Assembly (NCBI GenBank): GCA_035461525.1
Contig: DATHVD010000046.1
Span: 14,636-78,635, forward strand
Direction of reading: 5' to 3'
Origin: Gaiellaceae bacterium
GTDB taxonomy: Bacteria > Actinomycetota > Thermoleophilia > Gaiellales > Gaiellaceae
Length of the DNA stretch: 64,000 nt
Shown here: piece by piece, positions 1 through 64,000 of the stretch
Layout: each line of letters opens with the position of its first letter
How positions within the stretch are numbered: the stretch's first letter is position 1
The notes under the pieces: generated by a model
Seen by the model: only the letters and a program-made list of their open reading frames with translations
The model's database searches: none
Told to the model about the DNA's origin: nothing
Made by a program: the position numbers and the translations under genes

Positions 1-25
1 GGGACCTTCTCCGCACGACGCTAGA

Positions 26-403
26 ATGAGCCGCATGTCGCACCTCGACGAGCTCGACGAGTACGAGGCCGACCTCGAGCTCCGCCTGAAGAAGGAGTAC
101 TCGGCGGTCTTCAGCCTCTTCCGCTACTGCATCGTCACGCAGGACTCGACCTACCTCTGCAACCGGCACGAGCTGAAGGTGCTGCCGCAGACGACCTACC
201 CGTTCTTCCACTTGACCATGGAGGACGTGTGGGTGTGGGACAAGAACCGGCCGACGCGGATCATCCCGCGCGCCGAGGTCTACACGTCGAGCGACGTCAC
301 GATCGAGGAGCTTCGCGGCGAGGGCGACGGGCCCGCGCTGACGCCGGAGGCGCTCGCCCAGAAGCTCGGCGAGACGCTCGGCGGCGACGACGACGTCTCC
401 TAG
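26..403 (+). CDS. small conserved actinobacterial protein, DUF2469-like
   Basis: 125-aa ORF. The pattern MS..LDELDEYEADLEL..EY......F.Y, then ...DVWVWD..RP......V.....DV.IEEL, matches my recollection of DUF2469 (Rv2901c-like) proteins. TAGAAT at 22-27 overlaps the first ATG, so a leaderless start at the second ATG (35) is plausible. Confidence 0.55.
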   Translation: MSRMSHLDELDEYEADLELRLKKEYSAVFSLFRYCIVTQDSTYLCNRHELKVLPQTTYPFFHLTMEDVWVWDKNRPTRIIPRAEVYTSSDVTIEELRGEGDGPALTPEALAQKLGETLGGDDDVS

Positions 404-418
404 GCACGGCGCCGGCTC

Positions 419-1186
419 ATGCTGCTGGCCGTCGACGTCGGCAACACGCAGACGGTCTTCGGGCTCTACGACGGGGAGCATCTGGCCGAGCACTGGCGCG
501 TCGCCACGGAGGCCGAGCGGACGGGCGACGAGCTCGGCGTCCTCGTCGGGCGCCTGCTCGAGCTCCACGACGCCGGCTTCGAGGACGTCGGCGGCGTCTG
601 CCTCTCCTCGACCGTGCCGCCGCTCGTCCGCGCGTACGAAGAGCTCGTGCGCGACTACCTCGACGCGCGCCTCCTCGTCATCGGTCCCGGGACGCGCACG
701 GGGATCCCGATCGTCTACGACGACCCGCGCGAGGTCGGACCCGACCGGATCGTCAACGCCGTAGCCGCGCGCGAGCGCTACGGTGCGCCCTGCATCGTCG
801 TCGACTTCGGGACGTCCACGAACTTCGACATCGTCTCGGCGGCGGGCGAATACGTCGGCGGCGTCCTCGCGCCCGGAATCGAGGCGTCCATGGACGCCCT
901 CTTCGCCCGCGCCGCGCGGCTCGTGAAGGTGGACTTCTCGGCGCCCCCGTCGGTGATCGGCAAGACGACGGTCGGCGGCCTCCAGTCGGGGCTCGTCTAC
1001 GGCTTCGCCGGACAGGTGGACGGGATCGTGAAGCGGATCCGCGGCGAGCTCGAAGCCGAGGCGCCGGTGATCGCCACGGGCGGCCTCGCGGAGCTGATCG
1101 CCCCGCACGCGGAGACGATCGACCGCGTCGACCCGCTTCTCACGCTCGAGGGGCTCCGGCTCGTCTGGGAGCGAAACGCGGGCTAG
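419..1186 (+). CDS. coaX: type III pantothenate kinase
   Basis: 255 aa. Contains the N-terminal LLAVDVGNT phosphate-1 motif, plus DFGTSTNFD and IATGG motifs of the ASKHA-fold CoaX family. Confidence 0.85.
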   Translation: MLLAVDVGNTQTVFGLYDGEHLAEHWRVATEAERTGDELGVLVGRLLELHDAGFEDVGGVCLSSTVPPLVRAYEELVRDYLDARLLVIGPGTRTGIPIVYDDPREVGPDRIVNAVAARERYGAPCIVVDFGTSTNFDIVSAAGEYVGGVLAPGIEASMDALFARAARLVKVDFSAPPSVIGKTTVGGLQSGLVYGFAGQVDGIVKRIRGELEAEAPVIATGGLAELIAPHAETIDRVDPLLTLEGLRLVWERNAG

Positions 1187-1866
1187 GAGGGCTCGCGGCC
1201 GGCGAGGATCGCCCCTCGCAGCGCCTCCGGCTCGGCGCCCAGGTCGCGCACGATCGCGACGGCGCCCGCGCGCTCGTCGGCGATGAGGCCGAGGAGGACG
1301 TGCTCGGCGCCGATGTAGTTGTCGCCGAGCGCCTGCGCCTCGCGGAGGCTCAGCTCCAGGGCGCGCTTCGCCGCGCGCGTGAAGGGCTGCCGGCGACGGG
1401 CGGAGCCTGAGGGCGAGAGCGCTGCCACGCGCTCGCGGACCGCGTCCGCGGTCACGCCGGCCCCAGCGAGCAGGCTTGCGGTCGCGTCGTCCTCGGCCAG
1501 CACCAGTCCGAGGAGCAGGTGCTCGGAGCCGACACGAGGATGCCCGAGCTTGCCGGCTTCCTCCTGGGCGAGGACGACGATCTGCCGCGCCCGCCGCGTG
1601 AAGCGCTCGAAGGGCCAGGCGAAGCGCCGCCTCGCCCCGCCGCGGTGGGACGGCCGCCCCTCGCCTCCATCGACGATCTGGTGCACGCGCTGGTGGCTGA
1701 GGCCGAGGTCTTCGGCGATCTCGCGGAGGGAGCCGCCCTCGGCGTGGAGCCGGCGAATCGCGTGATTGTAGTCGGCGCGGGCCCGCTCGAGCTGGTGCTG
1801 AGCCTCGAGCATGCGGTCGCGCGAGCCGCGAGCCTCGCGGAGGGCGGCGGGGTCGAGAGGCGTCAT
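1183..1866 (-). CDS. stand-alone Clp N-terminal (Clp_N repeat) protein with an N-terminal helix-turn-helix
   Basis: Two Clp_N repeats (FTRRARQIVVLAQEEAGKLGHPRVGSEHLLLGL and FTRAAKRALELSLREAQALGDNYIGAEHVLLGL) follow an HTH (LREIAEDLGLSHQRVHQIV). The start is set at ATG 1866. The longer TTG start at 1902 lies inside the predicted -35 box. Confidence 0.7.
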   Translation of the reverse strand: MTPLDPAALREARGSRDRMLEAQHQLERARADYNHAIRRLHAEGGSLREIAEDLGLSHQRVHQIVDGGEGRPSHRGGARRRFAWPFERFTRRARQIVVLAQEEAGKLGHPRVGSEHLLLGLVLAEDDATASLLAGAGVTADAVRERVAALSPSGSARRRQPFTRAAKRALELSLREAQALGDNYIGAEHVLLGLIADERAGAVAIVRDLGAEPEALRGAILAGREPS

Positions 1867-1873
1867 GGCGTCT

Positions 1874-1902
1874 AGCGTAGTAGACGCCGCGGGCTCTGTC
1901 AA
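1874..1902 (-). promoter_or_regulatory. sigma-70-type promoter, probably producing a leaderless mRNA for the Clp_N/HTH gene
   Basis: The minus strand reads TTGACA, a 17-nt spacer, TACGCT, then 7 nt to ATG(1866). No Shine-Dalgarno sequence fits in that space. Confidence 0.45.
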
Positions 1903-1986
1903 GACGGATAGACACTATGCCAGCGCAAAGCCCGGAGACACGGCTCGGCGCTCGGCACCGGGCCGTGTCCACCCAGGCCTCGCCGC

Positions 1987-2904
1987 CTAGCGTTGCAGGC
2001 GCACGACCGAGAACGCGGCGCTCGCCGGCTCGGGCACGCCGAAGCGGGCGTTGACGGTGTAGAGCGCCCTGCCGAACTCGGCGATCGTGGTCGGCACGTC
2101 GAGGCTCGGGTCGGTCAGGTGGCCGGTGATCGTGCCGGAGCCGAGGTCGCGGCTCAGGCGCACGACGGCGATGCGGTTGAGCTGGTTCTGCACGACGTAG
2201 AGCGTCTTCCCGTGCAGGAGGATGCCGTCGCCGAACGTCACGTCCCCGCCGGCGAGCTCGATCAGGTCGGCGGTACCCGTCGCGGGATCGACCGTGTAGA
2301 GGCGGCCGAGGTTCGACTGGACGACGACGAGCCTGTCACCGCGCGGCGTGGCGTCGATCCCGTTGGTGTTGAACCCGGGCGCGAGCGTGAAGTCGCCCGT
2401 GAGCGGGATCGTCTCCACGTCCGCCTGGGAGCCGAGCGTCCCGTCAGGCGCGATCGGCACCCGGTAGAGGACGGCCCCCATCGACTCCGTGAACCACGCT
2501 GCGTCGCGGGTGACGACGACGTCGTTCACGAAGGTCGGCGGGCCGGCGGCGAGCTGGTAGGAGGCGAGCGTCGCGCCGGTGCGCGCGTCGTAGACCCACG
2601 CGCGCCCGGAGGGCCCGCCCGCGACGAAGAGGCGCTTACCGGCGAAGGCGAGGCCGATGGCCTGGCGTCCGGGCTGCGCCGGAACGAGGATCGACCCCGC
2701 CCCCGTCCGCAGGTCGCCGCGCCAGACGGCGCCCGTCGGGATCGAGCCGACGTAGAACGTGTGGCCGTTTCCGACGGCGATCCCCTCCGGCTGGAACCCG
2801 GTCGGGAGCGGGATCGTCTTCGGCCACGACGCCGTAGCCCCGACTGGTACGGCCGCGCAGAGGACGAGGCCGGCGAGGAGGGTGAGCACGCGCGTCCTGG
2901 TCAT
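1987..2904 (-). CDS. secreted beta-propeller protein (SMP-30/gluconolactonase/LRE-like)
   Basis: 305 aa. Has a signal peptide (MTRTRVLTLLAGLVLCAAVPVGATA). Repeated short beta-strand/Gly-Asp blades (FQPEGIAV, NGIDATPRGDRLVVV, GDGILLHGKTLYVV) fit a six-bladed propeller. Confidence 0.5.
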   Translation of the reverse strand: MTRTRVLTLLAGLVLCAAVPVGATASWPKTIPLPTGFQPEGIAVGNGHTFYVGSIPTGAVWRGDLRTGAGSILVPAQPGRQAIGLAFAGKRLFVAGGPSGRAWVYDARTGATLASYQLAAGPPTFVNDVVVTRDAAWFTESMGAVLYRVPIAPDGTLGSQADVETIPLTGDFTLAPGFNTNGIDATPRGDRLVVVQSNLGRLYTVDPATGTADLIELAGGDVTFGDGILLHGKTLYVVQNQLNRIAVVRLSRDLGSGTITGHLTDPSLDVPTTIAEFGRALYTVNARFGVPEPASAAFSVVRLQR

Positions 2905-3003
2905 TGGAACCCCCTTGTGAGCTGTCGACGGCTGGGTCCCCGGCCGGCGCGGCCGCGAACCCTCGGTACCGAGAACGTACGGGCTGCAGCCGCTTTCAGA
3001 TGC

Positions 3004-3537
3004 TCAAGCGAGCTTCACGACCGCGTCGCCCGCGCGGACGGTGCCGGGCTCGACGACGCGGGCGTTCACGCCGCGGAGGCGGAGCGTGCGGCCCTCGCCC
3101 TTGTTCACGAGCTTCAGCGCCTCAACGCCGAAGCGGGCCCGGAACTTGGCGCAGCCCGTGTGCGGGAGGCCCGTTACCTCGACGACCGCCCCACCGACCG
3201 CGAGGCGCGTCCCGGCCGGGAGGTTGTCCACGCCGAGGTCGAGGTCGACGTAGAGCTGGTCGCCGGCGAGGGGCCAGCGGTCGCGGCTTCCCGCGACGAG
3301 CTGCGCGAGGCGCGCGTTCATGAGCGTGAGCTGCGCGTCGGCTGCGCGAGACCCGAGCGCCCAGCGGTCGCCGACGAGCCCTTCGTCCAGGTCGAGCAGC
3401 GCCTCGGCGAGCACCTCGCGCTCGTTCTCCGCCGGCCGGCGCACGATCAGCTCGACCGTGCCCGCGTCCGCCGGCGACGCGCGCACCTCGCCGAGGCCCG
3501 CGAAGAGCTCCTCCCTGGTCGCATGCTCCGCGATCAT
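3004..3537 (-). CDS. MOSC domain-containing protein
   Basis: 177 aa. LTLMN...L, the conserved Cys in GLPHTGCAKF, and GV.ARV.E.G.VR.GD are typical of the MOSC beta-barrel. Its ATG overlaps the stop of the upstream gene (ATGA). Confidence 0.7.
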   Translation of the reverse strand: MIAEHATREELFAGLGEVRASPADAGTVELIVRRPAENEREVLAEALLDLDEGLVGDRWALGSRAADAQLTLMNARLAQLVAGSRDRWPLAGDQLYVDLDLGVDNLPAGTRLAVGGAVVEVTGLPHTGCAKFRARFGVEALKLVNKGEGRTLRLRGVNARVVEPGTVRAGDAVVKLA

Positions 3538-6500
3538 GCGACCTCCTCCCGCTTCCGCACGACGACCGCGTCCAGATGGGCGCGCGAGAGCGGGCTCGCC
3601 CAGAGGCCCTCGACCCAGGGACGGCGGAGCAGCGCCGAGCGCGGATAGGCGAGCGGCAGGATCGCCGCGTGCTCGGCCACCCAGAGGCGGTCGACCTCGT
3701 GGTAGGCGCGCATGCGCTCGCCCTGGTCCTGGGCCGAGCGGCCCTGCTCGAGGAGCTCGAGGATCTCGTCGTCGCGGTAGAACGGCCCGTGAGAGGTGAG
3801 GAGCCCGCGGAAGAACCCGTCCGGGTCGGGGTAGTCCGCCGTCCAGCCGGTCAGCCACATGGAGGCGTCGTCGAAGGCGTCGGGCTCGACGGGCCCGGGC
3901 GCGGCCGTCACCTGCACGCGCGCCCCGATAGCCCGCCACATCTCCACCAGCGGCTCCGCGGGCTGGAACCAGGTCGGGAGGACGATCTCGACCTCGGGCA
4001 GTCCCTTGCCGCCGGGGTGGCCGGCCTCGTCGAGAAGAGCGCGCGCCGTCTCGAGGTCGTACTCGGGCCCGACCCGGTGCGAGTGCGCCGGCATCGCCGG
4101 CGGGATGGCGCCGCCTCTGGTCGCCGCGCGCGCGAGCTGCAGCGCCGGCGAGGTGGCGACGAGGAGCTCACGGTCGATCGCGTGCGAGAACGCCCGGCGC
4201 ACGAGTTCGTTCGAGAACGGCGGCCGGTCGGCGCGGAAGCCCACGTACTGGAGGCCGAGCTCGGAGACGAGGTCGCGCAGCGTCTCGGGCTCGTCCTCCG
4301 GCACCGGGTTGTGGACGTGCAGGAGGTCGAACCGGCCGCGCTGCCACGCCTCGATCATCTCCGCGCCCTTCGAGTGAAACGTGAAGGCGATCTCGCCCAC
4401 ATTCCCCCGCGGGCCCGCCCAGTGCTCGTTCGCGCGGAGGAGCGCATGCTCGTCGTCGAACTCGACGAGTGTGAAGGGCCCGTTGCCGACAAGGTTCTCC
4501 GGCTTCGCCCAGTCGTCGCCGAGAGCCTCGCAGCGGTGGCGCGGCCAGGGGAAGGCCCAGGCCGAGCAGAGGACGTAGGGGAAGTAGCTGCGCGGCTCGC
4601 GCAGGCGCACCTCGAGGGTGCGGTCGTCGAGCGCCTCGGCCGTCTCGACATCCTCCATCAGGAAGGACGTGCGCGTCTCCAGCTCGCGCATCCGCCGCCA
4701 CGCGTAGGCGAAGTCCTCGGCGGTGACCGGCTCGCCGTCGCTCCAGCGCACGTCCTCGCCGAGCCGGAAGAGGTAGCTGAGGCCGTCCGCGGAGACGCGG
4801 AAGTTGTCCGCCATCGCCGGGACGACGTTCAGCTCGGCGTCCACCATCAGAAGCCCGCGGAAGAGGAGCTCGGAGAAGTAGCCGGCCTCGGTCGTGTAGA
4901 TGTCCCCGGGCGCGAGCTCGCGCGGGAGCGCCGATGCCGTCTCGAGCCGCGCCGTGGGCGGAAGCCGCGGATCCTCGCCGACGCGGCAGCAGAACGCCTC
5001 GTCGTACATCTCCTCCGCCTTCTCGAAGTCGAAGGCGAGGTGGTAGGCGAGCGCCATCTTGAAGAGCGTGTCGCGGGCCCGCCGCTCGTCGCCGAGGCGG
5101 GCGAGGAAGACTCGCGCGCGGCTGTAGTGCTCGAGCGCCTCCTTGTCGGCGTAGACCGCGCGCGCGGCGTCGCCCGCCTTCAGCAGGTACTCGACGGCCT
5201 TCTCCGGCTCGTCCGCCTCCGTGAAGTGGCGGGCGAGGAGCCCGTAGGCCTCCTCCGGGGACTCGCGGTAGATCTCCTCCAGCGCTTCGCCGACCTGCTT
5301 GTGGAGCTTGCGCCGCTTCGAGTCGACGAGGCTCGCGTAGGCGACCTCCTGGACGAGGCCGTGGCGGAAGCGGTACTCCGGGTTGGGGCGGCGGCGCTTC
5401 TCGACGATCAGGTCGAGCCGTTGCAGCTCCGTGAGCGCGCGCAGGAGCCGGTCGCGTGGGACGAGCCGCTCGAGGAGGGGCAGGCCGAAGGTGCGGCCGA
5501 TCACGGCCGCGAGCGAGAGCGCCTCGCGCGTCTCCGGGTCGAGGCGGTCGAGGCGGGCCTGCAGCGTTCCCTGGACGACCGCAGGAATCGAGAGCTCGTC
5601 CTCGGAGACTGCCAGCTTCCAGCCGCCGTTCTGCCGCTGGAGGACGCCGCGCTCGACGAGGTCACGGAACGCCTCCTCGAGGAAGAAGGGATTGCCGCCG
5701 GACCGCTCGGCGAGGAGCTCCACGACGCTCTCCGGGATCTCGCCGTCGGCGGCGTTGCCGACGAGGACGCGCGAGGAGTCGGGCGGAAGCGGGCGCAGCT
5801 CGATCTCGCGGTAGCGGTGCGGGTAGTGCTGCCGGGCGCGCTCGCCCAGGCGCCAGGAGCCGTGCTCACGCTCGGGGCGGTAGAGGAAGAAGAGGGCGAC
5901 TGCGGACTCCTCGGTGACGGCGAGAAGCGACTCGAGCAGCTCGAGCGTCGCCTCGTCCGCCCAGTGCAGGTCCTCGAAGGCGAGGCAGAGCGGCAGCTCC
6001 TCCGCCAGCTCGCAGACGAGGTCGTGGAAGACCTCGAAGGTGCGCGACTGGATGCTCTCGCGGTTGAGCTCGCGGATCGACTGAGCCGCCTCGGGCTCGA
6101 GCGTGAGCCCGACGAGGCTGGCGAAGAACGGATAGCTCTCGTCGGCCTCTTCCTGCCCGAAGAGGTGTGCCAGCTCGGCCTTCAGCTCGAGCCGCACGCG
6201 GGCCTCCGGGGTCGTCGCGCCGACGCCGAGCCACTCGCGCAGGAGGTCGCGGATCGGCCAGTAGGGGAAGCTCTGCGCGTACGAGACGCCGCGCGCCTCG
6301 ATGAAGCGCACGTCCTCGCGGTAGCGGTTCCGCGCCTCCCAGACGAGCCGCGTCTTGCCGATTCCCGGCTCGCCGACGATCGAGACGATCGCGCCGCGCC
6401 CTTCGACGAGGGCGTCCATCGTGCGCTCGAGGACGGTGAGCTCGAAGTCGCGGCCGACGAGCGGCAGCGTCGGCGGCGAGGGCTCGGACTCGAGCACCCG

Positions 6501-7073
6501 CGTGACGCGGAACGTGTCGAGCGGCGCGCTCACCCCCTTGAGGTCTTGCGAGCCCATCTCCTCCAGCTCGAAGCAGGTCTCGACCTGCCGCTTCGTCGTC
6601 GGGCCGGTCACGACGCCGCCCCGGCCGGCGATCTCCTGGAAGCGCGAGGCGACGTTGACCGTGTCGCCGAGGGCGTTCCAGCGGTCGTAGCCGTCGTCGC
6701 CGTCGCGCTCCGGGGCGACGACCACGGGGCCTGTGTTGACGCCGATGCGAACGGCGAGCTCGACGCCGTAGGCGGCCTTGACCTCCTGTGCGTACTGGCC
6801 GATCGCGCGCTGGATGGCGAGGGCGGCCCGGAGCGCGCGCTCGGCGTCGTCCTCGTGGGCGACCGGCACGCCGAAGACGGCGAGCAGCTCGTCGCCGACG
6901 AGCTGGGCGACGGTGCCGTCGTAGCGGCGCACCTGCTCGGCCATGACCCGCATCACCTCGTCGATCAGGAACTTCGAGCGCTCTGGCCCGAGGGCCTCGC
7001 CGATCGCCGTCGAGCCGACGACGTCGGCGACGAGCACGGAGACGATCCGCCGCTCACCCGTTGCCACCGCCAT
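3534..7073 (-). CDS. multidomain signalling protein: class III adenylyl/guanylyl cyclase + STAND/AAA P-loop ATPase + TPR + family-5 solute-binding-protein (SBP_bac_5) domain
   Basis: 1179 aa. Cyclase motifs are VLVADVVGST, GDELLAVFG and GDTVNVASRF (aa 1-190). The Walker A motif GEPGIGKT is at aa 234-241. TPR-like helices span roughly aa 600-700. The C-terminal 470 aa carries SBP5 hallmarks (DG..Y.F.LR..V.WSDG.P.TA.DF..W, NGPF.L, Y.GF). No signal peptide or TM segment is present. Confidence 0.8.
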   Translation of the reverse strand: MAVATGERRIVSVLVADVVGSTAIGEALGPERSKFLIDEVMRVMAEQVRRYDGTVAQLVGDELLAVFGVPVAHEDDAERALRAALAIQRAIGQYAQEVKAAYGVELAVRIGVNTGPVVVAPERDGDDGYDRWNALGDTVNVASRFQEIAGRGGVVTGPTTKRQVETCFELEEMGSQDLKGVSAPLDTFRVTRVLESEPSPPTLPLVGRDFELTVLERTMDALVEGRGAIVSIVGEPGIGKTRLVWEARNRYREDVRFIEARGVSYAQSFPYWPIRDLLREWLGVGATTPEARVRLELKAELAHLFGQEEADESYPFFASLVGLTLEPEAAQSIRELNRESIQSRTFEVFHDLVCELAEELPLCLAFEDLHWADEATLELLESLLAVTEESAVALFFLYRPEREHGSWRLGERARQHYPHRYREIELRPLPPDSSRVLVGNAADGEIPESVVELLAERSGGNPFFLEEAFRDLVERGVLQRQNGGWKLAVSEDELSIPAVVQGTLQARLDRLDPETREALSLAAVIGRTFGLPLLERLVPRDRLLRALTELQRLDLIVEKRRRPNPEYRFRHGLVQEVAYASLVDSKRRKLHKQVGEALEEIYRESPEEAYGLLARHFTEADEPEKAVEYLLKAGDAARAVYADKEALEHYSRARVFLARLGDERRARDTLFKMALAYHLAFDFEKAEEMYDEAFCCRVGEDPRLPPTARLETASALPRELAPGDIYTTEAGYFSELLFRGLLMVDAELNVVPAMADNFRVSADGLSYLFRLGEDVRWSDGEPVTAEDFAYAWRRMRELETRTSFLMEDVETAEALDDRTLEVRLREPRSYFPYVLCSAWAFPWPRHRCEALGDDWAKPENLVGNGPFTLVEFDDEHALLRANEHWAGPRGNVGEIAFTFHSKGAEMIEAWQRGRFDLLHVHNPVPEDEPETLRDLVSELGLQYVGFRADRPPFSNELVRRAFSHAIDRELLVATSPALQLARAATRGGAIPPAMPAHSHRVGPEYDLETARALLDEAGHPGGKGLPEVEIVLPTWFQPAEPLVEMWRAIGARVQVTAAPGPVEPDAFDDASMWLTGWTADYPDPDGFFRGLLTSHGPFYRDDEILELLEQGRSAQDQGERMRAYHEVDRLWVAEHAAILPLAYPRSALLRRPWVEGLWASPLSRAHLDAVVVRKREEVA

Positions 7074-7116
7074 ACCGAGAGTTATAGCCGTGCGGAAGGC
7101 CTCTCCGGGCTCCGGC

Positions 7117-7590
7117 TCAGAGCGCGGAGACGGCCTCGCGCCGGCACCGCTCCAGCCCGTCGATCTGGCTCTGGGCCCGCTCGGCGAGCGCCGCGAAGTC
7201 GAACGCGGCGAGGCGTGGCTCCGCGGGAGCGAGCACGGCGAGGGCGTCCCAGAGCGACTTCTTCCCGGTGACGCCGAGCACGAGCGCCTCGAGCTCGACG
7301 AGGCGGGAGAGCGGCGAGTACGAGAGCAGCCGCCCGTTGAGCTTCAGGCGGCCGGCCTTCTCCGCCACCCAGGCGAGCCGCGGCTTCACGCGCGACGGCG
7401 AGACGTCGAGGGCGCGCATGACCGCGAGGAGCGCGCCGCGATCCTCCTCGATCTCGCGCGTGAGGCCGGCGAGGAAGTCGCCGAGCTCACCGCCCTCGTT
7501 CGACCGCTGTGAACGGCGGGCGAGCTCGACGCCGGCGACGGAGCCCGCGAGGTGGTCGTTCAGGTAGACGGAGAGGAGGCGCTTCTCCAT
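7117..7590 (-). CDS. hypothetical protein (helical, conserved-looking)
   Basis: 157 aa counted from ATG 7590 (MEKRLLSVYLNDHLAGS...). The 512-aa ORF in the track is an Arg/Gly-rich artefactual extension running through dus. Confidence 0.5.
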   Translation of the reverse strand: MEKRLLSVYLNDHLAGSVAGVELARRSQRSNEGGELGDFLAGLTREIEEDRGALLAVMRALDVSPSRVKPRLAWVAEKAGRLKLNGRLLSYSPLSRLVELEALVLGVTGKKSLWDALAVLAPAEPRLAAFDFAALAERAQSQIDGLERCRREAVSAL

Positions 7591-7619
7591 CTCGTCGGTG
7601 TCCCCGGAGTGGGGAGGCG

Positions 7620-8678
7620 CTAACCGCCGCCGTACACGGAGATCGGCAGGTCGAGGAGGACGTCGTCCTCTGCGGGCAGCTCCCCCTCGAGCCGCGCGAG
7701 GACTTCGGCCGCGCCGGGCGCCGCGGCGAAGAGGCGCTCCTCCACCTCGGCGAGCGTGCCGAGCTGGACGAGCTCCTGCTTGAACGGCTTCGGGAAGCGG
7801 CCGCGGCCCAGGTACCAGCCGTAGAACTTCTTCAGGAAGCCCGTGGCGCGCTCGACGCCGATCTCCTGCACGGTCGCCCGCATGAAGAGGACGAGCTCCG
7901 CCACGACCTCCTCGCGCCCCGGCTCGCTCTCGCCGGCGCCCGCGATCTCGCCCACCGCCCACGGGTTGCCCTGGGCGGCGCGGCCGACCATCACCGCTGC
8001 GCAGCCCGTCTCGTCCAGAAGCCTCTGGGCGACCGCGCGCGAGGTCACGTCCCCGGAGGCGATCACGGGGACGTCGACGCGCTCGACGAGCTCGGCGGTG
8101 AGCGCGTGGTCGGCCGTGCCCGTGTACATCTGCTTCGCCGAGCGGGGGTGGAGGGTGAGCGCCTGCGCGCCCGCCTCGACGAGCCGCGGCCCGACGTCGA
8201 GTGCCGCGCGGGAGCCGTTCGCCAGTCCGCGCCGCATCTTCACGGTGACCGGGACGGAGACTGCCTCCGCGACCGTCTCCACGATCGCGCAGGCGCGGCC
8301 GGGATCTTCGAGAAGGGTGGCGCCCGCGCCCGTCTTCGTCACCTTGCGGACGGGGCAACCGAAGTTCAGGTCGACGATGTCCGCGCCCGCGTCCTCGACC
8401 ATGCGGGCCGCCTGGGCCATCGCCGCGGGCTCCGAGCCGAAGATCTGCACGGCGAGCGGGCTCTCGTCGCGGCCGATGCGCAGGTAGCCGAGCGTGCGCT
8501 CGTTCCCGTGGGCGAGCCCGGCGCAGCTCACCATCTCCGAGCAGACGAGCCCGGCCCCGAAGCGGCGGCCCTGGCGGCGGAAGGCCTGCACGCTGACGCC
8601 CGCCATCGGCGCCAGGACGACGCGTGTCGGGATCTCGACCCTCCCGATGCGCCACGGAGAGCGGATGCTCACGCCCAT
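7620..8678 (-). CDS. dus: tRNA-dihydrouridine synthase
   Basis: 352 aa counted from ATG 8678. Contains VLAPMAGV, DLNFGCP (catalytic Cys) and VTVK.R.G motifs of the Dus TIM-barrel family. Confidence 0.85.
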   Translation of the reverse strand: MGVSIRSPWRIGRVEIPTRVVLAPMAGVSVQAFRRQGRRFGAGLVCSEMVSCAGLAHGNERTLGYLRIGRDESPLAVQIFGSEPAAMAQAARMVEDAGADIVDLNFGCPVRKVTKTGAGATLLEDPGRACAIVETVAEAVSVPVTVKMRRGLANGSRAALDVGPRLVEAGAQALTLHPRSAKQMYTGTADHALTAELVERVDVPVIASGDVTSRAVAQRLLDETGCAAVMVGRAAQGNPWAVGEIAGAGESEPGREEVVAELVLFMRATVQEIGVERATGFLKKFYGWYLGRGRFPKPFKQELVQLGTLAEVEERLFAAAPGAAEVLARLEGELPAEDDVLLDLPISVYGGG

Positions 8679-8728
8679 GGAGGAGATCGTAGCCTTCGCT
8701 CGAGCGTTTTCAGGCTTGACGGAGCGGC

Positions 8729-8734
8729 TACAAT
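8729..8734 (+). promoter_or_regulatory. candidate -10 element (TACAAT) for greA
   Basis: TACAAT lies 65 nt upstream of the greA GTG. TTTTCA sits 16 nt upstream as a weak -35. A small hairpin (CCGCC-TTCG-GGCGG) follows. Confidence 0.3.
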
Positions 8735-8798
8735 GTCCGCCTTCGGGCGGCGCGTCAGCGCCGCGTTCGTCTGTCTTGAGGGGGTTCGGAGGAAGGCA

Positions 8799-9272
8799 GT
8801 GAAGGAGATCATTCTCACTCCAGAGGGCCACGAGAGGCTCAAGGAAGAGATCGAGGAGCTCTCGACGGTGAAGCGCCGCGAGGTCGCGGAGCGCATCAAG
8901 CAGGCCCGCGAGTTCGGGGACATCGCCGAGAACTCGGAGTACGACGACGCGAAGAACGAGCAGGCGATGCTCGAGCACCGGATCGCCACGCTCGAGGAGC
9001 GGCTGAAGGCGGCCCGCGTCATCGACGCCGACGAGATCACGACCGACGTCGTCAGCGTCGGCACGGTCGTGCGCCTGCGCGACGTCGACGCCAAGGAGAC
9101 GATCGAGTACGCGATCGTCGGCTCGGCCGAGGCGAACCCCGCGGAGCACAAGCTCTCGAACGAGTCGCCGGTCGGCAAGGCGATCCTCGGCCGCAAGAAG
9201 GGCGAGACCGTCGAGGTCGCCGCCCCGCGCGGGTCGCTCAAGTACAAGATCATGGACATCAAGGCCGCGTAG
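8799..9272 (+). CDS. greA: transcription elongation factor GreA
   Basis: 157 aa. The GTG start follows the RBS GGAGGAAGG. Contains LT.EG...L..EL..L....R.E....I..AR..GD..ENSEYDAAK and the C-terminal S..SP.GKAL.G...G motif. Confidence 0.9.
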   Translation: MKEIILTPEGHERLKEEIEELSTVKRREVAERIKQAREFGDIAENSEYDDAKNEQAMLEHRIATLEERLKAARVIDADEITTDVVSVGTVVRLRDVDAKETIEYAIVGSAEANPAEHKLSNESPVGKAILGRKKGETVEVAAPRGSLKYKIMDIKAA

Positions 9273-9354
9273 CGGCCCTCCCGGCGCCACCTGTCCCGCG
9301 CGGCCCGCCGCCCGCCTCGAGGGGGCGCCCGCGCGACTCACTAGACTCGCCGCG

Positions 9355-10731
9355 ATGAGCGCCCGCCCGCCCAGCCTTCCGACGCGGTTTCCCGACCGCG
9401 ACGAGATCGCCGCCGTCCGCCTCGAGGCCGACGCGCTCGAGGCCGGGGAGGAGGGGGACGTAACCCGGCGCCTCGCCGGGAGGGTACTCGGCCGGCGCGG
9501 GCACGGGAAGCTCGTCTTCCTCGACCTCGCCGACCGCTCGGGGCGGATCCAGCTCCTCGCCGCCGCCGACCGCGCCGGTCCGGTCGACCTCGACCTCGGC
9601 GACATCGTCGGCGTCGCCGGCAAGCCGACGAAGACGCGTCGCGGCGAGCCGTCCCTCGCCGTCGACGAGCTCGTGCTCCTGGCGAAGACGGCGCGGCCGC
9701 TCCCGGACACGTACCACGGGCTCGTGGACGCCGAGACCCGCTACCGCAAGCGGTACCTCGACCTGCTGGTGAACGAGGAGACGAGGCGCGACTTCGTGCT
9801 CCGGAGCGCGATCGTCTCCTCGATCCGCCGCCGTCTCGACGCGGACGGGTTCGTCGAGGTGGAGACGCCGGTGCTGCAGCCGCGCTACGGCGGCGCCTTC
9901 GCGGAGCCGTTCGTCACCCACCACAACGAGCTCGACCGCGACCTCTACCTGCGGATCGCCACCGAGCTCTACCTCAAGCGCCTCATCGTCGGCGGCCTCG
10001 AGCGCGTGTACGAGATCGGCAAGGACTTCCGCAACGAAGGCGTCTCCTACAAGCACCAGCCCGAGTTCACGATGCTCGAGTGGTACGAGGCCTACGCCGA
10101 CTACTCGGACACGATGGCGCGCATCGAGACCCTCCTCGCCGGCGTCGCCGAGGACGTCCTCGGGAGGACGAAGGTGACCTTCCGCGGCAAGGAGGTCGAC
10201 CTCGCGCCCCCGTGGCGGCGTCTCCGGCTCGTGGACGCGCTCGAGGAGCTGGGGCTCTGGACGCGGGACGAGGCCGACCTGCGCGCGCGCCTCGAGGAGC
10301 GCGGCGTCGACACGGCCGCCGACCGCACGTGGGCGCAGCTCGTCGACCATGCGCTCGGACACCTCGTCGAGCCGGAGCTCGCCGAGCCAACGATGATCCA
10401 CGACTACCCGGTGGAGCTCTCGCCCTTCGCGCGCACCCGGGACGACGACCCGACCATGACCGAGCGGTTCGAGTACTACGTCGCCGGGATGGAGCTCGGG
10501 AACGCCTACACCGAGATCAACGACCCGGACGAGCAGACCGCCCGCTTCGCGGAGCAGGCGGGCGTGGCCGGCGGAGAGCCCGGCGACCCCGACTTCGTCG
10601 AGGCCCTCGCCCACGGGATGCCGCCGACGGGCGGCCTCGGCCTCGGGCTCGACCGGCTCGTCATGCTCCTCACGGGGCGCGAGACGATCCGCGACGTGAT
10701 CCTCTTCCCGACCCTCCGCGAGCGCGAGTGA
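9355..10731 (+). CDS. lysS: lysine--tRNA ligase, class II
   Basis: 458 aa. Has an OB-fold N-domain (GRV...R..GKL.F.DL.D..G.IQ). Class II motifs are present: FVEVETP, YEIGK.FRNEG and GGLG.G.DRL.M. Confidence 0.9.
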   Translation: MSARPPSLPTRFPDRDEIAAVRLEADALEAGEEGDVTRRLAGRVLGRRGHGKLVFLDLADRSGRIQLLAAADRAGPVDLDLGDIVGVAGKPTKTRRGEPSLAVDELVLLAKTARPLPDTYHGLVDAETRYRKRYLDLLVNEETRRDFVLRSAIVSSIRRRLDADGFVEVETPVLQPRYGGAFAEPFVTHHNELDRDLYLRIATELYLKRLIVGGLERVYEIGKDFRNEGVSYKHQPEFTMLEWYEAYADYSDTMARIETLLAGVAEDVLGRTKVTFRGKEVDLAPPWRRLRLVDALEELGLWTRDEADLRARLEERGVDTAADRTWAQLVDHALGHLVEPELAEPTMIHDYPVELSPFARTRDDDPTMTERFEYYVAGMELGNAYTEINDPDEQTARFAEQAGVAGGEPGDPDFVEALAHGMPPTGGLGLGLDRLVMLLTGRETIRDVILFPTLRERE

Positions 10732-11699
10732 CCGGCGGGGGCGAGGCCGTCCCCGCGGTCTCGGTCGTCGTCCCGACGCTCGACCGGCCGGCCCGGGCGG
10801 CCGCCGTCGTCGGCGGGCTCCTCGCCGGCGACGAGCCGCCGCCCGAGCTCCTGGTCGTCGACCAGAGCGAGGGCGACGAGACGCGGCTCGCGCTCGAGCG
10901 CCTCGGCGACGAGCGCGTCCGCCACGTGAGCCACGCCCCGCCCTCGACCTCGGGCGCCCGCAACGAGGGCGCCCGCCTGGCCCGCGGCGAGTACGTGGCC
11001 TTCCTCGACGACGACGTCGTCGTCGGGCCCGGCTGGCTGGCGTCCGTGCGGGCCGAGCTCGCCCGCCTCGACCTTCCCGACGCCGTCTACGGCGAGGTGC
11101 GGGCCCCGGAGGGGTTCGTCCCCGGCCGCACGACCCTGCCCGTGAGCATCTTCCGCGTCGAGGACGCACAGGTGTGGGACAGGCCCGTGCACCCGAACCG
11201 GCTCGGCTACTCGGCCAACTGCGTCGTCCGCCGTTCCGTCTTCCTGGCCGCGGGCGGGTTCGACCCGAGGCTCGGCCCGGGCACGCGCTTCCCCGGGGCC
11301 GAGGACATGGACCTCGGCTACCGCCTCCTGAAGGAAGGTCGGCGTGTCGCCTCGACGCCGGGCTTTTCCGTCGTCCACGAGCAGTGGCGGGCCCCGGCCG
11401 AGCTGCCGCGCCTCTACTACGGCTACAACGTCGGCGGCGCGGCGTTCTGCGCGAAGCACCTGCGCGCCCGCGACCCCCGCGCGCTCCGCTTCCTCCTCGT
11501 CCAGGTCCGGGACGACGCGAAGATGCTCGCCAGCGCGCTCAAGCGCCGCTCGCGTCTGCGGGCCCGGGTCGCCGCGGCCCGCACGGCGGGCACGTGGAGC
11601 GGCCTCGCGCGCGGGCTCAGAGAGCTCGGCGCCATGTCCGCCGGGTCGCCGCCAGGCCGCGATACCTTCCCAGGATCCCCGCCAGACGGCGGTAGTTGA
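10728..11699 (+). CDS. glycosyltransferase family 2
   Basis: The GTG start overlaps the lysS stop. Contains VSVVVPT.DR, VVDQS, the DxD motif FLDDD, and the GG.D..L...ED.DL motif. Confidence 0.75.
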   Translation: MTGGGEAVPAVSVVVPTLDRPARAAAVVGGLLAGDEPPPELLVVDQSEGDETRLALERLGDERVRHVSHAPPSTSGARNEGARLARGEYVAFLDDDVVVGPGWLASVRAELARLDLPDAVYGEVRAPEGFVPGRTTLPVSIFRVEDAQVWDRPVHPNRLGYSANCVVRRSVFLAAGGFDPRLGPGTRFPGAEDMDLGYRLLKEGRRVASTPGFSVVHEQWRAPAELPRLYYGYNVGGAAFCAKHLRARDPRALRFLLVQVRDDAKMLASALKRRSRLRARVAAARTAGTWSGLARGLRELGAMSAGSPPGRDTFPGSPPDGGS

Positions 11700-12444
11700 G
11701 CCGGTGGAACAGCGCCGAATGACGGTTGTCCGGCGGCCGCCACCAGTCGCGCATCGCGTCGCCGAGCCGATAGGGAGGCAGCGGCACGAACTCGGCCAGC
11801 CCCGTCGCCTCCATCCGTTTTCGCCGGTACTGGAAGAGCGCGCTGCCGTCCCACTGGTGGCTCAGGTCGACCCACAAGAGCGGATCGAAGACGAGCACCC
11901 AGCCGGCGGCCGTCACGCGCAGCGCCCACCTGCGGTCCTCGGAGCTCGTGAGCCCTTCGGCGAACGGGATCCCGCGCCAGATCTCCGCGCGCCAGGAGGA
12001 GGCGTGGTTCGAGAAGCCCCAGAGCGGGTTCGTCCACGCGTGCTCCCCATCCTGGAAGAACGGCTCCTCGACCCGCGTCCCGTCCGGGAGCGTCTGGATG
12101 CCGTTCGTCCCCGCCACGTCGGCGCGCGCGTAGTGGGCGAGCGAGCGCTCCACCCAGTCGTCCCGCTCCGGGAAGCAGTGGGCCGAGAGGCAGAAGTGGA
12201 AGGGGGCCCGGGCCGCGTCGGCGCCGATGTTGATCGCGCGGCCGTAGTCGAAGGTCTCGGCCGGGATCTCGATCAGCGTGTCGCACCAGCGCCGGGCGAT
12301 CTCCACCGTGCGGTCGGTCGAGCCGGAGTCGACGACGACGATCTCGACGGGGACGGTCTGCCGCCGGAGCGCCTCGAACGTTCGCTCGATCGCCCACTCC
12401 TTGTTCTTCGCGCGGACGATGACGCTGGCGCGAGGCTCCGGCAT
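11617..12444 (-). CDS. glycosyltransferase family 2
   Basis: 275 aa. ASVIVRAKN, VVVDSGSTD and SED motifs are present. It converges on the previous GT2, with their 3' ends overlapping by 83 nt. Confidence 0.7.
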   Translation of the reverse strand: MPEPRASVIVRAKNKEWAIERTFEALRRQTVPVEIVVVDSGSTDRTVEIARRWCDTLIEIPAETFDYGRAINIGADAARAPFHFCLSAHCFPERDDWVERSLAHYARADVAGTNGIQTLPDGTRVEEPFFQDGEHAWTNPLWGFSNHASSWRAEIWRGIPFAEGLTSSEDRRWALRVTAAGWVLVFDPLLWVDLSHQWDGSALFQYRRKRMEATGLAEFVPLPPYRLGDAMRDWWRPPDNRHSALFHRLNYRRLAGILGRYRGLAATRRTWRRAL

Positions 12445-12470
12445 GGGCTGCGGGCAGGATAGAGGGCGGC

Positions 12471-13940
12471 GTGGAAGAGAAGGCCATCCGCGGCATCCCC
12501 TGGACGTTCCTCACGCTCGCGGGGAGCCGCCTCGTGCAGATCGGCGGCACGGTGGTCCTTGCGCGGCTGCTCGAGCCCGAGGACTTCGGCCTCGTCGCCC
12601 TCGCGCTCACGATCTCGATCCTCCTTGGGCTCGTGGCCAGCCTCGGCCTCGGCGGTGTCTTCGTCGTCGAGCAGGGGCTCGACGAGCGCGGGAAGGGCAC
12701 GTATCTGACGCTCTTTCTCGCAATGGGCGCCGGCTTCGCCGTGCTCATGGCCGCGCTCTCCCCGCTCGCGGCGCGCATCTTCGCCGAGCCGCGCCTCGAC
12801 GAGATCGTACTCGCCATGTCCGTCATGGTCTTCTTCAGCGGCGGCCTCAACTGGTTCTACGAGGCGCTCCTGCAGCGGGAGCTCGAGTTCCGCCGCCGCT
12901 TCGTCGCGCAGATGGTGCAGGCGGTGACGTACGCCGGAACGGGGGTGACGCTGGCGGCGCTCGGCGCGGGCGTCTGGAGCCTCGTCGCCGCGCAGATCGC
13001 GAGCGCCGGCTGCTACGCGGCCGCGCTCCTCGCGCTCGCCCCCTACCGGGTGCGCCCGGCCTGGGACGGCCCCGCCGCGCTCCACGGCCTGCGCGCGGGC
13101 CGCGGCTTCCTCGTCCAGGCGGTGACGAGCTTCGCGGCGCAGAACGTGGACATCGTCGTCGTCGGTCGGGTGCTGGGAGCCGCGCGCCTCGGGTACTACT
13201 CCCTCGCCGTGCGCCTCTCCGAGCTGCCCAACTGGTTCGTGGCCGAGTCGGTCGCCCGCGTCACCTTTCCCGGCTTCGCGCGGATGCGCCACCGCGGCGA
13301 GGACGTGACGCCGCCCTTCCTGACGGCGCTCCAGCTCGTCGCCTTCGCGACGTGCCCGCTCGGGATCGTCCTGAGCGGCGCCGCCGAGCCCGTGACGCTC
13401 GTCGTCTTCGGCGAGCGCTGGGCGCCCATGATCGGGCCGCTCGCCGTCCTCGGGGTCTGGGCGGCCGTGAAGCCGGTCCGGAACACGACCGCGTGGCTCC
13501 TCAACTCGGTCGGCGAGCAGGCCGTGCTCGGGCGCATCTCCCTCGCGCTGCTCGTCCTGCTCGTGCCAGCCGTCGCCGTCGCCGCGCGCCGCGGCGACAT
13601 CGCCGACGTCGCCTGGGTCGTCCTCGCCGAATCGGTCGTCGCGACCGCGGCCCTCGCCTGGTTCGCGCGCACGCGGGCCGGCGCCGGCCTCGGCCGCCAG
13701 TGGCGCGCGCTCCGGCCCGTGGCGCTCGCATGCGTCCCCGCGTGGCTCGCGACGCGCCTCGTCGTCGAGGCGACGGAAGGCGCCGCCGGCGCGGTCTTCC
13801 TCGTCGCCCCGCTCACCGCCGGGCTCGCCGCCTACCTCGCCGCCATCCTCGCCGCGGACCGCGGGCTCCCGCGCCACGCGCTCGCCCAGGCCCGCCGGAT
13901 GGTGAGCCCTGCGACCGAGCCGGAGCCGGAGGCTCCGTGA
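12471..13940 (+). CDS. Wzx-like polysaccharide flippase (MOP/PST family)
   Basis: 489 aa with about 12-14 predicted TM helices. The N-terminus (IRGIPWTFLTLAGSRLVQIGGTVVLARLL.PEDFG) is typical of PST flippases. Confidence 0.75.
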   Translation: MEEKAIRGIPWTFLTLAGSRLVQIGGTVVLARLLEPEDFGLVALALTISILLGLVASLGLGGVFVVEQGLDERGKGTYLTLFLAMGAGFAVLMAALSPLAARIFAEPRLDEIVLAMSVMVFFSGGLNWFYEALLQRELEFRRRFVAQMVQAVTYAGTGVTLAALGAGVWSLVAAQIASAGCYAAALLALAPYRVRPAWDGPAALHGLRAGRGFLVQAVTSFAAQNVDIVVVGRVLGAARLGYYSLAVRLSELPNWFVAESVARVTFPGFARMRHRGEDVTPPFLTALQLVAFATCPLGIVLSGAAEPVTLVVFGERWAPMIGPLAVLGVWAAVKPVRNTTAWLLNSVGEQAVLGRISLALLVLLVPAVAVAARRGDIADVAWVVLAESVVATAALAWFARTRAGAGLGRQWRALRPVALACVPAWLATRLVVEATEGAAGAVFLVAPLTAGLAAYLAAILAADRGLPRHALAQARRMVSPATEPEPEAP

Positions 13941-14800
13941 CCGGGGCGCCCGACGTCTCGATCGTCGTCGTCGCCTACGACGTCCGCGACGAGGTCCTCT
14001 CCTGCCTCGAGTCCGTGGAGCGCCACGCCGCCCCCGTCGCGACCGAGGTCTTCCTCGTCGACAACGCGTCGACGGACGGCACGGCCGAGGCGGTCGCCGA
14101 GAGGTTCCCGGCCGTCGAGACGGTTCGCCTGCCCGTGAACATCGGCGTCGCGGCGCGCAACGAGGGCCTCCGGCGCGCCCGCGGGCGGATGCGCATGTTC
14201 CTCGACAGCGACGCGCGCCTCACCGAGGGCGCCCTCGCCGACCTCGCCGGGTACCTCGACGCCCACCCGGGCGTCGGCCTCGTCGGGCCGAGGCTCGTCT
14301 ACGAGGACGGGACGCTCCAGCTCTCGGCCCGCCGTTACCCGCCGGTCCTCCTCCCGCTCCTGCGCCGTCCGCCGCTCGCGCGATTCTTCGACGGCAGCCG
14401 ATGGGTGCGCCGCCACCTCATGGCCGGCGAGCCGCACGACGCGACTCGCGAGGTCGAGTATGTTCTCGGCGCCTGCCAGCTCTTCACGGCGCGGGCGCAG
14501 GCGGCGGCGGGCGAGATCGACCCGCGGATCTTCTTCGGCCCGGACGACGTCGAGTGGTGCTTCCGGATCCGGCGGGCGGGGCTCGCCGTCGTCTACCACC
14601 CGGCGGCGACGGTCGTCCACGCCTACCGGCGCTCTTCGGCCCGCCACCCGCTCTCCCGGGTCGCGCTGCGCCAGCTCGAGGCGTTCGCGCGCTTCCAGTG
14701 GCGCTGGCGGCACGAGAGGGCCGCCCTCGTCGCCGAGGGGCGGGAGATGGACGCGCGGGCGCACGCGGCCCGGGCTGGCCGACCGCAATCCCCCGAGTAG
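13937..14800 (+). CDS. glycosyltransferase family 2
   Basis: The GTG overlaps the flippase stop (GTGA). Contains VSIVVVAYD, VDNASTDGT, the DxD motif FLDSD and DVEWC.R motifs. Confidence 0.8.
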   Translation: MTGAPDVSIVVVAYDVRDEVLSCLESVERHAAPVATEVFLVDNASTDGTAEAVAERFPAVETVRLPVNIGVAARNEGLRRARGRMRMFLDSDARLTEGALADLAGYLDAHPGVGLVGPRLVYEDGTLQLSARRYPPVLLPLLRRPPLARFFDGSRWVRRHLMAGEPHDATREVEYVLGACQLFTARAQAAAGEIDPRIFFGPDDVEWCFRIRRAGLAVVYHPAATVVHAYRRSSARHPLSRVALRQLEAFARFQWRWRHERAALVAEGREMDARAHAARAGRPQSPE

Positions 14801-14809
14801 ACTGAGACG

Positions 14810-16177
14810 ATGTCCGCCGACCAGCTCCTCGTCACGCTCTGGCGGCGCAAGTGGATCGTCCTCCTGACGGTGCTCGTGGCGACCGTGGCCACCTACGCGG
14901 TCAGTCTCCAGCTCCCGAAGGTGTACTCGGCCGAGGCGACCCTCTTCGTCGGCAACCGCAGCGAGGCGGGGAGCGACTTCGAGGCGATCCAGTCCTCCCA
15001 GGTGCTCGCGCGCACGTACGCCGAGCTGATCCAGAGCCCCAACGTGGCCGCGCGCGTCGCGGAGGAGCTGCCGGGCGGCGAGAGCCCGTCCGAGGTCCTC
15101 GAGCGCACGAGCTTCCGGCCGATCTCGGACACCCAGCTCCTCGTCGTCCAGGCGGAGGGCTCGACCCCGACCGAGGCGGCCGAGCTCGCCAATGCCTACG
15201 CGCAGGGATTCGCCTCCTACGTCGAGACCGAGCTCCCCGCGGAGACGAACGGCGAGGTCACGGTCGCGGACGCGGCGCAGCCTCCGGCCTCGGCCGTCCG
15301 GCCCCGGCCGGCGCTCTACACCGCCGTCATGTTCGTCTTCGCGCTCTTCCTCGGCGCCGGCCTCGCGCTCCTCCGCGACCGGCTCGACACGCGCCTCGGG
15401 AGCGAGGAGGAGCTCGCCAACGAGCTCGGCGTCCCCGTGCTCGCCCGCGTGCCGACGCTCGGCCGGCGCCGGCGCCAGGCGAAGGCGCGCGAGCAACGCT
15501 TCCTCGAGGCCTTCCGCATCCTGCGGACGAACCTCGCCTTCCTCTCGCCCCAACAGCCGCTCGCGAGCGTCGTCCTGGCGAGCGCCTCCCCGGCCGAGGG
15601 GAAGTCCACGTGCGCGATCGCCCTCGCACGCGTCATGGCCGAGCAGGGACGGAGGGTGCTCGTCATCGAGGGCGACCTGCGGCGGCCCGCGCTCGCGCGG
15701 ATGTACGAACTCGACGGTCCCGCGATCAAGGGCCTGACGCACTACCTCGCGCTCGGCTGGCGCTTCGAGGAGGTCGTGCACGAGACGCCGGTGCGGAACG
15801 TCTTCGTCATGCCCGCCGGCGCCGTGCCGCCGAACCCCTCCACGCTCCTCCGCCCGGACGCGCTCAAGAGCCTGCTCGCGGACGCGGCCGAGTGGGCCGA
15901 CTTCGTGATCGTCGACAGCCCGCCGCTCTCCGCCGGGGCCGACGCGACCATCCTCGCGCACGCCGTCGGCACCGTCATCTTCGTCGTCAACCACCGCCGT
16001 GGCTCGCGGACGAAGGTCGCCGCCTCCATCCGCCAGCTGCGGCAGACCGACGCGACCATCGCCGGCCTGATCGTCAACGAGATCGCCGGCGCGGACGACT
16101 CCGACCGCTACTACGGCGAGGTCGACCCGACCGAGGCCCACTCCGGCCCGCTGACGGCGACGCGCCCGCCGGCCTGA
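14810..16177 (+). CDS. polysaccharide co-polymerase (Wzz) fused to a BY-type tyrosine autokinase
   Basis: 455 aa. Has an N-terminal TM segment plus Wzz domain. Kinase motifs are Walker A SPAEGKST, A' VLVIEGDLRRP and B VIVDSPP. The C-terminal Tyr pair is DRYYG. Confidence 0.8.
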   Translation: MSADQLLVTLWRRKWIVLLTVLVATVATYAVSLQLPKVYSAEATLFVGNRSEAGSDFEAIQSSQVLARTYAELIQSPNVAARVAEELPGGESPSEVLERTSFRPISDTQLLVVQAEGSTPTEAAELANAYAQGFASYVETELPAETNGEVTVADAAQPPASAVRPRPALYTAVMFVFALFLGAGLALLRDRLDTRLGSEEELANELGVPVLARVPTLGRRRRQAKAREQRFLEAFRILRTNLAFLSPQQPLASVVLASASPAEGKSTCAIALARVMAEQGRRVLVIEGDLRRPALARMYELDGPAIKGLTHYLALGWRFEEVVHETPVRNVFVMPAGAVPPNPSTLLRPDALKSLLADAAEWADFVIVDSPPLSAGADATILAHAVGTVIFVVNHRRGSRTKVAASIRQLRQTDATIAGLIVNEIAGADDSDRYYGEVDPTEAHSGPLTATRPPA

Positions 16178-17613
16178 TGACGGCGCGGAGCTGGGCGCCG
16201 GCGGCTGGCCCGCGCCGGTCGCTCTCCCTCCTGGTGGCCGTCGCGGGCGCAGCGGCGGTGGCCGTCGCGGGCGGCGCCTACGCGATCGGCTCCTACCGCC
16301 TCGACGACCCGACGATCCTTCCGATCGTGGCGGCCGGGCTCGCCGCGGTCACGCTCGGGCTCTGGCGGCTCGAGTACGGGCTCGCGCTCCTCATCGTCCT
16401 CACCCCGCTGGCCGAGAACGCGCCCATCGCCGAGCCCGAGAACGCGCGCCTGCGGGTCGCCCTCGTCGCATGGGCGATGGTGCTCGTCGGCCTCCAGGCC
16501 GTCCGCTCGGTCCTGAGCGGACGGAGGCTCGAGGTGCCGCCGGTCTTCGCCGGCGCGCTCGCCTTCGTCGGCGCCGCGCTCGCGGCCGTCCCGTTCGCCG
16601 GGGACGGGCAGGCGGCGGCCTCCAAGTTCCTCCTCCTCGCCGGCTCCGTCTTCATCTACCTCCTGATCGCGCTCTTCCTCGACGACTGGCGATCCCTGCG
16701 GCCGATCTTCGCCGCGCTGCTCGTAGTCGGGCTCGTCGTCGCCGTGCACGCGCTCTGGCAGTACGCCACGGGTCAGCTGTCGCGCGTCGGCTTCGTCAGC
16801 GCGACGGGCGCCGTCGAGTACCGCGTGGCCTCGTTCTTCCCGCACCCGAACCAGCTCGCCGGCTTCGTCGTCCTCTTCGTGCCGCTCTCGATCGGGCTCT
16901 ACCGCGTCTTCGAGAGCCCGCTGGCGAAGGCCGCCTCGCTCGTCCTGGCGCTCGTAGCGCTCCCGGCAGCGATCGTCACGTACTCACGCGGCGTCCTCGT
17001 CGCCCTCGTGGCGCTCGTCCTCGCCTTCGCGCGGAACCGCAAGGCCTGGCCGCTGATCGCCGCGGCCGCCGTCCTCGTCGTCCTCCTGGCGCCCGCCGCC
17101 TGGCAAGACCGCGTTGCCGACGTCGGCCGCCTCGACCGTCCCGAGATCGCGACGAGGCTCGACTTCTGGGAGGCGTCCGTCGCCATGTTCCAGGCGCACC
17201 CGGTGGTCGGCGTCGGCCTGAACAACTTCGAGGAGGCGTACGCCGGCCTCGAGCTGACGGGCCGCAGCTTCCTGCCCGGCGGAGGGCTGACCGCACCGGA
17301 GACGGCGCACAACCTCTACCTGAACACGCTCGCGGAGCAGGGCCTCGTCGGGATCGCCGCGCTCGCGCTGCTCGTCCTCGCTGCCGCCCGCATGGTGCTC
17401 GCGCTGCGCCGCTCGCACGACCCCCGGATCCGCGGCTTCGGGCTCGGGCTCATGGGAGCGGGGATCGCGCTCCTGGTCTCGAACCTCTTCGACGTGACCT
17501 TCGTCGACCCGAAGACGTCGATGCTCGCCTGGACGCTCCTCGGCGTCGGCGCCGCGCTCCAGCGCATCGACGCGCGAACGCGCGGCGAGGCGGCGGCCTC
17601 GCCTCCCGAGTGA
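16177..17613 (+). CDS. O-antigen ligase/Wzy-like polymerase membrane protein
   Basis: ATG overlaps the upstream stop (TGATG). About 10-12 TM helices are predicted. A periplasmic-loop motif (HPVVGVGLNNF...AHNLYLN.LAEQG) is typical of the Wzy_C/O-antigen ligase family. Confidence 0.7.
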   Translation: MTARSWAPAAGPRRSLSLLVAVAGAAAVAVAGGAYAIGSYRLDDPTILPIVAAGLAAVTLGLWRLEYGLALLIVLTPLAENAPIAEPENARLRVALVAWAMVLVGLQAVRSVLSGRRLEVPPVFAGALAFVGAALAAVPFAGDGQAAASKFLLLAGSVFIYLLIALFLDDWRSLRPIFAALLVVGLVVAVHALWQYATGQLSRVGFVSATGAVEYRVASFFPHPNQLAGFVVLFVPLSIGLYRVFESPLAKAASLVLALVALPAAIVTYSRGVLVALVALVLAFARNRKAWPLIAAAAVLVVLLAPAAWQDRVADVGRLDRPEIATRLDFWEASVAMFQAHPVVGVGLNNFEEAYAGLELTGRSFLPGGGLTAPETAHNLYLNTLAEQGLVGIAALALLVLAAARMVLALRRSHDPRIRGFGLGLMGAGIALLVSNLFDVTFVDPKTSMLAWTLLGVGAALQRIDARTRGEAAASPPE

Positions 17614-18734
17614 AGCGCGACATCCTCTTCTACTCCGACTTTCCTTTCGGCTTCCACAACGCCGAGGCCGAGGAGAAGATGGCCCGCTTCGCGGCGCGGG
17701 GACATCGGGTCGTCTACGTCGAGCAGCTCGGGATCCGCAACCCGCGTCCCCGGCACCTCCTGCGCGCCCTTCGAGGGCGGCGCGGCGCCGGACGGCCCCG
17801 CCGAGCGGTGCCGTTCGAGGTCGTCTCGCCGAAGCTCCTGCCGCCGCGTCGCGCACCCGTCTTCGACGGGCTCAACCGCCGCTGGCTCGCGCGTCAGCTC
17901 CTCGCCCACGTGCGCGACCCGGCCGCGACCGTTCTCTGGGCGCGCTTCCCGACGCCCGAGCTCCTGCCGCTCGCCGAACGAGAGCCGTGGGCGGCCGTCG
18001 TCTACGAGTCGGTCGACGACCACCTGGCCAGCCCGGGGCTTCCGGAGCGTCTGCGGCCGGTCCTCGAAGAGGCCGAAGCGCGCCTGCTCGCGCGCGCCGA
18101 CGTCGTCTTCGCCTGGTCCGAGCCGATCCGGGCGCGGCTGGCCGCCCTGCACCCGAACGTGCGCCTGGCGACCGCCGCCGCCGACCTCGAGGCGCTCGCC
18201 CCGGCGGCGGCAGCACCCGGGGAGGAGCGCACCGCGGTCTTCGCGGGCGCGCTCGGGTTCCGCTTCGACGAGGAGCTCGCAGCCGCCGTCGCGCGGCTCC
18301 TTCCCGACTGGACGCTCGTCCTCGCCGGGCCGGTGGACGCCGGTGCGGAGAGCGCGCTCTCGGGGCTCCCCAACGTGCGCCTGACGGGGCCGTTCGAGCG
18401 GGCCGAGCTGCCGGGGCTCCTGGCCCGCGGGTCGGTCGCGCTCGTCCCCTACCGGCGCAACGAGTTCACGGACACGCTCGTGCCCGTGAAGATCGTCGAG
18501 TACCTCGCCGCCGGTCGGCCCGTCGTCTCGACGCCGATGCTCGCGGCCGAGGCGTTCGCCGACGTCGTCTCCTTCGCCGAGGGGCCCGAGAGCTTCGCGG
18601 CGACCGTGCGCGCCGCGGCGGCGGGCGACACGCCGGAGGCCCGCCGCAGGCGCGTGGAGCGGGCGCAGCCGTACTCGTGGGAGCGGCGCATCGACGACAT
18701 GGAGGCCGCGATCGAGGAGGCGGCGCGTGGCTGA
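17610..18734 (+). CDS. GT-B fold glycosyltransferase (GT1/GT4-like)
   Basis: The GTG overlaps the upstream stop. The C-terminal E-x7-E-like region (LVPVKIVEYLAAGRPVVST) and overall length fit a GT-B enzyme. Confidence 0.6.
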   Translation: MKRDILFYSDFPFGFHNAEAEEKMARFAARGHRVVYVEQLGIRNPRPRHLLRALRGRRGAGRPRRAVPFEVVSPKLLPPRRAPVFDGLNRRWLARQLLAHVRDPAATVLWARFPTPELLPLAEREPWAAVVYESVDDHLASPGLPERLRPVLEEAEARLLARADVVFAWSEPIRARLAALHPNVRLATAAADLEALAPAAAAPGEERTAVFAGALGFRFDEELAAAVARLLPDWTLVLAGPVDAGAESALSGLPNVRLTGPFERAELPGLLARGSVALVPYRRNEFTDTLVPVKIVEYLAAGRPVVSTPMLAAEAFADVVSFAEGPESFAATVRAAAAGDTPEARRRRVERAQPYSWERRIDDMEAAIEEAARG

Positions 18735-19692
18735 GGCGCGCGCCGTCGCGGTCGTCGTCCCCGTCCTGGACGAGGCGGAGAGCTTACCCGCGCTCCTCGC
18801 CGACCTCGCAGCCCAGGAGCCGGCTCCGGCCGAGATCGTCGTCGTCGACGCGGGCTCGACTGACGGGACGCTCGACCTCCTGCGCGCCGAGGCGCTCCGC
18901 CTCCCTGCCTTGCGGGTCGTCGAGTCGCCGGGGGCGACGCCCGGCCGGGGCCGCAACGAGGGCGTCCGCGCCTCGGCGGCCGCGCTCGTCGTCACGCTCG
19001 ACGCGGGGAGCCGCGTCGGCCCGGGCTTCGTGCGCGCCCTCGCGGCCACGGTCGCCGCCGGTCCGCGGGCGGTCGCCGTGGGCGTGGCCGAGCCGGACGC
19101 CCGCTCCGCCTTCGAGCGCGCCGCCGGCTGGTTCACGCTCCGGGCCTTCAAGCCGCCGGACGCGCCGGGGCCGATCGGCGCCGAGTTCCTCCCGGCCGGG
19201 CGCAACGGCCTCGCCTTCGCCCGCGAGGCGTGGGAGGAGGCGGGCGGCTACCCACCCGACCTCCCCTGGGGGGAGGACAAGCTCTTCCTCCGGGCGCTCC
19301 GCGCCGCGGGCTACGAGCTGACGGCCGTGCCGGAGGCGGTCGTCCGCTGGCGCCCGCGCGGGTCGCCCCGCGCGCTCTGGCGTCAGTACCGCAACTACGG
19401 CCGCGGCGACGCGCTCGGGCGGGTCGACCGCCAGAACGAGCTCGTCACCCTCGGCCTCCTCGCCGTCGCCGTCGCTCTGGCCGTCCTCGCCGCGCTCGGC
19501 TCCCGCACGGCGGGCGCGCTCCTCGTCGCGGGCGCCGCCGGCTACCTCGCGCTCTTCGTGCTCGCGGCCCGGCGCGACCTCGGCGTCGACCGCGCCCTCC
19601 TCTGGGTGCCCGCCGTCCGCCTCCTCGTGGACGCGGCCAAGGTGCAGGGGTTTCTCGAGGGCACCCTCCTGCGACTCGTCCGCCGGGCCTGA
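18727..19692 (+). CDS. glycosyltransferase family 2 with C-terminal TM helices
   Basis: 321 aa. Contains VAVVVPVLDE, VVVDAGSTDGT, RN.G and TLDAG motifs. Two hydrophobic helices occupy the last 80 aa. Confidence 0.7.
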   Translation: MAEARAVAVVVPVLDEAESLPALLADLAAQEPAPAEIVVVDAGSTDGTLDLLRAEALRLPALRVVESPGATPGRGRNEGVRASAAALVVTLDAGSRVGPGFVRALAATVAAGPRAVAVGVAEPDARSAFERAAGWFTLRAFKPPDAPGPIGAEFLPAGRNGLAFAREAWEEAGGYPPDLPWGEDKLFLRALRAAGYELTAVPEAVVRWRPRGSPRALWRQYRNYGRGDALGRVDRQNELVTLGLLAVAVALAVLAALGSRTAGALLVAGAAGYLALFVLAARRDLGVDRALLWVPAVRLLVDAAKVQGFLEGTLLRLVRRA

Positions 19693-19701
19693 CCGGATCC
19701 C

Positions 19702-19719
19702 GTCCCTCGAACGAGGGAC
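19702..19719 (+). terminator. stem-loop after the GT operon (possible intrinsic terminator without a U-tract)
   Basis: A perfect 7-bp stem, GTCCCTC-GAAC-GAGGGAC, lies 10 nt after the stop at 19692. No T-run follows. Confidence 0.3.
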
Positions 19720-19782
19720 AGCCGCTCTTCCGCGACGCGCCGATCTCCCTGGAGACCGCCGTCCTCGAGGGGGATCCGGGAA

Positions 19783-21228
19783 GTGGAAGCAGCGTTCAGA
19801 ACGAGCAAGCGCCCACGCGGCTGCGTCGCGCTGGCCGCGCTCGTCGCGGCGCTCGCGCTCGCCCAGGCCGCTCCGGCGGCCGAGGTCGGGGTCGTCGGCG
19901 ACATCACGTGGGGCCAGCCCCGCAGCGACGTCGACCGGGAGATCGAGCTCCTGGAGGCGGCGGGCGTCAAGTGGATCCGCGCGAACGCAAACTGGGCCGG
20001 CCTCGAGCCGGACCAGAAGGGGACGATCAACACCTGGCTCCTCGACGAGTACGACTACGCGATCGACCGCGCGCGCGCCGCCGGGATGCAGGTCCTGATG
20101 CCGATCTCCGACGGCGTCCCGTACTGGGCGTCGGCCGATCCGGCCAAGTACGTCGACGGCTCCGGCAAGCGCCGCTACCAGGTCACGTACCGCCCGGCGA
20201 AGGCGTCCGACTACGGCGACATCGTCCGCTTCGTCGTCGAGCACTTCAGCGCGCGCGGCGTCCACGCCTACCAGATCTGGAACGAGCCCAACCACGGGCG
20301 CTTCTGGCCGTCGGGCCCGAATGCGGGCGAGTACGTCCCCATGCTCAGGGCCGGCTACGAGGCGGTGAAGGCCGTCGATCCCGGGGCGACCGTCGTCCTC
20401 GGCGGGCTCTCGAAGAGCGACTTCTACTACCTCGAGGACGTCTACCGCGCCGGCGGCGGCCCCTACTTCGACGCCGTCGCCGTGCACCCGTACACGTTCG
20501 GCGTCGACCCGACCGTCGCCTGGAACGGCGTCCAGGCCTGGGAGGACAAGAAGCGGATCTCGATCAACGCGTTTCCGGCCATCCAGGAGATCAAGCGGTC
20601 GATGGACGCGTTCGGCGACTCGCACAAGAAGGTCTGGCTGACGGAGTTCGGCTACTCGACCACGACGCGCGACGGCGGCGTCTCGGCGCAGACGCAGGCG
20701 GAGTTCCTCACGAAGGCCTACCACTACGTCGAGCAGTTCCCGTGGTTGGAGACGCTCTTCTGGTACGCGGCCCGCAACAGCCCCTTCTACGAGGACGAGG
20801 ACACCTACGAGGGACGTTTCGGGCTGACCGCGACGGACTTCACGCCGAAGCCGAGCTACGCGGCGCTCAAGGCATACGCGAAGGGGCCGGGGATGCAGGC
20901 GAAGCGGAAGGTGAGGCTCGCGAAAGCCGGCCAGCGCCTGCTTCGCGCCGGGGAGCCACGGGCGCGCGTCGTCCTCCGCGGGCGCGTCGTGCTCGGCGAG
21001 GACGCCTGGCGCGTTGCCGCCGCCGCGCGGCAGGCTCGGCGCGCCGTCGTCATCCAGAGGCGCACGCCGCGCGGGTGGGTGCGCGTGAAGCGGGTCACGA
21101 CGGGGACGGACGGCGCGTTTCGGGCGCGGGTCGTCGCTCGCGGCGACACGGTGCGCTACCGCGCCGTCGCGCGCTACGACGACCTGCGCGTCAGCTCGCG
21201 CGTCGTCCGCGTCACCATCCGGCGCTAG
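19783..21228 (+). CDS. secreted clan GH-A glycoside hydrolase (GH5/GH39-like, PslG-type) with a C-terminal beta-sandwich
   Basis: 481 aa. Has a signal peptide (ALAALVAALALAQAAPA). The acid/base motif is IWNEPN and the nucleophile motif is WLTEFGYS. Its position inside an EPS locus is consistent with this call. Confidence 0.7.
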   Translation: MEAAFRTSKRPRGCVALAALVAALALAQAAPAAEVGVVGDITWGQPRSDVDREIELLEAAGVKWIRANANWAGLEPDQKGTINTWLLDEYDYAIDRARAAGMQVLMPISDGVPYWASADPAKYVDGSGKRRYQVTYRPAKASDYGDIVRFVVEHFSARGVHAYQIWNEPNHGRFWPSGPNAGEYVPMLRAGYEAVKAVDPGATVVLGGLSKSDFYYLEDVYRAGGGPYFDAVAVHPYTFGVDPTVAWNGVQAWEDKKRISINAFPAIQEIKRSMDAFGDSHKKVWLTEFGYSTTTRDGGVSAQTQAEFLTKAYHYVEQFPWLETLFWYAARNSPFYEDEDTYEGRFGLTATDFTPKPSYAALKAYAKGPGMQAKRKVRLAKAGQRLLRAGEPRARVVLRGRVVLGEDAWRVAAAARQARRAVVIQRRTPRGWVRVKRVTTGTDGAFRARVVARGDTVRYRAVARYDDLRVSSRVVRVTIRR

Positions 21229-21260
21229 GCGGCCGCAATCCCTCCTAGACTCGCCCGGCC

Positions 21261-23270
21261 ATGGAGGAGACGGAGCCTCACGGGTCGCCCTGGGCGCCCG
21301 CCCTGCTCGTCGGCGCGCTCCCGATCGGGATCTTCCTCCTGTGGGCGGCGATCGACGGTGGGTATCCGCCGACGATCTGGAACCCCGGCGCGCTCGCGCT
21401 CGCCGGCCTTCTCGCCCTCCTCCTCGGCGTCGCGCGCGAGCTCCTGTGGACGCTCCCGCGGGTCGCGCTCGCGGCGCTCGCGCTTCTCGGCGCCTTCACG
21501 CTCTGGACCTTCCTCTCCATTCTCTGGGCCGTCGACCGGGGCGAGGCCTGGGACGCGTCCAACCGCGCCCTTCTCTACCTCGCCGTCTTCGGGATCTTCC
21601 TCCTCTGGCCCTGGCGCACGGGCCAGGGCGCCCTCCTCCTCGGCGCCTGGGCGCTCGGCGTGGCCGGGATCGCCGCGCTGACGTTCGTCTCGGCGCTCGG
21701 CTCCGACGATCCGTACAGCTTCTTCATCGGCGGGCGCTACGTGCAGCCGGCCGGCTACGTCAACGCGGCCTGCGCCCTCTTCCTCTCCGCCTTCTGGCCG
21801 GCTGCCTTCGTCGCCTCCCGGCGCGAGACGCCGTGGTTCCTCCGCGGCCTCTTCCTCGCCGCCGCCGGCTTCCTCCTCCAGCAGGCGATCCTGCCGCAGA
21901 GCCGCGGCTCCCTCTTCGTCTTCCCCGCGGTCGTCGCGCTCTACCTGGTGCTCGTCCCGGGCCGGATCCGTTCGCTGCTCGTCCTCGGCCCCGCCTTCCT
22001 CGCCTTCGCCCTCGTCCGCGAGCCGCTCCTAGACGTCTACTCGGCGGCGCGCGAGGGGACGCTCCCCGCCGGGCTCGCGGCGCTCGAGGAGCCGCTCCTC
22101 GGCTCCGCCGCAGCGCTCTTCGCGCTCGGCACGGTCTACGGGCTCGTCGACCGCTTCGCGCCGCTGCCCCGCGACGTCGCCCGGCTCGGCTCCTGGCTCC
22201 TCGGGAGCCTGGCCGTGCTCGCCGTCGTCGTCGCGGCCGTGACGCTGCTCGCCGTCTACGGCAACCCGGTGACCCGCGCCGGGGACGCCTGGGACGAGTT
22301 CACGGCCGGCCAGGTCTTCGAGGAGGACGCGTCGTACCTCGGCGCCAACCTCGGGAGCAACCGCTACGACTTCTGGCGCGTGGCGATGGGGGAGTTCCGC
22401 GACTCCCCGGTTGCCGGCATCGGGGCGGGGAACTTCGCCGCGGCGTACCTGCGTGAGCGGGAGAGCCTCGAGGAGCCGCTCTTCCCGCACAGCCTGCCGG
22501 TGATGATCCTGTCGCAGACCGGCCTCGTCGGAGGGGTCCTCTTCCTCGGCTTCCTGGGCGCGGCGCTCGCGGCCGCCTGGGCGGCGCGGGCCCGCGGGAC
22601 GCCGTTCGGCCGCGCCGTCGTCGCCGTCTCCGTCGTCGCCTTCGCCTACTTCCTCGCCCACGGGTCGATCGACTGGTTCTGGGAGTTCCCGGGGCTCGCT
22701 GCACCGGCCTTCGCCTGGCTCGGCCTCGCCGGCGGCCTCGGGCGGCCGGCCGCCGTCTCCTCGGAACGTCCGCCGGGCTGGACGTCGCGGCGGGCGACAG
22801 CCGCCGCGGCCGCTACGCTCGTGCTCGTGGCGGCTGCCGCCTCCCTCGCCTTCCCCTGGCTCGCAGCGCGGGAGGTCGAGCGCGCCGCCGAAGCCTGGCG
22901 CACGAGGCCCGACACGGCCTACGCCGCCCTCGACCGCGCCCGCGCCCTCAACCCGCTCAGCGACCGCGCCGACCTCGTCGCGGGCGCGATCGCGATGCGG
23001 CGCGAGGACTGGCCGCGGGCCGAGGAGGCCTTCGGCCGCGCGCTCGCGCGGAACGAGGAGAACTGGTACGCCGAGCTCGAGCTGGCGCTCGTAGCCGCGC
23101 TCGAGGGCCGCGACGCCGAAGCGCTCGCCCGGCTCGGCCGCGCCGAGGAGCTGAACCCGCGCGAGGAGACGATCGGCCTCGTCCGGGAGGGCGTGACGTC
23201 GGGCGAGCCCGTGAACCCACGGGTCGTGGACCGGATCCTGCTCCAGCGAGTCGAGGCGAGGACGAGCTGA
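21261..23270 (+). CDS. second Wzy/O-antigen-ligase-like membrane protein with a C-terminal TPR domain
   Basis: 669 aa with more than 10 TM helices. Has a loop motif SNRYDFWRVAM..F...PV.G.GAGNF. The last 170 aa (YAALDRARALNP...AEELNP) form TPR-like repeats. Confidence 0.65.
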   Translation: MEETEPHGSPWAPALLVGALPIGIFLLWAAIDGGYPPTIWNPGALALAGLLALLLGVARELLWTLPRVALAALALLGAFTLWTFLSILWAVDRGEAWDASNRALLYLAVFGIFLLWPWRTGQGALLLGAWALGVAGIAALTFVSALGSDDPYSFFIGGRYVQPAGYVNAACALFLSAFWPAAFVASRRETPWFLRGLFLAAAGFLLQQAILPQSRGSLFVFPAVVALYLVLVPGRIRSLLVLGPAFLAFALVREPLLDVYSAAREGTLPAGLAALEEPLLGSAAALFALGTVYGLVDRFAPLPRDVARLGSWLLGSLAVLAVVVAAVTLLAVYGNPVTRAGDAWDEFTAGQVFEEDASYLGANLGSNRYDFWRVAMGEFRDSPVAGIGAGNFAAAYLRERESLEEPLFPHSLPVMILSQTGLVGGVLFLGFLGAALAAAWAARARGTPFGRAVVAVSVVAFAYFLAHGSIDWFWEFPGLAAPAFAWLGLAGGLGRPAAVSSERPPGWTSRRATAAAAATLVLVAAAASLAFPWLAAREVERAAEAWRTRPDTAYAALDRARALNPLSDRADLVAGAIAMRREDWPRAEEAFGRALARNEENWYAELELALVAALEGRDAEALARLGRAEELNPREETIGLVREGVTSGEPVNPRVVDRILLQRVEARTS

Positions 23271-23297
23271 GGGCCTTCCACGAGCTGAGGGCCTTCC
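23262..23297 (+). repeat. perfect 18-bp tandem duplication (ACGAGCTGAGGGCCTTCC x2)
   Basis: Copy 1 (23262-23279) contains the TGA stop of the upstream gene. Copy 2 follows directly at 23280-23297. Confidence 0.9.
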
Positions 23298-23299
23298 GG

Positions 23300-23327
23300 T
23301 TGACACGCGTGAAAAGCCGCCGATACT
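23300..23327 (+). promoter_or_regulatory. sigma-70-type promoter candidate upstream of the LPFTG mini-protein/priming transferase unit
   Basis: TTGACA (23300-23305), a 16-nt spacer, then GATACT (23322-23327). This implies a leader of about 245 nt before ATG 23579. Confidence 0.4.
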
Positions 23328-23578
23328 GTGAGGTGAGCCCCTGGGGAGGACAGGGGTCCCAAATGCGGCAAACCGAGAGAGGCTCTTCACCTGCGGCTCG
23401 TCAGCGTGCTCGAACACGAGGGTGCTCACGACGGCGTGGCGGTCAGTACTAGGCCGTGGCGTCGATCAGCGAGCCGTCCGATGCGCCCGCTGGCTCGTGC
23501 CGTGAGGATGAAAGTAGTGTTTGAGCGCGTTGCACGTGGGGCAGACCTACGGCGCGGCTCACTGGAAAAGGAGAGACC

Positions 23579-23830
23579 ATGCGGAAGCGGATAGCGGTAA
23601 TCGGAGGCGCGGCCTTCGCGTTCTTCACGACGGCATCTCTTGCGTTCGCGCAGGAGCCGACGCAGAGCGGGTACGGAGGCACCGGCGGATCCATCCAGGG
23701 TGGAGTCGAGGGAGGCGGAGCGGGCGCGCTGCCGTTCACCGGCCTCGATCTCCTGCTCCTGGTCGCGGCTGGGGCGCTCCTGCTCGCTGCCGGCCTCACC
23801 CTCAGGCGCGTCAGTAGGGCAAGAAGCTAG
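23579..23830 (+). CDS. mini secreted protein with an LPFTG sortase sorting signal (paralog 1)
   Basis: 83 aa, with RBS AAAGGAGAG. Has a signal peptide ending ASLAFA|QE and a Gly-rich 25-aa core. LPFTG (aa 51-55) is followed by a hydrophobic helix and the basic tail RRVSRARS. Confidence 0.7.
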   Translation: MRKRIAVIGGAAFAFFTTASLAFAQEPTQSGYGGTGGSIQGGVEGGGAGALPFTGLDLLLLVAAGALLLAAGLTLRRVSRARS

Positions 23831-23848
23831 ACCCGGAGTTCTGCGGCA

Positions 23849-25303
23849 ATGAGCGAGAGCCCTCGCGCGGAACCGCGCGCGCAAGGCCTGGGCGCGCGGC
23901 AGCTCGCCGATCGGATGCGAGGCCTGGGCGGCTGGACCATCAGCTGCTTCGTGGTCGACGCGCTCATGCTCACGGCCGCCGTCGTCGTCGCCGACCTCGG
24001 CTCCGGCCGGGCCGGCGTCCCGCCGACCCCGGCGCTCTGGCTCGCCGCGTTCCCCATCCTCACGTTCGTCTTCATGGCGGCGCGAGGGATGTACCGACAG
24101 CGCGCTTTCCTGCGCGTGCTCGACGATCTGCGCGTCACCGTCACGGCGACTGCGCTCGCGGCGATGATCGTGCTCTCGCTACGGGTCCTCACGGCCGACG
24201 ATCCCTGGATGGCGGCGCAGACGGCCCGCCTGTGGGCGTTTGCGAGCATCTACCTGCTCGCCGGGCGCGTCGTGCTCTCCTGGAGCGAGCTCCGGGCCCG
24301 CCGCCGCGGCGAGTCCGTCCGGCCGACGCTCGTCGTCGGCGCCGGACGCGTCGGGCGGCTGACGGCCAAGCGCCTCCGCGAGCACCCGGAGCTCGGCCTC
24401 AGGCCCGTCGGCTTCCTCGACAAGGAGCCGCTCGACGGGAAGGACGGCGACCTGCCGGTGCTGGGAGCGAGCTGGGACCTCGACCGGATCGTGGCCGAGC
24501 ACGGCGTCCGCCACGTCGTCCTCTCCTTCTCGACCGCGCCCCAGAGCGTCCTGCTCCGGATCATGCAGCGGTGCCAGGAGCTCGGCGTCGAAGTCTCGAT
24601 GGTGCCCCGCTTCTACGAGAAGGTCGTGGGCCACATCGGCGTCGAGTACCTCGGCGGCCTGCCGCTGATGATGGCGCAGCCGACGAACCCGCGCGGCTGG
24701 CACTTCACCGTCAAATACCTTTCCGACCGGATCGCAGCGACGTTCCTGCTCGTGCTCGTGTCGCCGGTGCTGCTCGCCGCGGCGCTCGGCGTTCTGGTCA
24801 CGATGGGACGCCCCGTCTTCTTCCGGCAGCCCCGCGCCGGGCTGGACGGCCACGTCTTCGACATCATCAAGCTGCGCACGATGCGCCCATCAAAGCCGGG
24901 CGGCGATGCGCCCGCCGACCTGCCGGCCGGCACCGCGCCCGGCGGAGTCGAGGGGGAGGACCGCCGGACCCCGCTCGGCAGCTTCCTGCGTAAGAGCTCC
25001 ATCGACGAGCTGCCTCAGCTCTGGAACGTCGTTCGCGGCGAGATGAGCCTCGTCGGCCCCCGCCCCGAGCGGCCCGAGTACGTCGAGCGCTTCAGCGAGC
25101 AGATCGAGCGCTACGGCGCGCGCCACCGCGTCAAGGCCGGCATCACGGGCTGGGCCCAGGTGCACGGCCTCCGCGGCCGGACGTCGCTCGCGGACCGCGT
25201 CGAGTGGGACAACTACTACATCGAGAACTGGTCGCTCTGGCTCGACGTCAAGATCCTGCTCCTGACGGTCCTCGCAGTCGTCCGGCCGGCCCAGGCCGAG
25301 TGA
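23849..25303 (+). CDS. polyprenyl-phosphate glycosyl-1-phosphate transferase (WbaP/Bac_transf priming enzyme)
   Basis: 484 aa with N-terminal TM helices. The C-terminal sugar-transferase motifs are RP.FF.Q.R.G..G..F...KLRTM, DELPQLWNV..GEMSLVGPRP and GITGWAQV. Confidence 0.85.
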   Translation: MSESPRAEPRAQGLGARQLADRMRGLGGWTISCFVVDALMLTAAVVVADLGSGRAGVPPTPALWLAAFPILTFVFMAARGMYRQRAFLRVLDDLRVTVTATALAAMIVLSLRVLTADDPWMAAQTARLWAFASIYLLAGRVVLSWSELRARRRGESVRPTLVVGAGRVGRLTAKRLREHPELGLRPVGFLDKEPLDGKDGDLPVLGASWDLDRIVAEHGVRHVVLSFSTAPQSVLLRIMQRCQELGVEVSMVPRFYEKVVGHIGVEYLGGLPLMMAQPTNPRGWHFTVKYLSDRIAATFLLVLVSPVLLAAALGVLVTMGRPVFFRQPRAGLDGHVFDIIKLRTMRPSKPGGDAPADLPAGTAPGGVEGEDRRTPLGSFLRKSSIDELPQLWNVVRGEMSLVGPRPERPEYVERFSEQIERYGARHRVKAGITGWAQVHGLRGRTSLADRVEWDNYYIENWSLWLDVKILLLTVLAVVRPAQAE

Positions 25304-25382
25304 CCGCAGGCACGTTTCGCATCCTCGAGACCGGGGACAGACGGAGGGTCCGAGGAATCTGTGGCCCAAGGGGGTCTGCATC

Positions 25383-25640
25383 ATGAAGCTTTCGTTCGTA
25401 CTCACCGGGATGGCCCTCGCGTACCTCGCGACGGCGTCCCTGGCCTTCGCCCAGCAGCCGACCGAGAGCGGCTACGGCGGCGTCGGCGGCCAGGTCCAGG
25501 GCGATGTCGACGGCGGCGGCGCGGCCGGAGCCGGAGCGTTGCCGTTCACGGGTCTCGACGTCCTGCTCCTGCTCGGCGCGGGCGTCCTGCTCCTGGCGGC
25601 CGGCGTGACGCTGCGGCGCCTGAGCGGCGCGCGCAGCTAG
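25383..25640 (+). CDS. mini secreted protein with an LPFTG sortase sorting signal (paralog 2)
   Basis: 85 aa with the same architecture as 23579-23830. Has a signal peptide ending ASLAFA|QQ, then QPTESGYGG. LPFTG (aa 53-57), a TM helix and the tail RRLSGARS follow. Confidence 0.7.
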   Translation: MKLSFVLTGMALAYLATASLAFAQQPTESGYGGVGGQVQGDVDGGGAAGAGALPFTGLDVLLLLGAGVLLLAAGVTLRRLSGARS

Positions 25641-25648
25641 CCGGGGGC

Positions 25649-26476
25649 TCAGCGGGCCTTCGCGAGCAGGTAGATGCTCGCGAGGCCCGCCCAATCCCCG
25701 TAGGGCGCGAGGAGCGCGCGTGTGTCCTCGGCCTCGGCGCGGCGCCCGAGCAGCCGCGAGCAGAGCTCGATGAGCCCGAGATCGCCGACGAGCCCGTGCT
25801 CGCGGCGGCCCAGCCCGTAGAGGCTGATCATCCCCGCCGACCAGGGCCCGAGGCCGCGCTCGCGCTCCACGCGCGCGACCGCCGCCTCGGTGCTGACGCC
25901 GTGCAGCCGCTCGACGTCCCACTCGCGCGAGATGCGGACGAGGACGTTGGCCTTGCGCGCCACGAGCCCCTCTCGGGCCAGCAGGGCGGGCGAGAGGCCG
26001 CCGAAGGTCGCGCGCGTGGGCGGCAGCCGCAGCTCCCCGAGCGGCGCCGCGGCGCGCCGGAGGAGCTTCGCCTCGAGCGCCCGAGCCGCGCGCGCCTGTA
26101 TGAGCTGCCCGCAGACCGCCTTGAGGAGGGCGTGCGTGACCGTGCCGGTGCGAAGCGGCCGCAGCCCCCGCAGGCGCCGGATCGCGCCGCCGAGGAGCGG
26201 GTCGTCGCCGAAGCGGCGCAGAAAGGGGGAGTGGTCGTCGTCGGCGGCGAGGACGAAGCGAAGCCGCTCGAGCACCGGCTCCGGGTCGGCGCCCTCGACC
26301 CTGGCCTCGAGGACGCCGTCGGGCCGCTGGCGGACGCTGGCGAGGGCCGGCGTCCCGCCGGCCTCGAGCGCGAGCGTGAGCACGCCGTCGCGGAAGCGCC
26401 GCGTGGCGTCGCTCGCGTGCCTCGCCGAGAGCGCGAGCGAGTACGGCGGTCGCGCCACGATCGTGGTCTCGAGCAC
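25649..26476 (-). CDS. DNA-3-methyladenine glycosylase II family (AlkA-like, HhH-GPD)
   Basis: 275 aa. An N-terminal AlkA_N-like region is followed by the HhH motif (LGPWSAGMI) and the Asp-containing loop (VGDLGL). Confidence 0.7.
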   Translation of the reverse strand: MLETTIVARPPYSLALSARHASDATRRFRDGVLTLALEAGGTPALASVRQRPDGVLEARVEGADPEPVLERLRFVLAADDDHSPFLRRFGDDPLLGGAIRRLRGLRPLRTGTVTHALLKAVCGQLIQARAARALEAKLLRRAAAPLGELRLPPTRATFGGLSPALLAREGLVARKANVLVRISREWDVERLHGVSTEAAVARVERERGLGPWSAGMISLYGLGRREHGLVGDLGLIELCSRLLGRRAEAEDTRALLAPYGDWAGLASIYLLAKAR

Positions 26477-26492
26477 GCGCGCGAGCTTACCG

Positions 26493-26915
26493 CTACCGGC
26501 GGAAGCCGAACTCGGCCACGACGATCGTGACCTCGTCCCAGAAGCCGTACGTGCCGACCGGGCCCTCGACGTGCACCGCGGCGACGCCGATCCGCCGCCA
26601 GCTCCGGTTGAGGAGGTTCGCGCGGTGTCCCGGGCTCCGCATCCAGCTCCTCACCGTCTGGCGGGCGCTCAGGCCGGGCGCGCCCCAAGCAACGTTCTCG
26701 CCTGCGCCCCAGACGCTCGCGTCGGGGCCGGGCCAGAACGTGCGGATCCAGGTGCCGAACGGCACCCAGCGTGAGGGTTCCGCCGCAGGAGCTCGTGGCG
26801 GAAGTAGCCGGCCGTCGCCATCGAGGCGGCGTGGCTGTTCGCCGCGGGTCAGGGGGGCCGCCGCGCGGAGCTTGGAGAGCCCGCAGGCCTGCCGAGCCGC
26901 GTTCACCCGCTTCAC
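26493..26915 (-). CDS. CAP (SCP/PR-1/YkwD-like) domain protein, probably indel-disrupted
   Basis: The C-terminal half is canonical (GENVAWG....SA...V..WM.SPGHRANLL......IGVA). The conserved HS..MA..GYF.H motif is found only in the +1 frame. A signal-peptide-like segment continues in frame upstream to about 27030, but no start codon precedes it. Confidence 0.5.
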   Translation of the reverse strand: MKRVNAARQACGLSKLRAAAPLTRGEQPRRLDGDGRLLPPRAPAAEPSRWVPFGTWIRTFWPGPDASVWGAGENVAWGAPGLSARQTVRSWMRSPGHRANLLNRSWRRIGVAAVHVEGPVGTYGFWDEVTIVVAEFGFRR

Positions 26916-27229
26916 GAGCGCGGTCTCGAGCCGGTCCTCGTCCGTGACGGCGGTCTGGGCTCCGGCGCCGGGCGCGGCCGCGAGGGCAGCGACGACGAGC
27001 GACGCCGACGCGGCCGCTGCGAGCCTTCCCCTCGTGGACGCAGGATCTCCGCGATCGCAGTGTTCTGCGTCCCCCGTTCGAGGCTCCGCGCGGGCGCCGC
27101 GGCGGGCTCCGGAAACTCGGGCTGTTGCGGCTTCGCCACGGAGCCGATACGAACCCCATGACGCGCCCGGGTACTCCCGACCCGTTCGGTACCATAGGTC
27201 CGGCTGTCGACCGGAAAGGACGCTGAAGC

Positions 27230-29758
27230 TTGTTCGAGCGCTTCACCGAGAGAGCCCGGCAGGTCGTCGTTCTCGCCCAGGACGAGGCCCGCGCCCTCAA
27301 GCACAACTACATCGGCACCGAGCACATCCTGCTGGGACTCCTCCGCGAGGAGGAGGGCCTGGCCGCCCGCGTGCTCGACAGCCTCGACATCACGGTGGAG
27401 GAGGTTCGCGCCCAGGTGGCCCGCATCGTCGGACAGGGCGACGAGGTCACGACCGGCCAGATCCCGTTCACCCCGCGCGCGAAGAAGGTCCTCGAGTTGG
27501 CGCTGCGCGAGGCGCTCTCGCTCGGCCACAACTACATCGGCACCGAGCACATCCTCCTCGGCCTCGTGCGCGAGAACGAGGGCGTCGCCGCGCGCATCCT
27601 GCTCGACTTCGACGCCGACGCGGAGAAGATCCGCAACGAGATCATCCGCATGCTCTCCGGCCCGGGCCGCCGCCAGCAGGGCGGGGGCACCGCCGCGGGG
27701 GAGAAGTCGAAGAGCTCGAAGCTCCTCGACCAGTTCGGGCGCAACTTGACGAAGCTCGCGGCCGAGTCGAAGCTCGACCCGGTCGTCGGCCGCCAGACCG
27801 AGATCGAGCGCGTGATGCAGATCCTGTCGCGGCGCACGAAGAACAACCCCGTCCTGATCGGGGAGCCGGGCGTCGGGAAGACGGCCGTCGTCGAGGGGCT
27901 CGCCGCCCGCATCTCCGCTAACCAGGTGCCCGAGCTCCTCAAGAACAAGCAGATCTACACGCTCGACCTCGCCGCGCTCGTCGCGGGCTCGAAGTACCGG
28001 GGCGAGTTCGAGGAGCGGTTGAAGAAGGTGATGAAGGAGATCACCCAGCGGGGCGACATCATCCTGTTCATCGACGAGCTCCACAACCTCGTCGGCGCCG
28101 GCGCGGCCGAGGGCGCGATCGACGCGGCCTCGATCCTGAAGCCGGCCCTGGCCCGGGGCGAGCTGCAGACGATCGGCGCGACCACGCTCGACGAGTACCG
28201 CAAGTACCTCGAGCGCGACGCCGCCCTCGAGCGCCGCTTCCAGCAGATCCGCGTGGACGAGCCTTCCGTGGACGACACCGTGCAGATCCTGCGAGGGCTC
28301 CGCGACCGCTACGAGGCCCACCATCGCTGCACGATCACGGACGAGGCCCTCCGCGCCTCCGCCGTCCTCGCCGACCGTTACATCCAGGACCGCCACCTAC
28401 CGGACAAGGCCATCGACCTGATCGACGAGGCCGCCTCCCGCATGCGCATCAAGACGATGACCGCCCCGCCGCGCTACCGCGAGCTCGAGGAGGAGATCGA
28501 GAAGGTGCGCGAGGAGAAGGAGGCCTCGATCGAGGCGCAGGAGTTCGAGAAGGCCGCGAACCTCCGCGACAAGGAGCGCAAGCTCACGCAGAAGAAGCGC
28601 GAGCTGGAGGAGAAGTGGCGCAACTCCGAGCATGTCGAGCAGCCGGAGATCGGCGAGGAGGAGATCGCGGACATCGTCTCCATGTGGACGGGCATCCCGG
28701 TCTTCAAGCTCACCGAGGCCGAGTCGCAGAAGCTGATCCGCATGGAGGACGAGCTGCACAAGCATGTCATCGGCCAGCAGCAGGCGATCGTCGCCGTCTC
28801 GAAGGCGATCCGCCGCGCGCGCGCCGGCATCAAGGACCCGAAGCGCCCCACCGGCTCGTTCATCTTCCTCGGCCCCTCGGGCGTGGGCAAGACCGAGCTC
28901 GCGCGCACGCTCGCCGAGTTCCTCTTCGGCGACGAGGACGCCATGATCCAGGTGGACATGTCGGAGTACATGGAGAAGCACTCCGTGTCCCGGCTCGTCG
29001 GCTCCCCGCCCGGCTACATCGGCTACGACGAGGGCGGCCAGCTCACCGAGTCCGTGCGCCGGAAGCCGTACTCCGTCGTCCTCCTCGACGAGATCGAGAA
29101 GGCCCACCCGGACGTCTTCAACATCCTCCTCCAGATCCTCGAGGACGGGAAGCTGACGGACGCCCAGGGCCGTAAGGTCGACTTCCGCAACACGATCGTG
29201 ATCATGACGTCGAACATCGGCGCCGCCACGATCTCCAAGAACCAGTCCTTCGGCTTCTCGGTCGGCGACGACACCGGCCTCTCCTACGACGAGATGAAGG
29301 ACAGGATCATGGGAGAGCTGAAGAAGGTCTTCCGCCCCGAGCTCCTGAACCGGATCGACGAGGTCATCGTCTTCCACAAGCTGACGAAGGACGAGATCAA
29401 GACGATCGTCGACCTGATGATGAAGCGTCTGCGCGAGCAGATGGTCGAGCACGAGGCCGCCATCGAGCTCACGGAGGAGGCGAAGGAGCTCCTCGTCGAC
29501 AAGGGCTACGACCCGGCGATGGGCGCCCGGCCGCTCCGCCGCGCGATCCAGCGCTTCATCGAGGATCCCCTCGCCGACTTCGTCCTGGGCCGCTCGATCA
29601 AGCCCGGCTCGACGATCGTCGTCGACCGCAAGGACGAGGAGGAGGTCGACATCAAGGTCGTCGAGGGCGAGCCTCCGGAGCGCGAGAAGGTGACCGTCCC
29701 CGCCGACCAGCCCAAGGGCGAGTCGGAGGGCGACGCCGAGCCGCACGACGACGAGTAG
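27230..29758 (+). CDS. clpC: ATP-dependent Clp protease ATP-binding subunit ClpC
   Basis: 842 aa with a TTG start. [13 protein letters not shown]...[12 protein letters not shown] occurs twice (Clp_N). Has two AAA+ modules ([16 protein letters not shown]) and a UVR-like linker ([11 protein letters not shown]). Confidence 0.95.
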
Positions 29759-29765
29759 CGCGGGC

Positions 29766-30152
29766 GTGATCGAGTACGAGGACGCGTCCCCCGAGGTACG
29801 CGCCGTCTACGACGACATCATGGCCACCCGGAAGACCGACCGGGTGAACAACTTCTGGAAGGTCGTCGCCGCCGACCCGGCGACGCTGCGGCGGACGTGG
29901 GAGTCCGTGAAAGAGGTCATGGCACCCGGCGGCGCGCTCGACCCGCTCACGAAGGAGCTCCTCTACGTCGCCGTCTCGGTGACGAACGGCTGCGAGTACT
30001 GCATCGCCTCCCACACGGCCGCGGCCCGCGCGAAGGGAGCGACGGAGGAGCAGCTCGCCGAGCTGCGCGCCGTGGTCGGCATGGCGAGCGAGACGAACGC
30101 GCTCGCCACCGCCTACGGCGTCCCGGTGGACGAGGCCTTCCGCCGCTCGTAG
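29766..30152 (+). CDS. carboxymuconolactone decarboxylase (AhpD-like) family protein
   Basis: 128 aa. The CxxC-type motif NGCEYCIASH lies within the helical CMD fold. Confidence 0.7.
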   Translation: MIEYEDASPEVRAVYDDIMATRKTDRVNNFWKVVAADPATLRRTWESVKEVMAPGGALDPLTKELLYVAVSVTNGCEYCIASHTAAARAKGATEEQLAELRAVVGMASETNALATAYGVPVDEAFRRS

Positions 30153-30161
30153 CCGCTTCCG

Positions 30162-30803
30162 CTACGGCGCTCGCTCGTCCGCGGCCGGTGGGCTCTCCGG
30201 CGGCTCGGCGGGCTCCGCGGGTGCGGTGGGTTCCGTGGGCGGTCGTTCGGCCGCGGCCGCGGGCTCTGCGGGCGCAGCCGGCTTCGCGGTAGGCGACGGG
30301 TCGGCGGGCGGCGGCGCGGCGGACGAGGTGGGCGCCGGCGGGGGCGACGTCGGAGTCGACGCCCCGGCATCCCCTCTCATGCCGGAGGCCTCGGTGCGGA
30401 GCGTGTCCACGCCGCCGGCGTCCTGCACCATGAGCCAGCCGCCCACGGCGACGATCGCGGCCAGCACGAGGCCGATCCAGGCCCAGACGGCCGTGAAGTC
30501 GTCCGGGAGCACCTTGAGGAGGGCGAAGACGAAAATGAGCAGGCCGAGCGCGGCCGCGATCATCGTGTCGGAGACGGGGAGGTCGATCTCGACGCCCATG
30601 AGCCGCGTGACGAGCCAGGCGACGAGGGCGATCGTCAGGAGGCCCAGCACGACGCCCCAGAACCCGTTCCAGGCGTTCGCGGTGGCGACGGCGAGGTCGA
30701 GCACCTCCACCCGCTGCCACGGGAAGAAGGTGACGACGAGAAGCAGCGCCCCCGCCGCGAGCATGATCTGGCCTCCGCGGGGCAGCGCTCTGAATCTGTC
30801 CAT
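30162..30803 (-). CDS. integral membrane protein with a Pro/Ala-rich C-terminal tail
   Basis: 213 aa counted from ATG 30803. Four or five hydrophobic helices are followed by low-complexity PPAPTSSAAPPPADPSPTAKPAAPAEP. Confidence 0.5.
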   Translation of the reverse strand: MDRFRALPRGGQIMLAAGALLLVVTFFPWQRVEVLDLAVATANAWNGFWGVVLGLLTIALVAWLVTRLMGVEIDLPVSDTMIAAALGLLIFVFALLKVLPDDFTAVWAWIGLVLAAIVAVGGWLMVQDAGGVDTLRTEASGMRGDAGASTPTSPPPAPTSSAAPPPADPSPTAKPAAPAEPAAAAERPPTEPTAPAEPAEPPESPPAADERAP

Positions 30804-30987
30804 CGAACACGTCCTTTCTGATCGCGGGACGCACTCCGGCGGCCGCTTCTGCGCCGCGCGCGAAGGGCAAACGCAGCGCAAGCCTTGCAATCAGGCCGGA
30901 CGGAGGGACGATCGGTGCGGAGGCGCAGAAGTCCTGACGCTTCCGGCACGCTTCGGCGTCGGACCTCCGGCCTAGACTGGGACGCCG

Positions 30988-32349
30988 ATGGCGAAGGCGG
31001 CGATCCAGCACGCGTGCTCCGAGTGCGGGTACACGACCGGCAAGTGGCTCGGCCGCTGCCCGGCGTGCGAGGCGTGGGGAACCCTCGTCGAGGAGCGCCC
31101 GCTCGCGCCGGCACCCGGGGTGCGCGGGGCGGCGGCGCGCGGGAAGTCGCTCCTGCGCCTGGTCGAGGTCGAGGCCTCGGACGCCGAGCGCCTCCCCACC
31201 GGTGTTCCCGAGCTCGACCGCGTTCTCGGCGGCGGCCTCGTCCCCGCCTCGCTCGTGCTCGTCTCGGGCGACCCGGGCATCGGCAAGTCCACGCTCCTCC
31301 TCATGGCGCTCCGGGCGATGAGCGAGGAGCGAAAGGTCGTGCTCGTCACGGGGGAGGAGTCAGCGGCCCAGGTGAAGCTGCGCGCCGACAGGCTCGGCGG
31401 CGCCGGCGCGGTGCACATCCTCGCGGAGACCGATCTCGACGAGGTGTGCGCCACGCTCGAGCGGGAGCGCCCCGGGGTCTGCGTCATCGACTCCGTGCAG
31501 ACGCTCTACGCCCCCGACCTCGGCTCGGCGCCCGGGTCGGTGGCGCAGGTGCGGGAGGCCGCCGGGCGGCTCCTCCGGGTCGCCAAGGAGCAGGAGGTCG
31601 CCACTTTTCTCGTCGGGCACGTGACCAAGGAGGGCTCGGTCGCCGGCCCGCGCGTGCTCGAGCACCTCGTTGACTGCGTCCTCCACTTCGAGGGCGACCG
31701 CTACCGCTCCCACCGCGTGCTGCGCGCCGTCAAGAACCGCTTCGGCTCGACGAACGAGATCGGCGTCTTCGAGATGACCTCTGCCGGCCTCGTCGCCGTC
31801 GAAGATCCCTCCGAGCTCTTCGGCCGGCCCGACGACGAGCAGCCCGGCTCGGCCGTCGCTTGTACGATCGAAGGGACGCGGCCGCTCCTGCTCGAGGTGC
31901 AGGCGCTCGTCTCGCCGACCGACCTGGCGATGCCACGCCGCGTCGGGACCGGCGTCGACCCGAAGCGCCTCTCCATGATCGTCGCCGTCCTCGGACGCCA
32001 CGCCGGAGTCGCGCTCGGCCAGGCCGACGTCTTCGTGAACGTCGCCGGAGGCGTCCGGGTCGACGAGCCCGGGGCCGACCTCGGCGTCGCCCTCGCCATC
32101 GCCTCGGCGGCGCGCGGCGTGCCCGTCCGCTCCGGCCTCGCCTGCTTCGGGGAGGTGGGGCTCACGGGCCGGATCCGGCCCGTCAGCCAGGCCGAGCGGC
32201 GGCTCGCCGAGTGCGCGAAGCTCGGCTTCTCCAAGGCCCTCGTGCCGGACGGCACCGAGTCCCGTGCAAGAATGCGCCTCGAGGCAGCGGCCACGCTGCG
32301 AACGGCGATCACGGCGGGGCTCGATGCGAGAAGACCCTCGGAAGGATAA
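30988..32349 (+). CDS. radA: DNA repair protein RadA/Sms
   Basis: 453 aa. Has an N-terminal zinc ribbon (CSECGY...GRCPAC), Walker A GDPGIGKST, the KNRFG motif and a Lon-like C-domain. Confidence 0.95.
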   Translation: MAKAAIQHACSECGYTTGKWLGRCPACEAWGTLVEERPLAPAPGVRGAAARGKSLLRLVEVEASDAERLPTGVPELDRVLGGGLVPASLVLVSGDPGIGKSTLLLMALRAMSEERKVVLVTGEESAAQVKLRADRLGGAGAVHILAETDLDEVCATLERERPGVCVIDSVQTLYAPDLGSAPGSVAQVREAAGRLLRVAKEQEVATFLVGHVTKEGSVAGPRVLEHLVDCVLHFEGDRYRSHRVLRAVKNRFGSTNEIGVFEMTSAGLVAVEDPSELFGRPDDEQPGSAVACTIEGTRPLLLEVQALVSPTDLAMPRRVGTGVDPKRLSMIVAVLGRHAGVALGQADVFVNVAGGVRVDEPGADLGVALAIASAARGVPVRSGLACFGEVGLTGRIRPVSQAERRLAECAKLGFSKALVPDGTESRARMRLEAAATLRTAITAGLDARRPSEG

Positions 32350-33409
32350 GACCCTCCTCTCGGCGCTCAAGCAGGTTGCGCCGGGAACGCCGCTGCGGTC
32401 GGGCATCGACGACATCATCCGCGCCGAGCTCGGCGCCCTCATCGTCATCGGCGACCCGAGCACCCTCGCCTTCCTCCTCTCCGGCGGCATGCGCCTAGAC
32501 CTGCCTTTCTCGTCCCAGCTCCTCTACGAGCTGGCGAAGATGGACGGGGCCATCCTCATGAGCCGGGACATGCAGAAGCTCGTCTACGCGAACGTCCAGC
32601 TCATGCCGGACGCGGCCATCCCCTCGAGCGAGACCGGTACCCGCCACCGCACCGCCGAGCGCGTCGCCAGGCAGACCGACGCCCTCGTCATCTCGATCTC
32701 GCAGCAACGGGAAACCGTCACCGTCTTCGTCGGCGACCTGCGCTACCAGCTGGGGGAGATCTCGGACACGCTGGCCCGCACGAACCAGGCGCTCGGCACG
32801 CTCGAGACATACCGCACGCGCCTCGACCAGGGCCTCACCCGGCTGACCGCGCTCGAGTTCCAGAGCGCCGTCGTCCTCGACGACGTCCTCGTCGTCCTCC
32901 AGCGGGCGGAGATGACGACGCGGATGGCGGAGGAGATCGAGCGCAACTGCGTCGAGCTCGGCGAGGAGGGCCGGCTCATCCGCATGCAGCTCGACGAGCT
33001 GATGGAGGACGTCGTGCGCGAGAAGTCCTCCGTCGTCTACGACTATGAGCGGAGCGGCGACCTGGCGACCGCGACGGGCGCGATCGAGCAGCTCTCCGGC
33101 CTGGACTACCCTCGGCTGCTCGAGGTCGAGGAGCTGGCGGCCCTGCTCGGCTACCCGCGGGAGGCGAACCCCCTCGACGTGACCGTGCAGCCGCGCGGCT
33201 ACCGCGTGCTCTCGCGCATCCCACGCCTCCCCGACTCCGCCATCCGCCACGTCGTCCGTAGCTTCGAGAGCCTCGACGCGGTCGTGCGCGCGAGCCACCG
33301 CGACCTCGAGGCGGTCGAGACGGTGGGAGCGGTGCGCGCCCGCGAGATCCGCGAGGGCCTGCGCCGCCTCCAGGAGCACAACCTGGTCGACCGCTACCTA
33401 CAGCTCTGA
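32324..33409 (+). CDS. disA: DNA integrity scanning protein DisA (diadenylate cyclase)
   Basis: Starts at ATG 32324, overlapping the radA 3' end. The DAC domain shows GALIVIGD, DGAI and TGTRHRTAER motifs. A C-terminal HhH is present (VGAVRAREIREGL). Confidence 0.9.
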   Translation: MREDPRKDKTLLSALKQVAPGTPLRSGIDDIIRAELGALIVIGDPSTLAFLLSGGMRLDLPFSSQLLYELAKMDGAILMSRDMQKLVYANVQLMPDAAIPSSETGTRHRTAERVARQTDALVISISQQRETVTVFVGDLRYQLGEISDTLARTNQALGTLETYRTRLDQGLTRLTALEFQSAVVLDDVLVVLQRAEMTTRMAEEIERNCVELGEEGRLIRMQLDELMEDVVREKSSVVYDYERSGDLATATGAIEQLSGLDYPRLLEVEELAALLGYPREANPLDVTVQPRGYRVLSRIPRLPDSAIRHVVRSFESLDAVVRASHRDLEAVETVGAVRAREIREGLRRLQEHNLVDRYLQL

Positions 33410-33474
33410 GCCGCCGCAGGAGCCGTTTCGCGCGCCCTGGGGGCCAGAAAATGGCTTTTCAAGCGGGTTTTCGG

Positions 33475-33523
33475 TAGAATGGCACGGTTCCGCAGGCGTC
33501 CCGGGCGTCTTTTTTGACGCCCG
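33475..33523 (+). promoter_or_regulatory. carD upstream region: TAGAAT -10 element followed by a leader hairpin
   Basis: TAGAAT is at 33475-33480. An 8-bp perfect stem, CGGGCGTC-TTTTTT-GACGCCCG, is at 33502-33523, directly 5' of the RBS AAGGAGGAGAGG. Confidence 0.35.
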
Positions 33524-33541
33524 CGTTCAAGGAGGAGAGGG

Positions 33542-34045
33542 TTGTACGAACTCGGCGACAAGGTCGTGTACCCCCACCACGGCGCGGGGACCGTCGTGAA
33601 GAAGGAGACGAGGACGGTTCTGGGTCAGGAGCGCGAGTACCTGACGATCAAGATCCTGCACAACGACATGACCGTGAACGTCCCGACCGAGAACGCCGAC
33701 CGCGTCGGCCTTCGCAAGGTCATCGACGAGAAGATGGTGGAACAGGTCGTCACCGTGCTCCACGGCAACGGCACGAAGATGCCGAAGAACTGGAACCGCC
33801 GCTTCAAGTACAACCGCGACAAGATGAAGACAGGGGACATCTTCGAGCTCGCCGAGGTCGTGCGGAACCTCTCCCTGCGCGACCAGGAGAAGGGCCTCTC
33901 CACGGGTGAGAAGCAGATGTTCGTCAAGGCCAAGAAGATCCTCGCCTCCGAGCTCATGTACGCGAAGCTGATGGACGAGGACGAGGCCGCCGCCTGGCTC
34001 GACGAGGTGCTCGACTCCGTCGGCGCCTCGAAGGTCGCAGGCTAG
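33542..34045 (+). CDS. carD: CarD family RNA-polymerase-binding transcriptional regulator
   Basis: 167 aa with a TTG start. GDKVVYPHHGAG.V........G..REYL...........VP is the Tudor-like RID. Position upstream of ispD matches other actinobacteria. Confidence 0.9.
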   Translation: MYELGDKVVYPHHGAGTVVKKETRTVLGQEREYLTIKILHNDMTVNVPTENADRVGLRKVIDEKMVEQVVTVLHGNGTKMPKNWNRRFKYNRDKMKTGDIFELAEVVRNLSLRDQEKGLSTGEKQMFVKAKKILASELMYAKLMDEDEAAAWLDEVLDSVGASKVAG

Positions 34046-34061
34046 GCCCCCGCGCCTCCGA

Positions 34062-34964
34062 GTGCGACCGCTCGGCCGGGGCCGCAGGCATCCTTGCCGT
34101 GTGCTCTCGCGTGTCGCTCTCGCCGTCGTTCCGGCGGCTCTGGCCGTCGCGGCCGGCTGTGCCGGCGACGGCGCCGCCGAGGCCGAGCCTCGTCCGCAGT
34201 TCGAGGACGCCGTCGTCGGCGCGCTTGCGGCTCAGGGGCTCGAGCCCGAGGCAACGGCGGGCTCCGGTGTGCGCGTCCACGAGGGGCCGAACTCGGCCGT
34301 GCTCGACCTCGAGCCGGCCTACGCGCGCTACGAGGAGCGCCCCGGCGACCGCGACGAGATCGTCGCCGGGCTCGTCTCCGAGGCCGAGGACCGCCTCGAG
34401 GAGGGCCTCTCCCAGCTCCTCCTGGAAGAGGTCCGCGATGACCTGATGCCGCTCCTGAAGGCGCCCTTCGAGCTTCGCACGTACGGCTTCGAGACGGCGA
34501 GGACGCCGTTCCCCGGCCGCCTCGCGGTCGTCTACGCCGTCGATCGCGAGGACTCGTTCACACTCGTCACGCCGACCGACGTCAGCCGCTGGGGAACCAC
34601 CCTCGAGGAGGTGCACGAGCTCGCCCTCGCCAACCTGCTCCTGCAGACGAACGAGGAGGAGGCCCTCCTCTGCGAGCCGTCGGGCGACGCCGAGCTCTGC
34701 GGCTGGGCTTCCGGCGACGGGTACGACGCGACCCGGATGATCGTCCCCGAGCTGCGTCGCCAGATCGTGCGATCCTACGGAGGCCCGGCCGTCTACGCCG
34801 TCCCCATGGAGCACGTCTTCGTCGCCCTTCCCCGCGAGCTTCTCCGCGGCCGCACCGAGGAGTTCTTCCGCCTGAAGGTGCAGCAAGACTTCCAGACCGG
34901 CGACGATCCGCTCAGCGACGACATCTTCGTCGAGCGGCGCGGAGAGCTCGAGGTTCTCCCGTGA
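34062..34964 (+). CDS. lipoprotein of unknown function (possibly DUF1444-like)
   Basis: 300 aa. A lipobox (LAVAAGC) follows a positively charged N-terminus. The family guess is from memory only. Confidence 0.45.
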   Translation: MRPLGRGRRHPCRVLSRVALAVVPAALAVAAGCAGDGAAEAEPRPQFEDAVVGALAAQGLEPEATAGSGVRVHEGPNSAVLDLEPAYARYEERPGDRDEIVAGLVSEAEDRLEEGLSQLLLEEVRDDLMPLLKAPFELRTYGFETARTPFPGRLAVVYAVDREDSFTLVTPTDVSRWGTTLEEVHELALANLLLQTNEEEALLCEPSGDAELCGWASGDGYDATRMIVPELRRQIVRSYGGPAVYAVPMEHVFVALPRELLRGRTEEFFRLKVQQDFQTGDDPLSDDIFVERRGELEVLP

Positions 34965-35650
34965 GCGACGCCGCGACCGGCGTCTGGGCCGTGCTCGTCG
35001 CGGCCGGTCGCGGGGAGCGGCTGGCGGGCGACCGGCCGAAGGCGTTCGCCAACCTCGCCGGGCGCCCGCTCCTGGCGGAGAGCCTCGAGCGGCTCGAGTC
35101 CTCCGACTGGGTCGAGGCGATCGTCGTCGTCGCGCCCGAGGGATGGGAGGAGCCGGCGATCCTCCTGGCCGAAGAGATCGGCGCCGGCAAGGTGCGCGCG
35201 GCCGTGACGGGCGGCGCCACCCGGTCGGACTCGGTGCGTGCCGGGGTCGCGGATGTGCCGCCCGACGCAGTCGTCGTCCTCGTCCACGACGCCGCCCGGC
35301 CGCTCCTTCCCGACAACGTGGTCGAACGGGTCGTGACCGGCCTCGAGCCGGGCTGGGACGGCGTCGTGCCGGCGCTCCCGCTCGCGGACACGGTCAAGCG
35401 CGCCGAGGGCGAGGCGGTTGGCGCAACGGTCGATCGAACGGGGCTCAGCGCCGTGCAGACGCCGCAAGCCTTCGTCGCGGAGTCATTCCGGAGGGCTCTT
35501 GGCGCCGGCCGCGACGCAACCGACTGCGCCGGGCTCGTCGAGGGAGCAGGCGGCCGGGTGCGCCTTGTGCCAGGCGACCGCAGGCTGGTGAAGGTCACGT
35601 CGCCCGAAGACCTCGCCTTCGTCGAGCTGCTCCTCCGGGCCGAGCGTTGA
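34961..35650 (+). CDS. ispD: 2-C-methyl-D-erythritol 4-phosphate cytidylyltransferase
   Basis: 229 aa. Contains VLVAAGRGERL....PKAF, VHDAARP and VQTPQAF motifs. Confidence 0.9.
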   Translation: MSDAATGVWAVLVAAGRGERLAGDRPKAFANLAGRPLLAESLERLESSDWVEAIVVVAPEGWEEPAILLAEEIGAGKVRAAVTGGATRSDSVRAGVADVPPDAVVVLVHDAARPLLPDNVVERVVTGLEPGWDGVVPALPLADTVKRAEGEAVGATVDRTGLSAVQTPQAFVAESFRRALGAGRDATDCAGLVEGAGGRVRLVPGDRRLVKVTSPEDLAFVELLLRAER

Positions 35651-36474
35651 TCGTCGACTACCACATGCACCTGCGCGGGCCTGCGGACGGCCGGGAGGGC
35701 CCGATCGAGCACACGGTCGAGGCCGTCGAGCGCTTCGCCGAGCAGGCCGAGGCGTGCGGCGTGGACGAGATCGGCTTCACGGAGCACATGTACTACTTCC
35801 GCCAGCTCGGGCCGCTGCTCGAGCATCCTTACCAGCGCGCGAAGAACGGCCACGACCTCGACGCCTACTGCGCCGCCGTGATCGAGGCGAAGCGGCGCGG
35901 CCTCCCCGTCAAGCTGGGGCTCGAGATCGACTGGCTCCCGGGCCGTGAGGCGGAGCTCGCAGAAGCCCTGGGCCCGTACCCGTGGGACTACCTGCTCGGC
36001 TCCGTGCACCTCGTCGACGGCGAGGCCGTCGACCTCGAGCCGGGCGTCTGGGGGCGGCTCGCCGTCGAGGAGGTCTGGAGCCGCTACTTCGCCGCCCTGC
36101 GCGACCTCGCGGCGAGCGGCCTCGCCGACGTCCTCGCGCACCCCGACCTCGTCAAGATCTTCGGCCGCCGCCCGGACCCGGCGGCGGTCGGGCGCCACCA
36201 CACGGAGGCTGCGGATGCAGTCGCGGCGGCCGGCGTGGCCGTCGAGGTCTCGACGGCTGGGCTGCGGAAGCCCGTCGGGGAGCTCTATCCCGACGCCGCC
36301 TTCCTCGCGCGCTGCCACGAGCGCGGCGTCGGGGCGACGCTCGCCTCCGACGCGCACGTGGCGGGAGACGTCGGGCGCGACTTCGGCGCCGCCCTCGACC
36401 ACGTGCGCGCCGCCGGGTACGCGACCGTGACCGTCTTCGACGGCCGCATGGCGCGCCAGGAGCCGCTCGGATGA
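35647..36474 (+). CDS. PHP-domain phosphoesterase (histidinol-phosphatase HisJ/HisK-like family)
   Basis: The TTG start overlaps the ispD stop. PHP metal ligands are present: DYHMH, TEH, GSVH, AHPD and SDAH. Confidence 0.7.
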   Translation: MIVDYHMHLRGPADGREGPIEHTVEAVERFAEQAEACGVDEIGFTEHMYYFRQLGPLLEHPYQRAKNGHDLDAYCAAVIEAKRRGLPVKLGLEIDWLPGREAELAEALGPYPWDYLLGSVHLVDGEAVDLEPGVWGRLAVEEVWSRYFAALRDLAASGLADVLAHPDLVKIFGRRPDPAAVGRHHTEAADAVAAAGVAVEVSTAGLRKPVGELYPDAAFLARCHERGVGATLASDAHVAGDVGRDFGAALDHVRAAGYATVTVFDGRMARQEPLG

Positions 36475-36588
36475 CGGGAGCTCTTCGAGCCGCCTGTCCT
36501 TCGGGGCACCCCAGCCCACCACCCGCTTTCGAGCGTACAGCGGAAATCCGCGCGCGTGGCGCGCAGAATGTGCCGGAAGTGTGACGGA

Positions 36589-37074
36589 ATGAGCGATCTT
36601 CGTGTCGGCACCGGGGTGGACGCACACGCCTTCTCGGAGGAGGCGCCGCTCGTGCTCGGCGGCGTCGAGCTGCCCGGGGAGCCTGGCCTCGCCGGCCACT
36701 CCGACGGCGACGTCATCGCCCACGCGATCGTGGACGCGATCCTCGGCGCCGCTGGCCTCGGGGACATCGGCACGCTCTTCCCGTCCAGCAATCCGCAGTG
36801 GAAAGGCGCCTCCTCGCTCCTCTTCCTCGAGCGCACGGGCGAGGCGATCCGGCTCGTCGGCCTCGAACTCGTGAACGCGGACTGCGTCCTCGTCGGCGAG
36901 CGGCCGCGCATCGCCGAGCACAGGCAGGAGATGGAGCGGCGGCTGGCCGGCGCGCTCCGCGTCAAGGCGGAGAGGATCTCCGTTCGGGCGACCACCACCG
37001 ACGGGCTCGGCTTCACCGGCCGGGGCGAGGGGCTCGCCGCCCACGCCGTCGCGCTCATCCGCCCGACTGGTTGA
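36589..37074 (+). CDS. ispF: 2-C-methyl-D-erythritol 2,4-cyclodiphosphate synthase
   Basis: 161 aa counted from ATG 36589. Contains RVGTGVDAHAF, GHSDGDV..HA..DA.LGA...GDIG..FP and TTT..LGF.GR.EG motifs. Confidence 0.9.
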   Translation: MSDLRVGTGVDAHAFSEEAPLVLGGVELPGEPGLAGHSDGDVIAHAIVDAILGAAGLGDIGTLFPSSNPQWKGASSLLFLERTGEAIRLVGLELVNADCVLVGERPRIAEHRQEMERRLAGALRVKAERISVRATTTDGLGFTGRGEGLAAHAVALIRPTG

Positions 37075-37082
37075 ATAGAGGC

Positions 37083-37370
37083 ATGGCCGCCCGAAACGAC
37101 CGCGGACGCAGGCTCGGGATCGCCCTCGCGGCCGCCCTCGTCGCGGCGGCCGTGACGAAGGAGCTCCGCAAGCCCTCCTCGGAGCGCACGTGGGAGGGGC
37201 GGCTCGCCGGCTTCCTGCCCTACGACCTCCGCGTCCCGACGCCGGCGCGGCTTCGCGCCGCTTTCTGGAACCCGGACGACCCGACGATCTTCACGCCGCG
37301 CCCGCTCGGGGTCGGCTGGGTCGTGAACGTCGGCCGCGTCGTCCGGCTCGCGCGCGAGCGCGTCTCGTAG
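37083..37370 (+). CDS. small membrane-associated protein (DUF5808-like)
   Basis: 95 aa. An N-terminal hydrophobic helix is followed by PYDLR.PT..R....FWNPDDP.IF.P...GVGW..N. The family is recalled from memory. Confidence 0.4.
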   Translation: MAARNDRGRRLGIALAAALVAAAVTKELRKPSSERTWEGRLAGFLPYDLRVPTPARLRAAFWNPDDPTIFTPRPLGVGWVVNVGRVVRLARERVS

Positions 37371-37459
37371 ACGAACGCCGCGGAGAGCCGCCGCTTCCCC
37401 GCCCCGGGGCGCGCTGCCTCTTGTGTCCGGGCCGAGGCGAGGTCTAGGATCGGCGGGCA

Positions 37460-37888
37460 ATGCCGGACTGGGCGATCTGGATCGTCGCCGCGGCGGCGCT
37501 AGCGGGGGTGGAGGCTCTCACGCTCGTCTTCCTCTGCGGGCCGCTCGCGGTCGCCGCCCTCCTCGCCGCGGCGGTCGCCGCCGCCGGCGCGAGCGTCGTG
37601 GTCCAGCTCGGCGTCTTCGTCGCCGGCTCGGTCGCCTCGCTCCTCGTCCTGCGGCCGATCGCGCGCCGGCACCTGCGCTCGCCGGGCCAGCTCCGCTCGG
37701 GAACCGCGGGGCTCGTCGGCGCGACGGCGGTGGTGCTCGAGCGGGTCGACGGCGAGAACGGGCTCGTCAAGCTCGCCGGCGAGACGTGGACGGCACGGTC
37801 CTTCGACGATGCCCGCGCCTTCGAGCCGGGGGAGCGCGTGTCCGTCCTGCAGATCGAGGGCGCCACGGCGCTCGTATCCGACTACTAG
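37460..37888 (+). CDS. NfeD family membrane protein
   Basis: 142 aa. Two or three TM helices are followed by a C-terminal OB-fold (G..G.......G.V...GE.W.A......I..G..V.V). Confidence 0.75.
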   Translation: MPDWAIWIVAAAALAGVEALTLVFLCGPLAVAALLAAAVAAAGASVVVQLGVFVAGSVASLLVLRPIARRHLRSPGQLRSGTAGLVGATAVVLERVDGENGLVKLAGETWTARSFDDARAFEPGERVSVLQIEGATALVSDY

Positions 37889-37897
37889 GAGGCAATC

Positions 37898-38803
37898 GTG
37901 GCCGGCGTCATCGTGCTCGTCTTCATCGCCCTCGTCGTCATCGTCGTCCTCTTCCTCGGCGTGCGCATCATCCCCCAGGCCCAGGCGGGGATCGTCGAGC
38001 GGCTCGGCCGCTACCACCGCACGCTCGACCCTGGCCTCTCCCTCATCGTCCCCTTCATCGACCGCGTCCGGCCGCTGATCGACCTGCGCGAGCAGGTCGT
38101 CTCCTTCCCGCCCCAGCCGGTCATCACCGAGGACAACCTCGTCGTCGAGATCGACTCGGTCATCTACTACCAGGTGACCGACCCCAAGGCGGCCACGTAC
38201 GAGATCTCCAACTACATCACGGCGATCGAGCAGCTCACGGTGACGACGCTCAGGAACGTGATCGGCGGGATGCACCTCGAGGCCACGCTCACCTCCCGCG
38301 ACCAGATCAACGCCCAGCTCCGCGGCGTCCTCGACGAGGCGACGGGCAGGTGGGGAATCCGCGTCAACCGGGTCGAGCTGAAGGCGATCGACCCGCCAGC
38401 GACGATCCAGGAGGCGATGGAGAAGCAGATGCGGGCCGAGCGCGACAAGCGCGCCGCCATCCTCCACGCGGAGGGTGTGAAGCAGTCCCAGATCCTCACG
38501 GCCGAGGGCGAGAAGCAGAGCTCGATCCTGAGAGCCGAGGGCGAGCGCGAGGCGCAGATCCTGCGGGCGCAGGGCCAGGCGGAGGCGATCGACAACGTCT
38601 TCAAGGCGGTTCACGAGGGCGACGCCGACGAGAAGCTCCTCGCCTACCAGTACCTGCAGGTGCTCCCGCAGATCGCGCAGGGCCAGTCGAACAAGCTCTG
38701 GATCATCCCGAGCGAGTTCTCGCAGGCGCTCGGCCGCCTCAACCTCACCGTCGGCCCGGCCCCCGACGGGAAGTCGGACGCTAAGCCGCGCGCGGCAGAG
38801 TGA
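37898..38803 (+). CDS. SPFH/band-7 (stomatin-like) protein
   Basis: 301 aa. Has an N-terminal TM segment, the IIPQAQAGIVERLGRY motif and a coiled-coil EAEGE.Q region. Pairing with NfeD is canonical. Confidence 0.85.
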   Translation: MAGVIVLVFIALVVIVVLFLGVRIIPQAQAGIVERLGRYHRTLDPGLSLIVPFIDRVRPLIDLREQVVSFPPQPVITEDNLVVEIDSVIYYQVTDPKAATYEISNYITAIEQLTVTTLRNVIGGMHLEATLTSRDQINAQLRGVLDEATGRWGIRVNRVELKAIDPPATIQEAMEKQMRAERDKRAAILHAEGVKQSQILTAEGEKQSSILRAEGEREAQILRAQGQAEAIDNVFKAVHEGDADEKLLAYQYLQVLPQIAQGQSNKLWIIPSEFSQALGRLNLTVGPAPDGKSDAKPRAAE

Positions 38804-39851
38804 AGGAGACCCTGGCGCCGCCGTCCGGGCCCGACTCCGCCCAGATCCTCCCGCCGTGGGCCTCGACCAGGCCGCGGGCGATGGCGAGGCCGAGCCCGGC
38901 GCCGCCGGGAGGCCGCGAGCGGTCGCCGCGCCAGAACCGGTCGAACATGCGGCGCACGGCCTCGGCCGAGAGCCCCTCGCCCGTGTCCTCGACGCTGACG
39001 CGCACCTCGGAGGCGAGCGGCTCGACCACGACCGCGACCGAGCCGTCCGACGGCGTGTGCCTGAGCGCGTTCGCGAGCAGGTTGTAGAGCACACGCTCGA
39101 CCTTCTCCGGGGCGGCGCGCACGAGCGCGCCCTCGCCTCTCAGCTGCGCGCGCAGCGTCACGTGCCGCGCCGCCGCCTCGGCCTCGAGCCCGCGCAGGCA
39201 GGCGTCCACGAGCGGGCCGAGGGCCAGCTCGCGCAGCTCGAGCGTCAAGACGCCGGCGTCGATCCGGGCGAGCTCGAAGAGGTCGTCGACGAGCAGCCCG
39301 AGCGTCCTCACCTGGTCGCGGAGAGCGGGGAGGTATCGCTCCGGCTCCGCGAGCCCGTCCTCGAGCGCCTCGAGCATCGCCTGCATCGAGGCGAGCGGCG
39401 TCCGCAGGTCGTGGGAGGCCCAGGCGACGAGCTGGCGGCGCGCGTCGAAGAGGCCCTCGACGTTCGCGGCCATCTCGTTGAAGGACGAGGCCAGGTCCGC
39501 CAGCTCCGCCGGCCCGCCCTCGGGCGCCCGCGCGGCGAGGTCGCCGCGGGCGAGCGCCGAGGACGCGCCCCGGACGCGCTCGATCGACCGCAGGATCGAG
39601 CCTCCGAGGAGGAAGGAGGCGACGAGCGCGACGGTGGCCGAGGCGGAGGCCACGGCCAGGATCGTCAGGTCGTGCTCGGAGTCGAACATGACGAGGCCGG
39701 AGAGGAGCACGGCCGCGAGCGGCAGAAGCACCGCCAGGAGCGCGAGCCCCGCCAGCTGGAGCCGTAGCGTCGGCAGCCGGCGGAGGAGGAGCGCGACGGC
39801 CAGGCCCGCGGCGAGCGTGGCGCCGGCGACGGCGAGGGCGAAGCCGATCAC
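38781..39851 (-). CDS. sensor histidine kinase (TM-HAMP-HisKA-HATPase)
   Basis: The H-box is SHDLRTPL, the N-box is NLLANALRHT and the G-boxes are DTGEGL/GGAGLGLAI. The start is set at GTG 39851 (GTGA overlap with the regulator). The longest ORF starts at 39878. Confidence 0.85.
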   Translation of the reverse strand: MIGFALAVAGATLAAGLAVALLLRRLPTLRLQLAGLALLAVLLPLAAVLLSGLVMFDSEHDLTILAVASASATVALVASFLLGGSILRSIERVRGASSALARGDLAARAPEGGPAELADLASSFNEMAANVEGLFDARRQLVAWASHDLRTPLASMQAMLEALEDGLAEPERYLPALRDQVRTLGLLVDDLFELARIDAGVLTLELRELALGPLVDACLRGLEAEAAARHVTLRAQLRGEGALVRAAPEKVERVLYNLLANALRHTPSDGSVAVVVEPLASEVRVSVEDTGEGLSAEAVRRMFDRFWRGDRSRPPGGAGLGLAIARGLVEAHGGRIWAESGPDGGARVSFTLPRAA

Positions 39852-40525
39852 GCCACGAACCTGTAGCCGACGCCCCACACGGTCTCGAGGAAGCGCGGCC
39901 GCGAAGGGTCGTCCTCGATCTTCTCGCGGAGCCGGCGCACGTGCACGGTGACCGTGCCCGTGTCGAGCGCGGCCTCGTAGCCCCAGACCCGGTCCATGAG
40001 GTGGTCGCGCGAGAACACCTGCCGCGGGTTGTTCGCCAGGAACCAGAGCAGGTCGAACTCCTTCGCGGTCAGGCGCACCGGCGCGCCGCGTTTCGTGACG
40101 TCGCGGCTGCGCCCGTCGATCTCGAGCCCGTCGAAGGAGAGCCGCTCGGCCTTGGCCGCGCCGGGCTCCGTACGGCGAAGGACGGTGCGGACGCGCGCAG
40201 CCAGCTCGCGCGGCGAGAACGGCTTCGTCACGTAGTCGTCGGCGCCCAGCTCGAGGCCGACGATGCGGTCTGCCTCCTCCCCCCGGGCCGTGAGCATGAT
40301 GACGGGGACGTCGGAGCGGGCCCGGATCCAGCGGCAGAGCTCGAGCCCGTCCGTCCCCGGGAGCATGAGGTCGAGGACGACGAGGCTCGGGTCCTCCTCC
40401 TCGAGGAGCGCGCGGGCGCTGTCGCCGTCGCCGGCCTCGAGCGTGCGGAAGCCGGCGCGGCGGAGGTACTCGGCGACGACCTCGCGGACGATGGGCTCGT
40501 CGTCGACGACCAGCACGGTGGTCAT
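39848..40525 (-). CDS. OmpR-family response regulator
   Basis: 225 aa counted from ATG 40525. The receiver domain has DD...., the phospho-acceptor D in VVLDLMLPG, and KPF. A winged-helix output is present (LT.KEFDLL..L....VFSR..L). Confidence 0.9.
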   Translation of the reverse strand: MTTVLVVDDEPIVREVVAEYLRRAGFRTLEAGDGDSARALLEEEDPSLVVLDLMLPGTDGLELCRWIRARSDVPVIMLTARGEEADRIVGLELGADDYVTKPFSPRELAARVRTVLRRTEPGAAKAERLSFDGLEIDGRSRDVTKRGAPVRLTAKEFDLLWFLANNPRQVFSRDHLMDRVWGYEAALDTGTVTVHVRRLREKIEDDPSRPRFLETVWGVGYRFVA

Positions 40526-40599
40526 AGCCCCAATTAGACCTCCTGCAGGGGCGATCGGGGCGGCCGGGTACCGCCCCGATCGGGAGAAGCGCGCGGAGA

Positions 40600-40968
40600 T
40601 CAGGCCTTGATGAGCGGGCACACGAAGCGGATGCCGCTGTCCTCGAGGGAGCTCGCCGCGGCGACGACGTCGTCGGCGTTGGTGAGCTGGCTCGTGATCC
40701 CGAAGGCCATGACGACCTTCCAGCGGCCGCCGTTGTAGCCGGGAACGCCCGGCGCCACCTCGGAGACCGACGCGCACGCGGGGCAGTCGGGGAAGACGTA
40801 GATCGTGTCGGTCGGGCCGCTCTTGAACGAGGTGGGGGTCGCGATCGTCTTGTATGCCTGATCGAACGCCCAGATCGTCCCGGAGGGCGGTCCCAGGCCG
40901 TTGCCGGCGGCGGTCGCCGGGACGGCGAGCGCGGCGGCGGCGAGGGCGAGCAGCGCGAGTCGTCTCAT
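40600..40968 (-). CDS. small secreted hypothetical protein
   Basis: 122 aa with a signal peptide (MRRLALLALAAAALAVPATAAG). The mature part has three Cys (CPAC plus one C-terminal). No family was recognised. Confidence 0.45.
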   Translation of the reverse strand: MRRLALLALAAAALAVPATAAGNGLGPPSGTIWAFDQAYKTIATPTSFKSGPTDTIYVFPDCPACASVSEVAPGVPGYNGGRWKVVMAFGITSQLTNADDVVAAASSLEDSGIRFVCPLIKA

Positions 40969-41048
40969 GTCCTCTCCTTGCTCGGGATTGCGGCCGGAAC
41001 GCTACGACGGCGAGATTGCGACGCTCTTACGCGCCGGTTACGGCCGGC

Positions 41049-41771
41049 TTAATCCGGCAGCCGCACGTCGCCGCCCGCGACGGCGACGAGGCCGTCGCGG
41101 GCGAGCGAGGCGACCGCCTCGGCGTCGAGCTCCTCCGCCGGCCGCGGCGCAACTGCGACGGCGCGGAGGACGCGCGCCCGCCGCTGGCGGAAGGAGCCCT
41201 CGAAGCGCCCCTGCCGCCGCAGCGGCTCGTAACGACGGCCCCGCGACGGGCAGCCCTCCGCGAGCGGGCAGGCGCCGCAGCGGGGCACCCGCGCCAGGCA
41301 AATCGTCGCGCCGAGGTCCATGAGCGCCTGCCCGCATGCGGCCGAGAACCTGTGCCCCGTGCGCTCCTGCACGCGGCGCACATTCGTGTCCACGGGAACC
41401 ACGTCCGCGCCGAAGGCGAAGGCCGCGACCGCGTCGGCCGTGTATCGCCCGACGCCGGGGAGCTCGGTGAGGTCGTCCGGCCAGCCGCGTGCGGCGATTC
41501 GCTGCGCGGCGCGGTGGAGCGCCACCGCCCGTCGGTTGTAGCCGAGCCCCTGCCAGGCGCGAATGACGTCCGCGAGCGGAGCGGCCGCGAGCGCCTCTGC
41601 GGTCGGCCAGCCCTCCAGCCACTTGCGCCAGCGCGGCACGACCCGCTCCACCTGGGTCTGCTGAAGCATGACCTCGGAGACGAGGATCGCGTATGGATCC
41701 CGCGTTCGCCGCCAGGGGAGGTCGCGCCCCTGCTCGCGAAACCAGGCGAGGAGCAGGCCGTCGAGATCCAC
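41049..41771 (-). CDS. HhH-GPD/[4Fe-4S] adenine DNA glycosylase (short MutY-like)
   Basis: 240 aa. Contains PYAILVSE.MLQQTQV, LPGVGRYTA and VDTNV motifs. The cluster loop is C-x6-C-x2-C-x5-C (CLARVPRCGACPLAEGC). The region after the cluster is too short for a full NUDIX-like domain. Confidence 0.7.
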   Translation of the reverse strand: MDLDGLLLAWFREQGRDLPWRRTRDPYAILVSEVMLQQTQVERVVPRWRKWLEGWPTAEALAAAPLADVIRAWQGLGYNRRAVALHRAAQRIAARGWPDDLTELPGVGRYTADAVAAFAFGADVVPVDTNVRRVQERTGHRFSAACGQALMDLGATICLARVPRCGACPLAEGCPSRGRRYEPLRRQGRFEGSFRQRRARVLRAVAVAPRPAEELDAEAVASLARDGLVAVAGGDVRLPD

Positions 41772-41819
41772 GCGAGAATCCTAGGCGAGACGGCGGAGGC
41801 CGATCAGAGCAGGTACCTG

Positions 41820-42395
41820 ATCATCGGGTGGTCAAGGCACGCGCCAGCGGCACCGATGGGTCGCCGGCGAGCAGCTGCGGGCGATCGAGCCCGGCGCGCT
41901 TCTCCACGACGTCGGCAAGATCCGCGTCCCGGAGTCGATCCTGAAGAAGCCGGGCCCGCTCACCCCGGAGGAGTGGGCGGTCATGCGCAGGCACACGGAG
42001 GCCGGCGAGGCCATCCTGGCGCCGATCTCGTCGCTCCTGGACGTGCTCCCGATCGTGCGCTCGAGCCACGAGCGCTGGGACGGCGCCGGCTACCCCGACG
42101 GGCTGAGCGGCAACGCCATCCCCCTTGGCGCCCGCATGTCTCCGTCGCGGACGCCTACCGGGCGATGGTGGAGCCGCGGCCCTACCGGCGCCCGCTCGAA
42201 GCAGAGGAGGCCCTGCGCGAGCTCAGTGACCACGCCGGGACGCAGTTCGATCCGGCGTGCGTCGAGGCGATCCTCCACGTCCTCGGCGAGCGTGAGGCGG
42301 CGCCCGTGCTGAAGCTCCACCGACCGGGCGACCCGCCAGACACCCGTGAGCGTCAGGCGAAGATCGCGGCCAATGCCTCGCGCATGACCGCCTGA
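41820..42395 (+). pseudogene. HD-GYP domain (cyclic-dinucleotide phosphodiesterase) remnant, N-terminally truncated and frameshifted
   Basis: One frame reads LLHDVGKIRVPESILKKPGPLTPEEW..MRRHTEAGEAIL...HERWDGAGYPDGL.G..IPLGAR. After about 42135 the continuation SVADAYRAMVEPRPYRRPL...FDP is in another frame. An in-frame TGA about 28 codons before LHDVGK removes the first half of the HD domain. Confidence 0.65.
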
Positions 42396-43192
42396 TCCGG
42401 CGTCACGCCCGTCCAGTACTCGACGCTCAGGGCACCCTGGGCGACGAGCATCTCCAGGCCGTCCACCGTCTCGCAGCCGGCGTCGGCCGCCTCGCAGAGG
42501 AAGCGGGTCCGGGGCGGGTTCGGGATCACGTCCGCGACGATCAGGCCCGGTCGCAGCGACTCCCGGGCGACCGGGACGCGGGCTTCGACGTCCGGGTGCA
42601 GGCCGATCGACGTCGCGTTCACGAGCACGTCGGTCCGGGGCGGGACGGCCAGCTCGCCCTCCCAGGGGATGAAGCGCGCCGCGACCCCGAGCCCGGCGAC
42701 GAGGCCGGACAGCTCGCGGCCGCGCTCCTCGGTGCGGTTGGCGACTCCGATCTCCGCGACGCCCGCGAGCGCCAGCTCGACGGCGATGGCCCGCGCCGCG
42801 CCGCCGGCGCCGAGGACGACGGCGCGCAGACCCGGGGGATCCACGCGCCGCTGCAGCGCCGCGAGGAATCCGCGTCCGTCGGTGTTCTCGCCGACGAGCT
42901 CGCCGTCGCGGGCGACGACGGTGTTGACGGCGCCGATCAGAGCGGCCGACTCGCCCAGCCGGTCGAGGTGCTCGACGACGGCGACCTTGTGCGGCAGCGT
43001 GCAGTGGAAGCCGCGGAAGCCCATCGCCCTCGCCCCCGCGACCGCCGTGCCGAGATCCTCTGGAGCGACCTCGATCGTGAGGTAGCGCCAGTCGAGCCCG
43101 TGGCGGCGGAAGGCCGCCTCGACCATGACCTGCGTCGGGTTCTCGTCGACCGGGCGGCCGAAGAGGGCGACGAGCTCCTGCCGGAACGTCAC
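42353..43192 (-). CDS. aroE: shikimate dehydrogenase family protein
   Basis: 279 aa. Contains G.N.T.PHK, NT and NTDG.G motifs, and a Rossmann GAGGAARA motif. The GTG start overlaps the LacI stop (GTGA). Confidence 0.75.
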   Translation of the reverse strand: MTFRQELVALFGRPVDENPTQVMVEAAFRRHGLDWRYLTIEVAPEDLGTAVAGARAMGFRGFHCTLPHKVAVVEHLDRLGESAALIGAVNTVVARDGELVGENTDGRGFLAALQRRVDPPGLRAVVLGAGGAARAIAVELALAGVAEIGVANRTEERGRELSGLVAGLGVAARFIPWEGELAVPPRTDVLVNATSIGLHPDVEARVPVARESLRPGLIVADVIPNPPRTRFLCEAADAGCETVDGLEMLVAQGALSVEYWTGVTPDQAVMREALAAIFA

Positions 43193-44199
43193 GGGCCCCG
43201 CTCCTCCGGCGGAGCGCTCGACCCGCGCTCCACGAGCTCGGGCTCGAGCGTGACCGTGCGCGGCGGCCCGGTCTCGCCCGCGAGCCGTGCCTCGAGGAGG
43301 CGGGCGGTCGCCTCTCCCAGCGCGCGACCCGGCTGGCGGACAGTCGTCAGCGGCGGAGAGGTGAAGGCCGCGTAGGCGATGTCGTCGTAGCCCACGAGGC
43401 TGAGGTCCGCCGGCACGGCGACGCCGAGCTCGCCCGCCGCCTTGAGGACGCCCATGGCCAGGAGGTCGTTGCCGGCGCAGAACGCGGTGGGACGGGCGGG
43501 CGAGCGGAGGAGCGTGAGGGCGTGCTCGTAGCCGCTCGCCAGCGTGAACGCGCCGCTGCTCGAGGCCGCGAGCTCCAGGCCGTGTGCCGCGAGCGCCGCC
43601 TCGATCCCGGCGCGCCTCTCCCTCGCGGTTCCGAGTGCCGGATCGCCGTCCAGGTAGCCGATCCGGCCGTGGCCGAGCCGGACGAGGTGCTCCACCGCGA
43701 GCGCCATGCCGGCGCGGTTGTCGCCCACGACCGCGTCGGCCGCGATCGGCACCGGCCGGTCGACGACCACGGTCGGGACCTCGGCCGCGACGACGGCCAG
43801 GAAGTCCAGGTCGCTTCCGGCCGTCACCGCGACGATCGCCGCGTCCACACGCCGCGAGAGGAAGCTCTCGAGGTACCGCCGCTCGCGCTCCGGGTCGTTC
43901 GCCGAGCTGCCGAAGAGCACTGCGTGCTCGACGTCGGCCATGGCCCGCTCCACCTCCCAGATGAGGTCGGCGAAGAACGGGTTCGTCACGTCGGGGACGA
44001 CCATGCCGATCGTCTGCGTGCGCCGGCGGTTGAGGGCCCGCGCGATCGTGTTCGGGCGGTAGTGGAGCGCCGCGATCGCGGCCTCGACGCGGGCGCGCGT
44101 CGCCGGCCGCACGGTGCGCGAGCCCGAGAGGACATGCGAGACGGTGCCGACGGAGACGCCGGCGGTCCGCGCCACGTCGCGGATCGTGCTCCGGCTCAC
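43189..44199 (-). CDS. LacI family transcriptional regulator
   Basis: The GTG start overlaps the hydantoinase stop. The N-terminal HTH is TIRDVARTAGVSVGTVSHVL.G. A periplasmic-binding-like core follows. Confidence 0.85.
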   Translation of the reverse strand: MSRSTIRDVARTAGVSVGTVSHVLSGSRTVRPATRARVEAAIAALHYRPNTIARALNRRRTQTIGMVVPDVTNPFFADLIWEVERAMADVEHAVLFGSSANDPERERRYLESFLSRRVDAAIVAVTAGSDLDFLAVVAAEVPTVVVDRPVPIAADAVVGDNRAGMALAVEHLVRLGHGRIGYLDGDPALGTARERRAGIEAALAAHGLELAASSSGAFTLASGYEHALTLLRSPARPTAFCAGNDLLAMGVLKAAGELGVAVPADLSLVGYDDIAYAAFTSPPLTTVRQPGRALGEATARLLEARLAGETGPPRTVTLEPELVERGSSAPPEERGP

Positions 44200-45644
44200 A
44201 GCGCGGGTCCGGCGAGGAGCTCCGGGTCGATCCGCCGCGGGAGCCACCGCCCGTCGGCCGGCGTCCCCAGGAGCCGGCCGTCCTCGACGACGACCTTCCC
44301 GCGCAGGACGGTCGTCACCGGCCAGCCGCGTACGTCCCAGCCCTCCCAGGGGCTGTAGTCGGAGTCGTGGTGGAGGTCGTCGAGCGCGATCGTGCGCTCG
44401 GCGTCGGGATCCCAGAGCACCAGGTCGGCGTCGCTTCCCGGCGCGATGACGCCCTTGCGCGGGTAGAGGCCCATGAGCCGTGCGGGGCTCGTGGAGAAGA
44501 CCTCGACGAATCGCTCGAGCGGCATCCGCCCGGCCGCGACGCCTTCCGAGTACCCGATCGTGCCCCTCGTCTCGACGCCGACGTGGCCGCCGGGCGTCGT
44601 CTGGATCGTCGCCCCGGCCATCTTCACAGCGAACGAGGTCGTGTACTCGTCGGTGGCGAGCGTCGAGAGCCGGCCGTCGGCGAGCCCCTCCCACAGCGGC
44701 TCCTGGTGGCCGGGCGGCTTCAGCCCCATGCCGATGTGGTACTTCGCCCCGTCGGGCCTCGCGTAGTGGTCGGTGGAGAAGCAGAGGAGGTTGTGCAGCG
44801 TCTCGCCGTAGACAGGGAGGCCGCGGGCCCGGAGCTCGGCGATCGCGTCGAGCGGCTCCCTGCCTCCCACGTGGACGACGTAGAGGCCGGCGCCCGCCTC
44901 CTCCGCCATCCGGGCGACCGAGCGGACGGCGAGCTCCTCTCCGAGCGTCGTGTGCACGAGGCTCACGTTGGCGAGGACGCGGTCCTCGCCCGTCTCGGCG
45001 AGGCGCGCCTCCATGTGCTTGATCAGGTCGTCGTCCTCGGCGTGCACCATCACCATCGCCCCGTGCGCGGCGCACTCTCGCATGACGGCCAGCGCTGAGC
45101 CGTTGTCGATGCGCACGCCCGCCTGTCCGGTCGTCAGGTCGGTGGTGAAGAGCTTCATCGTCGCCGTGCCGTCCTGGACCGCCTCGCCGACGGTGGCGAT
45201 CGTCCGCTCTGACGGGCTCCCGGTGAGCACGGGGTGGAAGCCGAAGTCCGTGTGCGAGCTGCCGGCGAAGACCTCGCGGCGGTGCTCGACGGCGCGGCCC
45301 GCGTGGAACTGCTCCTCGGTCACGTGCACCGCCATGAAGGCGAAGGAGAGGACGGTCGTCGTGCCGCCGAAGATCGCCGCGCGCGTGGCGCCCTCGACGC
45401 CCTGGAGCCAGACCTCCTCGCCCCCCGACCAGCCGCGGTACATGGGCTCGAAGATGTGCGCGTGCGGCTCGACGCCGCCGGGGAGGACGAGGTTCCCGGT
45501 CGCGTCCAGGATGCGCGCGCCGCCGGCGGGGAGCACGCCCGGCTCGGCCACGGCCGCGATCCGCTCGCCGCTCACCGCGACGTCGAGGAGGGCCGTCCGG
45601 CCCGGCGTGACGACTGTGCCGCCCGTGACGAGCAGGTCGATCAC
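44196..45644 (-). CDS. cyclic amidohydrolase (dihydropyrimidinase/D-hydantoinase family)
   Basis: 482 aa. HxH is in PGGVEPHAHI. Also present are a candidate carbamylated Lys in TMKLF, VHAED, and the C-terminal GSDADLV.WDP. The GTG start overlaps the upstream stop. Confidence 0.75.
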   Translation of the reverse strand: MIDLLVTGGTVVTPGRTALLDVAVSGERIAAVAEPGVLPAGGARILDATGNLVLPGGVEPHAHIFEPMYRGWSGGEEVWLQGVEGATRAAIFGGTTTVLSFAFMAVHVTEEQFHAGRAVEHRREVFAGSSHTDFGFHPVLTGSPSERTIATVGEAVQDGTATMKLFTTDLTTGQAGVRIDNGSALAVMRECAAHGAMVMVHAEDDDLIKHMEARLAETGEDRVLANVSLVHTTLGEELAVRSVARMAEEAGAGLYVVHVGGREPLDAIAELRARGLPVYGETLHNLLCFSTDHYARPDGAKYHIGMGLKPPGHQEPLWEGLADGRLSTLATDEYTTSFAVKMAGATIQTTPGGHVGVETRGTIGYSEGVAAGRMPLERFVEVFSTSPARLMGLYPRKGVIAPGSDADLVLWDPDAERTIALDDLHHDSDYSPWEGWDVRGWPVTTVLRGKVVVEDGRLLGTPADGRWLPRRIDPELLAGPAL

Positions 45645-46675
45645 GCAGGCCCCTTCCCGAAGCGCGGGAGAACGAGCCGCGCCCACTTCGTGATGCGCTC
45701 CTCGTGCTCGGGCAGCTCCGCGTCGATGGCGCCGTCGAAGTTCCGGGCGCCCGCGTCCATGGCCGCGCGGACCTGGCTCTCGACCTCGTCCGGGGTCCCG
45801 GAGAACACGAAGCGGCGCCGCAGGTACTCGCCGACGCCGAGCTCCTCCGCCAGGCGAGCGTAGCGGGCCTGCTGCTCGGGCGGCACGGCGCCGTGCGTGC
45901 CGAGGTCGTACGCCTGCCCGAGAGCGACGACGCCGTCGCGGTGCTCGTCCGGGACGAAGCGGCCGTCGACGCCCCAGCGCGCGAAGTGGAGCGCGAACGC
46001 GGTCGCCGCCCAGGCTGCCTTCTCCGCGGCGGCGCCCGGCTCCTCCTCGACGAACCAGAAGCACGTGAACCAGACCTCGATGTCGGCGAGCGTGCGGCCC
46101 GCCTCGCGGGCGCTCCGCTCCAGCACCTCGAGCGAGCTCCGCACCACCTCGGGCGTCACTCCCAGGCCGACGACGACGCCGTCGGCGACCCGCCCGGCCA
46201 GCTCGAGCGAGCGGGGGCCGTGCGCGGAGAGGACGATCGGGATCGAGCGGCCGGCGCCCCAGTCCAGGCGTCCGTCGCGCCCTTCCCAGGCCGCGCGCCC
46301 GTCCCGGAGGAGCGAGCGGACGGCGTGGACGTACTCCTCGAGGACGGCGAGCCGCGCTGCCTTCATCCCCAGGTGCCAGACGCCGGTGCCGCCGGCGCCG
46401 ATGCCGAGGTACGTCCGCCCCGGCGCGAGCTCGTCGAGCGTGGCGATCGCGCTCGCCGTCACGACCGGATGGCGGCTGAGCGGGTTCGTGACCCAGGTGC
46501 CGAGCCGGATCCGCTCGGTCGCGCCGGCGACCGCGGCGAGCGTCACCCAGGACTCCCGGAAGAGCGCGGGCGAGTCCCAGATGCCGATGCGGTCGAAGCC
46601 GAGCGCCTCCGCCCGGGCGGCCTCGGCCGCGACGCCGGCCGCCGGGCCGGGGCTGACACTGAAGCCGAAGCTCAT
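45641..46675 (-). CDS. luciferase-like (LLM class) flavin/F420-dependent oxidoreductase
   Basis: 344 aa. FD.I...D, RI.LGT.V.NP..RHP and L.PGR..LGIG.G are typical of the LLM TIM-barrel. Confidence 0.7.
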   Translation of the reverse strand: MSFGFSVSPGPAAGVAAEAARAEALGFDRIGIWDSPALFRESWVTLAAVAGATERIRLGTWVTNPLSRHPVVTASAIATLDELAPGRTYLGIGAGGTGVWHLGMKAARLAVLEEYVHAVRSLLRDGRAAWEGRDGRLDWGAGRSIPIVLSAHGPRSLELAGRVADGVVVGLGVTPEVVRSSLEVLERSAREAGRTLADIEVWFTCFWFVEEEPGAAAEKAAWAATAFALHFARWGVDGRFVPDEHRDGVVALGQAYDLGTHGAVPPEQQARYARLAEELGVGEYLRRRFVFSGTPDEVESQVRAAMDAGARNFDGAIDAELPEHEERITKWARLVLPRFGKGPA

Positions 46676-47694
46676 GCGATCTCCACCACGGCCTTGAGGC
46701 AGTCCGGGTCCGAGCGTACGGCCTCGAGCGCGTCGCCGAAGCGGCCCAGGCCGAAACGGTGCGTGACGATGCCCTCCGTCCGGACACGGCCGCCGCGCAG
46801 GGCGGCGATCGAGCGCGGGAAGCAGTCCACCTGCGCGAACGACCCCCGGATCGTCAGCTCGCGGCGGTAGACGTCGTACGGGCTCACGTCGATCCGGTCC
46901 TCCGGTCGCGTCACCCCGTACTGGAGGATCGTGCCGCCGTCGCGGGCGAGCCGGACGCAGAGCCGGCTCACCGCGGCCGAGCCGGTCGCCTCGACGACCA
47001 CGTCGAAGCCCTCGTCCGCCCGCTCCCGCAGGAGCGCCAGGTTGCGCTCGGGGTCGTCGCGGTCGAGCACGACCGTCTCGTCGATCCCGAAGGCCTCGGC
47101 TCGCTCCAGCTTGAAGCGGGTCGGCGCCCCCACGGTCACGTGCGTGGCGCCGCCGTGGGCGAGGAGCTGGGCGAGCACGAGCCCGCTCGGGCCGGCGCCC
47201 AGGACGAGCGCGTGCGAGCCGGGCCGCACGTCGATCCGGTCGAGCCCGTGGATCGCGCAGGCGGTCGGCTCCACCATGACGGCCGCGTCGTCGGGGAGGT
47301 CACCGATCGGCAGGCACTGGCCGGCGGGCGCGACCATGTGCTCGGCGAATCCCCCGGGGCCGGTGACTCCGAGCGCTTCGAGCCGCCGACAGAGGAGCGG
47401 CCGTCCTTCCTGGCAGAACGAGCAGCGGCCGCAGCCCGAGTTGCCGTTCACGGCCACCCGCTCCCCGACCTCGAGGCCCTCGACGCCTTCGCCGAGCGCG
47501 TCGACGATGCCGAAGGGCTCGTGCCCGGGGACGAGGGGGAAGCGGGCGAAGAAGTCGCCGTCATGGATGTGGACGTCGGTGCCGCAGATCCCCGTCGCGG
47601 CGAGGGCGACGCGCACCTCGCCCGCGGCGGGCTCGGGCAGCGGCGTCTCGCGAACGGAGAAGTCGCGCGGCGCCTCGTAGACGACCGCCTTCAC
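46672..47694 (-). CDS. zinc-dependent medium-chain alcohol/polyol dehydrogenase
   Basis: 340 aa. The catalytic Zn motif is GICGTDVH...G....P...GHE, the structural Zn motif is CGRCSFCQEG and the Rossmann motif is LGAGPSG. Confidence 0.85.
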   Translation of the reverse strand: MKAVVYEAPRDFSVRETPLPEPAAGEVRVALAATGICGTDVHIHDGDFFARFPLVPGHEPFGIVDALGEGVEGLEVGERVAVNGNSGCGRCSFCQEGRPLLCRRLEALGVTGPGGFAEHMVAPAGQCLPIGDLPDDAAVMVEPTACAIHGLDRIDVRPGSHALVLGAGPSGLVLAQLLAHGGATHVTVGAPTRFKLERAEAFGIDETVVLDRDDPERNLALLRERADEGFDVVVEATGSAAVSRLCVRLARDGGTILQYGVTRPEDRIDVSPYDVYRRELTIRGSFAQVDCFPRSIAALRGGRVRTEGIVTHRFGLGRFGDALEAVRSDPDCLKAVVEIA

Positions 47695-47761
47695 CGGGCT
47701 GCGTTGAACCGTTTCAACTGTCTCGGCGGCAGCATGCTACGGCGCCCCGGCTGCTGTCAAC

Positions 47762-48373
47762 TCAGCTCGTGAGCTCGAGGCTCTCGATCATCGCGTCCAG
47801 CACCTCGCGGTTGCGCTCGTAGTCGAAGTCGCCGACGTCGTACGTCGTCGCCACGATCGACTCGTCGCCGACGCCGATCACGTACTGGTACGAGCGCGTC
47901 CCGGGGCCGAGGAGGCCTTCGCCAGTGGACTCGAGCCCGAGCCGCACTGCCGGGTTGCCTCCGAGGTCGAGCTCCTCGCGCTCGACGATCGTGCGCGTCG
48001 GGCTCTCGCCCGTGACCACGTCGAAGGGCGCGGGCTCACGGCTGAAGCCGATGGCGAACTGGATCGCGTCCGTGGCCTCGGGGACGTCGATCGGCTCCGG
48101 GTCGAAGAACGAGCACGGCGGCGCGACGTCGCCCGAGTTCACGTGCCAGTCGGCGGGATAGGAGACCGCGTAGCCCGCCTCCTCGTTCTCGCAGCGCTCC
48201 GTCTCCGTCCTGCCGGCGACGGTCTCGGTCGCGGTCTCGGTCTCTGTGGCCGTCTCGGTCACGACCTCCATCTCGGTCACGGTGTCCGGAGGGGCTGCGG
48301 TCTCCTCGTCGTCGCCGCCGCAGCCCGCGGCGAGGGCGGCCGCGAGGGCGAAGGCGAGCAGGGTGCGTCCCAT
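47762..48373 (-). CDS. lipoprotein of unknown function
   Basis: 203 aa counted from ATG 48373. A lipobox (LAAGC) is followed by an acidic Thr/Glu repeat linker (TETATETETATET). Confidence 0.55.
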   Translation of the reverse strand: MGRTLLAFALAAALAAGCGGDDEETAAPPDTVTEMEVVTETATETETATETVAGRTETERCENEEAGYAVSYPADWHVNSGDVAPPCSFFDPEPIDVPEATDAIQFAIGFSREPAPFDVVTGESPTRTIVEREELDLGGNPAVRLGLESTGEGLLGPGTRSYQYVIGVGDESIVATTYDVGDFDYERNREVLDAMIESLELTS

Positions 48374-48411
48374 CCCCCCGGACGTACCGACCGGGGCGAT
48401 CCCGAAACGTC

Positions 48412-49485
48412 CTACCCGCGGCCGAGCGTCGCGACGAGGCGCTCGCCCGCGAGCGCGTGCGCCGTGCGGCCCTCGCAGCCGGTCATCGTCTCGGCGGCGA
48501 GGAGCGCGTTCAGGATCGCCTCCTCGGTCGCCTCGACGACGGCCTGGAAGAGCGGCGTGATCCAGCAGTTGGAGAGCATGCGGAGGTCCACCTCGCGCGG
48601 GCCTCCCTCCGCGAAGCCGTTCGGCGGCAGGCCGCGGTTGCCGGTGGCGAAGCAGAGGAAGAGGTCGCCGCTGAAGTGCTCCCCCAGGCCGCCGGCGCGC
48701 GCGACGCCCAGCCCGACGCGCTGTGCGAGGCGCTCGCACTGGCCGGGAAGGAGGGGCGCGTCCGTGGCGGCGACCGCGATGATCGAGCCGGCGCCCTCCT
48801 GGTCGAACGCGCCCGGCGACGGCACCTCCCCGACGGGGATCGCCGCCCCGACCGGCACGCCGTTCACGCGCAGCTGCTCACGGCTCCCCTGGTTCGCCTG
48901 GACGAGGACGCCGACGACCCGGCCGCCGGTCTCCTCCACGACCCGCGAGGCCGTGCCGACGCCGCCCTTGAACCCGTGGCAGATCATGCCGGTGCCCCCG
49001 CCCACGTTCCCCTCGGCGACGGGCCCGCCCGAGGCGCGCTCGAGTGCGGCGAAGACGTGCTCCTCGCGGACGTGCCTGCCGTTGACGTCGTTGAGCACGC
49101 CGTCCCACGTCTCGCCCACGACGGGCAGGCTCCAGAAGGGCGTCTCCGGGCCGCGCGCCCGCACCTCGGCCTCGACGAGCGCGTCGCGGACGACGCCGAC
49201 CGAGTGCGTGTTCGTGAGCCCGATCGCCGAGTGGAGCATCCCGGACTCCCGCACCCACTCGAGACCCGTCACCTCCCCGTTTCCGTTCAGCCGGTGCGCG
49301 CCCGCGAAGACGGGGTCGGCCCAGGGCTCGCCCTCGTGCGGGAGGACGACCGTGACGCCCGTGCGGACGCGCTCGCCCTCGACGAGTGTCGTGTGCCCGA
49401 CGCGGACGCCGGCGACGTCCGTGATCGCGTTCAGCTCCCCCGGCGAGAGCGAGCCGATCTCGATGCCGAGCTCCCGCGCCCTCAT
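48412..49485 (-). CDS. DmpA/BapA-type aminopeptidase (peptidase family S58/P1)
   Basis: 357 aa. NAITDV.GV.VGH.T and the self-processing/nucleophile region GGGTGM are present. ATG overlaps the upstream stop (ATGA). Confidence 0.7.
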   Translation of the reverse strand: MRARELGIEIGSLSPGELNAITDVAGVRVGHTTLVEGERVRTGVTVVLPHEGEPWADPVFAGAHRLNGNGEVTGLEWVRESGMLHSAIGLTNTHSVGVVRDALVEAEVRARGPETPFWSLPVVGETWDGVLNDVNGRHVREEHVFAALERASGGPVAEGNVGGGTGMICHGFKGGVGTASRVVEETGGRVVGVLVQANQGSREQLRVNGVPVGAAIPVGEVPSPGAFDQEGAGSIIAVAATDAPLLPGQCERLAQRVGLGVARAGGLGEHFSGDLFLCFATGNRGLPPNGFAEGGPREVDLRMLSNCWITPLFQAVVEATEEAILNALLAAETMTGCEGRTAHALAGERLVATLGRG

Positions 49486-50423
49486 CCCGTCGTGAACTGG
49501 TGGCTCTTGAGCTTGCCCTTCTTGAGCTCGAAGAGCGCGCCGCGGAGGACGCCCTCCGTGTACTCGCTTCCCGGGTTGACGCAGAGCGTGCGCCCGAGCT
49601 CGAACGTCCCCCTGGACTCGTGCAGGTGGCCGTGGAGGCCGAGGATCGGCTGGTGCTCCTCGATCGCCCGGCGGCAGGAGACGCTCCCGACGGGGTGCAT
49701 CTCGACGCCGCCCGCTCCCGCGGTGACCCGGAAGTCCTCGCGGAGCTTGGGCCCGGCGTCGATGCCCGTGTCGTACGGCGGGCAGTGGAAGTTGAAGATC
49801 GCGCGCGCGGGGTCGTCGAGCCCGGCGATCACCGCCTCGAGCCGGCGGCCGAGCTCGTCCTCCTCGACGTCGCGCGGGCACGCCCACGGCGTCATGTTCG
49901 CGTAGCCGCAGCTCGCCACCGGCGTGCCGTCGGGAAGCTCGACGACCCGGCCCTCGAGGAACTGCACCCAGCCCGTCTCCTCGAGCACCGGGTCGATCTC
50001 CGGCGGGTCGTCGTTGCCCGCGTTCACGTAGCACGGGATCCCCTGGGGGCGCAGGCGCTCGTCGGCGAGCTCGACCCACTGCGCGACGCGCTCGACGATG
50101 AGGCGGGTGAAGAGCTCCTCGCGCAGGGCGGGGTCGGCGGCGGCCGCCTGCTCCTCCTCCGGCGTGCACCGCCACGCGTAGTAGCCGGTGTTGGCGATCT
50201 TCTGCACGAGCTCGGCGACCGCCTCGTCGCCCTCGACCTCGAAGGGCTCGCCGAGGAAGCGCCCCCGGTAGCCGCCGTTCGCGGCTACCAGGGGCACGAT
50301 CGCCTTGCCGGTGATGTCGCCGCCGAGCAGGATCGCGTCGGCGTCGTAGAACCCGGCCGCGTTCACGAACTTGCGGAAGCAGCGCTCCGAGCCGTGGACG
50401 TCGGTTGCGTAGAAGAGGCGCAC
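49482..50423 (-). CDS. metallophosphoesterase family protein
   Basis: 313 aa with a GTG start. Calcineurin-like motifs are present: TDVHGS, GGDITGK, AGNDD and HGHLHES. Confidence 0.7.
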   Translation of the reverse strand: MRLFYATDVHGSERCFRKFVNAAGFYDADAILLGGDITGKAIVPLVAANGGYRGRFLGEPFEVEGDEAVAELVQKIANTGYYAWRCTPEEEQAAAADPALREELFTRLIVERVAQWVELADERLRPQGIPCYVNAGNDDPPEIDPVLEETGWVQFLEGRVVELPDGTPVASCGYANMTPWACPRDVEEDELGRRLEAVIAGLDDPARAIFNFHCPPYDTGIDAGPKLREDFRVTAGAGGVEMHPVGSVSCRRAIEEHQPILGLHGHLHESRGTFELGRTLCVNPGSEYTEGVLRGALFELKKGKLKSHQFTTG

Positions 50424-52060
50424 TACTCGGGCGGGATCTCCTTGTAGAGCAAGTCGAGGTCGATGCCGCGGCGGCGCTGCACCGCGCGCGACACGAAGTA
50501 CAGGATCGCACCGACGACGTAGATGCCGACGACGAACAGGATCGCCCGGCCTCCGGTCGGGCCGCTGAACGCCGGCGTCTTGAACGACGCGACGAGGATC
50601 AGCGTGAAGAGCGCGAGGTTGCCGACGCCGAGCAGTGAGATCACCGGGATCCCGCCGATTCGCCGGCGCGCCGTCTCCGGCGCCTGGTTGAAGAGCTCGG
50701 GTCGCCGGTAGGGCAGAAGGATGGCGGCGAAGCTCGTCAGCCAGAACGCGATCGAGAAGATGACGATGTAGTTGACGACGATGGTGAAGAACGTCGTGAA
50801 GACGTAGAGGGCGAGGAGCACGGAGGCGATCGCCACGATCACGATCGCTGCCACCCACGGCGCGTGCGTGCGCTCGCTCACTGTCGCGAGCTTCCGCGGC
50901 ATGACGCCGTCGAACGACCAGGCGAAGAGGTTCCGCGTGCAGATCATCCCGATCACGAAGAGGAGCAGGACGTGCCAGAGGATGAAGCTGACCCCGATGA
51001 TCACGTTCACGATCGTCGAGTCGGTCATGATCCCGGCGAAGAAGTTCAGCACCGGGCTGACCGGGAGCCCCGAGCCCGCGTCCGTCTCGCCGTCGAGGTA
51101 GACGACCGAGTTCGTGAAGTCCTTGCCGACGACCTCGTAGTAGCGCCAGAAGATGAGCATGTAGACGGCGTAGGCGAAGCCGAGCGTGGCGAGGATCATC
51201 CGCGGCTGCGTCTTCGAGGCCTGCTTGACCTCGCCGCCGATGTAGGCGGAGTACGTGAAGCCGATATAGATCCAGTAGCCGAGCGGGATGGCCAGGAGCG
51301 CCCCGATGAAGGTCGCGTCCCCGGCCGTGAAGCCGGCGTCCTGCGCCGCTGCGATGAGGCCGTCGTACGTCTCCCCGTTGGCCCGCTCCGCCATGAAGGC
51401 GTTGAACTTCGCCACGAACTCGTCCTTCGTCGTCGTGAAGAAGACGATCATCGTCACGAAGGTCCCGAGGAGCGCGGGAATGAAGCCGATCAGGAAGATC
51501 CAGCGCAGGATCCGGGTCGAGAGCGAGAGGACGAGGAGCACGGCCGCGAGCAGGATGGCGCCGATCAGGAAGGTCTGCCACTCGCCCGTGACGCTCTCGC
51601 TCCAGTCGATCAGCGTCGAGTTGCCGGTCGCGTTGCCGACGGTCGCGAGCGCGACCGCCAGGCCGAAGTTGACCGTGAACGCCGCGTAGAGCCCGAGGCC
51701 GAGGAACTGCGACCACGTGAAGCCCCAGTTGGCCGTGAAGCCGATGCCCGGGTGGACGATGCGGCTGAGGTAGACGTAGTCGCCGCCCGAGCGCGGCAGG
51801 ATCCCGGCGAGGTAGCCGTACGTGAGCGCGTTGAAGAGCGTGAGCGCCGTCCCGATCGTCACGATCAGGAGAACGTTCTGCTCCGGCCAGAGGCCTGCGG
51901 CGAAGCTGGGGACGACCGCGAGCACGAGCCCGAGCGCGTAGCCCAGCGTGTTGAAGACGAAGACGTCGAGGGCCCTGAACTCGCGGATGAGCCCCGACGA
52001 CTGGCGGACGAAGAGCCCGCGCGCCTCCGTGGGCGCGGACGGGCCGGTCATTTCACCCAT
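50423..52060 (-). CDS. APC-superfamily amino acid/amine permease
   Basis: 545 aa with about 12-13 TM helices. The N-terminal LIREF..LD.F.FN and P.SGG.Y.Y motifs are present. Confidence 0.75.
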   Translation of the reverse strand: MGEMTGPSAPTEARGLFVRQSSGLIREFRALDVFVFNTLGYALGLVLAVVPSFAAGLWPEQNVLLIVTIGTALTLFNALTYGYLAGILPRSGGDYVYLSRIVHPGIGFTANWGFTWSQFLGLGLYAAFTVNFGLAVALATVGNATGNSTLIDWSESVTGEWQTFLIGAILLAAVLLVLSLSTRILRWIFLIGFIPALLGTFVTMIVFFTTTKDEFVAKFNAFMAERANGETYDGLIAAAQDAGFTAGDATFIGALLAIPLGYWIYIGFTYSAYIGGEVKQASKTQPRMILATLGFAYAVYMLIFWRYYEVVGKDFTNSVVYLDGETDAGSGLPVSPVLNFFAGIMTDSTIVNVIIGVSFILWHVLLLFVIGMICTRNLFAWSFDGVMPRKLATVSERTHAPWVAAIVIVAIASVLLALYVFTTFFTIVVNYIVIFSIAFWLTSFAAILLPYRRPELFNQAPETARRRIGGIPVISLLGVGNLALFTLILVASFKTPAFSGPTGGRAILFVVGIYVVGAILYFVSRAVQRRRGIDLDLLYKEIPPE

Positions 52061-52069
52061 GCCTGCCTC

Positions 52070-53446
52070 CTACGGTAGTTCGCTACGGACGGTGTCGCGT
52101 CGCGCGGCGAGCTCCTCCTTCACCTGCCGCTCGACGGCGTCGATCGTGGCGGCCATGCGCTCGATCATGAGGTCGAGATCGGACCGCGTCGTGACGAACG
52201 CGGGGGCGAGGAGCGTCTGGTCGCCGGCCCAGCCGTCGGCGGTTGGCTGGGTTGAGTAGACAATCAGGCCCCGGTCGAGCGCCTCTAGGTCGATCCGCCG
52301 GGCGACCCCGAGGGCCGGATCGAGGAAGGAGGAGCCGTCGCGCGGGTCGACGTACTCGATCCCGAAGAGGAAGCCGCGGCCGCGTACCTCGCGCACGAGG
52401 TCGAAGCCGGCGAGCGCGGCTGCCAGCTCGGCTCGCACGCGCGGCCCCTCTTCGCGCACGCGCTCGACGAGGCCGTGCTCCTCGAGGTACGCGATCACCG
52501 CGAGGCCGACGGCGCAGGGGAGCGGCGCGCCGTCCCATGTGTGCCCGAGGTCGAAGACGCGCGACCCGCCGGCGACCGCGTCGTAGACCTCTTCCCGACA
52601 CAGGACGGCGCCGACGGGCGCGTAGCCCGCCCCGAGCCCCTTCGCCGTCGTGATCACGTCGGGGACGAAGGGGAGCTGCTCGGCCGCGAACCACGTCCCC
52701 GTGCGGCCGAGCCCCGTGACGACCTCGTCAAGAACGACGAGGAAGCCGTGCCTTTCCCGCCGCTCCGCGAGCCCCTCCCAGAACGCCTGCGGCGGGGAGT
52801 AGGCGGGAAGCGCCGCCGCACTGACGGGCTCGCAGAAGAATGCGGCCACCTCCTCGCCGTGTGCCGCGAGGAGCGCGTCGAGCGCCTCGAGCGCCTCCTG
52901 CCCCGTCGGATCCGTGCGCCACGTCGAGGGGGGGACGTGGAGCTGCGGGACGACGTAGGGGTCGAAGTGGCCGGTGAGCGCGGCCCGGCCGGCGAGCCCG
53001 AGCGTGACGGCAGTCGGGCCGTGGTAGGCCTGCGCCGGGGAGACGATGCGCCACCGCGCCGAGTCCCCGCGCTCGACGTGGTAGCTGCGGGCGAGGCGCA
53101 CGGCAGTCTCGTTCGCCTCGGCGCCGCCGGACGTGAAGTGCGATCGCGCGAACCCCGCGGGCGCGAGCGAGACCAGCTTCCCGGCGAGCTCCTCCTGCGC
53201 AGGGCTTGTGAGCTGCTGGTTGTAGAGGAAGGAGATCTCCTCCGCCTGGCGGCGCGCGGCCTCGACGAGCTCCGGCACCCCCGCGCCGAGGCTCGAGACC
53301 ATCGCGCCCCCGCCAACGGCGTCGAGGTACTCGCTTCCGTCCGCGTCGTAGAGCCGGACGCCCTCGCCCCGGACGATCAGCGGGTAGGCGCGGTCGAGCT
53401 CGCGCGGGAAGACCGCCGTCGAGCCGGCGCGGACGAACGCCGTCAC
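52070..53446 (-). CDS. class III (omega/beta-alanine-type) PLP aminotransferase
   Basis: About 458 aa with a GTG start inside ATGTGA. Contains SGGAEANE, YHG, LDEV.TG.GRTG and the TTAKGLG motif (PLP Lys). Confidence 0.8.
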   Translation of the reverse strand: MTAFVRAGSTAVFPRELDRAYPLIVRGEGVRLYDADGSEYLDAVGGGAMVSSLGAGVPELVEAARRQAEEISFLYNQQLTSPAQEELAGKLVSLAPAGFARSHFTSGGAEANETAVRLARSYHVERGDSARWRIVSPAQAYHGPTAVTLGLAGRAALTGHFDPYVVPQLHVPPSTWRTDPTGQEALEALDALLAAHGEEVAAFFCEPVSAAALPAYSPPQAFWEGLAERRERHGFLVVLDEVVTGLGRTGTWFAAEQLPFVPDVITTAKGLGAGYAPVGAVLCREEVYDAVAGGSRVFDLGHTWDGAPLPCAVGLAVIAYLEEHGLVERVREEGPRVRAELAAALAGFDLVREVRGRGFLFGIEYVDPRDGSSFLDPALGVARRIDLEALDRGLIVYSTQPTADGWAGDQTLLAPAFVTTRSDLDLMIERMAATIDAVERQVKEELAARRDTVRSELP

Positions 53447-54780
53447 ATCCCCCCCTCCGCGCCGCACCAGGCGGCGATTGTCCTGGCGTAGAGCTTTGTT
53501 CCGAGGATGAGCTCGTCGATCCCGATCCACTCATCCGGCGCGTGCGCGCGGGCGAGGTCGCCGGGGCCGAAGGCGGGGCTCGGCGTGTCCGCGAAGAGGG
53601 TCAGGAGCGCGCCGTCGTACGTCGTGTCAATGCCGACCGGTCGGACGTCCAGGCCGAGCTCGCGGCCGGCCTCCCGCGCGGCCGCGACGATCGGCGTGGC
53701 CGGGTCGATCTCTGAGGGCGGATAGTCCGTGTACCAGCTCCACGCTGGCGGGTTGGCGGCGAGCCAGCCGTCGGCGGCCGCAGCGTCGGCCACCGTCCGC
53801 TCGATCTCGCCGCGCGGGACCGTGCCGTAGCCCTCGGCGTCCGCGTTCCCCGGCAGGTAGGTCGTGTTGAGCGCGAGTTCGCACTGCTCGGGGACGTTGG
53901 AGATGAAGCTGCCGCCGCGGACGATCGTCGGGTGCACGGCCGGCGTGCCGAGGAGCGGGTGGCGCTTGTCCTCCCGCTCTGCCCACTCGGCCGAGAGCCC
54001 GTTCAGCGCCTGGAGAAGGAGCATCGTCTTCTGGATCGAGTTGACGCCGCCGCCCTCCTCCCACGGCGGCTGGTTCATCTCCGCGTGCGCGGAGCGGCCC
54101 GGCACGGTCAGGGTCCCGTGCAAGAGACCACGCGTCGCGACCCAGAGGTCGTTGCGCGTCGGCTCCGGGACGAGCCCGGCGTCGGCGCGGTAGCCGCGCT
54201 CGATCGCGGCGATCGTGCCCATGGCGCAGGTCTCCTCGTCGGGGACGACCTCGAAGATCACGTCGCCCGCGAGCCCGACCCCGCACGCGCGCAGCGCCTC
54301 GAGGGCGAAGAGCGCCGCGCCGACTCCGCCCTTCATGTCGCAGGCGCCGCGCCCGTAGATGCGCCCGTCGCGCACGTCGGCCGCGAAGGGCGGCGACGTC
54401 CAGCGTGTCTCGTCGCCGGCGCTCACCACGTCGATGTGGCCGTTGACGAGGAGCCAGCGGCCCCCGCCGCCGCCGCGGAAGACGCCGACCGTCAGCGGGC
54501 GGTTCCGCCAGTGGTGCCAGGGCGGCATCATCGGATGTCCCGCGAACAGCTCCGCGTCTGGCTCCCACTGGTCCACCTCGGCGCCGGCGGCCTGCAGGCG
54601 CTCGGCCGCATAGGCCTGGAGCGCCGCCTCCTCGTTCTCCGTGTGCTCCGAGCCGGGCGAGAGGTCGACCGACGTCGTGTCGAAGCGGACCAGGTCGCGG
54701 ACGAGCTCGACGAGGTCGTCCGCGTGCTCGTCCACATACGCGTCGATCGCCTGAGCGTAAAGGACTCGATGCAAGTCCAA
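53443..54780 (-). CDS. M20-family metallo-amidohydrolase (ArgE/DapE/carbamoylase-like)
   Basis: 445 aa. Contains NGHIDVV, RGACDMKGG and PDEE motifs. Confidence 0.8.
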   Translation of the reverse strand: MDLHRVLYAQAIDAYVDEHADDLVELVRDLVRFDTTSVDLSPGSEHTENEEAALQAYAAERLQAAGAEVDQWEPDAELFAGHPMMPPWHHWRNRPLTVGVFRGGGGGRWLLVNGHIDVVSAGDETRWTSPPFAADVRDGRIYGRGACDMKGGVGAALFALEALRACGVGLAGDVIFEVVPDEETCAMGTIAAIERGYRADAGLVPEPTRNDLWVATRGLLHGTLTVPGRSAHAEMNQPPWEEGGGVNSIQKTMLLLQALNGLSAEWAEREDKRHPLLGTPAVHPTIVRGGSFISNVPEQCELALNTTYLPGNADAEGYGTVPRGEIERTVADAAAADGWLAANPPAWSWYTDYPPSEIDPATPIVAAAREAGRELGLDVRPVGIDTTYDGALLTLFADTPSPAFGPGDLARAHAPDEWIGIDELILGTKLYARTIAAWCGAEGGM

Positions 54781-54814
54781 ACGATCCTACGGCCGCCCTC
54801 GACGGGCGGTCAAG

Positions 54815-55540
54815 TCAGAGCGAGGAAAGGAGCGCGCGCGTGCTCGCCTCGGTGTGGCGGACGTGCTCCTGCATGGCCCTGTGCGCGGCGCCGGGCCGGC
54901 CGCGCTCGACGGCGGCGAGGATCGCGGCGTGCTCGCTCGTGCTCCACGCGCGCCAGGCGGCCGAGTCGGGGAGCGCGACGAGGACGTCGGCGAGGGCGAG
55001 GCGCGTGCGCTCGACGGCCTCGACGTAGAAGCGGTTCGCGCTCGCGCGCGCGAGCGCGAGGTGGAAGGCGGAGTCGTGCTCCATGAAGACGTCGTCGTCG
55101 CCGGCGTCGGCGGCCGCCGCACAGGCTTCCGCGGCGGCGGCGAGCGCCTCCTCCGTCCGGACGCCCGCCGCCTCGGCGGCGGCGGCCGGCTCGACGGTCG
55201 CGCGGAAGGCGAGTGCCTCCTCGATGCCCGCGCGCTCGGCGCGGATGCGGTCGAGGGCGGCGGCCAGCGGCCCGTCCACTCCGGCCGGTGCGACGACGAA
55301 CGTTCCGCCGCTCCGGCCCCGCCGCCTCTCCACGAGCCCCTCACGCTCGAGCAGCGAGATCGCCCGCTGCACCGTCGCGCGGCCGACGCCGAAGAGGCTC
55401 GCCAGCTCCCGCTCCGGGGGCAGCGTCCCGCGCGGTCCCACGAGGCGCAGGCCGATCTGCCGGCGCAGCTGCTCGGCGACGTGCTCGTGGGCGCGCAGGT
55501 GTTCGATCGGGCGGAAGCTCTGGTCGGCGGGCGCGCTCAC
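54815..55540 (-). CDS. GntR family (FadR/FCD subfamily) transcriptional regulator
   Basis: 241 aa. The winged HTH is LPPERELASLFGVGRATVQRAISLLEREGLV. An all-helical FCD domain follows. Confidence 0.85.
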   Translation of the reverse strand: MSAPADQSFRPIEHLRAHEHVAEQLRRQIGLRLVGPRGTLPPERELASLFGVGRATVQRAISLLEREGLVERRRGRSGGTFVVAPAGVDGPLAAALDRIRAERAGIEEALAFRATVEPAAAAEAAGVRTEEALAAAAEACAAAADAGDDDVFMEHDSAFHLALARASANRFYVEAVERTRLALADVLVALPDSAAWRAWSTSEHAAILAAVERGRPGAAHRAMQEHVRHTEASTRALLSSL

Positions 55541-56313
55541 AGCCGCACGACGTCGAGGGACCCCGGCAGGTGGCGCAGGTAGTCGACGCGCTCGTCGGCC
55601 GTCCCCGGCGCCCCGACGGGCGCGAGCATGAGCTCCTCGCTGTCATGTGCCGCCTCGGCGAGCACGTTCCCGTCGGCGTCCACCGAGCGGCTGCCGCCGA
55701 CGAAGTGGACGCCGTCCACGGTCCCGACCGCGTTTGCGTAGACGAGCGGCAGCCTGTTCTCGAGCGCCCGGGCACGCGTCCCCACCTCGTGGTCCACGTA
55801 GAAGGGCTCCATGTTCGCGGAGGAGACGACGATGAGCCCGGCACCGCTCACGGCGACGCGGCGCGCGACCTCGGGGAACTCGACGTCGAAGCAGACGAGC
55901 GGCGCGGCCCGCCGACCGGCGAGCTCGACGAGCATGAGCTCGGTGCCGGACGCGAACGCCTCGCGCTCCGCGCCGAAGAGCTGGGTCTTGCGGTAGACCG
56001 CGGCGAGGGAGCCGTCGCGGTCGAAGCAGGCGGCCGAGTTGGCGACGCCGCCTTCGAAGGCCTCGGCAAAGCCGATCACGACCGCGGTGCCCACCTCGCG
56101 GGCGGCGTCGGCCACGCTCCGGAGCTCGGGGGAGTCCGGCGCCCGGGCCGCGTCGACCACGCCCGCGGTCACGTACGCGCTCAGGAAGAGCTCGGGGAAG
56201 ACGGCGAGGTCCGCCTCCGGCCGGCTCCTGATCGCCTCTACGGCCCTGGCCGCGTTCGCCGCCGGGTCGCGCGGTACGGATGCGAGCTGGGCAAGGAGCG
56301 CCTGCACGGCCAC
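55537..56313 (-). CDS. carbon-nitrogen hydrolase (nitrilase superfamily amidase/carbamoylase)
   Basis: 258 aa. The E-K-C triad context is present: VFPELF, YRKTQLF and VCFDVEFPE. Confidence 0.8.
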   Translation of the reverse strand: MAVQALLAQLASVPRDPAANAARAVEAIRSRPEADLAVFPELFLSAYVTAGVVDAARAPDSPELRSVADAAREVGTAVVIGFAEAFEGGVANSAACFDRDGSLAAVYRKTQLFGAEREAFASGTELMLVELAGRRAAPLVCFDVEFPEVARRVAVSGAGLIVVSSANMEPFYVDHEVGTRARALENRLPLVYANAVGTVDGVHFVGGSRSVDADGNVLAEAAHDSEELMLAPVGAPGTADERVDYLRHLPGSLDVVRL

Positions 56314-56352
56314 AGGCTACCGCGGCGGGCCCCGCGGTAGGCTTGCCGGGCC

Positions 56353-57150
56353 GTGACCGTCCTCGTCTCAGACATCATGCGACGCGGGCTCGTCACGTGC
56401 CCACCCGAGACGACGCTCGGCGAGGCCGCGGCCCTGCTCGTGCGCGAGCGCGTGCACGCGGTCGTCGTCGCGGACGTCGCCGGCGCGCCCGCCGGGGTCC
56501 TCGCCGACAGCGACCTCCTCGCCGGCGAGTGGCTCGCAGGCGACGAGGTCAGCCTCGACGCGATGCGCCGGCTGACAGCCGGCGAGCTCATGTCCGCGCC
56601 CCTGACCAAGATCGACGCGGCGGCAGGCGCCGCGGAGGCGGCCGAGCGCATGCTCGCGGAGCGGGTCAGCCGCCTCGTCGTCGTCGAGGACGGCGCGCCG
56701 GCGGGGATGATCGCGGTCTCCGACCTGGTCGCGAGCGCAGCCGGGCAGCCCGGCGGGCGCGGCACGGTCGAGGACGTGATGAGCCGCGGGTTCGTGGCCT
56801 GCCGGCCGGAGACGCCGGCCGCCGGGCTCGCCCGGGCGATGACGGAGCGGCGCTCCCGCTCGGTGGTCGTGCTGGATGTTGGCGGGACCGCGGTCGGGGT
56901 CGTCACCGGGCGCGACCTCCTGCCGCTCGCTGCCGCCGAAGACCTGGACGGGAAGACCGCCGGCGACCTCATGCACCCGCCCCTCGCGATCGGCCCTGAC
57001 GCGACCTTGCGCGAGGCCGCCGACCGGCTCGTGCGCGAAGAGGTGCACCGTCTCGTCGTCGCCGATCCCGACGGCGGCGTCCCGCTGGGGATCGTCTCCA
57101 CCTGGGATGTCCTCGCCGAGATGGCCGGCCCCGGCTCGCCCTGGCGCTGA
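56353..57150 (+). CDS. CBS-domain protein (four CBS repeats, two Bateman modules)
   Basis: 265 aa. Four repeats of the pattern V.D.M......V........A...M.......L.VV....G...G.... are present. Confidence 0.8.
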   Translation: MTVLVSDIMRRGLVTCPPETTLGEAAALLVRERVHAVVVADVAGAPAGVLADSDLLAGEWLAGDEVSLDAMRRLTAGELMSAPLTKIDAAAGAAEAAERMLAERVSRLVVVEDGAPAGMIAVSDLVASAAGQPGGRGTVEDVMSRGFVACRPETPAAGLARAMTERRSRSVVVLDVGGTAVGVVTGRDLLPLAAAEDLDGKTAGDLMHPPLAIGPDATLREAADRLVREEVHRLVVADPDGGVPLGIVSTWDVLAEMAGPGSPWR

Positions 57151-57229
57151 GCGGCACCATGCCGGGGAGCCGACGCGAAGAGGACCAAGCCGTTCGCGGA
57201 CGTCTGATCCGCGAAGAAGCAGCCCAGCC

Positions 57230-58155
57230 ATGAAGGCCTTCACTCTCGACGGCTTCGAGACCCAGCTGGCGCTGCGCGAGGACCTGCCGGGAGCCGAGCC
57301 CGGGCGCGAACGAGGTGGTCGTGCGCGTGCGCGCCTCCTCCGTGAACCCCGTCGACGTCTTCGTCGCCATGGGCGCCCTGAAGGAGATGGTCGAGCACGA
57401 GCTCCCTGTCGTTCTCGGGCGCGACTTCGCCGGCGTCGTCGAGAAGGCCGGCGAGGACGCCGGCCGCTACGTGGCCGGAGACGAGCTCTTCGGCTTCGTC
57501 CCCCCACGCGCAACCCCACCGTAAGGACGGAAGCTGGGCTCGACCTGATCGTCCCTCCGGAGGACGACTTCTCCGCCGCCAAGCCCGAGGGCGTGGGCGC
57601 CGAGGCCGCGGGCGCCGCACCCCTCGCGGGGTTGACCGCCGTGGCCGCGTTCGACGCGCTCGCGCCCGCGGAGGGCGAGGACGTGCTCGTCGTCGGCGCG
57701 ACCGGCCGCGTCGGGAGCTTGTTCGTGCAGCTGGCCGCGTCGGTCGGCGCGAACGTGATCGCGCCGGCGCTCCCCGAGGGCGAGGACTACCTGCGCGACC
57801 TGGGCGTCGGCGGATCCTCGACCGCGACGCGGACGTCGCCGCCGCGGTGCGCGAGGCTCGTCTCGCCGGCGTCGCCGCCATCCTCGACCTCGTCTCACAG
57901 GCGCCCGATGCCTCGCTCCTCGCGGAGGGAGGCCGCCTGGCCTCACCGCTCGGGGCCGCCGGGCGAGGGTGCCGGACGGTTCAACCTCATGGCCGTGCCT
58001 CCCCGGCGAACCTCGAGCGGCTCGGCGGGCTCCTGGCGGCGGGGACGCTCCGCGTCCCGATCCAGCGCAGCTACCTGCTCGAGCGGGCCGGCGAGGCGCT
58101 CGAGGCCCTCCCGACCACCCACACCCGGGGAAAGCTCGGCGTCACGATCGCCTGA
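57230..58155 (+). pseudogene. NADPH:quinone oxidoreductase (MDR family) pseudogene with multiple frameshifts
   Basis: Recognisable segments lie in three frames. These are MKAFTLDGF..LALREDLP..EPG; EVVVRVRASSVNPVDVF...LPVVLGRDFAGVVEKAGE...GDELFGFVP followed by TAA at 57522; KPEGV..EAAGAAPLAGLTA...L.....GEDVLVVGATGRVGSLFVQLA...GANVIA; and ILDRDADVAAAVRE....VAAILDLV...GTLRVPIQRSY.LE.AGEAL......RGKLGVTI. Confidence 0.75.
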
Positions 58156-58183
58156 CCGCGAGGCGCCGAAGTCCTCCCGGCGG

Positions 58184-58924
58184 CTAGACCTCCTCGGGGA
58201 GCTCGTACCAGCGCACGCGCTCGCCGACGCGCGCCCGCAGCTTCCAGCCGCGCGACTTCGGCTCCTCCTCGATTCGGGTCAGGAGGTGGTCGGCCCGCTC
58301 GGCGACGCGCGCGTGCACAACGTCCTCGAGGTCGTAGCCGCCCGCACGGTCGCGGCACTCGGCCACGTTGGCGGTGAACGTGCGCCAGAGCCCCCAGTCG
58401 GCGGCGCAGAGCTCGGCGACGCGGGCCATCGAGATCGTCTCACCGTCCGCCTCGGCGATGTCGTGGCCCTGCAGGAGGGCGAGCACGTCCTGGACGTCCT
58501 TCTCGTTCAGCTCGACGATCTGGAGCTTCGTGAGCAGGAGCTCCGCCAGCGGGAGCGTGAGCGGCTCCAGCTCGATCCGGTCGAGCGGAACCTTGTGGCA
58601 CATGCTGAACTCCCCGACGAAGACGTCGAGCTTACGGGCGTTGGCCGCGTCGAGGTAGATGAGGCGCCGCTGGCCGTGGAGCGTGTTGAAGGCCTCGTCC
58701 GGCGCGTAGCCCGCGTCCTCGAGCAGGCTCCGCACCTCCCGCGAGCTGCCGCGCGCGGCCGCGAAGTCGAGGTCGCCGAAGGCGCGCATGAGAGGCGCGG
58801 GCACCTCGGGCGTCCGCAGGCTGACGGCGACGCCGCCGAGCGCTCGCAGCGGCACGCCGGCCTCCTCCGCCGCCCCGAGCAGGCGCTGAGCCTCGGCGAC
58901 GATGTCGCTCGCGATCGCGGACAC
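58184..58924 (-). CDS. putative nucleotidyltransferase-fold protein (uncharacterised family)
   Basis: LGGVAVSLR....P....FGDLDFAA resembles a minimal NTase G-[GS]...D.D motif. The start is set at GTG 58924 because the longest ORF (to 59047) would overlap the divergent gene by 75 nt. Confidence 0.35.
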   Translation of the reverse strand: MSAIASDIVAEAQRLLGAAEEAGVPLRALGGVAVSLRTPEVPAPLMRAFGDLDFAAARGSSREVRSLLEDAGYAPDEAFNTLHGQRRLIYLDAANARKLDVFVGEFSMCHKVPLDRIELEPLTLPLAELLLTKLQIVELNEKDVQDVLALLQGHDIAEADGETISMARVAELCAADWGLWRTFTANVAECRDRAGGYDLEDVVHARVAERADHLLTRIEEEPKSRGWKLRARVGERVRWYELPEEV

Positions 58925-58972
58925 CCGCGTGACGATACTGGCCCGGGGCTCATGGGCATCTAGGGTTCGCGC

Positions 58973-59395
58973 ATGATCGCCGAGCTGGACCGCGCCGAGA
59001 TCGACGAGCTCCTGCACGCCCAGGTCGTCGGCCGGATCGGTTGCCACGCCGACGGGCTCACGTACGTCGTGCCGGTCATCTACGCGTACGACGGCGAGGG
59101 CCTCTACGCGTACTCTCTCGAGGGCACGAAGATCCGGATGATGCGCGCCAACCCGCGCGTGTGCTTCGAGGTGGACGAGTACGAGCCGAGCGGAAGCTGG
59201 CGGAGCGCGATCGTCCAGGGCACCTACGAGGAGCTCGGCGGCGAGGGCGCGCGGCGCGCGCTCGCGCTCCTCACGGACAGGTTCGCCGGGCGCGCGGCGA
59301 CAAGCGAGGGCGAGCGGCGCCGGCGCGGGAACGGGACGCCCGTCGCGTTCCGGATCAGCGTGGACGAGGTCACCGGGCGCTCGGTTCGGCGCTGA
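58973..59395 (+). CDS. pyridoxamine 5'-phosphate oxidase-like (flavin/F420-binding split-barrel) protein
   Basis: 140 aa. The pattern L....VGR.G......PYV.P..Y......LY.HS..G.K...........VCFEVD is typical of the Pyridox_ox_2 family. Confidence 0.7.
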   Translation: MIAELDRAEIDELLHAQVVGRIGCHADGLTYVVPVIYAYDGEGLYAYSLEGTKIRMMRANPRVCFEVDEYEPSGSWRSAIVQGTYEELGGEGARRALALLTDRFAGRAATSEGERRRRGNGTPVAFRISVDEVTGRSVRR

Positions 59396-59398
59396 CGC

Positions 59399-60583
59399 TC
59401 ACCAGCGCAGGAGCGCGGCGACGCCGTCGGTCTCTGCGAGCGCCTCGGCCGCCTCGCCCTCGAGCGGGGTGACCGCCGCGTCGGTCGCCAGGGCCGCCTC
59501 GACCATGCGCTCGGCGAGGTTCGGCTCCGGCTCCAGGCTCTCCGCGTCGACGCCCGGGGGCACGACCCCCTCCGGCGCGAGCAGCCCGTCCGGGCTGCGG
59601 ACGCCGGCGAGCTCGCGCTCCGGGTCGTAGAGCAGGTGCGAGACGCGGCCCTCGGCGAGCGCCGTGAGGACGTCGGCGACGCCGACCGCGCCGTGCCCGC
59701 CCGCGAGCGCGGAGTCCCGCGCGCGCTCGACGAGCTCCCGCTCGCGCCGCCGCGTCGCCGCCTCGAGCTCGGGCGCCAGCTCGGCCGCGAGCTCCGTTGG
59801 CGCGAGGTCCTCGAGCGTTCGCCCGACGAGCACGACGTCGCCGTTGGCCATCTGGACGTGCTCGGTCACGATCTTGCCCAGGTGGGGGTCGCCGGCGACG
59901 ACGAGGCGGTCCCACCCGTGTTCGGCGACGAGCTGACCCAGGCGCGTTCCCGCGGACTCGAGCAGCCTGACGCGGTGCTCCTCGAGCCGCCGCTCGAACC
60001 GGTCCCGCTGGGGGGCGGACTGCTGTCCGCGTGCGGGGTTGGCCGCGGCAGGCCCCTTCATCTCGCGCCACTCGGACGTGTCCGGGTCGACCGAGAGCGT
60101 GAGCAGCTCGGACGTCACGCCGAGCCGGTGGTCGAGCACCCGCACGGTCGGAAGCGAGACCGCGACGAAGCCCGCCGGGCGCCCCTCGTCGAGGGCCGCC
60201 GCCAGGGGCGCGATGAAGGCCGTCTCGTCGAGGACGACGCGGGTGACGAGCGGCACCTGGAGGGCGATCTGGCGGACCTCGTCCGAGCCGACGGCCGCGA
60301 AGAGCGCGCGCCCGCGGCCGTGCGAAGCGGGGTCGACGAGATCTGCGAGGGCGGGTTGGAGCTCGCCCAGCCGGCGCTCGAGGGCCGTCCACCGCTCCCG
60401 GGGCCCCTGCTCCCTCATGCGCTCGCGCACCTCGCGCAGGCCGTTCTCGACGGCGATCGCCCAGGGCCTGCGCTGCGCGTTCTTCGCGTGCGGGTCGGCG
60501 TCGACGTAGACCGACAGAAAGCCGAGCGGGTCGCGCAGCCGGGCGAGCGAGAGGAGGTCGACCTGCGGCGCGCTCGAAGGCAT
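59399..60583 (-). CDS. bacterial eRF1-like (baeRF/Vms1-type) protein, putative peptidyl-tRNA hydrolase
   Basis: 394 aa. The central loop KGPAAANPARGQQSAPQRDRFERR aligns by eye with eRF1 KKHGRGGQSALRFARLR. The C-terminal GGHGAVGVADVLTALAEGRVSHLL resembles eRF1/Pelota domain 3. Confidence 0.55.
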   Translation of the reverse strand: MPSSAPQVDLLSLARLRDPLGFLSVYVDADPHAKNAQRRPWAIAVENGLREVRERMREQGPRERWTALERRLGELQPALADLVDPASHGRGRALFAAVGSDEVRQIALQVPLVTRVVLDETAFIAPLAAALDEGRPAGFVAVSLPTVRVLDHRLGVTSELLTLSVDPDTSEWREMKGPAAANPARGQQSAPQRDRFERRLEEHRVRLLESAGTRLGQLVAEHGWDRLVVAGDPHLGKIVTEHVQMANGDVVLVGRTLEDLAPTELAAELAPELEAATRRRERELVERARDSALAGGHGAVGVADVLTALAEGRVSHLLYDPERELAGVRSPDGLLAPEGVVPPGVDAESLEPEPNLAERMVEAALATDAAVTPLEGEAAEALAETDGVAALLRW

Positions 60584-60614
60584 GCTCTCGAAGCCTACCC
60601 GTGCCGCCCGGCTT

Positions 60615-61577
60615 CTAGTTCCAGCGCATCCCGTCGAGCCGGGAGAGGTCTACGTTCCCGCCGGAGAGGAGGCACGCGACCCGCGTGCCCGCCGGAGCGT
60701 CGACGATGCCCTCGCGGATCGCGGCCACCGTGGCCGCCGCCGCTCCCTCGACCACGAGCTTGCAGCGCGCCATCGTCCAGGCGACGTTGGCGAAGATCGT
60801 CTCGTCGGGCACGATCACGATCTCGTCCACGAAGCGGGAGACGAGCTCGAAGGTGCGCTCGCCGGCGCGCTTGACGCGCAGGCCGTCGATGATCGTGTCG
60901 CAGCGGTCGAGGGTGACGAGCTCGCCGGCCTCGACGCTCCGCTTCATCGCGGGCCCGTCCGAGGACTCGACGCCGACCACGCGGACGCCGGGGCTCGCCT
61001 GCTTCAGGTACGTCGCCACTCCGGAGATCAGCCCGCCGCCGCCGATCGGGACGACGACGACCTCGACCTCGGGCCAGTCGTCGTGCAGCTCGACCCCGAC
61101 GGTGCCCTGGCCGGCGATCAGGTCGACGTCGTCGAACGGGTGCACGTACGTGAGGCCGTCGCGCTCGACCAGCTCGCGCGCCTTCGCGTCCGCCTCGTCC
61201 CAGATCGACCCGTGGAGCACGACCTCGGCGCCGTACCCGCGTGTCGCCTCGATCTTCGCGGGTGTCGCGTTCTCGGCCATGCAGACTGTCGCGCGCACGC
61301 CGAGCATCGCGGCCGCGAGGGCGACGCCCTGCGCATGGTTCCCCGCGGAGGAGCAGACGACCCCCCGGTCGCGCTCCTCCTGCGAGAGGCGCGAGAGCTT
61401 CACGAGCGGGCCGCGGATCTTGTAGGAGCCGGTGCGCTGGAGGCACTCGGCCTTGAGGCGGACGTCGAAGCCGGTCGCGGCGCTCAGCGTGCGGGAGCCG
61501 AGGAGGGGCGTCCTGTGGACGTGCGGCGCGACGAGCGGCATGGCGGCGCGCGAGTCGGGCAGGGTCGTGACGCTCAT
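60615..61577 (-). CDS. threonine ammonia-lyase/serine dehydratase (PLP fold type II, short form)
   Basis: 320 aa. The PLP-Lys motif is GSYKIRG. SAGNHAQG and the Gly-rich loop PIGGGGLISG are present. Confidence 0.85.
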   Translation of the reverse strand: MSVTTLPDSRAAMPLVAPHVHRTPLLGSRTLSAATGFDVRLKAECLQRTGSYKIRGPLVKLSRLSQEERDRGVVCSSAGNHAQGVALAAAMLGVRATVCMAENATPAKIEATRGYGAEVVLHGSIWDEADAKARELVERDGLTYVHPFDDVDLIAGQGTVGVELHDDWPEVEVVVVPIGGGGLISGVATYLKQASPGVRVVGVESSDGPAMKRSVEAGELVTLDRCDTIIDGLRVKRAGERTFELVSRFVDEIVIVPDETIFANVAWTMARCKLVVEGAAAATVAAIREGIVDAPAGTRVACLLSGGNVDLSRLDGMRWN

Positions 61578-61658
61578 GGCTCCTCCAGGTCGGTTGCAGG
61601 GAGCCTACGGCGTGGGCGCCGTTCGCGCGAGGGTGCGCCCCGCGCTAGTCTCCGCGCG

Positions 61659-62144
61659 ATGGCCGTCGACATGTTCCTGAGGATCGACGAGATTCCCGGC
61701 GGCAGCACGGACGCCCAGCACAAGGGCGAGATCGACGTGCTCGGCTACAGCTTCGGCGTCACCCAGACCGGCACGCTCGCGACGGGCGGCGCAGGGGCGG
61801 GCGCCGGCGCGGGCAAGCCGAGCTTCGCGGACCTCGTCGTCAGCTGTTCGACGAGCAAGGCCTCTCCGGAGCTCCTGGTCGCCTGCGCGTCCGGCCGGCA
61901 CCTGAAGTCGGCGGTGCTCACCTGCCGCCGAAGAGACCCCAAGCCGCACGAGTTCAGCCACATCGAGCTGGGCGACGTGATCATCACGAGCTACCAGTCG
62001 GCCGGGTCCGACGGCGAGGTCCCGGTCGACCAGATCTCCCTCGCCTACGGGATGATCCGGACGACGTACTCGGGAGTCAACAAGAGCGGGAAGCCGAAGC
62101 CGCCCGTGACGGGCGGCTGGGACCTGAGGAACACCAAGGCCTAG
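61659..62144 (+). CDS. hcp: Hcp1-family type VI secretion tube protein homolog (orphan)
   Basis: 161 aa. MAVDMFLRIDEIPG.S.D..HKGEIDVL.YSFGV.Q.G......G.GAGK....DL.......KASPELL.AC.SG.H...A.LT.R, then ...GGWDLR. This is collinear with Pseudomonas Hcp1 as I recall it (MAVDMFIKIGDVKGES.D..H..EIDVL.WSWG). Confidence 0.8.
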   Translation: MAVDMFLRIDEIPGGSTDAQHKGEIDVLGYSFGVTQTGTLATGGAGAGAGAGKPSFADLVVSCSTSKASPELLVACASGRHLKSAVLTCRRRDPKPHEFSHIELGDVIITSYQSAGSDGEVPVDQISLAYGMIRTTYSGVNKSGKPKPPVTGGWDLRNTKA

Positions 62145-62148
62145 GTCG

Positions 62149-63183
62149 ATGGCCGGCGCCGTGCGCGTGCGCTTCGCGCCGAGCCCGACGGGGTCGCTGC
62201 ACCTCGGAGGCGCGCTGACGGCGGTGGCGAACCGGCGCTTCGCGGACAGCCACGGCGGGGCCCTCGTCCTGCGGATCGACGACACCGACGAAGCGCGTCG
62301 CGTGCCCAGGGCGGAGGAGGGCATCCTCGAGGATCTGCGCTGGCTCGGCATCGCGTGGGACGAGGGGCCCGTGCGCCAGAGCGAGCGGGCGGAGCGCCAC
62401 CGGGAGGCGGCGCGGGAGATCGGCGAGGTGGACGACGAGGGGGCGCTGCGCTTCCGCGGCGTCACGCTTCTCCGCGCCGACGGGCGGCCGACGTACCACC
62501 TGGCCTCGGTGGTGGACGACCTCGACCTCGGGATCACGCACGTGATCCGCGGGAAGGACCTCCTGCCGGCGACGGCGGTGCAAGAGGAGATCGCCCGCGC
62601 GCTGGGCGTCGAGCCGCCCGCGTACGTCCACCACGGTCTCCTCGTCGGCGAGGACGGGCGCAAGCTCGGAAAGCGCGTGCGCTCGGCTTCGGTCGCCGGC
62701 CTGCGCGAGCTGGGGATCCCGCCGGAGGCCGCGCGCGCCTACCTGGAGGAGCTCGACCTGCCGCGGGGCGACGTCCGCCTCGACGAGTCCCGGCTGCGCC
62801 GGCTCGCGGTGGAGGCGCTCGGCCGGCTCTCCGACGAGGAGCTCGCCGCGAGGGCCGGCGCCCCCGCCCGCTTCGGCCCGGCTCTCCGCGGCGCCCGCGA
62901 CCTCGCCGAGGCGCGCGCGACCGCCGCGAGCCTCGCAGAGCCGCCGGCCCCGGCACCGGCGCGCTCCCCGGAGACCTTGGAGCGCTTTCGCGAGCTCCGC
63001 GAGGCAGCGCCGGAGGAGCTGACGAAGGAGGAGGCGAAGACGATCGTTCGCGAGCTGAAGGCCGTCGGCGGCGACCTTCGCGCCCTCCGCATCGTCCTCA
63101 CGGGCGCCGAGCGGGGCCCGGAGCTCTGGGCAGTGCTCGTCGCGCTTCCGTCGGCGGAAGCGCTTCGGCGCGTCAGCGGCTGA
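62149..63183 (+). CDS. shortened glutamate--tRNA ligase family protein (GluRS/GluQ-RS-like)
   Basis: 344 aa. Contains RFAPSPTGSLHLGG (HIGH), R.DDTD, PTYHLASVVDD and a KLGKR (KMSKS-like) motif. The C-terminal LR..LTG...GPELW.VL..L motif of GluRS is present. It is about 130 aa shorter than canonical GluRS. Confidence 0.7.
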   Translation: MAGAVRVRFAPSPTGSLHLGGALTAVANRRFADSHGGALVLRIDDTDEARRVPRAEEGILEDLRWLGIAWDEGPVRQSERAERHREAAREIGEVDDEGALRFRGVTLLRADGRPTYHLASVVDDLDLGITHVIRGKDLLPATAVQEEIARALGVEPPAYVHHGLLVGEDGRKLGKRVRSASVAGLRELGIPPEAARAYLEELDLPRGDVRLDESRLRRLAVEALGRLSDEELAARAGAPARFGPALRGARDLAEARATAASLAEPPAPAPARSPETLERFRELREAAPEELTKEEAKTIVRELKAVGGDLRALRIVLTGAERGPELWAVLVALPSAEALRRVSG

Positions 63184-64000
63184 GCTCGGGCTGGAGCTCC
63201 CGTAGTGTTGCCAGGAACGCGTGCACGGCTCCGCCCGGCGCGCCGCGGTCACGACGGCGGATCGCCACGATCTGGCGTCGCACCGGCTCGGCGTCCTCCA
63301 CGTCGACCTCGACCAGCAGGCCGGCCTCGAGCTCCTCGGCGACGGCGGTGTGGGGGAGGAGCGCGACGCCGAACCCCTCCTGCACCATCTTCTTCGCCGC
63401 GTCGATGTTGTCGAGCTCCATCACGCCGGTGGGCTGGACGCCGGCGCCGCGGAAGAGGGCGTTGGTCAGCTCGGTGTAGCTCGACGTGCGGTCGAAGAGG
63501 ACGAGCTGCTCGGGGCCGATCTCCTCGAGGCGGATGCTCCGACGCGAGGCGAAACGGTGCCGCGGCTCGGCGACGAGGATGAGCCGGTCCTCGTAGAGCG
63601 GCGTGATCGAGATGTCCGGGTGCCGGAGCTCGCGCACGAGCCCGAGCTCCACCTGCTCGCGGAGGACGAGGTCGAGCACCTCCTCCGAGTGGCCCGTCTT
63701 CACGCTCACGCTCACGCGCGGGTGGCCGACCGCGAAGCGCTTGAGGATGGTCGGGAGCACGTAGGTCGAGACGGCCGGCGCCGCTCCCAGGGCCAGGCGC
63801 CCGGCACCGCCGCGCTCGAAGGCGTTCACGATCCTCCGCCCATCGTGGACGCTGTCGAGTGCCTTCACCGCATGCGGGAGGAAGACCTCGCCGGCCTCCG
63901 TGAGGCGCATCCCGCGCGGCGTGCGCACGAAGAGCTGGGCACCGAGGTCGGCCTCGAGCCTCTGGATCCGGGCAGTCAGCGCCGGCTGCGTGACGAAGAG
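63173..64000 (-). CDS. LysR family transcriptional regulator (5' end beyond the window)
   Basis: The minus strand at the window edge reads FVTQPALTARIQRLEADLGAQLFVRTPRGMRLTEAG (LysR HTH). A LysR substrate-binding domain follows. The gene is partial. Confidence 0.8.
   Translation of the reverse strand, partial: LFVTQPALTARIQRLEADLGAQLFVRTPRGMRLTEAGEVFLPHAVKALDSVHDGRRIVNAFERGGAGRLALGAAPAVSTYVLPTILKRFAVGHPRVSVSVKTGHSEEVLDLVLREQVELGLVRELRHPDISITPLYEDRLILVAEPRHRFASRRSIRLEEIGPEQLVLFDRTSSYTELTNALFRGAGVQPTGVMELDNIDAAKKMVQEGFGVALLPHTAVAEELEAGLLVEVDVEDAEPVRRQIVAIRRRDRGAPGGAVHAFLATLRELQPELSR

Follow-up and report, generated by a model that had tools for sequence, protein, structure and literature searches.

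Tiny LPFTG proteins paired with an O-antigen-ligase-like enzyme and a priming transferase in Thermoleophilia: candidate wall-anchored glycan carriers

The DNA analyzed here is a 64-kb stretch of a Gaiellaceae MAG (the window). As the original prediction had stated, it carries a Wzx/Wzy polysaccharide locus that includes a BY-kinase: Pfam and NCBIfam identify Bac_transf/EPS_sugtrans, Wzx, two Wzy_C proteins, Wzz plus BY-kinase, glycosyltransferases and a GH5-like hydrolase. The Pfam scan comprised 26 of the 62 called ORFs of the window and covered the whole polysaccharide locus. A GT2 gene on the minus strand (11617-12444) is followed by genes for a Wzx flippase (12471-13940), a second GT2 (13937-14800), a Wzz/BY-kinase (14810-16177), a shorter Wzy_C protein (16177-17613), a GT4 (17610-18734), a third GT2 (18727-19692) and the GH5-like hydrolase (19783-21228), all assigned by Pfam and with gene starts in 11617..21228 set by the frame-specific GC profile. 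Next come two plus-strand genes. The first (21261..23270) encodes an O-antigen-ligase-like membrane protein of 669 aa with a Wzy_C domain and C-terminal TPR, identified by Pfam, AF2 and Foldseek. The second (23849..25303) encodes a polyprenyl-phosphate glycosyl-1-phosphate (priming) transferase with CoA_binding_3 and Bac_transf domains (Bac_transf 203.8 bits; TIGR03025 EPS_sugtrans 395.8 bits vs a cutoff of 295.55).

The priming transferase is bracketed by two small plus-strand ORFs, P1 (23579..23830, 83 aa) and P2 (25383..25640, 85 aa), which lie exactly where they had been reported, with gaps of 18 nt and 79 nt to the transferase. The architecture attributed to them is legible in both sequences: a signal peptide ending in LAFA before Q, a Cys-free and Gly-rich core with Q.PT.SGYGG, an LPFTG motif, a hydrophobic stretch of 20 residues and an RR tail. 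Read from the sequence, the P1 signal peptide spans aa 1-24 (nt 23579-23650) and is of Sec type, with MRKR as n-region, a hydrophobic h-region and AFA before Q25; residues A22, A24 and Q25 are conserved in the alignment of homologs. The predicted mature carrier peptide of P1 is Q25-T54 (30 aa, nt 23651-23740), with LPFTG at aa 51-55, a TM helix at approximately aa 56-75 and the tail RRVSRARS. The P2 signal peptide was likewise read as aa 1-23, the predicted mature peptide is Q24-T56 (33 aa, nt 25452-25550) and the tail is RRLSGARS. An AF2 model of P1 consists of two helices (residues 2-24 and 55-81) separated by a disordered segment (25-54).

Several observations confirmed that P1 and P2 are real coding genes. 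P1 was recognized by ORF, sequence and coding frame, and each ORF is preceded by a Shine-Dalgarno-like motif (GGAGAG for P1, GGGGG for P2). Third-position GC peaks in the proposed frame (0.79 for P1, 0.93 for P2), as it does in the neighbouring genes. BLASTP aligned the two paralogues with 63% identity (E 5e-14), and a hand-checked alignment gave 70% overall and 52/66 (79%) from TASLAFAQ on, in good agreement with the 'roughly three quarters' expected from the C-region of the signal peptide onward. With a dN/dS of 0.23 and a dS of ~1, both genes must be regarded as old and under purifying selection. The idea of two copies bracketing the transferase describes the window correctly and fails as a conserved trait: all 90 of the 90 other loci fetched are single-copy at this place. 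We rejected the conserved two-copy bracket because a second copy at the P2 position was found in the window only; P2 is a lineage-specific second copy.

Directly after the stop codon of the Wzy_C+TPR gene lies a sigma-70-like promoter, TTGACA-16-GATACT (23300..23327, plus strand), which matches at 10 of 12 positions, with 0.1 such sites expected in shuffles. The arrangement GTTGACAC...CGATACTGTGA is present in most of 14 aligned Gaiellaceae sequences (window included) and absent from one of them (L007). Judged from its sequence, this promoter would give P1 a transcript of its own. It is followed by a conserved 5' leader of ~250 nt (23328..23578, plus strand) with three TGCGGC boxes and two stems (alignment A3); of the 27 pairs predicted by RNAalifold, 8 show compensatory changes. 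No Rfam family matched the leader or any other part of the window.

The mini-proteins belong to a large and previously undescribed family. A search of 5.8 billion proteins yielded 128 homologous clusters at E<=0.01, and a search of 1.84 billion proteins yielded 2864 cluster representatives at E<=0.001; the best 150 of these 2864 all have a length of 67-139 aa. At the genome level, all 80 of 80 hits to the sorting signal were mini-proteins of ~80-110 aa, and 61 of the 80 loci were labelled Thermoleophilia. The family members found here came only from Thermoleophilia, a class of soil bacteria, or from bins labelled no finer than Actinomycetota. In an alignment of 35 homologs (A1), which had been collected by similarity and not by pattern, LPFTG was kept in 35/35. 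Invariant columns were A22, Y32, L51-G55 and R77 (P1 numbering), with R76 nearly so, and conservation extended beyond the pentapeptide to G[ST]LPFTG[LM]D. A Tyr within ~10 residues of the mature N-terminus was seen in 78/80 mini-proteins on inspection and in 67/80 by a scripted count. Solirubrobacterales mini-proteins contain Ser/Thr-rich spacers; the Gaiellaceae mature peptide is Gly-rich instead, an observation that we counted against a function as glycan carrier. No curated family (Pfam, NCBIfam) reached its cutoff with either mini-protein or with any of the 35 homologs, which showed only sub-threshold similarities in the sorting-signal region, and the literature on LPFTG or sortase in Thermoleophilia, Gaiella, Conexibacter and Solirubrobacter returned nothing relevant. 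The original prediction knew of no description of this arrangement, and we found none in these sources either. We explain a weak similarity to TrbC/VirB2 (12/35 members, E 0.005) by the presence of two hydrophobic helices.

The test set beforehand was whether linkage to Bac_transf/Wzy genes is conserved, and the expectation was borne out: the Wzy_C+TPR gene, the priming transferase or both adjoin the mini-protein in 73/80 loci, the remaining seven being five contig edges and two second copies. The conserved order of the module is a 670-aa Wzy_C+TPR membrane protein, the mini-protein and the priming transferase. The priming transferase follows directly downstream on the same strand in 42/80 loci, but conservation is strongest for the upstream partner, the Wzy_C+TPR gene, which the original prediction had not singled out. 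This gene was found beside the mini-protein in 63/80 loci (63/73 with enough upstream flank) and typically precedes it by 100-500 nt on the same strand. In ten full-length loci, the Wzy_C+TPR gene was absent within 10 kb and the mini-protein was accompanied by the priming transferase or by neither gene, a finding that we counted against the glycan-carrier function. In the reverse test, four of four Wzy_C+TPR homologs, picked independently of the mini-protein, adjoined an LPFTG mini-protein, in two gene orders. Glycosyltransferases and a short Wzy polymerase are common to almost only the Gaiellaceae loci, and the Wzy_C+TPR/mini-protein pair persists beyond these; in Solirubrobacterales the pair adjoins the housekeeping genes gatCAB, folD and pcrA. 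Linkage of the mini-protein to the genes for the ligase-like protein and the priming transferase is near-obligate.

What kind of enzyme is the conserved partner? Pfam Wzy_C (PF04932) scored 39.9 bits against a cutoff of 31.7, and TPR hits were weak. A sequence search against the PDB returned TPR noise only (E ~1), so a fold search was needed to reveal the relationship to WaaL. Using an AF2 model (pLDDT 86.8, pTM 0.89), WaaL (7tpg_B) was the only Foldseek PDB match at E<1e-3 (E 4.3e-5). The C-terminal domain (helices 550-668) matches 3-TPR peptide binders with a target-normalised TM of 0.8-0.88, and probably lies on the outer (extracytoplasmic) side. Across 40 homologs, R215, R237, R368, D370, R400, E405 and H410 are invariant, the Arg and His residues being located within the large outer loop that is predicted or close to it. 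The modelled fold and the domain content are compatible with a ligase/O-oligosaccharyltransferase and a Wzy polymerase alike, an ambiguity that we counted against the glycan-carrier function. We propose the former, because the locus contains a second Wzy_C gene and because the pairing with the mini-protein stays constant while the glycan genes change. The second, shorter Wzy_C protein (16177-17613) is able to serve as polymerase and is likely the one that does so.

The C-terminus of the mini-proteins has the composition of a sortase sorting signal, with an LPXTG-type pentapeptide (LPFTG) ~30 residues from the end and, in P1 and P2, a hydrophobic segment followed by a positively charged tail. 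The anchor models PF00746 and TIGR01167 did not match P1 or P2 at E<=1, and PF00746 matched only 3/35 family members at E 2.9. Both are short and weak models, so their failure is not strong evidence against membership among sortase substrates; we nevertheless counted it against the glycan-carrier function. In line with the original prediction, the window contains no sortase gene detectable in six frames by tblastn, a Thermoleophilia-sortase HMM or phmmer with S. aureus SrtA (all E>1), and none was found in the Gaiellaceae loci fetched, an absence that likewise counts against the glycan-carrier function. Linkage to a specific sortase class, which had been raised as a further expectation, did emerge in relatives: nine related loci (8/80 plus L089), with two different gene orders, carry a sortase gene (PF04203) in the same gene string. 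The linked sortases have 200-295 aa and score 113 bits on PF04203, and TIGR01076 lies above cutoff; in the two representatives scanned against NCBIfam, class E was the best class (145 bits). The closest PDB relatives are 5uus and 5go5, which we take to be class E sortases, and 5cuw, which is labelled SrtE1. Relatives of the linked sortase are named 'class E sortase' at NCBI, and a homology search with the Thermoleophilaceae sortase as query returned its closest relatives only. The classical preference of class E sortases is for LAXTG, not LPXTG, and this we also counted against the glycan-carrier function. Pilin-type polymerisation by a sortase was rejected, since Lys, the nucleophile of the pilin motif, is missing from the mature peptides of P1, P2 and the Gaiellaceae homologs.

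The position of the mini-protein beside a ligase-like enzyme and a priming transferase suggests a new way of fixing polysaccharide to the wall via a 30-residue carrier peptide. We propose that the P1/P2 family are dedicated wall-anchored glycan carriers, the ligase glycosylating the peptide and the sortase joining it to peptidoglycan, and we put the probability of this reading at roughly 0.5. Following Sec export, signal peptidase would cut between AFA and Q to leave a disordered peptide of ~30 residues, held at the membrane by the C-terminal sorting signal of LPFTG, TM helix and RR tail. The adjacent priming transferase would start the polysaccharide on polyprenyl phosphate, and the enzymes of the locus would build, flip and polymerise it. 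The Wzy_C+TPR enzyme, with its WaaL fold and WsfB/PglL architecture, would then move the polysaccharide en bloc onto the peptide, which its extracytoplasmic TPR domain may hold. The nearly universal Tyr (Tyr32 in P1) would be the most likely acceptor, with flanking Ser/Thr as alternatives. Finally, a class E-type sortase might cut between T and G of LPFTG and join the glycopeptide to peptidoglycan, so that the polymer would be tethered via the peptide. Glycosylation of the mini-protein and its acceptor residue, as well as sortase cleavage in the source organism and the outward position of the TPR domain, are what we infer.

The prevailing view is that Gram-positive bacteria attach their wall glycopolymers to peptidoglycan with LCP phosphotransferases and use sortases to anchor folded surface proteins. 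Glycopolymer attachment and sortase anchoring would be brought together in a conserved module that combines a ligase-like enzyme, a carrier peptide, a priming transferase and, in some loci, a sortase. Taken further, capsule or EPS of Thermoleophilia might be fixed covalently to peptidoglycan independently of LCP proteins, passing from a WsfB/PglL-like transferase to the ~30-residue carrier (probably to its Tyr) and on to a class E sortase, which would make the mini-protein the smallest known dedicated sortase substrate and a pure glycan handle; this extension is tentative and we hold it to be somewhat short of an even chance. The proposal gives a testable function to over 2800 clusters of 'hypothetical' mini-proteins, and likewise to a large number of monoderm 'O-antigen ligase family' genes. 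Glyco-engineering might also profit, should the enzyme prove to be a promiscuous O-oligosaccharyltransferase whose acceptor tag measures 30 residues.

Other explanations have to be weighed against the glycan-carrier reading. Spurious ORFs are plentiful in high-GC DNA and the third-position GC of P1 (0.79) is below that of its neighbours, so one might take both ORFs for chance open frames in 73% GC DNA; thousands of homologs with conserved length and motifs, the dN/dS of 0.23 and the conserved Shine-Dalgarno motif and promoter leave this view next to no probability, conservation and dN/dS effectively refuting it. A more serious alternative, though still an unlikely one, is that the mini-protein is not glycosylated and serves, sortase-anchored or membrane-held, as a ligand or adaptor of the TPR domain. 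Its role would be to position or activate, at the wall, either the Wzy_C+TPR enzyme or the priming transferase, and the enzyme would ligate the polymer to another acceptor, for example a lipid or peptidoglycan. The same linkage and sortase data fit such an adaptor, as do the binding of extended peptides by TPR domains and the Gly-rich, Ser/Thr-poor core in Gaiellaceae; the own promoter and long leader of P1 suggest separate regulation. Fixed covalently to the wall, however, a 30-residue peptide would be ill suited as a mobile regulator. Both the Tyr, which is nearly universal, and the Solirubrobacterales spacers rich in Ser/Thr resemble acceptor sites, and known Wzy_C+TPR enzymes of the same architecture glycosylate proteins.

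The sortase data bear on two further alternatives. The mini-protein might remain unprocessed and, as a bitopic micro-protein in the membrane, form one of the subunits of a Wzy-type polymerase or export complex, with LPFTG forming an interface at the membrane surface and the sortase linkage of some lineages being secondary. The missing sortase in the window and in the Gaiellaceae loci fetched and the non-significant PF00746 and TIGR01167 scores speak for it, as does G[ST]LPFTG[LM]D, which exceeds the classical signal and is therefore more constrained than usual. Yet the mini-proteins show each of the four elements that make up a sorting signal, every one invariant; a sortase occurs in the same gene string in nine loci and two gene orders; and the class has at least one ordinary sortase substrate, an LPNTG protein of 305 aa that resembles cupredoxins (locus L046). 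We consider an unprocessed subunit improbable. It is also quite improbable that the mini-protein acts on its own as a surface peptide anchored to the wall, for instance as a modulator of surface charge or hydrophobicity comparable to chaplin-like small sortase substrates, which shares an operon with envelope polysaccharide genes and has no chemical coupling to them. Small LAXTG proteins do occur in other Actinomycetota and 21/35 members show sub-threshold similarity to LAXTG_small_WW, but the peptide is disordered and has no amphipathic or amyloid-type domain. Moreover, the Wzy_C+TPR pairing outlasts changes in gene order, glycan gene set and genomic neighbourhood throughout the class, a persistence not expected from mere co-location.

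How does the proposed carrier system relate to known ones? The PEP-CTERM/exosortase systems of Gram-negative bacteria, which the original prediction had been reminded of, resemble it in that their EPS loci encode secreted proteins ending in a short motif, a TM helix and a tail rich in Arg, with a dedicated processing enzyme and O-antigen-ligase-like genes nearby. In contrast, the motif here is LPFTG and not PEP, the mini-proteins of relatives are linked to a sortase (a cysteine transpeptidase, PF04203) and not to an exosortase, and one or two tiny proteins stand against PEP-CTERM proteins that are many per genome and often large. No member of the exosortase (EpsH) family was found among the 26 window ORFs scanned. 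Because motif and linked enzyme both differ, membership in this system was rejected. Like the mini-proteins, members of the NCBIfam family NF058583 (LAXTG_small_WW) are small proteins of Actinomycetota in which a sortase-type sorting signal makes up most of the sequence. P1 reached 19.2 bits (E 7e-4) against its cutoff of 65, and the best of the 35 members E 7e-5, so that the mini-proteins fall outside this family; the P1 match is confined to the sorting-signal region, and the motif is LPFTG rather than LAXTG.

WaaL is the only significant fold match of the Wzy_C+TPR protein. Its catalytic Arg and His residues lie in and around a large outer loop, and the invariant Arg and His of the window protein are placed similarly. 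The two differ in that a monoderm actinobacterium has no lipid A-core acceptor and in that the window protein, at 17% sequence identity, exceeds WaaL by three TM helices and a TPR domain at the C-terminus.

Actinomyces oris offers a precedent: GspA, a protein with a sorting signal, receives its glycan at the membrane before the housekeeping sortase joins it to peptidoglycan (PMC6381275). This GspA-LcpA-SrtA system likewise involves an actinobacterial sorting-signal substrate whose gene adjoins that of the glycosylating enzyme (PMC6381275). The glycan is attached there by an LCP phosphotransferase, whereas the neighbour here is a Wzy_C/WaaL-fold enzyme with TPR and no LCP gene was found among the 26 window ORFs scanned (the whole polysaccharide locus); the substrate here is, moreover, a domain-less peptide of ~30 residues. 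The O-oligosaccharyltransferases WsaB, WsfB, PilO and PglL carry Wzy_C, and WsfB and PglL also carry a C-terminal TPR; WsfB comes from the Tyr-O-glycosylating system of Paenibacillus alvei, with an S-layer protein as acceptor (PMC2943079). Judged from the architecture stated there, the window enzyme resembles WsfB and PglL in combining Wzy_C with a C-terminal TPR, here together with a WaaL-like fold, an adjacent Bac_transf gene and Wzx in the cluster. As in the WsfB/WsaB/PglL/PilO systems, a WbaP/WsaP-type priming transferase is part of the cluster, and the putative acceptor has a conserved Tyr. Known acceptors of WsfB and PglL are large folded proteins, S-layer proteins and pilins, and not sortase substrates; the acceptor here would instead be a dedicated mini-peptide equipped with a sorting signal.

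The two ORFs that bracket the priming transferase lie where the original prediction had placed them, P1 (23579-23830, 83 aa) 18 nt upstream and P2 (25383-25640, 85 aa) 79 nt downstream, both on the + strand. Each is preceded by a Shine-Dalgarno-like motif, and GC content at third codon positions peaks in the proposed frame (0.79 for P1, 0.93 for P2), as it does in the flanking genes of this 73% GC DNA. All predicted elements could be read in both sequences: a signal peptide ending in AFA with cleavage before Q, a Cys-free, Gly-rich core with Q.PT.SGYGG, LPFTG, a hydrophobic stretch of 20 residues and a basic tail (RRVSRARS and RRLSGARS, respectively). The proteins are 63% identical by BLASTP (E 5e-14); a checked alignment gave 70% overall and 52/66 from TASLAFAQ on. 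A dN/dS of 0.23 at a dS of ~1 indicates that the duplication is old and that both copies are under purifying selection. In the AlphaFold2 model of P1 the signal peptide (2-24) and the membrane anchor (55-81) are the only helices, and the 30 residues between them are disordered.

P1 has a sigma-70-like promoter of its own (TTGACA-16-GATACT). When the region 23300-23578 was compared with its counterpart in L008-L019 and L025, most of the 14 aligned Gaiellaceae sequences shared this promoter; it is missing from L007. Downstream of the promoter, a 160-250-nt leader contains three TGCGGC boxes and two stems, with compensatory changes at 8 of 27 predicted pairs. The leader has no Rfam match and may represent a cis-regulatory RNA controlling the carrier peptide.

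A search with P1 returned 128 clusters of 'hypothetical' proteins of 72-146 aa, the named ones almost all from Gaiellaceae metagenome bins. In an alignment of 35 of these proteins, A22, Y32, G41, L51-P-F-T-G55 and R77 (P1 numbering) are invariant, and the mature peptide is highly conserved from end to end (consensus QDPTQSGYGGTGGNIQGGVEGG..GSLPFT). A profile search of 1.84 billion representatives yielded 2864 proteins at E<=0.001 (429 at E<=1e-10), and the best 150 of the 2864 are all 67-139 aa long. No Pfam or NCBIfam model matched P1, P2 or the 35 members at cutoff; the sorting-signal region gave sub-threshold matches to LAXTG_small_WW (21/35 members) and Gram_pos_anchor (3/35, E 2.9). Literature searches found no description of the family. 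A published list of 29 'conserved signature proteins', present throughout the Thermoleophilia and of unknown function, includes a 90-aa protein of Thermoleophilum album, WP_093115134.1 (PMC6544083, Table 2), that could be a member.

We scanned one genome per GTDB species for the pattern G[SAT]LPFTGLD and obtained 315 matches, 161 of them confirmed relatives; the best 80 of the 161 form the basis of the locus counts, and the target ORF was a mini-protein in 80/80. Sixty-one of these loci are labelled as Thermoleophilia (Gaiellales, Thermoleophilaceae, and Solirubrobacterales including Conexibacter), 18 no more finely than Actinomycetes/Actinomycetota and one as Acetobacteraceae; since the neighbours in that locus resemble the rest, this label probably reflects a binning error. 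Acetobacteraceae, Candidatus Limnocylindria and Candidatus Rokuibacteriota labels occur on family members or ligase neighbours (L057; proteins P0108 and P0293); with 60-75% identity to their Gaiellaceae or Solirubrobacterales counterparts, these probably come from mis-binned contigs. The spacer varies by subfamily: that of Gaiellales is rich in Gly, that of Solirubrobacterales in Ser/Thr, with a two-Cys loop (TCQAYNPQLC). A Tyr lies within ~10 residues of the predicted mature N-terminus in 78/80 sequences by reading; a script counted 67/80, its cleavage-site heuristic having failed on the remainder. A 429-aa ORF (10380-11669) is found in L075, on the contig of L034 and 40 kb from it, directly behind a stand-alone mini-protein (9971-10315) and with no Wzy_C+TPR gene near. 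Its N-terminus is an ECF sigma factor by NCBIfam/Pfam, followed on sequence reading by a zinc-finger anti-sigma-like region, a TM helix and an outer tail ending in a mini-protein-like module (AGYSD...GGGSLPFTGLD, TM helix, RR); it may be two genes read as one.

Frame-specific GC profiles together with Pfam/NCBIfam scans delimited a single + strand string of polysaccharide genes from 12471 through P2 in this Gaiellaceae MAG of the class Thermoleophilia. It encodes a Wzx flippase (12471-13940), a GT2 (13937-14800), a Wzz + BY-kinase protein (14810-16177), a 478-aa Wzy_C protein (16177-17613), a GT4 (17610-18734), a second GT2 (18727-19692), a GH5-like hydrolase (19783-21228), a 669-aa Wzy_C protein with a C-terminal TPR domain (21261-23270) and, between P1 and P2, the priming transferase (23849-25303; TIGR03025, 395.8 bits vs a cutoff of 295.55). 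Between this operon and clpC (27230-29758), the - strand carries genes for a 275-aa protein with no Pfam match (25649-26476) and a CAP/SCP-domain protein (26493-26915); both are in synteny with the locus in every close Gaiellaceae relative. Elsewhere on the - strand are a 239-aa protein (1183-1902) with an N-terminal helix-turn-helix and two Clp_N repeats, and a 1179-aa protein (3534-7073) combining an adenylate/guanylate cyclase, an AAA_16 ATPase, a TPR region and a C-terminal family-5 solute-binding domain, an unusual architecture for signalling.

The two-copy bracket did not extend beyond the window: all 90 other fetched loci carry a single copy at the same position, and two of them have an unrelated additional signal-bearing gene at another place in the locus. 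The proposed linkage to Bac_transf/Wzy genes held, as a module running from Wzy_C+TPR through the mini-protein to the priming transferase. Using a profile of the Wzy_C+TPR protein, we found a member in 63/80 loci, or 63/73 with at least 2.2 kb of upstream flank, mostly 100-500 nt upstream of the mini-protein on the same strand. In 42/80, a priming transferase follows on the same strand, its start lying no more than 800 nt downstream. One or both genes are present in 73/80; of the remaining seven, five lie at contig edges and two are second copies whose genomes have a full locus as well. Of ten full-length loci that lack Wzy_C+TPR, eight contain the priming transferase and two, L035 and L075, contain neither; the upstream neighbour, where examined, is a regulator (Crp-, LuxR- or SARP-like by sequence reading) or unrelated. 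Secondary loci of this kind in Thermoleophilaceae (L027, L035, L071) have a divergently oriented ~236-aa protein upstream, Crp/Fnr-like on sequence reading, with a downstream priming transferase in L027 and L071 only. L045, L079 and L085 have an upstream neighbour of LuxR- or SARP-like appearance; these loci look like regulated second copies.

In the reverse direction, we chose four Wzy_C+TPR homologs (46-51% identity to the window protein) solely for their long contigs, and an LPFTG mini-protein adjoins the gene in 4/4, in the order ligase-mini-(transferase) or mini-transferase-ligase. The pairing is constant while other glycan genes vary: almost only Gaiellaceae loci share the window's GT4, GT2, GH5 and short Wzy genes, and in Solirubrobacterales the pair adjoins gatCAB, folD and pcrA. 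A PcrA/UvrD-type helicase beside such a mini-protein locus (L031, 15391-18252, - strand) has an apparent intein-like insertion (CLVAG...VTHNS) on reading.

Homologs of the Wzy_C+TPR protein are named 'O-antigen ligase family protein' or 'TPR repeat protein', and 40 of them (45-75% identity) share 56 invariant residues, including R215, R237, R368, D370, R400, E405 and H410. The confident AlphaFold2 model of the window protein (pLDDT 86.8, pTM 0.89) has one PDB match at E<1e-3, the O-antigen ligase WaaL (7tpg_B, E 4.3e-5, target-normalised TM 0.56), and its last 120 residues match peptide-binding TPR domains of three repeats (target-normalised TM 0.8-0.88). Helix parity and the positive-inside rule would place the large conserved loop 334-411 outside, followed by three helices, an Arg-rich inside loop (493-508), the last TM helix (509-531) and an outer TPR domain. 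WsaB, WsfB, PilO and PglL are protein O-oligosaccharyltransferases with a Wzy_C domain; PglL and WsfB, the latter part of the Paenibacillus alvei system that O-glycosylates tyrosine, additionally have a TPR motif at the C-terminus (PMC2943079). The window protein has exactly this architecture, and its gene neighbours encode a priming transferase of the WbaP/WsfP type and a small secreted peptide in which a Tyr is conserved. The separate Wzy_C protein of the locus would be available as polymerase.

As originally predicted, a search of the window in all six frames found no sortase. A phmmer search with S. aureus SrtA against the 1053 ORFs of the 80 loci detected a family of ~200 aa in eight (L021, L024, L026, L029, L034, L043, L049 and L063; Thermoleophilaceae labels and two Solirubrobacterales), its gene preceding Wzy_C+TPR on the same strand each time. 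In L089, a ninth locus, the genes run ligase, mini, transferase, sortase. By sequence these proteins are bona fide sortases (PF04203 113 bits; TIGR01076 above cutoff). Among the sortase classes, E scored best (145 bits vs a cutoff of 160), and NCBI names relatives 'class E sortase'. The closest solved structures are 5uus, 5go5 and 5cuw, which we take to be class E sortases; only 5cuw is so labelled (SrtE1). A Solirubrobacterales genome encodes, 8 kb from its LPFTG mini-protein, a 305-aa secreted cupredoxin-like protein (L046, 1024-1941) with a Ser/Thr-rich stalk and a classical sorting signal (LPNTG, a TM helix and RRARFAK), a conventional sortase substrate. With at least one such substrate in the class, LPFTG[LM]D seems to be a dedicated variant within a functional sorting system.

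From the mini-protein anatomy, the gene linkages and the folds we infer the following route. The mini-protein would be exported by Sec and cleaved between AFA and Q; its sorting signal would hold the disordered ~30-residue peptide at the membrane, where the outer TPR domain would bind it and the Wzy_C domain glycosylate it with the polyprenyl-PP-linked polymer, probably on Tyr32, otherwise on a flanking Ser or Thr. A class E-type sortase would then cleave between LPFT and G and link the glycopeptide to peptidoglycan. Alternatively, the peptide could be an unglycosylated ligand or adaptor of the TPR domain, an unprocessed membrane subunit of a polymerase complex, or an independent surface peptide that merely shares the operon. 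A pairing that stays constant across differing glycan gene sets is to be expected if the enzyme is a ligase specific for its acceptor, but not if it is a polymerase specific for the repeat unit.

The components of the proposed carrier-peptide route are each of a known kind: sorting signal, class E sortase, Wzy_C ligase/O-OTase and priming transferase. Our literature searches found no description of their class-wide, near-obligate combination with a dedicated domain-less mini-substrate, and a polymer-peptide-wall linkage, if real, would represent a new way of attaching glycopolymers. Experimentally, the closest precedent is GspA of Actinomyces oris, a protein with a sorting signal that the adjacent LcpA glycosylates at the membrane before the housekeeping sortase SrtA anchors it (PMC6381275). 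In contrast to that system, in which the adjacent enzyme is an LCP protein, the enzyme here is of the WaaL/PglL type and the substrate is a bare carrier peptide.

Follow-up and report, generated by a model that had tools for sequence, protein, structure and literature searches.

An Hcp homolog without neighboring type VI secretion genes at a conserved chromosomal site in Gaiellales

The hcp locus and its gene products

The 64-kb stretch of DNA analyzed here (the window) contains a gene of the hcp (tssD) family that lies between a dehydratase-like gene and a GluRS-like gene, with a putative promoter element directly upstream (Table 1).

Table 1. Features of the hcp locus, with positions in the window
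Feature	Position	Strand	Remarks
PALP, PLP-dependent threonine/serine dehydratase-like (threonine ammonia-lyase-like)	60615..61577	-	Pfam PALP E=5e-80; left neighbor
Putative -10 hexamer TAGTCT (TAnnnT)	61646..61651	+	7 nt before the hcp ATG
hcp (tssD-family)	61659..62144	+	161 aa plus stop; MAVDMF...GGWDLRNTKA
Minimized GluRS-family paralog, 344 aa	62149..63183	+	Pfam tRNA-synt_1c E=7e-49
LysR-family regulator	63173..64000	-	right neighbor; convergent with the GluRS-like gene; continues past the window end

The hcp product is a full-length, true Hcp/TssD homolog. It matches T6SS_HCP (PF05638) with residues 6–137 covering positions 1–129 of the 129-position profile, at 112.1 bits against the curated cutoff of 23.5 (E=2.9e-32), and a phmmer search of the PDB finds Hcp1 of P. 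aeruginosa (1y12; E=3e-26), collinear over residues 1–158 and 35% identical by BLASTP. The AF2 model, a predicted monomer with a pLDDT of 89.7, displays the two-sheet β-barrel, single helix and extended loop of the Hcp fold, the loop being Gly/Ala-rich at residues 43–53. In Foldseek it superimposes on 1y12 with a TM of 0.88 and an rmsd of 1.8 Å, and the best 50 matches are all Hcp. The initial annotation, made from the sequence letters, had read the gene as an Hcp1-family homolog collinear from MAVDMF to GGWDLR. This assignment is confirmed by Pfam, by the PDB match and by the predicted fold; the profile search, whose failure had been named there as grounds for rejection, recovers Hcp, as does the structure search.

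The protein is best read as an Hcp1-type family member, with a score of 40.9 bits against the NCBIfam subfamily model TIGR03344 (VI_effect_Hcp1) that falls below the cutoff of 58.9. It is 35–48% identical to Hcps embedded in T6SS clusters of Gemmatimonadota, Acidobacteriota, Planctomycetota and Proteobacteria, and only 17–19% identical to the Hcp structures of V. cholerae and EAEC. Orphan and T6SS-linked Hcps have nearly identical conservation profiles, and the residues conserved across the family are retained. In the subclade to which the window protein belongs, the nearly invariant GES and SWG are replaced by GGS and SFG, and the loop is 3 residues longer. No signal peptide or extension is present in the window Hcp. 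The GC3 of the gene is 0.957, compared to a window mean of 0.949.

The downstream gene encodes a reduced relative of GluRS. Its product scores below the NCBIfam equivalog cutoffs for both gltX (212.5 versus 289.95) and GluQRS (191.6 versus 250), its Pfam and PDB matches are split, and alignment to 2o5r indicates that the segment equivalent to GluRS residues ∼109–194 is missing, leaving a catalytic domain without the acceptor-binding insertion. The AF2 model (pLDDT 90.9) is most similar to bacterial GluRS in Foldseek (TMq 0.86, TMt 0.65). When the GluRS-like gene was used as the starting point, all four contigs reached also carried hcp. The PALP gene scores 368 bits against TIGR01127, slightly below the cutoff of 378.75, and the LysR assignment is based on HTH_1 and LysR_substrate matches in an identical contig (L001).

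Comparison of the syntenic Gaiellales loci described below reveals a TAnnnT box (TACAGT, TAGAGT or TAGTCT) located 7–10 nt 5′ of the start codon in 17 of 18 cases, in a spacer that has otherwise diverged. The box is visible by this comparison only; a scan for σ70 consensus promoters returned nothing on the + strand. By its resemblance to the known actinobacterial -10 consensus, it is a putative promoter. Since no Shine-Dalgarno sequence precedes hcp and the conserved box is so close to the start codon, the arrangement suggests that the hcp mRNA is leaderless or near-leaderless. Nothing credible was found near the locus in searches for a T-box, a riboswitch or a tRNA (Rfam, ARAGORN). The hcp stop codon and the ATG of the GluRS-like gene are separated by exactly 4 nt (GTCG), the spacing given in the initial annotation, and in 12 loci the second gene starts 3–14 nt past the hcp stop. 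From this spacing, the two genes are probably co-transcribed.

Pfam searches with all called genes of the 64 kb identified no TssB/C/E/F/G/K/L/M, VgrG, PAAR, ClpV-type, sheath, tube or baseplate family. The sole Clp ATPase in the window is a housekeeping ClpC encoded in a clpC-radA-disA-carD-ispD-ispF block. Thus, neither a T6SS-i as a system (clustered tssA-C, tssE-G, tssJ-M, clpV and vgrG) nor an eCIS or phage-tail particle (sheath, gp19-type tube, gp25/gp6/gp7-like baseplate, spike and AAA ATPase) is encoded within the window. The window also contains one clear LPxTG-type signal (25383-25640; LPFTG, a hydrophobic stretch and RR) and a Wzz/BY-kinase gene (14810-16177), with no match to Wza/Poly_export. 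On all of these points the earlier description stands: it had listed a lack of T6SS or phage-tail genes nearby, threonine dehydratase and GluRS-like genes as flanks (our PALP and tRNA-synt_1c matches), an LPxTG-type signal, Wzz without Wza, and an actinobacterial host. The last is corroborated by core synteny, by the LPxTG signal and by the record of the exact protein from a Gaiellaceae metagenome-assembled genome (Actinomycetota, Thermoleophilia). Gaiella occulta, the sole relative in culture, stains Gram-negative; the legend of its electron microscopy figure describes a thin peptidoglycan layer and a cell membrane, and neither “outer membrane” nor “type VI” appears in the paper (PMC6741124). 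By taxonomy (Actinomycetota), the host belongs to a monoderm-type phylum.

Conservation of the site and orphan Hcps of related lineages

The gene order around hcp is conserved across Gaiellales (PALP < Hcp > GluRS-like > LysR < malate synthase > ICL > cysS) in ∼23 loci, including contigs of >1 Mb. The PALP gene (cluster 11) adjoins hcp in 14 loci and the LysR gene (cluster 10) is present in 15, while in three loci (L031, L057 and L092) other genes intervene between hcp and the GluRS-like gene and hcp is still kept. The identical protein with the same neighbors occurs in 4 further independent assemblies, and the same order is found on contigs of 0.1–1.4 Mb labelled Actinomycetes or Gaiellaceae. 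Near-complete metagenome-assembled genomes from long reads, among them CAWIEX01, CAWEBN01, CAVUPO01 and CAVVZI01, have the locus on contigs of 0.4–1.7 Mb. This synteny, as well as the methyltransferase genes of sister lineages discussed below, goes beyond what the initial annotation had noted. A protein search for a cultured carrier matched uncultured metagenome sequences only.

None of the 43 Hcp loci from Actinomycetota and Chloroflexota has a T6SS core gene within ±10 kb (810 kb in total), whereas 32 of the 41 loci of diderm phyla have one (Fisher p = 2e-15). A vgrG, PAAR or effector-immunity pair is not found next to any of the 43 either. The earlier designation of the gene as an orphan therefore holds locally, in the window and at every one of these loci. 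The literature that was searched contains no report of Hcp or a T6SS in Thermoleophilia or in monoderm actinobacteria outside that class.

In a neighbor-joining tree, the syntenic Gaiellales Hcps form a clade with 81% bootstrap support, and a core clade of Hcps linked to the methyltransferase MT2 has 98%; deeper nodes reach only 7–29%. The ∼25 syntenic loci, whose neighboring genes have a dS of 0.3–0.8, all contain an intact hcp ORF of full length with a conserved start; the sole exception is one likely frameshift (L062). Most pairs within the family have dN/dS values of 0.06–0.5, and on these estimates hcp is selected below neutrality. In the window subclade, ω is 0.53–0.69 for hcp, compared to 0.17–0.39 for the GluRS-like gene and 0.02–0.2 for PALP, although the hcp values are inflated since NG86 gives a lower dS for hcp than for its neighbors. 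In terms of dN, hcp evolves 2–3 times faster than the adjacent genes in this subclade. The GGS and SFG substitutions and the longer loop would be compatible with relaxed constraint.

In Solirubrobacterales, Thermoleophilaceae, Acidimicrobiia and Chloroflexota, orphan Hcps are accompanied by a SAM-dependent methyltransferase of one of two types, a PKMT-like enzyme with the domains Methyltransf, MethyTransf_Reg and PKMT_2nd or a HemK/PrmA-like NPPY enzyme with the architecture DUF7059-MTS-DUF7782. These two methyltransferases are the only other genes common to the orphan-Hcp loci and the T6SS clusters of diderm bacteria. MT2 lies directly 3′ of hcp on the same strand in all 14 monoderm-lineage loci that have it, and is 33–46% identical to genes in T6SS clusters of Bradyrhizobium, Planctomycetes, Acidobacteriota and Gemmatimonadaceae. 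The PKMT-like family, from orphan-Hcp loci of Solirubrobacterales and related lineages, has homologs of 33–40% identity that end Bradyrhizobium T6SS clusters. A methyltransferase-domain protein, Tsb1, is reported in the T6SS cluster of Bradyrhizobium sp. LmicA16 (Tighilt et al. 2022, summarized in PMC10879055), and one of the methyltransferase families is probably related to Tsb1 of rhizobial T6SS clusters. A tblastn search for a remnant methyltransferase found none in the window or in the syntenic Gaiellales loci; a 231-aa gene that separates hcp from the GluRS-like gene in L092 was considered as such a remnant and proved unrelated. PADLOC yielded no match for the Hcp or the GluRS-like protein, and the methyltransferases of the related loci matched a single model, and that only through its generic methyltransferase domain; membership in a defense system was rejected on these results.

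A possible T6SS-independent role and the alternatives

Given the established family membership, fold, synteny and local lack of T6SS genes, we favor, with modest confidence, the explanation that an anciently transferred Hcp1-type gene now encodes a T6SS-independent ring protein of Gaiellales. The fixed site, the intact ORF and the lack of a local T6SS suggest that Hcp has a second job beyond the tube. An ancient horizontal transfer would have brought hcp from the T6SS-i of a diderm soil bacterium, after which Gaiellales would have inherited it vertically, at a single chromosomal position between ispF and cysS. Judging from the 64-kb window and the 43 related loci, hcp would no longer serve a type VI machine, also at the level of the whole genome. 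Transcription would start from the conserved -10 promoter in front of hcp, probably giving a leaderless mRNA that also spans the minimized GluRS paralog as the second of two operon genes. Since the predicted fold and the family-wide conserved residues are kept, the protein most likely still assembles as a hexameric ring, which may be an intracellular scaffold, chaperone or adaptor that serves a partner protein. Gene order in sister lineages points to one of the two SAM-dependent methyltransferases as the partner there; with no methyltransferase in the window or in the syntenic Gaiellales loci, the notion of a partner is borrowed from those lineages. The unchanged conservation profile counts against this T6SS-independent reading, as it would be equally expected if a tube and sheath partner persisted, and so does the rapid evolution of the window subclade with its altered residues and loop.

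The gene could instead be a drifting leftover of the old transfer, without a function of its own and kept intact only by co-transcription ahead of the GluRS-like gene. The elevated ω and dN in the window subclade, the replacement of nearly invariant residues and the subthreshold TIGR03344 score all fit such a relic, which we nevertheless consider unlikely: the ORF is intact and start-conserved in nearly all syntenic loci, ω is 0.06–0.46 elsewhere in the family and inflated by low dS in the subclade, the AF2 model is confident, and hcp persists in the three loci where it is separated from the GluRS-like gene. The initial annotation had likewise regarded the gene as expressed rather than a relic, a view now supported by the -10 box, the operon spacing, the ∼25 intact ORFs and a dN/dS below 1. 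It is quite unlikely that the gene is a satellite copy that supplies tube protein to a T6SS or another contractile injection system whose genes lie in a different part of the genome. T6SS-i membrane complexes span the outer membrane, and the tubes of eCIS are of the Afp/gp19 type rather than PF05638. In addition, none of the 43 Actinomycetota and Chloroflexota loci is in or near a T6SS cluster, though main clusters usually bear their own hcp; vgrG, PAAR and effector-immunity genes do not adjoin; the site is a vertically inherited housekeeping position and not an island; and the literature search gave no T6SS for Thermoleophilia. In favor of such a satellite gene are the conserved positions shared by orphan and T6SS-linked Hcps, the purifying selection, the confinement of our view to 64–79 kb of this genome, and the frequent location of hcp far from the main locus in T6SS-bearing bacteria (PMC4793230).

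Export by a route other than a T6SS, with Hcp as a carrier of toxin domains or as a surface or extracellular tube of monoderm cells, is distinctly improbable. A second Hcp in a Chloroflexota locus (L021) has a C-terminal extension of ∼210 aa reminiscent of Hcp-toxin fusions, proteins resembling dirigents with Tat signals adjoin some orphan Hcps, and the fast evolution of the window subclade resembles that of conflict genes. However, the window Hcp lacks both a signal peptide and an extension, the L021 extension has no Pfam match, no export or immunity-like genes are conserved alongside, and the PADLOC results reveal no defense family beyond the generic methyltransferase domain. The source is a metagenome-assembled genome and PHROG 27303 matches the Hcp, which could point to a mis-binned or chimeric contig from a Gram-negative bacterium or to a tail-tube gene of a prophage or plasmid. 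This artifact reading is effectively refuted by the further assemblies with identical protein and neighbors, by the long contigs of the same gene order, by the actinobacterial core genes on the contig and by a host-typical GC3. An origin from a mobile element was also rejected, as the phage, plasmid and IMG/VR matches are all distant: the matches in phage collections are short enterobacterial fragments of 25–33% identity (tblastn), IMG/VR gives only 4 distant loci, and the 31 listed of 95 plasmid matches are from Proteobacteria or Acidobacteriota, plus one “uncultured bacterium” record, with none from Actinomycetota or Chloroflexota.

A bolder version of the T6SS-independent reading, which we regard as doubtful, is that Hcp and a dedicated modifying enzyme form an autonomous module that spread into Thermoleophilia, Acidimicrobiia and Chloroflexota. 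The enzyme would be a methyltransferase in most lineages and the minimized GluRS in Gaiellales, and the Hcp ring would be its substrate or a substrate-presenting adaptor. If so, the same pairing inside diderm T6SS clusters, with Tsb1-like genes, would represent an unrecognized layer of the T6SS. More radically, Hcp might serve these monoderm lineages as a component of a novel export apparatus.

The presence of Hcp is taken to indicate an active T6SS, and metagenomic surveys count it accordingly. Conserved and apparently expressed Hcps without surrounding T6SS genes are found here throughout an order of abundant soil Actinobacteria and in related lineages, so hcp reads from these taxa in soil would be misread as T6SS activity. 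The case offers a clean natural experiment on T6SS-independent functions of Hcp rings, with two methyltransferase families and a minimized GluRS singled out as candidate partners.

Comparison with known systems

The closest well-known counterpart is Hcp1 of P. aeruginosa (PA0085, the TssD of the H1-T6SS), which has equal length, is collinear from MAVDMF to GWD/N, and shares the predicted β-barrel-plus-helix fold and a Gly-rich extended loop ending in GAGK. The two differ in GGS/SFG versus GES/SWG and in the loop that is 3 residues longer in the window protein. The gene for Hcp1 is part of a T6SS cluster, and its product is secreted and forms the stacked tube within the TssBC sheath, whereas the window hcp has no T6SS gene in 64 kb, comes from a host of a monoderm-type phylum and has a GluRS paralog as its operon partner. 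That partner shares the class I Rossmann catalytic core and the HIGH-like (HLGG) and KMSKS-like (KLGKR) motifs with canonical GluRS and GluQRS (YadB). Unlike canonical GluRS (∼470–490 aa), it has 344 residues and lacks the acceptor-binding insertion of ∼85 aa and part of the anticodon-binding domain; in GluQRS, by contrast, it is the C-terminal helical domain that is missing, while the insertion is kept (TMq about 0.5).

The PKMT-like family, which may be equivalent to Tsb1, resembles it as a SAM-methyltransferase gene of T6SS clusters, whereas the window and the syntenic Gaiellales loci contain no such methyltransferase. Like the orphan or satellite hcp genes of proteobacteria, found in hcp-vgrG and hcp-effector islands, the window gene stands alone, away from a tssBC cluster (PMC4793230). 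Those islands belong to genomes with a complete T6SS and usually include vgrG, PAAR or effector-immunity genes, in contrast to the 43 loci, which have none of these nearby, and to the vertically inherited housekeeping site in Gaiellales. The eCIS (Afp/PVC-like) are phage-tail-related tube systems known from monoderm Actinobacteria. They have gp19/Afp1-type tubes encoded in clusters of 15–20 genes with a sheath, a baseplate and an AAA ATPase, whereas the window has nothing comparable and its tube-family protein is of the PF05638 type.

Identity and setting of the hcp gene

The hcp ORF is preferred by a GC3-based gene caller over every overlapping frame. Its product is covered end to end by the Pfam family T6SS_HCP (112 bits, E = 2.9e-32, cutoff 23.5) and aligns over residues 1–158 with P. 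aeruginosa Hcp1 (PDB 1y12; E = 3e-26, 35% identity). An AlphaFold2 model built from 51 homologues is confident (pLDDT 89.7, pTM 0.84), and the top 50 Foldseek matches in the PDB are all Hcp structures, with 1y12 first (TM 0.88, rmsd 1.8 Å). These matches uphold the Hcp homology proposed in the initial annotation. The cutoff of the TIGR03344 subfamily is not reached (40.9 against 58.9). NCBI lists the exact protein under the name [quoted passage not shown], encoded on a contig of 79 kb, and an identical protein is present in four other assemblies. Since the gene has already been auto-annotated as Hcp, its family membership is not new.

Gene calling gave 68 genes for the window, which were annotated with Pfam. 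The gene order starts with coaX, greA and lysS, followed by an exopolysaccharide cluster (GT2, Wzx, Wzz/BY-kinase, Wzy, sugar transferase), clpC-radA-disA-carD-ispD-PHP-ispF, and a two-component system with subsequent amidohydrolases, oxidoreductases and permeases; it ends with a baeRF-family gene, PALP, Hcp, the GluRS-like gene and LysR. The initial annotation reported no injection-system genes nearby, and indeed no sheath, baseplate, spike, PAAR, TssJLM or phage-tail family is found among the Pfam-annotated genes of the 64-kb window. The flanks that it described are also recovered, with a PALP/threonine-dehydratase-like gene on the minus strand and, on the other side, a GluRS-family gene starting 4 nt past the Hcp stop. 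At 0.957, the GC3 of hcp matches the mean of the window (0.949 ± 0.020), so the gene was not imported recently.

Gaiellaceae belong to the class Thermoleophilia of the Actinomycetota. Gaiella occulta, the sole cultured member of the order, stains Gram-negative, and the legend to its electron micrographs mentions a thin layer of peptidoglycan and the cell membrane; neither "outer membrane" nor "type VI" occurs in its genome paper (PMC6741124). An 85-aa protein of the window carries a sortase-type sorting signal, consisting of LPFTG, a hydrophobic stretch and RR.

Features of the window and of homologous Hcp loci (L followed by a number denotes a homologous Hcp locus with its flanks; omega values are for the window against its three closest relatives)
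Feature	Location	Strand	Remarks
hcp	61659-62144	+	ATG to TAG, 161 codons; omega 0.53-0.69
TAnnnT hexamer, putative -10	61646-61651	+	TAGTCT; from comparison of syntenic loci
Gly/Ala extended loop of Hcp	61785-61817		residues 43-53, GGAGAGAGAGK
GluRS-like gene	62149-63183	+	344 aa; omega 0.17-0.39
PALP gene	60615-61577	-	omega 0.02-0.2
baeRF gene (bacterial eRF1-like, family 5/10)	59399-60583	-	two genes upstream of hcp; not kept in other syntenic loci
85-aa protein	25383-25640	+	signal peptide, Gly-rich middle, LPFTG, hydrophobic tail, RR
1179-aa fusion	3534-7073	-	adenylate/guanylate cyclase, AAA_16 (STAND-like), extracellular solute-binding family 5
Second Hcp, Chloroflexota MAG	L021:7619-8704	+	directly after first Hcp; ~210-aa C-terminal extension
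Dirigent/allene-oxide-cyclase-like gene	L021:6736-7113, L038:9614-9985, L041:9462-9998, L037:9494-9991		twin-arginine signal in L037 copy
PKMT-like gene just 3' of Hcp	L006, L020, L023, L028, L034, L046, L056, L061, L066, L067, L072, L083, L088
PKMT-like gene within T6SS clusters	L024, L027, L044, L045, L054, L076
DUF7059-MTS-DUF7782 gene adjoining Hcp	L021, L031, L037, L038, L041, L049, L057, L081
DUF7059-MTS-DUF7782 gene upstream of tssB	L024

Hcp loci across phyla

A protein search returned more than 1000 Hcp homologues, of which those with a named source are labelled Gaiellaceae or Solirubrobacteraceae. With each GTDB species represented by one genome, 80 loci with flanks of ±10 kb were retrieved and compared by calling genes in every locus, clustering them with BLASTP and naming the clusters by Pfam. 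At least one T6SS core gene is present in 32 of 41 diderm loci (Gemmatimonadota, Acidobacteriota, Planctomycetota, Verrucomicrobiota, Nitrospirota and Proteobacteria), where the usual layout is tssB-tssC-hcp-tssE-tssF-tssG-clpV, with tssA/K/L and tagJ. None was detected in the 43 Actinomycetota or Chloroflexota loci (810 kb), tblastn at E<1e-4 included. The dichotomy between the two sets is sharp (Fisher p = 2e-15). Hcp without nearby T6SS genes also occurs in a cyanobacterium (Leptolyngbyales, L047), in Nitrospira (L050 and L075) and in a MAG labelled as an archaeon (Nitrososphaera, L090), which is possibly mis-binned.

The loci from monoderm lineages show three recurrent contexts. In Gaiellales, the window included, the genes run PALP < Hcp > GluRS-like > LysR < malate synthase > isocitrate lyase > cysS, continuing past cysS with SpoU methylase > YacP > sigma factor and preceded upstream by carD-ispD-ispF. 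When contigs of 0.26–1.16 Mb were reached from the GluRS-like side, Hcp lay just upstream in 4/4, as it does on three short contigs from the closest relatives of the window. The second context (Solirubrobacteraceae, Thermoleophilaceae, Paraconexibacteraceae and Actinomycetes MAGs) has a PKMT-like methyltransferase of 430–500 aa (Methyltransf_12/25, MethyTransf_Reg and PKMT_2nd; 430–530 aa when the members from T6SS clusters are counted too), located 4–176 nt downstream of Hcp on the same strand in all 14 loci having it. In Solirubrobacterales-type lineages, this enzyme is the constant downstream partner of orphan Hcp. In the third (other Thermoleophilia, one Ilumatobacteraceae MAG of the Acidimicrobiia and three Chloroflexota MAGs), a ~490-aa DUF7059-MTS(NPPY)-DUF7782 methyltransferase adjoins Hcp, often convergently on the opposite strand; it lies between Hcp and the GluRS-like gene in two Gaiellales loci, L031 and L057. 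Directly upstream of Hcp, Chloroflexota and one Thermoleophilia locus encode a small dirigent/allene-oxide-cyclase-like protein.

The GluRS-like partner, expression and alternative readings

The GluRS-like protein (340–345 aa across Gaiellales loci) retains HIGH-like (HLGG) and KMSKS-like (KLGKR) motifs and lacks the ~85-residue acceptor-binding insertion and ~100 residues of the anticodon-binding region. It scores under the cutoffs of both gltX and GluQRS. At 74–87% identity across Gaiellales, it is far better conserved than Hcp. The model of the protein (pLDDT 90.9) fits bacterial GluRS best, with TMq 0.86 and TMt 0.65, and GluQRS poorly, at about 0.5. This minimised GluRS paralogue may be the housekeeping GluRS or a specialised, non-canonical ligase. 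The gap between the Hcp stop and the GluRS-like start is 3–14 nt in 12 loci, which fits co-transcription. Syntenic loci share a TAnnnT hexamer (variants TACAGT, TAGAGT and TAGTCT) 7–10 nt before the ATG/GTG, in a spacer that has otherwise diverged, and no Shine-Dalgarno sequence precedes the hcp start. From the position of this hexamer, together with the -10 consensus of actinobacteria and the distance known to separate it from transcription start sites, the hcp mRNA would be leaderless or near-leaderless.

The best-supported reading is a stand-alone, domesticated Hcp ring protein that is independent of a T6SS. An Hcp1-type ring protein, domesticated in Thermoleophilia, would be expressed together with the minimised GluRS and would function without the type VI machine, probably serving a partner enzyme as ring scaffold, chaperone or adaptor. 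That hcp is an artefact has a negligible probability. A drifting relic is unlikely: the ORF is intact in all loci except L062 (a probable frameshift), and pairwise NG86 dN/dS is 0.06–0.5 in most pairs. On the side of drift, the window's subclade evolves faster than the rest of the family, with the near-invariant GES and SWG changed to GGS and SFG and with the Gly/Ala loop, which falls in the part of the model with the lowest confidence, exceeding that of nearly all relatives by three residues. The omega of hcp is inflated, as its dS is below that of its neighbors.

It is quite unlikely that hcp belongs, as a satellite gene, to a contractile system that escaped detection. In favor of this reading, conserved positions are almost identical between orphan and T6SS-linked Hcps, with only five columns differing markedly; against it, the T6SS core genes are missing around all monoderm-lineage loci compared. 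Export of Hcp by a non-T6SS route is very unlikely; in its favor, the extended second Hcp of L021, whose C-terminal extension has no Pfam match and is of unknown family, could represent an exported form; it is an "evolved Hcp". The phylum Chloroflexota is not known to have a T6SS.

Origin and methyltransferase partners

The window Hcp shares 35–48% identity with Hcps embedded in T6SS clusters of several diderm phyla from soil, and only 17–19% with those of V. cholerae or EAEC; it is therefore a member of the Hcp1-like subfamily, not of an ancient separate branch. In neighbor-joining trees, the syntenic Gaiellales clade has 81% bootstrap support and the core clade linked to the PKMT-like gene 98%, with deeper nodes lacking resolution. 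In the simplest reading, an hcp-plus-methyltransferase fragment would have been transferred long ago out of diderm T6SS clusters, once or a few times, and then have descended vertically. Phage or plasmid carriage is unsupported by phage, plasmid and IMG/VR comparisons, and defence-system, RNA-element and mobile-element explanations do not fit.

In the searchable literature, we did not find the lineage-wide, syntenic conservation of a T6SS-less Hcp in Gaiellales, its operon with a minimised GluRS, or the Hcp-methyltransferase partnership that these lineages share with diderm T6SS clusters. The strongest functional lead comes from these recurrent methyltransferase partners, in sister lineages and not at this locus: neither is found in the window or in syntenic Gaiellales loci. 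Besides Hcp, they are the only families recurring in both the T6SS and the orphan locus sets, generic ABC/Clp ATPases and single-locus matches by five other, unannotated gene clusters being set aside. Both have clear homologues within diderm T6SS clusters, namely those of Bradyrhizobium, Paludisphaera, Planctomyces, an Acidobacteriota MAG and a Gemmatimonadaceae MAG; for the PKMT-like family the identity is 33–46%. According to a review (PMC10879055), Tsb1 from the T6SS cluster of Bradyrhizobium LmicA16 has a methyltransferase domain, no assigned function and a mild phenotype in symbiosis. The PKMT-like family is possibly that of Tsb1.
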